From Erysipelotrichaceae bacterium MTC7 (GTDB taxonomy: Bacteria > Bacillota_I > Bacilli_A > Erysipelotrichales > Erysipelotrichaceae): a stretch of DNA of 32,000 bases. The notes beneath the pieces were generated by a model. It saw only the letters and a program-made list of their open reading frames with translations. It had not been told where the DNA came from and did not search any database. Location: the NCBI GenBank assembly GCA_001695645.1, contig LVZN01000034.1, positions 1 to 32,000 of the forward strand, given 5' to 3'. How positions within the stretch are numbered: the first letter of the stretch is position 1; each line of letters opens with the position of its first letter. Of the stretch, positions 1 through 32,000 are shown piece by piece. A program made the position numbers and the translations under genes.

Positions 1-132
1 ATAATGATAACGGCTTTTCACGTAAGTGGTCCTTTTTTCAATGGCAACGGTGGGGTACTTTTCACTTGACATAAACAAGGAAATAGAATCTAAATAAGAC
101 CTAGTATAAAATAATATAGAAAGGAGGGAGGA

Positions 133-483
133 ATGAATACAAAAGCTAAAAGAATTATCCATATGCTAGCATTAACGGTTATCTTAGGTGTGCTAACAGC
201 TTCTCCAGTAATGGCAGGTAGTTTGTCTAGAACATACTCAGGTCAATTTGTTAATGATTGGTCAAAGACTGCAAAATATGGGAATGCTACTCTAGAATAC
301 GGGTTTAACACATTCTTAATAAAAGAAGATACTTGTTATGCTAATCATAGTGGTGCTAATCATTATGCTAAGATTAGGAATGGCAATGGAGTACATGTTG
401 GACCTTCAAAGCCAGCTGGAACATGGTCTAATCAAGAGGTTACTCATTCAGGATCATATGTGACATACTCTTGTGAGTATTAA
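133..483 (+). CDS. Small secreted protein, possible lactococcin-972-like bacteriocin (weak)
   Basis: RBS AAAGGAGGGAGG lies just upstream of the ATG. The N-terminus is a signal peptide (MNTKAKRIIHMLALTVILGVLTASPVMA|GS). A strong terminator follows. The mature part (HSGANHYAKIRNGNGVHVG..AGTWSNQEVTH) loosely resembles the Lcn972 family, judged from memory only. Confidence 0.75.
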   Translation: MNTKAKRIIHMLALTVILGVLTASPVMAGSLSRTYSGQFVNDWSKTAKYGNATLEYGFNTFLIKEDTCYANHSGANHYAKIRNGNGVHVGPSKPAGTWSNQEVTHSGSYVTYSCEY

Positions 484-493
484 TTGTCGTAGG

Positions 494-540
494 AAAGGGG
501 CTCTTATTCTTAAGCTTAGCTAAAGAATAAGAGCCCTTTT
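494..540 (+). terminator. Rho-independent terminator
   Basis: Stem AAAGGGGCTCTTATTCTT (494-511) pairs with AAGAATAAGAGCCCTTTT (523-540) around an 11-nt loop and ends in a T-run. Confidence 0.85.
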
Positions 541-664
541 AATTGCTCATTTAAAGCGATATATCAAGTAATAGAAAATAACTTATAGTTAATGTTATAA
601 TTAAATTAAAGAGGAGGTTTCTATACACAAAATTTTACACAGTCTTTTATCCGCTTATATCTTT

Positions 665-1995
665 TTATCTCTCCACCTCCTTTCCATAATAATTTTCATA
701 GTTTTTTCTATACTGAACAAGATCAGAAAATTGTTCTTTATTCAAAGAATACTCTTGCATAATGGTGTTCTTTTTTTCTTGCAATTTATCGAGCTTTGAT
801 AATATTTCTTTTGTATTTGGTAGTTTTTTATAGTTTTCTAAGATTTCTTTTGCAGCTATTTTATAAACAGAAATCTCACTATAATATTCTTCAGAGAATT
901 GCTTATCTTCAGGATTTTTCTTGTGGTATTTATAGATTTCACGATACTTATTTATAATATTTATATTTTCCATATCTTGAGATAAACTCTTCATTTTAGT
1001 TTCAATCTTCTTTATTTTATCTAACAAGTCTTGTCTATCATCAGCAGATTTTTTGATTAGCTCATCGAGTTGGGTAATCGAATTAATTCCTTGTTCTCGA
1101 AGTTTAATTATTGAATCTGCCATCGTTTTGATATTATATTTTCTTGCCCAAACTTCATAGCCTTTAGAGGATTGAGCTTTTTCATTAGTAGATATATCAA
1201 TGACGTTTCCTACACGTTTTTTAATAGGATTAGCTTTATTTTTAATTGCTAAATCTATTCTTTCTTTGATTTTTTCTTCGGTATAATCTTCTCCTATAGT
1301 CTTCGATCTTGTAAATCTTTGCTTATCTTTATGACGAAAAGCAATGTGTTTACCAAACTTAATTTCATAATCCAGAGATTTCATATTATCTAAAAACTCT
1401 TCCCACGAGTTAGACTTATTAATCATTCTATCTATGTCAAATTGCAGTTTAGACTTCCAAGAAATTCCTTTCTTGTTTTGGTTATATTCATACCAGGATT
1501 TACCAGAAGTTTTATATTTTTTTTGTAAGCTTCATAATATTTATCAATGACTGAAAGCTTATTTTCTTTACATAATTCGTCACTTTGATACCTGATTTTG
1601 TGGTAAGTTTTTTTGTTAGATTGGTAGCATTTACCAGTCTTGTAATTAACATTATTAAAAATAATATGGTTATGGATATGCCCTCTATCTATATGAGTTG
1701 CAAGAACAAATTCATAATCTTCTTTTAAAATTTTCTTACATAATTCCATTCCAATTTGGTGAGCTTTTATAGGATCAACCTCTCCTGGTAGAAAAGATTG
1801 GATTAAATGCCTAGCCAAAACTGTACCTTTAGTATCATTGTCTTCTCGAGTTTTTATAAATTGAATATGGGCAGTAGATGGATGACATTTGAATGAAGAT
1901 ACTAAGATTTTTTCATCAGTTTTTTCGCTCTTAGTAATGTAATCTATTGCCAAATTTAGAGTTGATTTTATAGGATGTATTTTTGTAATTGCCAT
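665..1995 (-). pseudogene. MobA/VirD2-type relaxase, interrupted by a frameshift in an A8 homopolymer
   Basis: The N-terminal fragment has relaxase motifs (MAITKIHPIK..., histidine triad THIDRGHIHNHIIF). The frame breaks at T8 on the + strand (1517-1524). Adding one A reads ...AYKKKYKTSGKSWYEYNQNKKGISWKSKLQFDIDRMINKSNSW..., fusing ORFs 1432-2004 and 665-1426 into ~443 aa. The ATG at 1995 directly follows the MobC stop (1997). Confidence 0.85.
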
Positions 1996-1996
1996 A

Positions 1997-2353
1997 CTAA
2001 TCACCAGAATTTTCTTTTGATTTATTAAGAAGTAGGGAATGGATCTGCCATATTTCTTTTGCCAATTTTTCTATCTGCTTATTCATAGACTCAATTTCAT
2101 TTTTGTAAATAAGGCCAGTTGTATTAGTAGCTTTTGCAATCTGGTTTATATTATTTGTTGCATTTGAAAGCAGCCATTGTAGGTTTCTAAATGGTTCTAA
2201 ATCTACTACATAAATTTCTTTTTCTAATACGCACTTTCTAAGAAAGTGAGACATAGTTTTGCAATTAGCAAGTTTCATTTTCTTTTCAAAAATTTCCTTT
2301 TCTTCTTTAGTTACTTTTATTTCTATTCTTTCATTTCTAAATCTATTTGCCAT
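1997..2353 (-). CDS. mobC: MobC-family relaxosome accessory protein
   Basis: RBS AGGAGA. It is a 118-aa protein (RIEIKVTKEEKEIFEKKMKLANCKTMSHFLRKCVL...NINQIAKATN) typical of the MobC family and sits immediately upstream of the relaxase. Confidence 0.8.
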   Translation of the reverse strand: MANRFRNERIEIKVTKEEKEIFEKKMKLANCKTMSHFLRKCVLEKEIYVVDLEPFRNLQWLLSNATNNINQIAKATNTTGLIYKNEIESMNKQIEKLAKEIWQIHSLLLNKSKENSGD

Positions 2354-2410
2354 TTTATTCTCCTTTATAAAATATATTTCGGGGTCTTAGGGTTCTCCCT
2401 AACAAGCTAA

Positions 2411-2458
2411 AAATTAAAAAATGGAGCATTCCGTAAAGGGCTGCTCCATTAATTTTTT
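2411..2458. terminator. Bidirectional hairpin terminator downstream of the RhuM operon
   Basis: AATGGAGC (2420-2427) pairs with GCTCCATT (2443-2450). An A-run lies on the left and T6 on the right, so a U-tract follows the hairpin on either strand. Confidence 0.6.
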
Positions 2459-2530
2459 CGTAAGTGTCCGTACACTTACTGTGCTTGCTATTAAAGCTAT
2501 TAAAGTTATAAGCGTTAAGCGTATATTAAG

Positions 2531-3613
2531 TTATTCTTCTAATTTTTTAGTATCATCTTCTAGTTCTAGGAACTTATCAAAATCACTTTTGTAGAGTCTA
2601 TCTTGTATTATTCTATATTTTTCAAATTCACTTTCTGCGTGCTTTTTTGCAAGAGCTGCAGACACTTTTCCTGCATCGTTTAAGATCTCTTTATCCCATA
2701 ATTGTAAAAATCCATTTAATCTTTTTTCCCAATCTTCCATAGTCATAGGGATATGTCTTTCTGCTTGTAGTTCTGCCATGTCCAAATATGATGAAACAAT
2801 TCTTTGCATTTGATTTAATTCTTCTTCGTTTAGATAATTTTTTGCAACAACTACATCATATTTATGAATTTTTGAATCTGGAGAGCCTTCCCAAGTAGTA
2901 AGTCCCATATTTTTAGTTTTGTGATTGGCTCTATCTACAATTAATTCGGCTGCAGTTTTTCCATGAATTGCATAGTGCAATTTATTTTGAATAGCTGCAA
3001 AAAACCTTTTTGTTGCTTTTGCAGATGGGTCATAGTCTAAAGATGTGGCATAAATATCTGTTATTTTTTGATAGAATCTTCTCTCAGATAATCTAATTTC
3101 ACGAATTTTTACAAGTAATTTTTCGAAATAATCCTTGGTAAGTTTTGTGCCAGAATTTTTGAGTCTTTCATCATCCATTGCCCAACCTTTAATTGTAAAA
3201 TCTTTTACAATTTGGTTTGCCCACTTTCTAAATTGGACTGCACGTTCGTTATTTACTTTAAAGCCTACTGCAATAATTGCTTGCAGATTATAGTGTTTTG
3301 TTTCCCTTGAAACATTTCTAGAACCTTCTTTTTGAACTATTAGGAATTTCCTAATAGTTGCTTCTTCTTGTAATTCACTATCGGCATAGATTTTTTTAAG
3401 ATGTTCATTTATTGTGGCGACACTAACATCATAAAGAGCTGCCATCATCTTTTGAGTTAGCCAAATATTCTCATCTTCATATCTAATTTCTATAGCTTCT
3501 TGATCATCACCATTAGCTGCAATAAAAGTCAAGTATTCAGCAGCGGATGATCTAATTTGAAGTTCTTTTTTTTCTTGATTTTCGTCTTTATTTTTATCCA
3601 TTTCTTTACTCAT
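2531..3613 (-). CDS. rhuM: RhuM-family protein
   Basis: IEIRYEDENIWLTQKMMAALYDVSVATINEHLKKIY...HYNLQAIIAVGFKVNNERAVQFRKWANQIV matches the conserved RhuM core as I remember it. The start is moved to the ATG at 3613 because of the strong RBS GGAGGA. It overlaps the upstream gene by 8 nt. Confidence 0.85.
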   Translation of the reverse strand: MSKEMDKNKDENQEKKELQIRSSAAEYLTFIAANGDDQEAIEIRYEDENIWLTQKMMAALYDVSVATINEHLKKIYADSELQEEATIRKFLIVQKEGSRNVSRETKHYNLQAIIAVGFKVNNERAVQFRKWANQIVKDFTIKGWAMDDERLKNSGTKLTKDYFEKLLVKIREIRLSERRFYQKITDIYATSLDYDPSAKATKRFFAAIQNKLHYAIHGKTAAELIVDRANHKTKNMGLTTWEGSPDSKIHKYDVVVAKNYLNEEELNQMQRIVSSYLDMAELQAERHIPMTMEDWEKRLNGFLQLWDKEILNDAGKVSAALAKKHAESEFEKYRIIQDRLYKSDFDKFLELEDDTKKLEE

Positions 3614-4088
3614 AATTTCCTCCAAGTATAAATTTCATTCTACCTTTAAACACTGGAATACTAATCAAGAATACAATTACATAATGTATAAAGGAATTTA
3701 TCATCATACTTTTTGTTATTGGTAATTGATGATAAGTTTGACCTATTATCTTAAAAGCGGTTAGTGTGCTTGTTATAAAATCAAGTGCCAACCATAGGGC
3801 GACTGATGATCCTATAAAAGCAATTATATAGTTTAAAAGTTTACTGATTTTTGGTAGCTTTTGATTTATTAAAACTAGCAATATCCCATAAATTATTACT
3901 ACTGTAATTGAAAGGGGAATAGCCAATTTGTTATCTAGTTTATCTTTTATGGATATATAAAATCCTAAACCTACAACTATAAAATCAATCAAAAATGCTG
4001 AGATTTTTACAGAGTAGGTAGTGATGAGATAGTAGAAAACTACTCCAGAAAGGATTAAAAAAAAATATCCTGTAATAAAAATTTCCAT
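3606..4088 (-). CDS. Integral membrane protein (~5 TM helices), unknown function
   Basis: RBS AGGAGA. The 160-aa sequence is almost entirely hydrophobic segments. It is tightly packed between the ImmA and RhuM genes. Confidence 0.7.
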   Translation of the reverse strand: MEIFITGYFFLILSGVVFYYLITTYSVKISAFLIDFIVVGLGFYISIKDKLDNKLAIPLSITVVIIYGILLVLINQKLPKISKLLNYIIAFIGSSVALWLALDFITSTLTAFKIIGQTYHQLPITKSMMINSFIHYVIVFLISIPVFKGRMKFILGGNYE

Positions 4089-4096
4089 AGAGTCTC

Positions 4097-4645
4097 CTAA
4101 TAATAATCATCATGTTCAGGGCGATAGTTTTTGAGAAAATCTCCCTGAGGTATATTAACATTAACTGGTTTATTAAACTTGCCCATTTTTGCTAACTCAG
4201 AAATTTTTAGATTTAGTAAATTTATATCTACACCTAACTTTCCAGCAATTTCATAATCACAAACTTGATCATTGATATTATCGAAGACATCTTCATCACT
4301 TATTAATAAATGAGCTGCAAAAATATTAGCTTCAGTTTCAAATTTATTTGTAGGGTTTAGCACTGTTTGGTCATGAAAAGCTCCACCACTCATGCAATAA
4401 TCTCTGTGAAGTTGATCGTGACCTAATTCGTGTGCTAATATAGTCTTTCTATTAAAATTTGTGTTGCTACTGATAAAAATAAATCTGTTTCTTTGAATAT
4501 AATGGTACATTCCTAAAAGTATTTTTGTTTCAGGTAGATATACCAGGTTAATATTCAAAGCTTCTATTAATTCGATAGGATCTCGTGTCTTATATTTTTT
4601 TATAAGTCGATTAACCTTATCATATATATAGCGATTCATGCTCAT
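4097..4645 (-). CDS. ImmA/IrrE-family (M78) metallopeptidase
   Basis: HEXXH motif (AHELGHDQLH) with a downstream E (ETEANIFAAHLL). RBS AGGTGA. It lies 8 nt downstream of the XRE gene, the canonical ImmR/ImmA arrangement. Confidence 0.85.
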   Translation of the reverse strand: MSMNRYIYDKVNRLIKKYKTRDPIELIEALNINLVYLPETKILLGMYHYIQRNRFIFISSNTNFNRKTILAHELGHDQLHRDYCMSGGAFHDQTVLNPTNKFETEANIFAAHLLISDEDVFDNINDQVCDYEIAGKLGVDINLLNLKISELAKMGKFNKPVNVNIPQGDFLKNYRPEHDDYY

Positions 4646-4653
4646 AAAATCAC

Positions 4654-5055
4654 CTAATCTTTTTTCTTACGACCATATTTCTTATTTTCTCTTTTAGCCT
4701 CCCAATAAGCACGAGTAATAGCTTCAAAAGCAGCATCTTTATCTTCGTCAGAAATTTCTCCACCAGCAAATAAAGAGCTTAGACCTTCTGTTAATGCTCT
4801 AGCTTTTTCTAATTCTCTTTTGCCACCCATGTTATAAACTCGATTTAAAAACTCATCACTTTCTTCTAGAAGATAATTGTAATCACAGTCCATAACTTCA
4901 GCTATTTTTTTGTAAACCTCGACATCTCTTGGGTATCTTTCTCCGTCTTCATAATGTACAAGAGTTCTTGTACTTATTCCTATCATTTTTGCAAAATCTG
5001 CTTGACTTAATTTTTCTTTTTCACGAAATTCCTTTAATCTATCCGCAAAAGCCAT
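4654..5055 (-). CDS. XRE-family HTH transcriptional regulator (ImmR-like)
   Basis: HTH LSQADFAKMIGISTRTLVHYEDGERYP. RBS AGGAGG. Confidence 0.85.
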   Translation of the reverse strand: MAFADRLKEFREKEKLSQADFAKMIGISTRTLVHYEDGERYPRDVEVYKKIAEVMDCDYNYLLEESDEFLNRVYNMGGKRELEKARALTEGLSSLFAGGEISDEDKDAAFEAITRAYWEAKRENKKYGRKKKD

Positions 5056-5111
5056 AACTTTAACCTCCTGTACTAATGTGCATTTATAACTTTTAATACG
5101 AACAATAGTGC

Positions 5112-5187
5112 TTGAATTATTTTTCTGTTTGAGATATAATACAAACTGAACTTATATTCATATTATAGCACAAACATTCAAGTTTGT
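5112..5187. promoter_or_regulatory. Candidate control region: sigma-A-like promoters on both strands plus a palindromic operator
   Basis: On the + strand: TTGAAT (5112-5117), 17 nt, TATAAT (5135-5140). On the - strand: an extended -10, TGcTATAAT (complement of 5162-5170). Palindrome ACAAAC-N6-GTTTGT at 5170-5187, with another ACAAAC at 5141-5146. Promoter calls in AT-rich DNA are tentative. Confidence 0.4.
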
Positions 5188-5204
5188 AAATAAGTTGTAT
5201 TGGG

Positions 5205-5765
5205 GTGATTAGATTGAGAATAAGTAAAACTTTAAAGAATATAATGAACATGTATGCAGATAGCAACTTGAAATTTGAAGAAATTAGTTCAGCTGCAAAA
5301 CTTATTTTAAGTTTATATAGACAAGTTACCTGGGCAGTAGATAGTAGGGCAAATTTTATGATGTTTGAGAGTAAAGAAAACTATGGATCAACTTCAGAAT
5401 CTGCTTACTTGTATCTTTCTACATTTGCTCCAGAAAAAGTTGAAGAAAAGTTTAATAATAGAGTTTCCAATGTAATGGATAGTAAGCTTATGCTTTTAAT
5501 AATTTATGATGCCTGTGTTAGGCTAAAAGTTTATCCAGAGTATGGAGAAATCTATCATAAGATTATTTATAACTACTACATTTCTGAAAAGAAGATTACT
5601 GATGAAGCTTGTATGAGAAGTGTGTCTTTAGAGAGAACTGTTTATTATCAAAGAAAAAAGGAAGCAATTGCATTGGTTGGTGTAATAATTTGGGGATATA
5701 CTTTACCGACTGCTATTAGCCAACTTGAAGACGGTCGTAACATTGAAGAAATAATGAACATCTAA
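5205..5765 (+). CDS. Hypothetical protein, possible HTH/sigma-region-4-like regulator
   Basis: Long ORF diverging from the XRE operon. The C-terminus (SLERTVYYQRKKEAIALVGVIIWG) resembles the C-terminal HTH of ArpU/DUF1492-type regulators, weakly. The start is uncertain (GTG 5205 or ATG 5244). Confidence 0.55.
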   Translation: MIRLRISKTLKNIMNMYADSNLKFEEISSAAKLILSLYRQVTWAVDSRANFMMFESKENYGSTSESAYLYLSTFAPEKVEEKFNNRVSNVMDSKLMLLIIYDACVRLKVYPEYGEIYHKIIYNYYISEKKITDEACMRSVSLERTVYYQRKKEAIALVGVIIWGYTLPTAISQLEDGRNIEEIMNI

Positions 5766-6034
5766 GAAATTAATTTGTGACGAACTTATTGCGTACTATT
5801 TCCGAATGAAAAAAGTACCATATACGAATTTTATGTGTACTTAAGTGCATATATAATATCCATGATGGGTGATTTGCACCTAAATTTAATATTGGCATTT
5901 ATTGGCTGAAAGAATTTATTTTCTTTCGGTCTTTTTTTATGCCCAGGAGAATATATGCATAGAATTAGAAGCCCTCCTTGTGTGAATTTTATTTTCAAAC
6001 TAAAGAAATTCATGTCAACAAGGAGGAAAAATTA

Positions 6035-6445
6035 ATGGACAAAGAATATTATTTATTTGTAGAAGGAAAGAAAATAGTTGTTAGCAAGGAAGTATATCTT
6101 GCCTATCATAGTGAATTGAATAAAGAGAAATATCAAATAAGAAGAGACAGGTTAAATAACTGTTTCTTTTTTTGTTCCTATGATCACGATGGAAACTTCG
6201 AAGAAAATTTAGAAGATCTGGAATTTGATGTTGAAAAAATTATCGAAACAAAGGAAATGATTGAAGAAGTAAGAAGAGCTATTTCTAAACTCAATCCTGC
6301 TGAAAGAGACCTAATAGAAAGCCTCTTTTATAAAGAAAAAACAATTAGAGAAGTAGCTGCCAAACTCAATATATCTCATCCAGCCGTTATTAAAAGGCGT
6401 AATAAAGTCTTAGAGAAACTAAAGGAAATGTTAGAAGACTTTTAG
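6035..6445 (+). CDS. Small sigma-70 region-4-type protein (sigma-like transcription regulator)
   Basis: RBS AGGAGG (6021-6026) precedes the ATG at 6035. The C-terminus LNPAERDLIESLFYKEKTIREVAAKLNISHPAVIKRRNKVLEKLKEML is a region-4 HTH. The N-terminus KEYYLFVEGKKIVVSKEVYLAYHSELNKEKYQIRRD is typical of small sigma-like proteins of clostridial mobile elements. Confidence 0.75.
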   Translation: MDKEYYLFVEGKKIVVSKEVYLAYHSELNKEKYQIRRDRLNNCFFFCSYDHDGNFEENLEDLEFDVEKIIETKEMIEEVRRAISKLNPAERDLIESLFYKEKTIREVAAKLNISHPAVIKRRNKVLEKLKEMLEDF

Positions 6446-6451
6446 ATGACA

Positions 6452-6566
6452 GTTACCAAACGGGTCTAATTTTCACTGTTACTTATGCAGTGGGAATTGG
6501 ACCTTTTCATTTAACCAAATTTTTTTTTGAAAATTGGTTACCAAGAAAGACTTCTTTTCACTGTTA
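6452..6566 (+). promoter_or_regulatory. Two copies of the bipartite motif GTTACCAA-N10-TTTTCACTGTTA
   Basis: Copy 1 is 6452-6459 + 6470-6481. Copy 2 is 6537-6544 + 6555-6566. Both have the same 10-nt spacer length and they lie 85 bp apart. An AT hairpin TAACCAAATTTT/AAAATTGGTTA lies between them. Confidence 0.45.
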
Positions 6567-6982
6567 AGTATAAGAGGGTAATTTTAAACAATTTTGTTTC
6601 ATCAAGATAAGTATTTTCTGATGGTCAAATTTTAAAAAGATTAATAGCTCTCGATAAATTTTGAACCTTAACAATTGAATAGACCAAGACAAGACATTAA
6701 TCATTTTTGGAGCGTAATAACCTATCCGCCAAGATCTTTCTGCTGAATAATTCGGCAAAACAAGTACTGCTAAGCTAAAAGCAAGGGAAGAAGAAAGGGA
6801 GCGATAAGTAAGAGTTTGAATATAGGGAGGGATACCCTATTCGCTACGAAGAAAATGAGGATAATGATACTTCTAAGGTTGAAGCCGGCTCATCCTGAAC
6901 AGAGGCGGAGGTGAGAGTCCTATGTTGCTAATCCAAGGCACTTGTCAATGTCAAAAAACTTAAATTTACATAGGAGGTTATT

Positions 6983-7120
6983 ATGAAAGCAATAAAAGTT
7001 TATAGCATGAGAGTTGCTATGTTATGTAGACTTTATGATCTTAAATTAATTAATGATAAGGAATACACAAAAATAAAAAATAGAATAGAAAATGATTATA
7101 AAAAGAGAGATAGAAAGTAG
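6983..7120 (+). CDS. 45-aa SHOCT-like small protein (below the ORF-track size cutoff)
   Basis: RBS TAGGAGGT lies 6 nt upstream of the ATG. The protein is MKAIKVYSMRVAMLCRLYDLKLINDKEYTKIKNRIENDYKKRDRK. The L..L.L...I...EY...K..I pattern resembles a SHOCT domain. The gene lies 55 nt upstream of the recombinase. Confidence 0.5.
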   Translation: MKAIKVYSMRVAMLCRLYDLKLINDKEYTKIKNRIENDYKKRDRK

Positions 7121-7175
7121 TTAATTTTGTGATATAATAACACTGTAGAAAGATACAAAATGGGAAGGAGGTAAA

Positions 7176-8930
7176 ATGAATACTAAAGTAAAATTAATAA
7201 AAGCTTCAAATACTGGAGCAAGAAATAGAAATGCACTACATTTAGATTTAAAACGAGTTGCAGCGTATTGTAGAGTAAGTACAGATAGTAAAGACCAACT
7301 TGAATCATATAAATCGCAAGTTGATTATTATACAAATCTAATAAAAAATAATAAAAACTGGACTTTGGCTGGTATATATGCAGATGAAGCAACAACAGGA
7401 ACAACTGCAACTAAAAGAGCTGATTTTATGAGACTAATTAGTGATTGTCAAAATGGAGATATAGACATGATAATTACTAAATCTATATCAAGATTTGCTA
7501 GAAATACATTAGATACCTTAAAATATGTAAGACTACTCAAGGAAAATAACGTTGGTGTAGTATTTGAAGAAGAAAATATAGATACTTTGACAATGGATGG
7601 AGAGCTATTATTAACAATATTAAGTTCAGTAGCTCAACAAGAAGTAGAAAATACCTCAGCCCATGTAAAAAAAGGACTGAAAATGAAAATGGAAAAAGGG
7701 GAGCTTATTGGTTTTCAAGGTTGCCTTGGATATGATTATGACCCTATAACAAAAAGCATCTCTATAAATGAAGAAGAAGCCAAAATTGTTAGATATATCT
7801 TTAAAAGATATTTAGAAGGCAATGGTGGTTCGGTCATTGGTAGGGAACTAGAAGAACAAGGATATCTCACCCCTAGAGGTAAAACAAAATGGTCTGATAC
7901 TACAGTGTTAGGAATAATTAAAAATGAAAAGTATATTGGCGACATACTAATGGGAAAAACTTTTACAGTTGATCCCATAACAAAAAGAAGACTAGCAAAC
8001 TTTGGTGAATCTGATAAATACCACATTGAAAATCATCACGAGCCAATTATATCAAAAGAAGATTTTGAAAAGGCACAAGAGATTAGACTCAGAAGAGCAC
8101 AAAACAGAAACACTATTGCTAACAAGGATAGAAAAAGAGAAAAACTATCAAGGCAATATGCTTTTTCAAGTATGCTGGAATGTGGATTTTGTGGCGAAAT
8201 ACTGTCAAGAAGAACTTGGCACACTAGTTCAATTTACAAAAAAATTAACTGGCAATGTGTAAGGTCAACAAAAAAAGGTAAAAAATATTGCCCTCATTCA
8301 AAGGGAATACAAGAAGCGGCAATAGAAAAAGCTTTTGTTGAAAGCTATAGGCAATTATGCCATGCAGATTCAACAGTAATAGATGACTTTTTAAAAATTG
8401 TTGAAGAAGAAATAAATGATAATACTTTAGTCAAGGATCTGAAAAAGATAGAAAGTCAATTAAATAGAATCATTAGTCAAGAAAGAAAGTTAGTTGATCT
8501 TCATTTGGAAGATAGTATAGACGAAGTAGTTTATGCTAAAAAGTATAAAAAACTGACAAAACAAAAAGAAGAATTACTCGATGAAAAGAAAACGCTGGAA
8601 CTAACGATAAAAGATGAAAACTCTATTAAAGAAAGATTAAAGCAATTTAAAAAGGTGTTAGAGAATAGAGAAATTATAGAGGAATTTAACAGAACAGTAT
8701 TTGAAAGCATAGTTGATAAAGTCGTGGTGGGAAGAATTGACAAAGACGGAACAGTTCATCCTTATGACTTAACATTCTATTTCAAAACAGGAGTTAAAGA
8801 TAGTCAAGATTCTAATAACTTTAAAGATAAAAGAAAAAATGCCAAAGACAATGACATTAATAAATTGTGTTCCCACAAGAATGACGAGGATAAAAAATTA
8901 TGTTCCCAATCAAAAGACAACGCACGTTGA
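7176..8930 (+). CDS. Large serine recombinase (TnpX/TndX/phage-integrase class)
   Basis: RBS GGAAGGAGG. The resolvase catalytic domain (VAAYCRVSTDSKDQLESYKSQ, ITKSISRFARNTLD) is followed by a recombinase domain, a Cys-rich zinc ribbon (CGFCGEILSRR...WQCV...KYCPHS) and a long coiled-coil tail. Confidence 0.92.
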   Translation: MNTKVKLIKASNTGARNRNALHLDLKRVAAYCRVSTDSKDQLESYKSQVDYYTNLIKNNKNWTLAGIYADEATTGTTATKRADFMRLISDCQNGDIDMIITKSISRFARNTLDTLKYVRLLKENNVGVVFEEENIDTLTMDGELLLTILSSVAQQEVENTSAHVKKGLKMKMEKGELIGFQGCLGYDYDPITKSISINEEEAKIVRYIFKRYLEGNGGSVIGRELEEQGYLTPRGKTKWSDTTVLGIIKNEKYIGDILMGKTFTVDPITKRRLANFGESDKYHIENHHEPIISKEDFEKAQEIRLRRAQNRNTIANKDRKREKLSRQYAFSSMLECGFCGEILSRRTWHTSSIYKKINWQCVRSTKKGKKYCPHSKGIQEAAIEKAFVESYRQLCHADSTVIDDFLKIVEEEINDNTLVKDLKKIESQLNRIISQERKLVDLHLEDSIDEVVYAKKYKKLTKQKEELLDEKKTLELTIKDENSIKERLKQFKKVLENREIIEEFNRTVFESIVDKVVVGRIDKDGTVHPYDLTFYFKTGVKDSQDSNNFKDKRKNAKDNDINKLCSHKNDEDKKLCSQSKDNAR

Positions 8931-8990
8931 GTGCGTGACATTGATGTCAAGGGTTGAGAAATAGGAGAGCTCAAAATACTGATAAATAAA

Positions 8991-9066
8991 GGGTTTTCAA
9001 GGTTGGATGATTTTCTGCCTGATGTCTGGCAGTGCCTTTTAACCTTGGAAATCCTTATTTTTGTTT
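8991..9066 (+). terminator. Compound hairpin terminator after the recombinase gene
   Basis: The outer stem 8991-9004 / 9041-9054 has 14 pairs including 2 G-U. The inner stem is CTGCC (9015-9019) / GGCAG (9028-9032). TTATTTTTGTTT follows. Confidence 0.7.
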
Positions 9067-9102
9067 ATGAGGAAATAGGTCAACTGTAAAAAATGTGTGT
9101 AG

Positions 9103-9154
9103 GGTTGAGTTGACAGATTAGATTTTTTATAGAGGTTGAGTAGACAGGATAGAT
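9103..9154 (+). repeat. 21-bp imperfect direct repeat (18/21)
   Basis: GGTTGAGTTGACAGATTAGAT (9103-9123) and GGTTGAGTAGACAGGATAGAT (9134-9154). A third GGTTGAG occurs at 8952. Confidence 0.8.
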
Positions 9155-9247
9155 AATTAGAATGTCACTTACTATTTATGGAAGAAAGATAGTGAAGCAG
9201 AAATGATAATATTATCCATGGTACCACAATTTTACAGAGAACACGAT

Positions 9248-9329
9248 TGTAGGAAATTATCCTAATAATGTAGGAACAATGATTTACTTTGTGGGAATTG
9301 AGTGGTATAATTATTATTTGTGATAGAAT
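9248..9329 (+). promoter_or_regulatory. Candidate promoter and C-box-like region of the R-M operon
   Basis: TGTAGGAA is repeated at 9248-9255 and 9269-9276, 21 bp apart. The palindrome TAGGA-AATTA-TCCTA lies nearby. Extended -10 candidates are TGgTATAAT (9303-9311) and TGaTAGAAT (9321-9329). Confidence 0.4.
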
Positions 9330-9354
9330 GCTGGTTAAGTTAGGGAGTGAAGAA

Positions 9355-9579
9355 ATGCAAGTAAGTTATAAAAAGTTATGGAAACTATTAATTGATCGCG
9401 ATATGCGAAAGCAAGATTTGAAAGAGAAAGCAGGTATAAGCAAAGGAACAATAACAAAGCTTGGAAAAAATCAAAATGTTTCTACGGAGACACTTGCAAA
9501 AATCTGCGCAGCATTAGAATGCAATATTGAGGATATTGTAGAATTTTCGACAGAAGAACAGAGGGACAATAATGTATAG
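9355..9579 (+). CDS. XRE-family HTH protein, likely controller (C) protein of the R-M operon
   Basis: RBS GGGAG precedes the ATG at 9355. The 74-aa protein MQVSYKKLWKLLIDRDMRKQDLKEKAGISKGTITKLGKNQNVSTETLAKICAALECNIEDIVEF is a Cro/C1-type HTH. Its stop overlaps the start of MTase 1. Confidence 0.8.
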   Translation: MQVSYKKLWKLLIDRDMRKQDLKEKAGISKGTITKLGKNQNVSTETLAKICAALECNIEDIVEFSTEEQRDNNV

Positions 9580-10852
9580 AGAGTTAGAGCAAAAATTCAA
9601 AGTTATATATCCAGAAAGTGAAAATGCAACATATTCTAGTTTGTTAAACTATTCTGATGATTTAAATAGGCCTAGACAAAGATGGTATAGGTATAAAGAA
9701 GGTTTTTCACTGGAGCTAGTAAGGAAATTGATAAATGAATATAACAAAAATAAAAATGGTACAATAATGGATCCATTTCTCGGCAGCGGAAGTACAATTA
9801 TAGCTGCTAATCAATTAGGACTTAATGGCATTGGATTTGAAGTGAATCCATTTTCATATTTTCTTTCAAAATGTAAACTACGTAATTACAGTGCCGAGAT
9901 TGCTTTGGAGTTTAAAAATGCATCACAAGAAGTATTAAGTGTTAAGTATGAGCGAGAATATAAGTTACCGGCATTATCCATAAGTCAAAACGTATTTAAT
10001 TCTGATGTAGAAAATTATTTAATGAATGTTAAAGCAAACATATTAGAGGGGAAATATAGCGATGAAGTTAAAAACTTGCTGATTTTGGGATGGATTTCAA
10101 GTATTGAACCATTATCAAACTATCGAAAAGGCGGAAATGGATTAAAGAAACGAAAGTATGTAAAGCCACGTATCATTACTGTAAGTGATGCGAGGAGTGA
10201 ACTACTTACTTTCTATACTAATATATTCGATGATATTACTTCTAATGATATAACATTTAAGGCACAAATTTTTAACGACTCATGCTTGAATTCGAGGGAA
10301 TATGTAGAAGATGGGTCAGTTAGTGGAATTATTTTTTCACCACCTTATGCAAATTGTTTTGATTATACAGAAATATATAAATTAGAGCTATGGTTTGGAG
10401 GATTTGTTAATTCATATGAGGATCTAAGAAAACTGAGAAAAAAATCACTACGGTCTCATTTAAATGGTGAATTGAGTTTAGAAAATGTTGATACAACAAA
10501 GATATCTAAATCAACTCAAGAGTTACTTGATTCTTTAGCAACAAAAAAATTATGGGATAAGAGAATTCCTTTGATGCTTCAATTGTACTACCTCGATATG
10601 TTTAAGGTAATAGATCAGAGTTATGCTGCACTTGAAGATAATGGGTTTTGTGCCATTGTTGTAGGTAATTCTTCTTATGGTGGAGTTGTATTTCCGACAG
10701 ATTTAATCTTAGCAGAATATGCTCAAAAAATTGGGTTTAAAGTAGATAAGATTGAAGTTGATAGATACATTATCACCAGTTCCCAACAGTACGAATCTAC
10801 TAAAGAATATGGTAAATATTTAAGGGAGAGTGTTGTATGTCTAAAAAAATAA
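9572..10852 (+). CDS. DNA amino-methyltransferase 1 (N4-cytosine or N6-adenine; SPPY type)
   Basis: DPFLGSGST at aa 67-75 (AdoMet binding), FSPPYANCFDY with SPPY at aa 256-259 (catalytic motif IV), and C-terminal IVVGNSSYGG. Confidence 0.88.
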   Translation: MYRELEQKFKVIYPESENATYSSLLNYSDDLNRPRQRWYRYKEGFSLELVRKLINEYNKNKNGTIMDPFLGSGSTIIAANQLGLNGIGFEVNPFSYFLSKCKLRNYSAEIALEFKNASQEVLSVKYEREYKLPALSISQNVFNSDVENYLMNVKANILEGKYSDEVKNLLILGWISSIEPLSNYRKGGNGLKKRKYVKPRIITVSDARSELLTFYTNIFDDITSNDITFKAQIFNDSCLNSREYVEDGSVSGIIFSPPYANCFDYTEIYKLELWFGGFVNSYEDLRKLRKKSLRSHLNGELSLENVDTTKISKSTQELLDSLATKKLWDKRIPLMLQLYYLDMFKVIDQSYAALEDNGFCAIVVGNSSYGGVVFPTDLILAEYAQKIGFKVDKIEVDRYIITSSQQYESTKEYGKYLRESVVCLKK

Positions 10853-12108
10853 ATAATCACATCATTGTTGAAAGTCTACCAAAGGATATAGAGTTTGGAG
10901 GGTCATACATAATTGCTCAATCTAATCCAAACACATATACACATTCATTCTTTAAATATCCATGCCGCTTTATTCCAGAGATTCCAAGATGGGCTATTCA
11001 AAAATATTTAACTGGAGTTCAAAATGGTTCTGTTTTTGACCCGTTTGCAGGTAGCGGTACTACGCTATTAGAAAGTGTTATTAATGATTTTGAGGCTTAT
11101 GGAACTGAGATTGATAATATTGCAAAATTGATCATTAAAGTAAAAACTACTCCTTTTACTAAAGATAAGTTAGATGAAATAGCTAATGAATTTAATAGGA
11201 TTATTACAAACATAGATACAAGCCAAAAACCTCAAAGACTTCCTGGCATTAATAATTTAAACCATTGGTTCACGGAAGATGCAATTGTAAAATTATCCGG
11301 AATTAAAATGAACATCGATAGCATTGATGACAAAGATATCCGTGACTTTTTCAAAGTATGTTTTGTTTCAATAATTAAAAGAGTATCAAATGCTGATGAT
11401 GTTTCTCCCAAACCATATGTGTCCAATAAAGTTATAAAGAACCCGCCAGAGACTATCAAAGAGTTTTCGTCTACATTTACTAAATACTTTGAAGGAATAA
11501 AAGAACTTAGTAATCTTGGACTGGCAAAAAAGGCTCGCATTATAAACGGGGATGCTTTGAATTTTGAGTTTGATGGTTTATATGATTTGGCAGTTACGTC
11601 GCCACCATATATAAATGCATTTGATTATGCCCGGACAATGAGATTGGAAAACCTTTGGTTGGATACTATGACTGAAAACGAGTTGAGGGAGAAAAAGAAA
11701 GATTATGTAGGTACCGAATCAATTAAGGTTGCAGAAGAGGAAAAAAACCTCGAAATTTTGGAGAAAAGTATAATTCTTAAATCATATTACAATCAAATTT
11801 TTGAAAAGGACAAAAAAAGAGCGCTGATTGTTAAAAAGTTCTTTGAAGATATGGAAGGTAACCTCAAGAATACTTATAAATACCTAAAGCCGGGTGGTCA
11901 TTATATGATAGTAATTGGGAACAGCTCAATACGTAAGGTGGAAGTTGAAAGCTGGAAGGTTATCCAACAACTCTCGGAACTTGTTGGGTTTAAAACCGAA
12001 ACCTATTTTAATTATTTAATCCAAAACCCTTATATAAGAATACCGAGAAAAAATAAGGGAGGAAAAATTAATGTAGATCATGTATTAGTTCTTAAAAAGG
12101 AGGGATAA
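10837..12108 (+). CDS. DNA amino-methyltransferase 2 (paralog of MTase 1; SPPY type)
   Basis: DPFAGSGTT at aa 68-76, TSPPYINAFDY with SPPY at aa 255-258, and IVIGNSSIRK. The motif order and spacing match MTase 1. It overlaps MTase 1 by 16 nt and has RBS AAGGGAGAG. Confidence 0.88.
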   Translation: MSKKINNHIIVESLPKDIEFGGSYIIAQSNPNTYTHSFFKYPCRFIPEIPRWAIQKYLTGVQNGSVFDPFAGSGTTLLESVINDFEAYGTEIDNIAKLIIKVKTTPFTKDKLDEIANEFNRIITNIDTSQKPQRLPGINNLNHWFTEDAIVKLSGIKMNIDSIDDKDIRDFFKVCFVSIIKRVSNADDVSPKPYVSNKVIKNPPETIKEFSSTFTKYFEGIKELSNLGLAKKARIINGDALNFEFDGLYDLAVTSPPYINAFDYARTMRLENLWLDTMTENELREKKKDYVGTESIKVAEEEKNLEILEKSIILKSYYNQIFEKDKKRALIVKKFFEDMEGNLKNTYKYLKPGGHYMIVIGNSSIRKVEVESWKVIQQLSELVGFKTETYFNYLIQNPYIRIPRKNKGGKINVDHVLVLKKEG

Positions 12109-12110
12109 GC

Positions 12111-12884
12111 TTGAACCTATCTGGATGGAAATATGAAGGCAGAATTATCAGTGATAATTTACAACATCAGATTATGGAAATAATCAAAATATTGAATGCC
12201 CCTGAGAAGGTTCAGAATAGAACATGGGGTGGGAGTTTACAGAAATTTATTGGTAACCAAATAGGAATCTCTGATGGACAAGTTCGGACCATAAAAAGAA
12301 TGATGGAAGAGTTTGATATATTAAAACCTGGTGCATTAAATCGACGGACAGTACCAGATAAATCAAATATTTATTCTGAAAATGGGGAGGTTCTTATAAG
12401 GTTATTTGAAAGCGAAGAACTTTTGAAACAAAAGCCTTCCAAGGATTCTTATGAACAGATAGAGAGAATTAAAGAAATATATAAATTATTCTATTTGAAA
12501 ATTTTAGTAAAATACACTATAAGAGATAAGGATGGTAATGAGTTTCATCCTGCAGTTATTCTATTAAAAGCTTTGAAAAAGTATGAATATTTAACTTACT
12601 GGGAGTGGTATCTACTTAATACAATAATTACTTCAGATAACAATCCTGAGGAAGAACAGGAGTTTGATAAATATATTACCGACATTAGGAATGGGGCATT
12701 AAAAGCTTCTGACTTAAAGATTACGGAAAATGTATTATCACATTCTTATATTTTGGGAAACTTCGCATATGTGGGATTAATCAAAGTTGAAGGTAAAAAA
12801 GAAAATATGAAGATCACAATTAACGAAAAAAACAAACATATAATTGATGAGATTCTAAGAGAATGGGGGTCAGATGATGAGTAA
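12111..12884 (+). CDS. 257-aa protein of unknown function; inferred target-recognition or restriction subunit
   Basis: A TTG start is preceded by the strong RBS AAAAAGGAGGGA. It lies 2 nt after the MTase 2 stop and overlaps the McrB-like gene by 11 nt. I see no recognisable catalytic motif. The functional call rests on operon position only. Confidence 0.7.
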   Translation: MNLSGWKYEGRIISDNLQHQIMEIIKILNAPEKVQNRTWGGSLQKFIGNQIGISDGQVRTIKRMMEEFDILKPGALNRRTVPDKSNIYSENGEVLIRLFESEELLKQKPSKDSYEQIERIKEIYKLFYLKILVKYTIRDKDGNEFHPAVILLKALKKYEYLTYWEWYLLNTIITSDNNPEEEQEFDKYITDIRNGALKASDLKITENVLSHSYILGNFAYVGLIKVEGKKENMKITINEKNKHIIDEILREWGSDDE

Positions 12885-13953
12885 TAATTTTGATGAATCA
12901 ATTGATAGTAAGATTGACGAAAATATTAAGGCTATTATGGAAAAACGTAATATTAAATCTTCAGATAACGAGCCGCCAGGAAATACCGACTTTCACGGGA
13001 GAAATATATTACTTTACGGCGTTCCTGGTAGTGGAAAAAGTTTTACAATAAAAAAAGAGTATTGTGATGATGAGAATAGACTAGAACGTTTAGTTTTTCA
13101 TCCTGATTATACATACTCAGATTTTGTAGGACAAATACTACCTGATGTTTCAGATGGAATCGTAAACTATAAATTTAAACCAGGTCCTTTTACAAGACTG
13201 CTAAAAAGAGCATACGAAAACCCTACTACTGAATTTTTTCTTATAATTGAAGAAATTAATAGGGGTAATGCACCTGCTATATTCGGAGAAATCTTTCAAT
13301 TACTTGACAGGGATGAAACAGGTGCAAGTGAATATGGTATTTCAAATACTGATATAGCTAAAGTTGTATATGGTGATGAGACGCGAAAAGTGCGTATCCC
13401 ATCAAATCTAAACATAATAGGTACTATGAATACTTCTGATCAAAATGTTTTCACGCTAGATACCGCGTTTCAACGTAGATGGGAAATGCGTATGATAGAG
13501 AATAATTTTGATAAAGCGGATGCGGAATTTGCAAATCATCCAATTTTGGACACAACTGTAACATGGAAAACTTTTTGCACAGAAATTAACAAAATAATAC
13601 TTGATAAAAATGTAAGAATGACATCATCTGAGGATAAACGATTAGGGGTATACTTTGTCCATTTGAGTGATCTGATTTATGATGAAAATGCTGATAACCC
13701 TAATCTTAGTGAAAAAGAGCGTATTAAAGCTAAACAAAACAACAGTCGTTTCCCAGAAAAAGTATTAAAATATCTTTGGGACGATGCTTTTAAATTTTCC
13801 CGTGAAGATATTTTTGAGGTGAGCCAGTATAACAGTTTAGAAGCTGTAGTCGCAAAATTTTCAAGCGAGAAAAAAAATGACCGATTTAAAGTTTTTAAAG
13901 AAAATGTATATGATGCATTTGTTTCTCCTAATGCTGATGGACAAAATGATTAA
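12874..13953 (+). CDS. McrB-like AAA+ GTPase restriction subunit (no N-terminal DNA-binding domain)
   Basis: Walker A GVPGSGKS at aa 49-56, Walker B LIIEEINRGN, McrB signature IGTMNTSD (NTxD replacing NKxD), and LDTAFQRRW. Confidence 0.88.
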   Translation: MMSNNFDESIDSKIDENIKAIMEKRNIKSSDNEPPGNTDFHGRNILLYGVPGSGKSFTIKKEYCDDENRLERLVFHPDYTYSDFVGQILPDVSDGIVNYKFKPGPFTRLLKRAYENPTTEFFLIIEEINRGNAPAIFGEIFQLLDRDETGASEYGISNTDIAKVVYGDETRKVRIPSNLNIIGTMNTSDQNVFTLDTAFQRRWEMRMIENNFDKADAEFANHPILDTTVTWKTFCTEINKIILDKNVRMTSSEDKRLGVYFVHLSDLIYDENADNPNLSEKERIKAKQNNSRFPEKVLKYLWDDAFKFSREDIFEVSQYNSLEAVVAKFSSEKKNDRFKVFKENVYDAFVSPNADGQND

Positions 13954-13968
13954 AGGTGGTGACTCAAC

Positions 13969-15233
13969 ATGGTAATAGACTCTGAAATACGTAAACGCTG
14001 CCGTGTAAATACAAATGAAGAGGGAGATCGCTTTGTCGGTATTAAGGCTGATTCTGATGATGTAGTAGTCTATTTCCCTGTTGGTTATCATCTTCCAGAG
14101 AATGAAATAGATGTTAAACGTGATATACTTCATTTGTTTCAAGTGTTGGCTGAGTTTACTGATAGCTCTGACCGAGTGCTTGCTATGAATAAGTTTGAGG
14201 CCCCACAATCAGTCGACTTTCCTATTAATGCTTATCTAGAGGTTATATATTATTTTATGGAGAAGAACGGTTACTATATGGAAACTGAACCTGTATATAA
14301 AACAAGAGACCGTGGAAATATTGACTGGGCAAAAACTATACAAAGGCAAAAGGCATTGATACAGTCTAACTTTTCACCAGTGTATACACAATATACTGTT
14401 CGAGAATCAACTCCGAATGAGAATAAGTTAATAACCCATATACACAGACATTGTGTATATGAAAGTTTTTCAAAACTAGGATGGCTATTTACTCCATATA
14501 TGCCTGAACCACCACAAATACCCCTTGACATTAAGCGCTTTATAATTGCATTAAATGACAAGTTGGCAACTACATATAACGATAAGGATAAAAAATTATT
14601 TAGATCTATGAAGGCAATGCTAGAATATATGGATGAAAAGCCATCAGTAAAACAGTTCTATTTTGGAACTGATTATTTTGAGAATGTTTGGGAAAAGCTG
14701 ATAGATCGTGTGTTTGGAATCAAAAACAAGAAGGATTATTTTCCTAGAACAAGATGGCGTTTGCGAAAAGGTAAACACAAAGAAAAATACCCTCTAGAAC
14801 CGGATAGTATAATGCACATAACGATAAGATATATGTGTTAGATGCAAAGTACTATAGATACGGCGTTTCAGGCAATCCAGATCATTTACCGGATTCATCA
14901 TCGATTAACAAGCAGATAACATACGGCGAGTATATACAAAGACAGTTAAACTTACCGAATGAGTCTTTATATAATGCTTTTATTATGCCATATAATGCTG
15001 CGAAAAATTACTTCGGTTTTACTACTCCATTTGGTAATATTGGTGAGGCGGTTGGTGATTGGAAGGGAGATACCTATTATTACGAAAGAATTCAAGGAAT
15101 TGTTGTAGATACTCGGTATCTAATGTATCATTACACGGGAAATTCAAAAAAAAGCATAATAGCATTAGCAGAATCTATAGAAAAAGCTTTAGTTGAGAAT
15201 AATGGTTTTCTTCCTCAGCCAAGTTCAGAATAA
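13969..15233 (+). pseudogene. LlaJI/McrC-type PD-(D/E)xK restriction endonuclease subunit, frameshifted
   Basis: ORF 13969-14841 (...DYFENVWEKLIDRVFG...YPLEPDSIMH...) and ORF 14835-15233 (VLDAKYYRYG...) are two halves of one nuclease. In the second frame the sequence upstream reads NDKIYVLDAKYY back to a stop at 14805-14807. The shift therefore lies within 14808-14838, between PD and D-A-K. Confidence 0.8.
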
Positions 15234-15238
15234 ATTGT

Positions 15239-15282
15239 AATACCTCTGTCATAGCATCATATCTATGAACAGAGGTATTTTC
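15239..15282. terminator. Bidirectional terminator between convergent genes
   Basis: AATACCTCTGT (15239-15249) pairs with ACAGAGGTATT (15269-15279) around a 19-nt loop. T-rich sequence follows on the + strand. Confidence 0.75.
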
Positions 15283-16478
15283 TATTGTTGGCTTTCCTTT
15301 TTACGTTTTCGGTAATTTCTTTGAGCAGTGGCGTTTCCACATTCCGGGCAACAATATTTATTCCTTGTGGATGTCGTCTTTACTAAGAAATATTGATTGC
15401 AGTTTGGGTTTGCACATAGTCTATATAATTCTAATCCGGGTTTCATATAAAAAATTGAAAAGTAGATTGCTCCCATAAGCGAATCTACACGCCATGATGG
15501 TGACATAGTTGCGACATTGTACTGTGGATGAATACCATTTAAGTTTTCATTGATTTCTTCACCAATAATTAATCGAGCAATATCAATAAGAGCATTTTTC
15601 ATGTGGTCATTGAACTTTGTCTTGTCTGGTTGCGAGTAATATTGAATACCGTTTTCATAATCAAAGGATTTAATAATCCCTACCTCATATTGATAATGAA
15701 ATAAAAAATCTGTAATTAGTCGAATAGAATGGTCAGCATTTGGCTTATTACAGTAGAGATTAACCACTGCCTTAAATCGTTTGCTATCAGAACCAGGTTT
15801 AGATGTCATATAGCCACCCATGATATCATTATAGTCATTTATGTCCAGTTCATATGTCGGTTGATAAATGGTGTCTGTGATTGTATATGTATCCTTATCA
15901 AAAGCCTCCTGCCCTCTGTCTACTATTTGTAGATAGGGGGCATTTTCTATTTCATCATAAAATGGATGTCTGCAAGTAGTGTAAGGCTCTCTCAGACTCA
16001 TCACATTAATTGAAACAGGATCTGAAAGTAGTAGATATAAAGTTAAATGCAATATATCTTGATAGTTTTTTCTAGGTTCTTCAATTGCGCTCATTAATCT
16101 AACTGTTGCTTTAATTCGATAGACTAATTCTAACATTGTATGAGCATCTACAGATTCATATTCACAATCACTGATGGGAAATAAAAAGCCATTCTTTTTG
16201 AAAAAGTCAAAAAGCACATCAATATTCCCATTTGGTAAAGAAATCAATGACGATAGAATATTTTTCTCTTCTATAGATCCTGTGCTTGCCAATCTTAAGA
16301 GACCTTCCTTTGCAGCGAAAGCAAAGCGAATCCTTTTTGTTGGCAGGCTTTGTAATTTAAGCGTCGTTATCGGTTCGACTCCAGGAGCAATATGTTCTAT
16401 ATCTTTTACACAGTCACAAGAATAGCTTTCATATCTAAATAAATTATTTTCAAAAAAATCTTCCCTATTTGTCTCCAT
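15282..16478 (-). CDS. 398-aa protein of unknown function with a C-terminal CGNR-type zinc ribbon
   Basis: RBS GAGG lies 7-8 nt upstream. The C-terminus CANPNCNQYFLVKTTSTRNKYCCPECGNATAQRNYRKRKK fits the C-x2-C...C-x2-CGN + basic tail pattern of zf-CGNR. The N-terminal ~350 aa have no motif I recognise (possibly a DUF6076-like family, from memory). Confidence 0.8.
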   Translation of the reverse strand: METNREDFFENNLFRYESYSCDCVKDIEHIAPGVEPITTLKLQSLPTKRIRFAFAAKEGLLRLASTGSIEEKNILSSLISLPNGNIDVLFDFFKKNGFLFPISDCEYESVDAHTMLELVYRIKATVRLMSAIEEPRKNYQDILHLTLYLLLSDPVSINVMSLREPYTTCRHPFYDEIENAPYLQIVDRGQEAFDKDTYTITDTIYQPTYELDINDYNDIMGGYMTSKPGSDSKRFKAVVNLYCNKPNADHSIRLITDFLFHYQYEVGIIKSFDYENGIQYYSQPDKTKFNDHMKNALIDIARLIIGEEINENLNGIHPQYNVATMSPSWRVDSLMGAIYFSIFYMKPGLELYRLCANPNCNQYFLVKTTSTRNKYCCPECGNATAQRNYRKRKKESQQ

Positions 16479-16934
16479 AACTTAAACCTCATTTATATGA
16501 AATGTAATTATAAAAATAATATTTAGTAAAATTATCCAGAAGTAATAACTAAAAATATAATATAAAAAAATTATATCATTAAAAAGTAACTTTAACAATA
16601 ATGTCAAGCTGAAATTTTTGGTAAAGTAATACGAATTTTATCAAATTTACTTACTATTTAAAGGGCAATACAATAATTACAGACGGCGGACAAGTTCTTC
16701 GTAAGTAGCAAAATTCGATTGCTTCCCGTCTACAAAAAAATATCGAATGCCTGATTTGCAATAAGGGCAGAGGATACATATTGTTTCGCTCCAATCCGTA
16801 AGGATTGTTGCGGTGCAATAGAAGTACCTTACCTTATTGCGCTCATTTTCAGGATAAAAAGGTCTGTGTACTTCTGGTACAGGCCTATTTTTGTATCCTT
16901 TGCCGCCAATGCAATCCGGCGGAAAGGATGCAAA

Positions 16935-17468
16935 ATGAAAATTAGAATTCAGCACGAAAACAAATCTATCTATCTGGAGGTACCAGACGAGGACTTCACC
17001 TTAATGATTGAGGCGGATTATGAGGACAGGCTATCTTCTGCAGAGGACAAAGAAACCGTGACCCGGCGCTCTCCACAGGAGATAATGGACGAACGTTTCA
17101 ACAAGCCGGAATACAATAACTGGCACAAATTTGACAGACACAGAGGTATGCCAAAGAAACCATTCCGCAAGGATGACCAAGAGGTTGATGAAACCGACCA
17201 TATGGACTACTTCCCTGACTACTCAGTTGAAATGACTAGAGAGAAAAAAGAAGAGTATGAGCATATCTGTGAAATTATTCGCAAGGCTCTCAAGGAAAAA
17301 CAAGCGGAGCTACTGATTGCTATAGTCTTGGATGGTGTTTCGGTAACAGAGTATGCAGAACGTGAGGGGGTAAGTGTAAGTGCCATTTCCCACCGTTTAG
17401 ATACAGCTAAAAAGAATTTCAAAAAAATATATCCCAAATCCTCAACTTTCCCCTCTTGCCATGGCTAA
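16935..17468 (+). CDS. Sigma-70 region-4-type HTH protein (phage early regulator)
   Basis: The start is moved to the ATG at 16935 (RBS AAAGGA). The C-terminus KQAELLIAIVLDGVSVTEYAEREGVSVSAISHRLDTAKKNFKKI is a region-4-like HTH. Confidence 0.7.
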   Translation: MKIRIQHENKSIYLEVPDEDFTLMIEADYEDRLSSAEDKETVTRRSPQEIMDERFNKPEYNNWHKFDRHRGMPKKPFRKDDQEVDETDHMDYFPDYSVEMTREKKEEYEHICEIIRKALKEKQAELLIAIVLDGVSVTEYAEREGVSVSAISHRLDTAKKNFKKIYPKSSTFPSCHG

Positions 17469-17479
17469 TAGTTAGAGGG
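17436..17479 (+). promoter_or_regulatory. Bipartite conserved element, copy A: AAATCCTCAAC-N15-TGGCTAATAGTTAGAGGG
   Basis: It matches copy B (21740-21783) with identical 15-nt spacing. It lies 35 nt upstream of the next start codon. Confidence 0.5.
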
Positions 17480-17513
17480 CAGCACATAGACGCTCTCGGA
17501 AAGAGGTGAATAC

Positions 17514-17732
17514 ATGAAGCACAACTTGAAAATCAGTGTTTCAAAAAAACCACAGTCTGGCGGGATTGTTTCCTGTCGAAACGTCACCATTAGGGAGCGT
17601 TTCCTTCGTTTCTTACTTGGTGATAAGCAGAAACTGACCATCCTTGTTCCGGGTGACACCGTACAGGAACTCGCCATCAGTGAGATTAAGGAAGGAGGAA
17701 TAAGCCATGAGCAAGATCAAGCTACTCCTTGA
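17514..17732 (+). CDS. Small phage protein, unknown function
   Basis: RBS AAGAGGTG. It is a 72-aa ORF in operon context. Confidence 0.65.
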   Translation: MKHNLKISVSKKPQSGGIVSCRNVTIRERFLRFLLGDKQKLTILVPGDTVQELAISEIKEGGISHEQDQATP

Positions 17733-18030
17733 TGTGGTTTCCGATATGCGCTCTTTGGCAGACAGCATACAAGCGGTTGCTGATGTAATGGTGGGCAATG
17801 AACCTGTCGAAACAAAAGAACCGACTACAACTGTAAAAGAGCCTGAACCAAATAAAAAGGAAATCACTCTGGAAGAAGTCAGAGCAAAACTCGCTGAAAA
17901 GAGTCAAGCCGGTCTTACTGCCCAAGTAAGAGAAATAATTCAAAAATACGGTGGCTCTAAATTAAGCGAAGTGGACCCAAAACATTATGCAGATATGTTA
18001 AAAGATGCGGAGGTACTTGGGAATGAGTGA
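17707..18030 (+). CDS. Small phage protein, unknown function
   Basis: RBS GGAGGA. The 107-aa protein has an acidic/Pro-Thr linker. Its stop overlaps the next gene's start (ATGAGTGA). Confidence 0.7.
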   Translation: MSKIKLLLDVVSDMRSLADSIQAVADVMVGNEPVETKEPTTTVKEPEPNKKEITLEEVRAKLAEKSQAGLTAQVREIIQKYGGSKLSEVDPKHYADMLKDAEVLGNE

Positions 18031-19171
18031 TCATGCAGTTCTTTCCGCATCAGGCGCCCATAGGTGGCTGAATTGCCTTCCGTCTGCACGATTGGAACTG
18101 GAGTTTGTAAATAACGAATCCAGTGCAGCCGCTGAAGGCACCGCCGCCCATGCTCTCTGCGAACATAAACTTAAAAAAGCACTTCACATGAGAAGTAAGC
18201 GTCCTGTCTCAGTTTATAACTCCGATGAGATGGAAGAACACAGTGATGCCTATGTGGAATTTGTAATGGAACAGCTTGAGCTGGCAAAGCAGAGCTGCAC
18301 AGACCCTTTAATACTAATCGAACAGCGTCTTGATTTTTCTTGCTATGTTCCACAGGGATTTGGAACCGGTGACTGCATCATTATTGCCGATAAGAAACTT
18401 CACATTATCGATTTCAAGTATGGCATGGGAGTATTGGTAGATGCGGTGGACAATCCACAGATGAAGTTGTACGCACTGGGTGCTTTAGAAATTTACGATA
18501 GTTTGTACGACATCGAGGAAGTTTCCATGACCATTTTCCAGCCACGCAGAGAGAATGTCAGCACATGGACAATACGGGTAGAGGATCTGAAAGATTGGGC
18601 AGAAAAAGAACTAAAACCAAGGGCTAAAAAAGCTTATGACGGTGAAGGTGAATATCTTCCGGGTGAGTGGTGTACTTTCTGTCGAGCGGCAGCTAAATGC
18701 CGTGCTAGGGCCGAGGAAAAACTGAAATTGGCACAATCGGAATTCAAGCTACCCCCACTACTTACGGACTCTGAAATCGAGGAAGTTCTATCTAAACTGT
18801 CCGACCTTACGAAATGGGCAAATGAAATCATTGCATATGCCACCGATGCAGCTGTTAATCACGGGAAAGAGTGGCATGGTTTTAAGGTTGTTGAGGGCAG
18901 ATCTGTCCGCAAATACAAGGATGAAGATGCTGTGGCTGAAGTAGCCAAAGCAAACGGTTATAAAGATATCTTTCGTCAGAGTCTCATCACTCTTACGGAA
19001 ATGGAAAGGCTGATGGGCAAATCAAAATTTGAGAAGATACTCGGTGATCTTATATACAAGCCACCGGGAAAGCCGACTCTGGTCCCGCTATCGGATAAGC
19101 GTCCGGCTATGAACGTATCAAACGCAAAAAACGAATTTAACGAAATAACGGAGGAATGTGAATATGAATAA
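18023..19171 (+). CDS. DUF2800-family PD-(D/E)XK (Cas4-like) nuclease
   Basis: MSDHAVLSASGAHRWLNCLPS...AAEGTAAHALCEHKL, IIDFKYG, and the C-terminal Cys cluster CTFCRAAAKCRA. The start is set at the ATG at 18023. Confidence 0.85.
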   Translation: MSDHAVLSASGAHRWLNCLPSARLELEFVNNESSAAAEGTAAHALCEHKLKKALHMRSKRPVSVYNSDEMEEHSDAYVEFVMEQLELAKQSCTDPLILIEQRLDFSCYVPQGFGTGDCIIIADKKLHIIDFKYGMGVLVDAVDNPQMKLYALGALEIYDSLYDIEEVSMTIFQPRRENVSTWTIRVEDLKDWAEKELKPRAKKAYDGEGEYLPGEWCTFCRAAAKCRARAEEKLKLAQSEFKLPPLLTDSEIEEVLSKLSDLTKWANEIIAYATDAAVNHGKEWHGFKVVEGRSVRKYKDEDAVAEVAKANGYKDIFRQSLITLTEMERLMGKSKFEKILGDLIYKPPGKPTLVPLSDKRPAMNVSNAKNEFNEITEECEYE

Positions 19172-19712
19172 TAAAAACAGAACGAAGGTTATTACTGGTG
19201 TAAACACACGTCTCAGCTACTTTCATGGATGGGAACCGGTATCCATCAATGGTGGGGCAGAAAAGTATAGTGTATCGGTATTGATTCCTAAATCGGATAA
19301 GGAAACCATTAATGCCATCAATGCAGCAGTTGATGCGGCTATTGAAGAGGGCATTGCAAAGTTTGGCGGTAAAAAACCAAATAAGGCTGCTATCAAGCTA
19401 CCACTTCGAGATGGTGATGTAGAACGAGATGATGAGGCTTATAAAGGACATTATTTCGTAAATGCCAACAGCACTACTCCGCCTCAGATTGTAGATAAAA
19501 CAGTCAAGCCCATTCTGGATCGCAACGAGGTATACAGTGGTTGCTATGCAAGAGTGTCACTTAATTTCTATGCTTTCAATTCTAACGGTAACAAGGGTGT
19601 GGCCTGTGGACTTGGTAACATCCAAAAGATTAGAGATGGAGAGCCTTTAGGTAGCAGAACCACAGCGGCTGATGATTTCACCACAATTGAAGATGATGAT
19701 TTCCTAGCATAA
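19164..19712 (+). CDS. DUF2815-family protein (phage ssDNA-binding-like)
   Basis: TKVITGVNTRLSYFHGWEPVS...KYSVSVLIPKSDKETINAINAAV is the conserved family N-terminus. The ATG at 19164 lies 8 nt after GGAGGA. The track start at 19158 is a GTG too close to the RBS. Confidence 0.8.
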   Translation: MNNKNRTKVITGVNTRLSYFHGWEPVSINGGAEKYSVSVLIPKSDKETINAINAAVDAAIEEGIAKFGGKKPNKAAIKLPLRDGDVERDDEAYKGHYFVNANSTTPPQIVDKTVKPILDRNEVYSGCYARVSLNFYAFNSNGNKGVACGLGNIQKIRDGEPLGSRTTAADDFTTIEDDDFLA

Positions 19713-19729
19713 CAGCTAAAGTATGAATA

Positions 19730-19770
19730 CAAACGGGGTGGTGGAAGTTGTTCTTCTGCTACCTCGTTTG
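19730..19770 (+). other. 18-bp RNA hairpin upstream of the DNA polymerase gene
   Basis: CAAACGGGGTGGTGGAAG (19730-19747) pairs fully with CTTCTGCTACCTCGTTTG (19753-19770) around a 5-nt loop. Four of the pairs are G-U, so the structure works only for the + strand RNA. No U-tract follows. Confidence 0.6.
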
Positions 19771-19791
19771 CATTGGAAAGGGCGGTAATAC

Positions 19792-21726
19792 ATGAATTCT
19801 ATTTCTATTGATATTGAGACATTTAGTAGTGCCAATCTTCAAAAATGTGGAGTTTACCGTTATGCCGAGAGTGATGATTTTGAAATTCTGTTGTTTGGTT
19901 ATTCGGTTGATGGCGGTGCAGTTCAGGTGGTTGATCTTGCCTGTGGAGAGAAAATCCCAAATGAAATAATCAATGCTCTTATGGATAATTCCGTTACCAA
20001 ATGGGCCTTTAATGCTATGTTTGAGCGTGTTTGCCTATCAAAATGGCTTAACATTACTGATTATCTTGACCCTACATCCTGGAAATGTTCAATGGTATGG
20101 TCGGCTTATATGGGACTTCCGCTTTCTCTTGAAGGTGTCGGTGCAGTCTTAGGATTGGAAAAACAAAAATTGACGGAAGGCAAAGACCTCATTAAATATT
20201 TCTGTACACCTTGCTCCCCTACTAAATCAAACGGAGGACGAGTTCGTAATTTGCCAAAACACGATATTGATAAATGGGAGCGATTTAAAGCATATAACCT
20301 CCGTGATGTGGAAGCTGAGATGTCAATACAGCAGAGACTATCTAAATTCCCGCTTCCAGAGAATATATGGTCAGAATATCATCTTGACCAGAAAATCAAT
20401 GATCGTGGTATCGCTATTGACATGGCTTTTGTAAAACAAGCCGTCAAGATGGATGAACAGTCGCGGGAAAAGCTAATGGCTTTAATGCAGGATATAACTA
20501 ATTTAGAGAATCCAAACTCTGTACAACAAATGAAAGAATGGCTTGCTGATAACGGATTGGAAACAGATAGCCTTGGTAAAAAAGCGGTTGCTGAGATGTT
20601 AAAGACAGCACCTGAACCACTAGGCACCGTTTTGGAACTTCGTCAGCAGCTTGCAAAATCATCGATAAAAAAATACACGGCAATGGAGAATGCAGTATGT
20701 AATGATGGTCGTGCAAGAGGAATGTTTCAGTTTTATGGAGCAAACAGAACTGGTAGGTTTTCGGGCAGGCTTATTCAACTACAAAATCTCCCTCAAAACC
20801 ATATGCCTGATTTGGAACAGGCTCGTGCTTTAGTTCGTAGCGGAAACTTTGATGCTCTTACCTTACTTTATGATTCTATCCCGGAGGTACTGTCGGAACT
20901 TATCCGAACTGCTTTTATACCACAGGAGGGCATGAAGTTTATAGTTGCAGATTTTTCAGCGATTGAAGCTCGCGTTATCGCCTGGCTTGCGGGAGAAAAA
21001 TGGAGAATAGATGTATTCCAAAATGGTAGTGACATTTACTGTGCAAGTGCATCTCAGATGTTTAATGTGACTGTGGAGAAAAACGGTGTTAATGGACATC
21101 TTCGTCAGAAGGGAAAAATTGCTGAATTAGCCCTAGGTTACGGTGGATCTGTTGGAGCACTGAAATCAATGGGTGCTTTGGAGATGGGAATTGAAGAAGA
21201 GGAACTTCAACCTCTTGTAACGGCTTGGAGACAATCCAATCCCAATATTACAAAACTATGGTGGGATGTTGACCGCGCTGTAAAAACCTGCGTTAAGCAG
21301 AAAACTCCTACAGAAACACACGGTATTAAATTTATATATCAAAGTGGAATGCTCTTTATTGTCCTTCCTTCCGGCAGGCGGCTTTCCTATGTGAAACCTC
21401 GTATAGGAGAGAATGTATTTGGTGGTGAGTCAGTTACTTATGAAGGGGTTGGTGGGACAAAGAAATGGGAAAGAATCGAAAGCTATGGACCAAAATTTGT
21501 AGAGAATATTGTTCAGGCAATCAGCCGTGACATTTTGTGTTATGCCATGCAGACGTTAAAGAATTGTTCCATTGTAGCTCATGTACACGATGAAATTATA
21601 ATCGAAGCGGATATGAGTATGTCACTTACTACTATTTGTGAACAAATGGCTAGGACACCAACATGGGCAAAAGGACTGTTACTTAGTGCTGATGGCTATG
21701 AGTGTCAGTTTTATCAAAAAGATTAA
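19792..21726 (+). CDS. Family-A DNA polymerase with 3'-5' exonuclease domain
   Basis: Exo I ISIDIETFS; motif A DFSAIEARV; motif B RQKGKIAELALGYGGS; motif C HVHDEIIIE. Confidence 0.92.
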   Translation: MNSISIDIETFSSANLQKCGVYRYAESDDFEILLFGYSVDGGAVQVVDLACGEKIPNEIINALMDNSVTKWAFNAMFERVCLSKWLNITDYLDPTSWKCSMVWSAYMGLPLSLEGVGAVLGLEKQKLTEGKDLIKYFCTPCSPTKSNGGRVRNLPKHDIDKWERFKAYNLRDVEAEMSIQQRLSKFPLPENIWSEYHLDQKINDRGIAIDMAFVKQAVKMDEQSREKLMALMQDITNLENPNSVQQMKEWLADNGLETDSLGKKAVAEMLKTAPEPLGTVLELRQQLAKSSIKKYTAMENAVCNDGRARGMFQFYGANRTGRFSGRLIQLQNLPQNHMPDLEQARALVRSGNFDALTLLYDSIPEVLSELIRTAFIPQEGMKFIVADFSAIEARVIAWLAGEKWRIDVFQNGSDIYCASASQMFNVTVEKNGVNGHLRQKGKIAELALGYGGSVGALKSMGALEMGIEEEELQPLVTAWRQSNPNITKLWWDVDRAVKTCVKQKTPTETHGIKFIYQSGMLFIVLPSGRRLSYVKPRIGENVFGGESVTYEGVGGTKKWERIESYGPKFVENIVQAISRDILCYAMQTLKNCSIVAHVHDEIIIEADMSMSLTTICEQMARTPTWAKGLLLSADGYECQFYQKD

Positions 21727-21739
21727 ATATATTTTTTCA

Positions 21740-21783
21740 AAATCCTCAACATTCATTACCTCCTGTGGCTATTAGGTAGAGGG
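21740..21783 (+). promoter_or_regulatory. Bipartite conserved element, copy B: AAATCCTCAAC-N15-TGGCTATTAGGTAGAGGG
   Basis: Box 1 is identical to copy A, box 2 matches 16/18, and the spacing is the same. It lies 37 nt upstream of the antirepressor start. Confidence 0.5.
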
Positions 21784-21819
21784 GTTTCCTCTCTGACTAT
21801 ATTACAGGAGGTAATTCGT

Positions 21820-22572
21820 ATGGACGAATTAGTAAGAATCAACTATGAAAAAGACCGCCCCACAGTACTTGGCCGTGATTTACATGCAGTTTTGGAAGTG
21901 AAAACACCCTATGATAAATGGTTTCCAAGAATGTGTGAGTATGGATTTGTGGAGGGTACGGACTTTTCGACATTTCTGTCGGAAAGTACAGGTGGAAGAC
22001 CTGCTGTTGACCACCAAATAACAATTGATATGGCAAAAGAGCTATGCATGATACAGCGTACTCCAAAAGGAAAACAATGCCGCGGGTACTTTCTTGAAAT
22101 TGAAAGACGATGGAACTCACCAGAAGCAATCATGGCAAGGGCATTACAGTTTGCCAATCAGCAACTAAATCAAGTAAGGAATCAAAATAAATCACTTGAA
22201 GGTACGATTGCTGTTCAGAATCAGCAAATTGCGGAAATGAAACCGAAAGTCTCCTATTATGATGTAGTTCTAAATTGCAAAGACCTCATTTCTACATCAG
22301 CAATTGCCAAAGATTACGGTAAGTCAGCTATTTGGATGAACCGCTATCTTAATAAAAAGGGCATCCAATTTAAACAAGGTGGTATCTGGCTTTTATATCA
22401 GAAGTATGCAGAAAAAGGCTATACCAGCACCAAGACACATAGCTACATCGGTAGTAACGGTGAACTGCATACAAAAGTCCATACATATTGGACTCAAAAA
22501 GGCAGACTCTTCATTTACGAACTGTTGAAGGCAGATGGTATTTTGCCGCAGATAGAAGTGGAGGGTGTGTAA
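21820..22572 (+). CDS. Phage antirepressor (AntA N-terminal domain + KilAC/ANT C-terminal domain)
   Basis: RBS AGGAGG. N-terminus LGRDLHAVLEVKTPYDKWFPRMCEYGFVEGTDF...DMAKELCMIQRTPKGKQCRGYFLEIERRW. C-terminus VSYYDVVLNCKDLISTSAIAKDYGKSAIWMNRYL. Confidence 0.85.
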   Translation: MDELVRINYEKDRPTVLGRDLHAVLEVKTPYDKWFPRMCEYGFVEGTDFSTFLSESTGGRPAVDHQITIDMAKELCMIQRTPKGKQCRGYFLEIERRWNSPEAIMARALQFANQQLNQVRNQNKSLEGTIAVQNQQIAEMKPKVSYYDVVLNCKDLISTSAIAKDYGKSAIWMNRYLNKKGIQFKQGGIWLLYQKYAEKGYTSTKTHSYIGSNGELHTKVHTYWTQKGRLFIYELLKADGILPQIEVEGV

Positions 22573-23006
22573 TGGGAATTGATAAATTCAATCATGAAGG
22601 ATACCATGACCCAACTCCCCATGAGGCACTGACCAACATAATAAGAAAGAAAAAGGCAGAGAAAAAATCTGCCTTTAAGCCACTTGTATATATCTGTTCT
22701 CCTTATTCTGGTGATGTAGAAGGAAACATTAAAAAGGCTCGCAGTTTTTGCAGGTTTGCATTAGACCAAAACTGTATTCCGATTGCTCCCCACCTTATGT
22801 TTCCACAGTTTATGGATGATGAAAATCCAGAGGAACGGGAACTCGCCATATTTATGGACATCGTGCTTATGGGCAAATGCTCCGAGGTTTGGGTGCTAGG
22901 CAATACCATCTCAAGCGGGATGGCAAGGGAGATTGAAGTAGCCAAGAAACGCAGACAAACGGTTAGGTATTTTAGTCCGGAGCATGAGGAGGTCGAAAGC
23001 TTATGA
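22572..23006 (+). CDS. DUF4406 / nucleoside 2-deoxyribosyltransferase-like protein
   Basis: The ATG at 22572 overlaps the upstream stop (TAATG). LVYICSPYSGDVEGNIKKARSFCRFALDQNCIPIAPHLMF...EVWVLG..ISSGMAREIEVAKK fits the family pattern as I remember it. Confidence 0.6.
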   Translation: MGIDKFNHEGYHDPTPHEALTNIIRKKKAEKKSAFKPLVYICSPYSGDVEGNIKKARSFCRFALDQNCIPIAPHLMFPQFMDDENPEERELAIFMDIVLMGKCSEVWVLGNTISSGMAREIEVAKKRRQTVRYFSPEHEEVESL

Positions 23007-25369
23007 AAATCGCTGTGGGCAACAGCCGGATGGACAAGAAATGGAAAAACAAAGATATCTCGTGGGAGGATTTTTGTGCCCGTGTAAAGACAACACAACG
23101 TACTACGGAAACAGTAGAAGAATATCGGAAATTAAAAAGAGGCCAACAAGATGATATCAAAGATGTGGGTGGTTTTGTCGGAGGGCATTTAAAAGGGGGA
23201 AGGCGAAAGAAGGGCAATGTTTTATGCCGTTCTTTGCTTACCCTAGATATGGATTACGGTAGACCAGATATCTGGGAACAAATCAGTATGCTTTTTGATT
23301 TCAAATGCTGTGTTTATTCCACCCATAAGCATACACCGGAAAATCCAAGACTTAGGCTAATCGTTCCTCTCGCTCGTGAAGTCAGCGAAGAAGAATACGC
23401 AGCCGTTGGACGTATGGTGGCAAAAGAAATCGGCATAGATCTTTTCGATGATACGACTTATGAAGCCCATCGCCTTATGTATTGGCCATCCACTTCCTCT
23501 AATGGTGAATTCGTCTATGAAGAGCAGGATGGAGAATTGCTTGACCCTGATGTTTATCTTTCAAAATATCAAAACTGGCGGGATACATCAACTTGGCCAG
23601 TATCAAGCAGGCAGTCTGAAGTTATAAATCGCAGTCTTAAAGAGCAAGCAGACCCGCTTTTAAAGGAAGGTGTGGTAGGAACATTCTGTCGTGCCTATCC
23701 CGTACGTGAAGCAATTGAGAAATTCTTAGGTGCAGTTTATGCCCCTTCTGCTATGGAAGGACGATACGATTATATTCCAGCTGATAGTAGTGCCGGTGTG
23801 ATTATCTATGATGATAAATTCGCATACAGCCACCATGCTACAGACCCAGCAAGTGGATTACTCCTCAATGCTTTTGATCTCGTTCGTATTCATAAATTTG
23901 GTTCTTTAGATGATAAAGCTTCTACCACCACAGCTCCCGGTAAGATGCCGTCTTTTGTGGCAATGTGCGAGTTTGCTATTAAAGATGAAAAAGTAAAAGC
24001 TGAGTTTGCTAAGGAGAGACAGGCACAGGCTGAAGAGGAGTTTAGTGATGAGGATTGGCAGACAGCTTTGGAATTGGATAAGCAAGGCCGAATAAAAGAC
24101 ACTCTAGACAACATCGTTTTGATTATTCGGCATGATAAGGAATTACAGCATATAGCTTTTAATTGCCACCGTGATGGTATTGATGCCAAAGGAGGTCTGC
24201 CTTGGGAACAGATCAAGGTGGGTTGGAATGATTCAGATAATGCACTTCTTAAAGTGTATTTAAGCAGCAAATATGGAGTCTATTCACCTACCAAGACCAA
24301 GGATGCTGTGTTAGCGGTAGCGGCTGAACGAGCCTACCATCCTGTTAAGGAGTATCTGGACTCCCTGCCAAAATGGGATGGAATTAGTCGAGTAGATAAT
24401 CTATTAATTGATTATTTCGGTGCAACAGATAATTCCTATACAAAAGCAGTCATCCGCAAAACGATGGTTGCAGCGGTAGCCCGCATTTATAGACCAGGCA
24501 CAAAGTTTGATAGTGTCCTTATCTTAAACGGTCCTCAAGGTATCGGTAAGTCAACCTTCTTTGCAAAACTTGCTGGAGATTGGTTTTCAGATAGTTTGAC
24601 CATTACGGACATGAAAGATAAATCTGGAGCTGAGAAACTTCAGGGATATTGGTTATTGGAACTGGGTGAGCTTGCTGGTATGCGTAAGACGGATGTGGAA
24701 ATTGTGAAGTCTTTTATTTCGAGGGCAGATGATAAGTACCGGGCAAGTTATGGAGTCAATGTGGAAAGCCATCCCCGTCAATGTGTGATTGTAGGTTCAA
24801 CAAATGCAGAAAGCGGGTTTCTTCGGGATATAACTGGCAATCGAAGATTCTGGCCAGTCCGTATTAGCGGTAATGGCAAAAAGAAAGCTTGGCAGATGAC
24901 TAAAGAGGAAGTACAGCAGATTTGGGCAGAGACACTAGTGCTATATGAGAAGGGCGAAAAACTCTACCTTGAAGGTGATGATGCATCCATGGCAACTAGT
25001 GAGCAGGCAGATGCCATGGAAACAGATGAACGAGAAGGATTGGTTCGTACCTATCTGGATACTCTTTTGCCGGATGATTGGGACAGTATGTCTTTATACG
25101 AGCGTAGAAATTTCCTCGGCGGTAGCGAATTTGGCGGCGGCACCCGTGTTGGAACAGTAAAAAGAACCCTTGTCTGCAATATGGAGATTTGGTGTGAATG
25201 TTTTGGAAAAGATGCATCCTCAATGAGAACATCTGATTCTTATGCCATCGGTGCCATTATGAGAAAGATCAGTGGGTGGAACAAGTACACCGGGAACAAG
25301 AACGGAACAATCAATTTTCCTATCTATGGAAAGCAACGAGCTTATTCCCGAACCGAGGAACAAAGCTAG
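23003..25369 (+). CDS. Bifunctional primase-polymerase / VirE-family P-loop replication protein
   Basis: RBS GAGGAGG with an ATGA overlap. The N-terminus has AEP-like motifs (LTLDMDYG, YSTHKH). The C-terminus is VirE-like with Walker A LNGPQGIGKST. Confidence 0.85.
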   Translation: MKIAVGNSRMDKKWKNKDISWEDFCARVKTTQRTTETVEEYRKLKRGQQDDIKDVGGFVGGHLKGGRRKKGNVLCRSLLTLDMDYGRPDIWEQISMLFDFKCCVYSTHKHTPENPRLRLIVPLAREVSEEEYAAVGRMVAKEIGIDLFDDTTYEAHRLMYWPSTSSNGEFVYEEQDGELLDPDVYLSKYQNWRDTSTWPVSSRQSEVINRSLKEQADPLLKEGVVGTFCRAYPVREAIEKFLGAVYAPSAMEGRYDYIPADSSAGVIIYDDKFAYSHHATDPASGLLLNAFDLVRIHKFGSLDDKASTTTAPGKMPSFVAMCEFAIKDEKVKAEFAKERQAQAEEEFSDEDWQTALELDKQGRIKDTLDNIVLIIRHDKELQHIAFNCHRDGIDAKGGLPWEQIKVGWNDSDNALLKVYLSSKYGVYSPTKTKDAVLAVAAERAYHPVKEYLDSLPKWDGISRVDNLLIDYFGATDNSYTKAVIRKTMVAAVARIYRPGTKFDSVLILNGPQGIGKSTFFAKLAGDWFSDSLTITDMKDKSGAEKLQGYWLLELGELAGMRKTDVEIVKSFISRADDKYRASYGVNVESHPRQCVIVGSTNAESGFLRDITGNRRFWPVRISGNGKKKAWQMTKEEVQQIWAETLVLYEKGEKLYLEGDDASMATSEQADAMETDEREGLVRTYLDTLLPDDWDSMSLYERRNFLGGSEFGGGTRVGTVKRTLVCNMEIWCECFGKDASSMRTSDSYAIGAIMRKISGWNKYTGNKNGTINFPIYGKQRAYSRTEEQS

Positions 25370-25563
25370 TTGTACCTTACCTTGTTCTCATGCTGGTTCT
25401 TTCCCCAAGGCTAGTAATCAAAAGGAAAATCTACGGTTCGGAACAAGTGGAACAAGAAGTATCCTATTTATTTATAAATAGTAAAAAAGAAGAAAGTGTA
25501 GCCTGTGCATACACGCATACGCGCGCGTATAGGAAAAATGGGTCAAAGTTGTTTTCTTGTTCC
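25278..25563. repeat. Iteron cluster (GGAACAAG) plus Py-Pu tract; putative phage replication origin
   Basis: Direct GGAACAAG at 25278, 25293, 25440 and 25449. Variants GGAACAAT at 25304 and GGAACAAAG at 25357. Inverted CTTGTTCC at 25556-25563 and CTTGTTCT at 25381-25388. A 28-nt perfectly alternating pyrimidine-purine run (25504-25531) contains the palindrome ATACGCGCGCGTAT (25517-25530). Confidence 0.6.
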
Positions 25564-25588
25564 GAGCCTTTTTATATGGGAGGTATTT

Positions 25589-25870
25589 ATGCTTGAAAAG
25601 TATATCGAAAAGAAACTGGTGGCTGAGGTAAAAAAGATGGGTGGCATTGCAGCGAAGTTTGTTAGTCCGGGTTTAGATGGGATGCCAGACCGCCTAGTGC
25701 TTTTACCGCATGGAAAGATGGCTTTTGTGGAATTAAAGGCTCCCAGAAAGAAACCTCGTCCGTTACAGATTAGAAGAATAAGGCAATTACAGAAGTTAGG
25801 CTTTACTTGCTATGTCATTGATGATGTTCAGCAGATTGGAGGGATACTGAGTGAAATACAATCCTCATAA
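25589..25870 (+). CDS. VRR-NUC domain nuclease
   Basis: RBS GGGAGG precedes the ATG at 25589. GMPDRLVLLPHGKMAFVELKAPRKKPRPLQIRRIRQLQKLGFTCYVI is the VRR-NUC PD...ExK core. Confidence 0.85.
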   Translation: MLEKYIEKKLVAEVKKMGGIAAKFVSPGLDGMPDRLVLLPHGKMAFVELKAPRKKPRPLQIRRIRQLQKLGFTCYVIDDVQQIGGILSEIQSS

Positions 25871-27212
25871 ATATCAGACCTATGCTACGAATTTCATACT
25901 TGAGCATCCTATAGCAGCGGTGTTTTTAGAGATGGGTCTTGGCAAAAGCGTAATCACTTTAACTGCTATATTTGATTTATGTCTTGATCGTTTTGAAATT
26001 GGAAAGGTTCTGGTCATTGCCCCTCTAAGGGTAGCAAGGGATACTTGGCCTGCTGAGATAAACAAATGGGAGCATTTAAAAGGACTGGAGTATTCAGTGG
26101 CTATTGGAACAGAACAGGAGCGGTTAGCAGCTCTTAGGAAACCAGCAAGTGTCTATCTTATAAACAGAGAAAATGTTGACTGGTTAGTAAACAAAAGTGG
26201 CATTCCTTTTAATTATGACATGGTGGTCATTGATGAATTGTCATCTTTTAAGTCCTATGGAGCAAAAAGATTTAAGAGTTTACTAAAAGTCAGACCTAGG
26301 GCGAAACGTATCGTGGGTCTTACAGGTACTCCATCCAGTAACGGGTTAATGGATTTGTGGGCAGAGTTTCGTATTCTCGACATGGGTAAAAGACTCGGCA
26401 GATACATAACTCACTACCGCAATTCCTTCTTTACTCCAGATAAACGTAATCAGCAGATTGTATTTTCATATAAACCGTTACCTGGGGCAGAAGATGCCAT
26501 ATATCGACTAATTTCAGATATTACCATTTCAATGAAGTCGGTTGATTTTCTAAAAATGCCAGAATGCGTGATAAATGAAGTGTCGGTGTATCTAAATGAT
26601 AAAGAACAATCAGTATACGATCACTTTCGTGAAGAGATGGTTCTTGAGCTTGCCAATGAGGAGATTGATGCCATGAATGCAGCAGTCCTTTCAGGCAAAC
26701 TCCTTCAAATGGCAAACGGTGCTGTCTATGATGATGATAAAAATACTCATATTATCCATGACCGCAAGCTGGATGCTCTTGAAGATTTAATCGAAGGTGC
26801 AAACGGCAAACCTGTTCTTATTGCATATTGGTATAATCACGATTTAGAGCGTATTAAAGCAAGATTTAATGTTAGAGAAATTAAAACATCCAAGGATATC
26901 AAAGACTGGAACAACGGTGATATTTCTGTGGCGGTTATCCATCCCGCATCAGCAGGACACGGTCTCAATTTACAAAGTGGTGGTTCAACACTTATTTGGT
27001 TTGGTCTTACTTGGAGTCTGGAGCTCTATCAGCAAACAAATGCAAGACTTTGGAGACAAGGACAAAATGAAACGGTGGTTATCCATCACATTGTTACTAA
27101 AGGCACGATTGATGAAGATGTGATGAGAGCTTTGAAACGAAAGGAAAAGACACAGTCCGATCTTATAAATGCTGTCAAAGCAAATCTGGGGAAAGCGAGG
27201 GGTGTTGTATGA
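25851..27212 (+). CDS. SNF2-family helicase
   Basis: GTG start 7 nt after GGAGGG. Motifs LEMGLGKS, VIDELSSFK, LTGTPSSNGLMDLW, SAGHGLNLQ and QQTNARLWRQGQ. Confidence 0.9.
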   Translation: MKYNPHKYQTYATNFILEHPIAAVFLEMGLGKSVITLTAIFDLCLDRFEIGKVLVIAPLRVARDTWPAEINKWEHLKGLEYSVAIGTEQERLAALRKPASVYLINRENVDWLVNKSGIPFNYDMVVIDELSSFKSYGAKRFKSLLKVRPRAKRIVGLTGTPSSNGLMDLWAEFRILDMGKRLGRYITHYRNSFFTPDKRNQQIVFSYKPLPGAEDAIYRLISDITISMKSVDFLKMPECVINEVSVYLNDKEQSVYDHFREEMVLELANEEIDAMNAAVLSGKLLQMANGAVYDDDKNTHIIHDRKLDALEDLIEGANGKPVLIAYWYNHDLERIKARFNVREIKTSKDIKDWNNGDISVAVIHPASAGHGLNLQSGGSTLIWFGLTWSLELYQQTNARLWRQGQNETVVIHHIVTKGTIDEDVMRALKRKEKTQSDLINAVKANLGKARGVV

Positions 27213-27430
27213 TGGATGCATTTGAAAAACTGGCAAATGCCATTATTCTACAGGCGGTCAAAGATTATCGTTTTGCTCTGAAAAGACTAGCAAAATACCC
27301 TCGCAATGATTCTGCTAGATATACGAAACGTGAGATTGAGCGTTTCTTCCATTCCGGGTATTTCACTACCCTGACATCTCTCGATCCTGAGATGCTAATT
27401 AAAAAGCTACATGAGGAGGTGGTGCGATGA
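27209..27430 (+). CDS. Small phage protein, unknown function
   Basis: The 73-aa ORF overlaps its neighbours at both ends (ATGA overlaps). RBS GAGGGG. Confidence 0.65.
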   Translation: MMDAFEKLANAIILQAVKDYRFALKRLAKYPRNDSARYTKREIERFFHSGYFTTLTSLDPEMLIKKLHEEVVR

Positions 27431-27837
27431 CGGCAAAGGAATTCTTGAAACAAGCATATCGCTTAAATGAGTTGATTAATTCCGATCTAGAGGAGTTACA
27501 AAATCTAAGGGAACTCTCAAGGAGTGTTTCATCTCCTGTTCTTGAGGAAAAAGTCAGTAAAACAAAAAGTACTGATCCACCTTTTGAAAAATACGTGATT
27601 AGAATAGTAGATTTGGAGAAGCAGATACAACAAGAGGTGGAACGTTTAATAAAGCTTAAGTCGGATATTCGTGAAGCGATTAACCAGATGGAAAACGTGG
27701 ATGAGAAGTTGCTTCTTCGCTACCGCTACATTAACTTTCTTAACTGGGAAGAAATCTGTGTCAACCTTAATGTTTCTATGAGAACTGTGCATAGACTTCA
27801 CTCATCAGCCTTGCAGCATTTAAAGGTGCCCAAATAA
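27427..27837 (+). CDS. DUF1492-family (RinA/ArpU-like, sigma-region-4-like) late transcription regulator
   Basis: AKEFLKQAYRLNELINSDLEELQNLRELS...LLLRYRYINFLNWEEICVNLNVSMRTVHRLHSSALQHL matches the DUF1492 pattern. It lies immediately upstream of the HNH/terminase genes. Confidence 0.8.
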   Translation: MTAKEFLKQAYRLNELINSDLEELQNLRELSRSVSSPVLEEKVSKTKSTDPPFEKYVIRIVDLEKQIQQEVERLIKLKSDIREAINQMENVDEKLLLRYRYINFLNWEEICVNLNVSMRTVHRLHSSALQHLKVPK

Positions 27838-27840
27838 AAG

Positions 27841-27905
27841 TTGGCACACTTTGGCACAGGTTGGCATACGATGACACTGTTTGTCCGTAGTGAAAGTTAT
27901 ATAAT
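27841..27905 (+). promoter_or_regulatory. Three 10-bp-phased TTGGCAY repeats followed by a TATAAT -10 box (candidate activator-dependent late promoter)
   Basis: TTGGCAC at 27841-27847 and 27851-27857; TTGGCAT at 27861-27867. TATAAT at 27900-27905 has no good -35. Confidence 0.45.
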
Positions 27906-27930
27906 GGTAGTATGGAATATTAGCAAACAG

Positions 27931-27968
27931 AAGCCTTCACGGGAGCATTTCTCCTGCGAGGGCTTTTT
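27931..27968 (+). terminator. Intrinsic-terminator-like hairpin in the leader of the HNH/terminase operon
   Basis: The stem 27931-27945 / 27951-27965 has 15 positions (1 mismatch, 2 G-U) around the 5-nt loop CATTT. T5 lies at 27964-27968. Confidence 0.65.
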
Positions 27969-27991
27969 CTATGGGCAAAAGGAGGTGTAGT

Positions 27992-28351
27992 ATGCCAAGG
28001 AAACCTAAGCGACCATGCTCTTACCCTGGTTGTCCAGAGCTGACTGACAGACGTTTTTGTGAAGAACATGCTAAAAAGGAAGCTGCACGGTATGAAAAGT
28101 ATGACCGTGACCCAGCAACTCGTAAGCGATATGGTCGTGCATGGAAGAGAATACGTGACCGCTACATTGCAACTCATCCTCTTTGCGAGGAGTGTAAACG
28201 GCAAGGAAAGCTGACCCCAGCAACCGAGGTACATCACATTCTTCCTCTTGCAAGAGGTGGAACACATGATAGAAGCAATCTTATGTCCCTTTGTACTTCT
28301 TGTCACTCTGCCATCACTGCAAAAGATGGAGACCGTTGGGGAACCCGGTAG
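27992..28351 (+). CDS. HNH endonuclease (terminase-associated)
   Basis: RBS AAAGGAGGTG precedes the ATG at 27992. CEECKRQGKLTPATEVHHILPLARGGTHDRSNLMSLCTSCHSAIT. Confidence 0.9.
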   Translation: MPRKPKRPCSYPGCPELTDRRFCEEHAKKEAARYEKYDRDPATRKRYGRAWKRIRDRYIATHPLCEECKRQGKLTPATEVHHILPLARGGTHDRSNLMSLCTSCHSAITAKDGDRWGTR

Positions 28352-28462
28352 GGGGAGTCAAATCTCCACAGCTTTTTAGATGTGCAACGGGCGTGGGGTA
28401 ACGCGTGAAAATTCGCGGTTTCAAACAGGGTAATAGACCCATCAACGAAAAGAGGTGAGTGA

Positions 28463-29014
28463 ATGGCCAAAGATGGAACAAATCGTGGCGGTGCCCGTAT
28501 AGGCTCTGGTCAAAAAAAGAAACCACTTGCTGATAAAATTGCACAGGGTAATCCAGGTAAGAGAAAGCTAGAAATCATTGACTTCCAAAATACCGCTGAT
28601 TTAAAGGGGCAGGAAATGCCAAAGCCAAGGGCCATGCTCTCAGCGGTGCAAAAGGACGGGAAAACCCTAGTAGCCAGCGAGATTTATGAAATTACTTGGA
28701 AATGGCTTGAGGAGCGAGGCTGTGCCCATTTGGTGCTCCCACAGCTTCTAGAACGATATGCCATGAGTGCGGCCAGATGGATACAGTGTGAGGAGGCGGT
28801 AACTGAGTTTGGTTTTCTTGCCAAGCATCCAACTACCGGCAATGCTATTCAAAGTCCTTATGTAGCTATGAGCCAGAACTTTATGAGCCAGACAAACAGA
28901 CTATGGATGGAGATTTATCAAATCGTTAAAGAGAATTGTGCTACAGAGTATTCTGGTTTAAACCCACAGGACGATGTGATGGAGCGACTGCTATCTGCCC
29001 GCAGAGGAAAATAA
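28463..29014 (+). CDS. terS: Phage terminase small subunit, P27 family
   Basis: RBS AAGAGGTGAG. GGARIGSGQKKKPLADKIAQGNPGKRKL...W..L...G and its position after HNH fit the P27/Terminase_4 pattern. Confidence 0.8.
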   Translation: MAKDGTNRGGARIGSGQKKKPLADKIAQGNPGKRKLEIIDFQNTADLKGQEMPKPRAMLSAVQKDGKTLVASEIYEITWKWLEERGCAHLVLPQLLERYAMSAARWIQCEEAVTEFGFLAKHPTTGNAIQSPYVAMSQNFMSQTNRLWMEIYQIVKENCATEYSGLNPQDDVMERLLSARRGK

Positions 29015-29031
29015 AGATGAGGAGATATGTA

Positions 29032-30213
29032 ATGAGTAAAAGATATTTAACAGCTGAAAGTGTATGTGCTGGACATCCTGATAAACTATGCGACATCATA
29101 GCAGATAGCATTTTAGAAGCATGTTTACGTAAAGACAAAGCATCACGTGTCGCTTGTGAGGTAATGGCAACCAAAGGGAAAATTATCGTGGCGGGCGAAA
29201 TCTCCTGCAGCGAGAAAATAGACATCCGATACATTGTTAGGAATGTCCTTAAAGAGATTGGATACAACCCTCTTAAATTCTTGATTTATGTATTTGTACA
29301 CAAACAAAGTGTAGATATTGCAACTGGCGTGGATACTGCACTGGAAGTAAGAAATGGGATAAACGAACAGTATGGTTCGATAGGTGCTGGAGACCAAGGA
29401 ACTGTGTATGGCTATGCTACAAAGGAAACAGGAGAAATGCTTCCCCTACCCCTTGTACTATCTCACAGGATTGTAAAGAGACTGGATGATTGCCGAAAAG
29501 GGAAACTGATAAAAGGTATCCACCCAGATGGTAAAGCGCAGGTGACGGCGGAATATGAAGGAGACACTCCAGTGCGAATAAAGACTATTGTGATATCGGT
29601 ACAGCATGATAAGAATAAAACACAGGAAGAACTAAAGACAGATATCCTTAACAATGTCCTATGGCAGTGCTTTGAGGACTTCCCATTTGATGATGAAACA
29701 GAAATTCTCATTAACCCCTCTGGTAGATTTGTCGAAGGTGGTCCCGCTGCCGATACAGGCTTAACTGGTAGAAAAATTATGGTTGATACCTATGGAGGAC
29801 TTGCATCCCATGGAGGTGGCGCACTTAGTGGTAAAGACCCCACCAAAGTTGACCGAAGCGGTGCCTATATGGCTCGGTACATTGCAAAGCATATCGTCTG
29901 GTGTGGATATGCAAAGAGATGTGAAGTTAGTATATCCTATGCCATTGGTAAGGCAAATCCTGTAGCCTTTTATGTAAATACCCTTGGCACAGGTATTGTT
30001 TCTGACGAAATATTAACTCTTGCTGCACAGGAAGTTTTCAATTTAAGACCTGCAGCCATTATTGAAAATCTACGTCTTAGAAATGTGATTTACTCTGACA
30101 CCGCGGCTTATGGTCACTTTAATAGTTGTCTATTCCCGTGGGAGGATGTAAATAAGTACAGTGAATTTAGAAAGGCGGTGGAAAAGTATGTTGATAGAGA
30201 AGATAAAAACTAA
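29032..30213 (+). CDS. metK: S-adenosylmethionine synthetase (phage-encoded MetK)
   Basis: All hallmark motifs are present: ESVCAGHPDKLCD, GAGDQG, GGPAADTGLTGRK, DTYGGLASHGGGALSGKDPTKVDRSGAYMARY. The ATG at 29032 lies 7 nt after GAGGAG. Confidence 0.93.
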   Translation: MSKRYLTAESVCAGHPDKLCDIIADSILEACLRKDKASRVACEVMATKGKIIVAGEISCSEKIDIRYIVRNVLKEIGYNPLKFLIYVFVHKQSVDIATGVDTALEVRNGINEQYGSIGAGDQGTVYGYATKETGEMLPLPLVLSHRIVKRLDDCRKGKLIKGIHPDGKAQVTAEYEGDTPVRIKTIVISVQHDKNKTQEELKTDILNNVLWQCFEDFPFDDETEILINPSGRFVEGGPAADTGLTGRKIMVDTYGGLASHGGGALSGKDPTKVDRSGAYMARYIAKHIVWCGYAKRCEVSISYAIGKANPVAFYVNTLGTGIVSDEILTLAAQEVFNLRPAAIIENLRLRNVIYSDTAAYGHFNSCLFPWEDVNKYSEFRKAVEKYVDREDKN

Positions 30214-31429
30214 ACAACTCATCCCCGCTGAATATAACCCAAGGAAGGATTTAAAACCGGGTGATCCGGAATATGAGAAACTTAAACGCTCCCTTGAGGA
30301 GTTTGGATATGTAGAACCCGTAATATGGAATAAGACTACAGGCAGAGTCATTGGAGGCCATCAACGTTTGAAAATCCTGCTGAGTATGGGCATGGATGAG
30401 ATAGATTGTGTAGTTGTTGAAATGGATGAGCAAAAGGAGAAGGCGCTGAACATTGCACTAAATAAAATAAGTGGTGATTGGGATAAAGACAAATTAGCAC
30501 TTCTCATCACGGACTTAAATGCTTCAGACTTTGATGTGTCTTTGACAGGTTTTGACCCGGGAGAGTTGGAGGATCTTTTCAAGGATTCCCTTAAGGATAA
30601 TATAAAAGAAGATGATTTCGATGTAGACAGCGAGCTGAAAAAGCCCGCTGTTTCGCATTTAGGGGATATTTGGCTACTTGGGCAGCATCGATTAGTCTGC
30701 GGAGACAGTACAAAGAAAGACACCTTTAATGTCTTGATGGATGGGAAAACTGCTAATTTGGTAGTTACGGACCCTCCATATAATGTTAACTATGAAGGCA
30801 CTGCTGGAAAAATCAAAAATGACAATATGGCTAACGAAGCGTTCTACGATTTCCTGCTTGCAGCATTTCAGAACACCGAAGCAGCGATGGCAAAGGACGC
30901 TTCTATTTATGTATTCCATGCGGATACCGAAGGACTCAATTTTAGAAGAGCATTCTCCGATGCAGGATTTTATCTTTCCGGTACTTGTATATGGAAAAAG
31001 CAGTCCCTTGTTCTCGGTCGCTCTCCTTATCAGTGGCAGCATGAACCTATTCTCTTTGGGTGGAAAAAGAAAGGCAAGCATAACTGGTATTCCGATAGAA
31101 AGCAGACCACCATCTGGGAATTTGAGAAACCGAAGAAAAACAGTGATCATCCTACGATGAAGCCAGTTGCACTTGTGGCCTACCCTATTTTGAACTCAAG
31201 CCTTTCTAATTGTATCGTGCTTGATCCTTTTGGTGGTTCAGGAAGCACGCTGATTGCCTGTGAGCAGACAGATAGAATCTGTTACACCATTGAACTGGAT
31301 GAAAAGTACTGTGATGTCATTGTGAAAAGGTATATTGAGCAAGTTGGAAAATCAGACAGTGTGTTTCTTTTAAGAGATGGTTCGAAAATAAGATATTGTG
31401 ACCTGCCGGACGTTACTACCGCCGATTAA
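30188..31429 (+). CDS. ParB-like nuclease domain fused to a DNA N6/N4 methyltransferase (DPPY type)
   Basis: The N-terminus is ParB-like (LIPAEYNPRKD...VIGGHQRLKIL). The MTase motifs are VVTDPPYNVNY and LDPFGGSGSTLIACE. The ATG at 30188 overlaps the metK end by 26 nt. Confidence 0.9.
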   Translation: MLIEKIKTKQLIPAEYNPRKDLKPGDPEYEKLKRSLEEFGYVEPVIWNKTTGRVIGGHQRLKILLSMGMDEIDCVVVEMDEQKEKALNIALNKISGDWDKDKLALLITDLNASDFDVSLTGFDPGELEDLFKDSLKDNIKEDDFDVDSELKKPAVSHLGDIWLLGQHRLVCGDSTKKDTFNVLMDGKTANLVVTDPPYNVNYEGTAGKIKNDNMANEAFYDFLLAAFQNTEAAMAKDASIYVFHADTEGLNFRRAFSDAGFYLSGTCIWKKQSLVLGRSPYQWQHEPILFGWKKKGKHNWYSDRKQTTIWEFEKPKKNSDHPTMKPVALVAYPILNSSLSNCIVLDPFGGSGSTLIACEQTDRICYTIELDEKYCDVIVKRYIEQVGKSDSVFLLRDGSKIRYCDLPDVTTAD

Positions 31430-31530
31430 TGGAACAGTATTTTCTACAGAAAGATGTTCTAAATGACTTGATATTAACAGCCTTTAGAGTGATATATGTA
31501 TGTACCGAAAATAGAAAGGCGGTATAAAAA

Positions 31531-32000
31531 ATGCAGATAAACTATAATGTCACAGGAGCAAAAAGAAAAGAGCTAGTCAATGCAATCAGCCAAAAACTGA
31601 ATGCTCCTGCAAGATATCTTGGAGCACCTACATTTGCATATGAAGTGGCAGACTACAATATTGACAAAAACGGGGTAGTCAGAGGACCAGATAATTCTGA
31701 ACTGGTTAATAATCTATTAGGCCTTCATGACTTTAAGGCGGTTACAGTAGAATTTGACACACCACTTCCAAAAGCAGAGCCTGTTCTTGAAAATATTCAA
31801 GTTCCTAATGAAGCGGCTCTTGGGGGTAGGGTAAGTCCAAATAGTGATTACGAAGAACCTCCCGTATACAGCGAATCAAATGAAACCGAAGAAGCTATTA
31901 GTTTGATTATTCAAATGCCGAGGGAGGGTTTTAGCGAAACTGCACTTGGTAACCTAAAAGGATTGGTAGAAAGCAAAGAAACCCTTATAAAGAAAGCACT
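31531..32000 (+). CDS. Conserved phage/ICE protein of unknown function (partial; runs off the window)
   Basis: RBS AAAGGCGG. The frame is open from the ATG at 31531 to the window end. MQINYNVTGAKRKELVNAISQKLNAPARYLGAPTFAYEV...LIIQMPREGFSETALGNLKGLVESKETLIKKA resembles a family seen in Clostridia mobile elements (from memory). Confidence 0.65.
   Translation, partial: MQINYNVTGAKRKELVNAISQKLNAPARYLGAPTFAYEVADYNIDKNGVVRGPDNSELVNNLLGLHDFKAVTVEFDTPLPKAEPVLENIQVPNEAALGGRVSPNSDYEEPPVYSESNETEEAISLIIQMPREGFSETALGNLKGLVESKETLIKKA

Follow-up and report, generated by a model that had tools for sequence, protein, structure and literature searches.

A likely restriction-modification operon of the LlaJI/LlaI/BsuMI kind, carried by a temperate phage, with a probable DNA-reading subunit detached from its motor

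A six-gene operon encoding two methyltransferases and a McrB-type motor

Which DNA would a McrB-type motor attack when it is encoded beside two amino-methyltransferases, and which protein would direct it there? We addressed this question in the window, a 32,000-nt stretch of the Erysipelotrichaceae bacterium MTC7 genome (contig LVZN01000034.1), in which an ORF scan reveals six tightly packed genes running in one direction:

9355-9579, + strand: controller-like HTH protein (C), 74 aa from ATG 9355, within a 96-aa ORF (9289-9579) open from TTG 9289
9572-10852, + strand: M1, alpha-class amino-methyltransferase, 426 aa, with DPFLGSGST (motif I, residue 67) and SPPY (motif IV, residue 256)
10837-12108, + strand: M2, alpha-class amino-methyltransferase, 423 aa, with DPFAGSGTT (motif I, residue 68) and TSPPY (motif IV, residue 255)
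12111-12884, + strand: R1, probable specificity subunit, 257 aa, predicted tandem winged helix
12874-13953, + strand: R2, AAA+ motor of the McrB type that lacks a DNA-binding domain, 359 aa
13969-15233, + strand: R3, LlaJI-type PD-(D/E)xK nuclease, a pseudogene here, split into two ORFs (13969-14841, 290 aa; 14835-15233, 132 aa) that both match RE_LlaJI

Neighboring genes overlap (by 8 nt at HTH/M1, 16 nt at M1/M2 and 11 nt at R1/R2) or are separated by small gaps (2 nt at M2/R1 and 15 nt at R2/R3), in agreement with the single co-directional operon and the junctions given in a preliminary description of this DNA; profile matches likewise bear out its calls of an HTH protein, two amino-methyltransferases, a McrB-type motor and a LlaJI-type nuclease. 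The entire operon is repeated in other loci (L003-L010, L016 and L017), and an identical 359-aa R2 motor recurs in 34 indexed blocks of the collection, so we take these ORFs to be real genes and not chance open frames. We consider it likely that the operon is a modification-blocked, NTP-dependent restriction-modification (R-M) system of the LlaJI/LlaI/BsuMI ("non-canonical McrBC") kind, carried as temperate-phage cargo.

M1 and M2 are distant paralogues

Both methyltransferases match type II methyltransferase profiles over their full length (M1, PADLOC PDLC03224, E 2e-118; M2, PADLOC PDLC03362, E 5e-145), and both exceed the N6_N4_Mtase gathering score of 26.7 bits, M1 scoring 53.9 and M2 43.7 bits. 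Their motifs, previously placed near residues 68 and 256, were found at 67/68 and 256/255. The two had also been described as a twin paralogous pair, of which the shared family stands, but with only 24% identity between them, sequence comparison makes M1 and M2 distant paralogues, not twins. In every related locus compared, M2 is accompanied by M1.

An orthologous LlaJI motor and a frameshifted nuclease

R2 carries the P-loop GVPGSGKS at residue 49, the Walker B stretch IIEEINRGN (EEINRG at 126) and the McrB consensus loop MNTSD at 185, and matches AAA_5, the McrB equivalog (E 1e-21) and PADLOC PDLC03547, the last over profile positions 264-578 of 585. It is 62.5% identical to residues 264-567 of R1.LlaJI, the AAA+ half of that protein, and 40% identical to LlaI.R2. 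R3 matches PADLOC PDLC03549, with no PDB sequence match found, and in its intact form aligns with R2.LlaJI along the full length at 58% identity. These alignments identify R2 and R3 as close orthologues of the experimentally studied LlaJI motor and nuclease, which upholds the earlier LlaJI/BsuMI family assignment. Calling the motor GTP-driven is less safe, given that in LlaI and BsuMI the split R2 motors accept GTP, ATP, XTP and ITP alike as substrates for hydrolysis (bioRxiv 10.64898/2026.08.31.748284).

The frameshift already noticed in the nuclease gene is the loss of one T after 14815 relative to L003, L008 and L016 (GCTAC to GCAC, not in a homopolymer), and it separates the catalytic residues P278-D279 (D279 codon 14803-14805) from the catalytic D292-A-K294 (14841-14849). 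An intact R3 of 421 aa is encoded in all of the loci that repeat the operon, R3 is intact in every other copy examined, and more than 30 near-identical copies elsewhere have no such break; Clostridium brassicae ZC22-4 and Ligilactobacillus agilis DSM 20509 are strains with an unbroken operon. Since the window R3 shows just 3-4 differences in 1266 nt from L003, L008 and L016, the deletion being the sole disabling one, it either arose very recently or is an artefact of sequencing or assembly. As the sequence reads, restriction is probably dead in the window copy and modification should persist.

Read differently, the window copy would be a decaying cassette, in which orphan methyltransferases provide epigenetic marking or protect prophage DNA from related systems and the restriction genes are dead; we give this somewhat less than an even chance. 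An active site split by a 1-nt deletion next to full-length C, M1, M2, R1 and R2 fits such a history, as does a similarly decayed LlaI copy on pUCCL629C, with its methylase gene fragmented and, as we read it, its llaIC-like frame disrupted. Against this, a single disabling difference from intact copies points to a recent event or an artefact, and decay would bear on the state of this copy, not on the nature of the system.

R1 is a probable stand-alone specificity subunit

The 257-aa protein encoded between the methyltransferases and the motor, a placement found across the related loci compared, had been left as unknown; based on its fused relatives and predicted fold, we assign it as the probable specificity subunit, i.e., the one that reads the DNA sequence. 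Profile searches returned no Pfam, NCBIfam or PADLOC match, and a PDB profile search found nothing. Its 87 homologue clusters, down to 39% identity, are nearly all stand-alone proteins of about 250 aa, with shorter entries resembling fragments. In P0100, P0088 and P0089, R1 relatives form the N-terminus of McrB-like motors: P0100 joins an R1 domain (1-230) to an AAA+ domain 61% identical to the window's R2, and P0088 joins one to a canonical McrB adjoining a PF10117 McrC, with the N-terminal tail of R2 aligning to the P0088 interdomain linker.

The AlphaFold model of R1 (pLDDT 91.4) is similar in fold to the recognition domain, a tandem winged helix, of the type IIS nickase Nt.BspD6I; this nickase accounts for all of the best six Foldseek matches in the PDB (probability 1.0, E 5.8e-4, with modest TM-scores of about 0.5), followed by winged-helix regulators. 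Compared with Nt.BspD6I and BpuJI, type IIS enzymes with FokI-like tandem winged helices, R1 shows no significant sequence similarity and has no cleavage domain. A modelled stand-alone homologue of the R1.LlaJI N-domain matches these Nt.BspD6I entries as well as the recognition domain of BpuJI; R1 itself is not significantly related to that N-domain in profile comparison (E 0.25), and the modelled link between them is one of structural class only. Comparison with LlaI.R1 gave no significant sequence relation either. Distant homology to R1 does extend to a 261-aa stand-alone ORF of a C5-methyltransferase cassette (hhalign E 1.8e-4, 225 columns). At one R1 locus an AlwI-family REase gene comes next; Nt.BspD6I is, we take it, a member of that family, and R1 against the P. 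ruminis AlwI-family protein scored hhalign E 0.017 over 110 columns, which is not significant.

Were R1 instead to read a foreign modification, R1-R2-R3 would constitute a modification-dependent Type IV (McrBC-like) nuclease beside two methyltransferases. Triads of R1, canonical McrB and McrC with no methyltransferase within 9 kb do occur, among housekeeping genes in L021 and L023 and as a fused R1-McrB in L013, so R1 is not always found in a linked R-M context; the methyltransferases of these three may lie elsewhere, or these systems may work differently. The N-domains of canonical McrB also read modified bases (bioRxiv 10.64898/2026.08.31.748284). We nevertheless regard a Type IV nuclease as very unlikely here: all six window genes overlap or abut in one operon; M1, M2 and R1 move as a set in locus classes A and B, the M1-M2 pair co-occurring with R1 across Clostridia, Lachnospiraceae and one Methanobrevibacter MAG; LlaJI, the closest characterised relative, is blocked by methylation and not dependent on it; and the predicted R1 fold matches type IIS recognition domains that read unmodified asymmetric sites. 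That R1 and R2 are one R1.LlaJI-like gene split by a frameshift, as their 11-nt overlap, their summed length of 616 aa (close to the 585 aa of R1.LlaJI) and the existence of fused relatives might suggest, is hardly credible, because the dominance of stand-alone R1 homologues and the varying junctions among lineages (with a 14-nt R1/R2 gap in C. beijerinckii) indicate that the split is ancestral in the clade.

In the modification-blocked system that we favor, a single promoter ahead of the small HTH controller would drive all six genes, and a short asymmetric site would be methylated on one strand by M1 and on the other by M2, N4-cytosine being a likelier target than N6-adenine because motif IV is SPPY. 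The free-standing tandem winged-helix R1 would read the same site in its unmethylated form and then dock onto an R2 AAA+ hexamer, whose NTP hydrolysis would translocate DNA while carrying the PD-(D/E)xK nuclease R3, which would cut.

Comparison with characterised systems

LlaJI of Lactococcus lactis pNP40 has two upstream methyltransferase genes in the same orientation, as in the window; it restricts unmethylated DNA, with its R1 as sole specificity determinant and its R2 holding the PD...D/ExK centre, and in vitro neither its cleavage nor its GTPase activity was ever reconstituted (PMC1459862). The window operon would share its asymmetric-site logic and its restriction of unmethylated DNA, but has alpha-class amino-methyltransferases where LlaJI has two C5-cytosine enzymes, a detached reader where LlaJI joins specificity domain and motor in one 585-aa protein, and both an HTH gene and a zf-CGNR neighbor, which LlaJI lacks. 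The division into two-gene and three-gene cassettes was already noted in 2006 (PMC1459862).

LlaI (pTR2030) combines a controller, LlaI.C, with an adenine methyltransferase and restriction genes R1/R2/R3 (bioRxiv 10.64898/2026.08.31.748284). Both LlaI and BsuMI (B. subtilis ydiR-ydiS-ydjA) resemble the window in having a separate DNA-binding R1, an AAA+ R2 without an N-terminal domain and a PD-(D/E)xK R3, and LlaI additionally in having a controller in the operon and an amino-methyltransferase, there an adenine enzyme. M.LlaI, unlike the separate M1 and M2, is one polypeptide with two FokI-like adenine-methyltransferase domains. Unlike R1 of the window, LlaI.R1 (the protein compared here, rather than BsuMI.R1) has a two-domain alpha/beta ERCC4-like fold, and LlaI.R3 is only 21% identical to the window's R3; BsuMI differs in its C5 methyltransferases, encoded in a separate operon.

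Canonical McrBC (E. coli, T. gammatolerans) has AAA+ catalytic motifs in common with R2 (6HZ4 and 6UT6; E 4.5e-22 against the E. coli McrB structures) and the same logic of a motor with a PD-(D/E)xK nuclease. It differs from the window system in being modification-dependent, in lacking a cognate methyltransferase, in its fused DNA-binding domain, and in its McrC, which is PF10117 where R3 is RE_LlaJI.

The preliminary description argued for novelty from LlaJI and BsuMI only, and the argument fails because LlaI was overlooked: a controller, an amino-methyltransferase and three restriction genes already occur together there. Nor are the amino-methyltransferases or the HTH gene new, as amino-methyltransferases are present in no fewer than 32 of the 78 LlaJI-type cassettes carried by phages, and HTH_26 controllers, too, are common among natural LlaJI-type cassettes. 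The unusual feature is mainly the detachment of the probable DNA-reading protein from the motor; a split reader together with paired alpha-class methyltransferases is rare (1 of 78 viral LlaJI-type loci), and in the literature we found no experimental work on this version.

A controller-like protein and its upstream region

Upstream of the operon we identified two candidate regulatory elements:

9283-9311, + strand: promoter-like site, TTTACT-17 nt-TATAAT with a TG extended -10, 10/12 consensus matches
9248-9255 and 9269-9276, + strand: 8-nt direct repeats TGTAGGAA, spaced by 21 nt and lying immediately 5' of the -35 hexamer, which they abut

The promoter-like site is the sole strong + strand candidate ahead of the operon; since consensus matches in the region are as numerous as expected from shuffling, its position is the only argument for it. 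More speculatively, the repeats could be an operator for the HTH protein, though a short two-copy repeat could also be due to chance. Position 9248, previously taken as the start of the feature, is not a gene boundary, and ATG 9355, with a GGGAG ribosome-binding site, is the most likely start codon of the controller. The HTH protein matches HTH_26 (domain search, E 7e-21) and is VanU-like over residues 23-89; it is 40% identical over 48 aa to the llaIC-like ORF that precedes the LlaI methylase in L011 and 33% identical to an HTH_26 gene heading a C5-type LlaJI cassette. Its position and this homology suggest a C-protein role.

The operon lies at the left end of a prophage

The surroundings of the operon comprise the following features:

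8917-16935: low-GC cassette block, GC about 31-35%, running from the attachment-site junction on its left to the prophage replication module on its right
15282-16478, - strand: zf-CGNR protein, 398 aa, convergent with the operon, with a C-terminal CGNR zinc finger (E 8e-7); phrog_30403

The block is common to other loci at 99% (89% in Ligilactobacillus agilis) and occupies the left end of a Phim46.1/Heliusvirales-like prophage, with a replication module of about 42% GC to its right. The host temperate phage has its integration site beside a gene for an RNA uracil-methyltransferase (rum/rlmD-like); serine recombinase integration is shared with SpyI-type phages, among which Phim46.1 targets the rum gene (PMC4260502). 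The SpyI-type cassettes of S. pyogenes Phi1207.3, Phi10394.4 and Phim46.1 and of Ca. Heliusvirales gut phages have the same prophage position and backbone, in the shared order methyltransferase(s), AAA_5, RE_LlaJI, CGNR zinc finger, DNA polymerase A, primase and SNF2 helicase, but differ from the window in their C5 or mixed beta-amino and C5 methyltransferases and in their fused 555-660-aa reader-motor. The zf-CGNR gene is a conserved companion of LlaJI-type cassettes: it is present in 71 of 78 viral LlaJI-type loci, is annotated beside the SpyI/LlaJI-like genes of Phi1207.3 (PMC4260502), and also neighbors C. beijerinckii, C. botulinum and gut cassettes with other methyltransferase types.

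Operon structure and relationship to known McrBC-like systems

ORF calling recovered the six co-directional plus-strand frames of the preliminary description, running from 9289 to 15233 with tight junctions (overlaps of 8, 16 and 11 nt, and gaps of 2 and 15 nt), and the two methyltransferase (MTase) genes are translationally coupled to the restriction genes.

Features of the cassette and its immediate surroundings
9248 and 9269, plus strand: two 8-nt direct repeats TGTAGGAA adjoining the promoter-like site; candidate operator
9283-9311, plus strand: promoter-like TTTACT-17-TGnTATAAT upstream of the HTH gene
9355-9579, plus strand: C, HTH controller-like gene
9572-10852, plus strand: M1, alpha-class amino-MTase
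10837-12108, plus strand: M2, alpha-class amino-MTase
12111-12884, plus strand: R1, 257-aa candidate reader
12874-13953, plus strand: R2, McrB-type motor
13969-15233, plus strand: R3, frameshifted LlaJI-type nuclease
15282-16478, minus strand: zf-CGNR protein of ~400 aa (398 aa) with a C-terminal CGNR zinc finger, convergent and directly downstream of the cassette

Profile searches agreed with the classes first assigned by eye, matching HTH_26 in the first gene, N6_N4_Mtase above its curated threshold in both MTases, AAA_5 and the McrB equivalog (the latter at E 1e-21) in R2, and RE_LlaJI on both pieces of the split R3. The sequence motifs were likewise found in M1 (DPFLGSGST at 67, SPPY at 256), M2 (DPFAGSGTT at 68, SPPY at 255) and R2 (GVPGSGKS at 49, EEINRG at 126, MNTSD at 185), and the four enzymes fall under the PADLOC type II MTase and REase models (E 1e-117 to 1e-145). 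The cassette genes are real and conserved: 34 blocks of the public collection index an identical R2 protein, and many contigs carry the entire operon.

The operon itself was correctly and well described; the novelty claimed for its architecture was overstated, having been judged against LlaJI and BsuMI alone. In LlaI (pTR2030), a controller and a methyltransferase accompany a DNA-binding R1, a McrB-like R2 and a McrC-like R3 (bioRxiv 10.64898/2026.08.31.748284); the methylase carries an adenine-methylase annotation, and two-gene and three-gene restriction cassettes were already contrasted in 2006 (PMC1459862). A controller and amino-MTase ahead of a three-part complex is thus an established arrangement, because LlaI has the same layout and a homologous HTH gene. 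By the three-gene definition (bioRxiv 10.64898/2026.08.31.748284; PMC1459862), the operon resembles LlaI and BsuMI in having a separate R1, an AAA+ R2 lacking a DNA-binding domain, a PD-(D/E)xK R3 and MTases. With LlaJI (pNP40) it shares the RE_LlaJI nuclease and the McrB-type motor; however, LlaJI is a two-gene cassette whose reader is fused to the motor N-terminus, whereas here the reader is a separate 257-aa gene, and LlaJI carries two C5-cytosine MTases, one for each strand of GACGC/GCGTC, in place of alpha-class amino-MTases. Canonical Type IV McrBC has no cognate MTase, cleaves in a modification-dependent way and has a PF10117 McrC, unlike the present operon with its two MTases and a nuclease that matches RE_LlaJI and not PF10117. 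We therefore place the operon as an experimentally uncharacterised variant inside the known LlaJI/LlaI/BsuMI group; system class, operon logic and prophage location have all been documented before, and current understanding is not overturned.

The first gene most likely starts at ATG 9355 (74 aa), preceded by a GGGAG ribosome-binding site. Over 48 aa its product shares 40% identity (E 2.6e-10) with the ORF that directly precedes the LlaI methylase gene in L011, the LlaI copy of pUCCL629C, and shows a weak match to PADLOC Control_protein (E 0.003); HTH_26 controllers also recur in LlaJI-type cassettes. Position and homology, including the small HTH gene (LlaI.C) that heads the LlaI operon in the same way, suggest that this protein acts as a controller, with the TGTAGGAA repeats as a weak candidate for its operator. 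Of the paired repeats that make up the promoter-side C-box of C-protein-controlled type II systems, the sequence shows only these two 8-nt direct copies. The LlaI locus of L011 (3935-6000, pTR2030-like) has itself decayed, its llaIC-like frame and adenine methylase gene being fragmented while R2 and R3 are still annotated as intact.

Motor and nuclease

The closest relative of R2 by tblastn against plasmids is R1.LlaJI of pNP40, with 62.5% identity across the AAA+ half of that protein (LlaJI residues 264-567); identity to LlaI.R2 is 40%. The protein has the complete McrB-type AAA+/GTPase module (P-loop, Walker B, MNT(S/A)D loop), yet at 359 aa it begins 42 residues ahead of the P-loop and carries no fused specificity domain, a slot that holds a DNA-binding domain in every McrB homologue (bioRxiv 10.64898/2026.08.31.748284). 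The preliminary description took the motor to be GTP-driven; GTP specificity should not be assumed, as GTP, ATP, XTP and ITP are all accepted equally by the LlaI and BsuMI split motors (bioRxiv 10.64898/2026.08.31.748284).

RE_LlaJI (PF09563) matches the two R3 fragments at E 5.7e-23 and 2e-4, and an intact R3 orthologue aligns with R2.LlaJI from end to end at 58% identity and retains both EPD279 and D292-A-K294 of the PD...(D/E)xK centre; similarity to LlaI.R3 is distant (21% identity), and R3 found no match among PDB sequences. Compared with related loci from other contigs (L003, L008 and L016), the window lacks one T, following position 14815 and outside any homopolymer. The deletion separates P278-D279 from D292-A-K294 in the nuclease centre and leaves each fragment with only part of the active site; the copy in the window, as sequenced, reads as broken. 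An intact 421-aa R3 is encoded in all other copies examined, and the deletion may reflect either recent mutational inactivation or an error in the sequence.

R1 is probably a detached specificity subunit

The 257-aa product of R1 had been called unknown, and it is indeed without a match in Pfam, NCBIfam or PADLOC; its sequence relatives and predicted structure now make it probably the specificity subunit. Its family is small and forms 87 clusters at 90% identity, mostly stand-alone proteins of ~250 aa. A profile search of 1.84 billion representatives returned 52 proteins alone, all from this family, which argues against a close sequence kinship with BsuMI.R1 (YdiR). Three of the 52 are fusions, namely P0100 (654 aa), in which an R1 domain precedes an AAA+ domain 61% identical to R2; P0088, in which it precedes a canonical McrB adjoining a PF10117 McrC; and P0089 (490 aa). 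The N-terminal tail of R2 aligns with the interdomain linker of P0088. That R1 and R2 are one frameshifted gene is ruled out by the lengths of homologues and by junctions that differ among lineages; because of these differing junctions, and with nearly all homologues standing alone, the split is taken as ancestral.

The AlphaFold model of R1 is confident (pLDDT 91.4), mostly helical and built around tandem winged helices. The type IIS nickase Nt.BspD6I accounts for each of its six top-ranking PDB matches (probability 1.0, lowest E 5.8e-4, TM ~0.5), with winged-helix regulators ranking next. For a stand-alone homologue of the R1.LlaJI N-domain (model pLDDT 76.7), the BpuJI recognition domain came first, followed by the same Nt.BspD6I entries. 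By sequence the two readers were not significantly similar (BLASTP E 0.057, hhalign against a single sequence E 0.028, profile against profile E 0.25), and our claim is therefore one of a common structural class, as predicted by the models, rather than of homology. R1 also gave no match to the fused N-domain in Clostridium botulinum (L028), whose motor is the closest relative, to PDB sequences with an R1 profile even at E 10, or to phages by tblastn. No similarity to LlaI.R1 was detected (BLASTP E 5.4), an incomplete test in that the L011 copy is annotated at 252 aa vs. 329 aa in the paper; the fold of LlaI.R1 is two-domain, ERCC4-like and alpha/beta with a seven-stranded sheet, unlike the mostly helical R1 model.

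If the model holds, R1 would be a third structurally distinct detached reader in three-gene McrBC-like restriction-modification, beside LlaI.R1 and BsuMI.R1, and its predicted type IIS recognition fold would tie the asymmetric-site finding of LlaJI-type systems to FokI/BspD6I-like readers. The R1-R2 complexes of LlaI and BsuMI resisted structure determination, and BsuMI.R1 could not be modelled (bioRxiv 10.64898/2026.08.31.748284); a small separate R1 with a confident model (pLDDT 91) could help in asking how McrBC-type motors hold DNA.

R1 also occurs with other machinery. Together with M1 and M2 it precedes canonical McrB and McrC in Pseudobutyrivibrio ruminis and Agathobacter, while at three loci from Lachnospiraceae (L021, L023 and L013; one large assembly) R1, free or fused, accompanies canonical McrB and McrC amid housekeeping genes, and no MTase lies closer than 9 kb. 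The latter arrangement is the main loose end for the reading that R1 recognises unmethylated DNA. In P. ruminis (L015), the M1-M2-R1-McrB-McrC cluster is directly followed by an AlwI-family type IIS REase gene (4923-6674). The N-terminal part of the REase shows a weak alignment to the R1 C-terminal half (hhalign E 0.017), and this REase and McrBC restriction may share one MTase pair and site. The R1 gene is itself split at two further loci (L020 and L024).

Methyltransferases and proposed mechanism

M1 and M2 both carry the N6_N4_Mtase alpha-class domain with SPPY, and the C5-cytosine pair characteristic of LlaJI is absent. Two MTases are present as described; "twin" fits them poorly, as they are merely 24% identical to each other. 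Neither shows similarity to M1 or M2.LlaJI, and M2 has no match among PDB sequences; the PDB and plasmid relatives that were found are too distant (at most 32% identity) and too generically named to fix the methylated base. An SPPY motif IV favours N4-cytosine over N6-adenine methylation, and on this textbook criterion the motif favours m4C as the product of both enzymes.

LlaJI restricts unmethylated DNA, cognate methylation being protective, with R1.LlaJI alone setting specificity and R2.LlaJI bearing the catalytic centre (PMC1459862). By analogy, R1 would read a short asymmetric site when unmethylated and recruit an R2 hexamer, which would translocate DNA through NTP hydrolysis and carry the R3 nuclease; M1 and M2 would each protect one strand.

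Census of viral loci and the zf-CGNR companion

We surveyed 78 IMG/VR loci encoding a LlaJI-type nuclease.

Composition of IMG/VR loci encoding a LlaJI-type nuclease
Beta-class amino-MTase and C5 MTase: 23/78
Two C5 MTases: 24/78
Gamma-class N6 and D12-class N6 MTases: 8/78
Alpha-class pair with R1 (window variant): 1/78 (L094)
Short motor (at most 405 aa): 5/78
Convergent zf-CGNR gene at most 400 nt downstream: 71/78

Amino-MTases are, by this census, common in the LlaJI-type family, and it is the combination of a detached R1 with an alpha-class pair that is rare. A separate 261-aa ORF occurs in three of the five short-motor loci, and the one in L070 proved distantly homologous to R1 (hhalign E 1.8e-4, 225 columns). 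In this gut prophage lineage of very wide distribution, the census shows a conserved motor and nuclease behind freely swapped MTase chemistries and readers, nearly always with a zf-CGNR gene alongside.

The zf-CGNR gene follows LlaJI-type cassettes whatever their MTase chemistry, with counterparts in L014 (9336-10559), L025 (7001-8185) and L028 (7001-8218), where the MTase pairs are quite different; pNP40 lacks it. Relative to L028, L014 and L025, respectively, identities are 66, 58 and 49% for zf-CGNR, 72, 60 and 60% for the motor and 73, 65 and 57% for the nuclease, such that zf-CGNR co-diverges with both. A role as a mere prophage backbone gene is not supported, as it also flanks LlaJI-type cassettes outside recognisable prophages. 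We found no paper discussing its function, the gene being merely listed in the annotation of Phi1207.3.

It is conceivable, though we lean slightly the other way, that LlaJI-type cassettes of Firmicutes prophages consist of a conserved backbone (motor, nuclease and convergent zf-CGNR) and an exchangeable unit made up of an MTase pair and a FokI/BspD6I-like reader, fused or free. Were this so, zf-CGNR would be an unrecognised functional component, e.g., a regulator or sensor, and a free R1 would be a portable reader able to arm canonical McrBC motors too.

Prophage context

The block 8917-16935 is ~99% identical in contigs whose flanks have GC contents of 26%, 30% and 39%, including Clostridium brassicae ZC22-4, and 89% identical in Ligilactobacillus agilis DSM 20509; its presence between such differing host flanks indicates that the block spread among hosts recently. 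By megablast, the operon had no match among plasmids or phages. GC content is ~31-35% across the restriction-modification and zf-CGNR block, compared with ~40-45% in the phage replication and packaging genes (16935-32000), which include a DUF2800 nuclease, single-strand-binding protein, DNA polymerase A, Ant, primase-helicase, SNF2 helicase, small terminase and ParB-MTase. Streptococcus pyogenes Phi1207.3, Phi10394.4 and Phim46.1 share this prophage architecture, as do the Ca. Heliusvirales gut phages; the order in Phi1207.3 is M.SpyI, an AAA_5 protein, a LlaJI-type nuclease, a CGNR zinc-finger protein and then polymerase A, and Phim46.1 integrates at the rum gene (PMC4260502).

In related loci the block begins right after a TRAM/U5 RNA methyltransferase gene. 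In the window, a large serine recombinase gene (584 aa) ends where similarity to the integrated copies begins (~8917), and this arrangement resembles the attP-type junction of a phage that was excised or assembled as a circle, or else a tandem insertion in which a second element entered the same site.

Features of the region upstream of the cassette
1432-2004: ORF with a truncated MobA/VirD2 relaxase domain
2531-3625: RhuM-family gene
4097-5055: ImmA/IrrE peptidase and HTH partner
5978-6445: sigma-70 region-4 protein
7176-8930: large serine recombinase

Further DNA methyltransferase genes lie at 28936-31429, including a ParB-domain MTase fusion (phrog_498), and presumably serve self-protection against host restriction independently of the operon. 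The stretch from 1 to 6445 is low in GC (~30%), and the genes it carries are consistent with either an integrative mobilisable element or a lysogeny/moron region.
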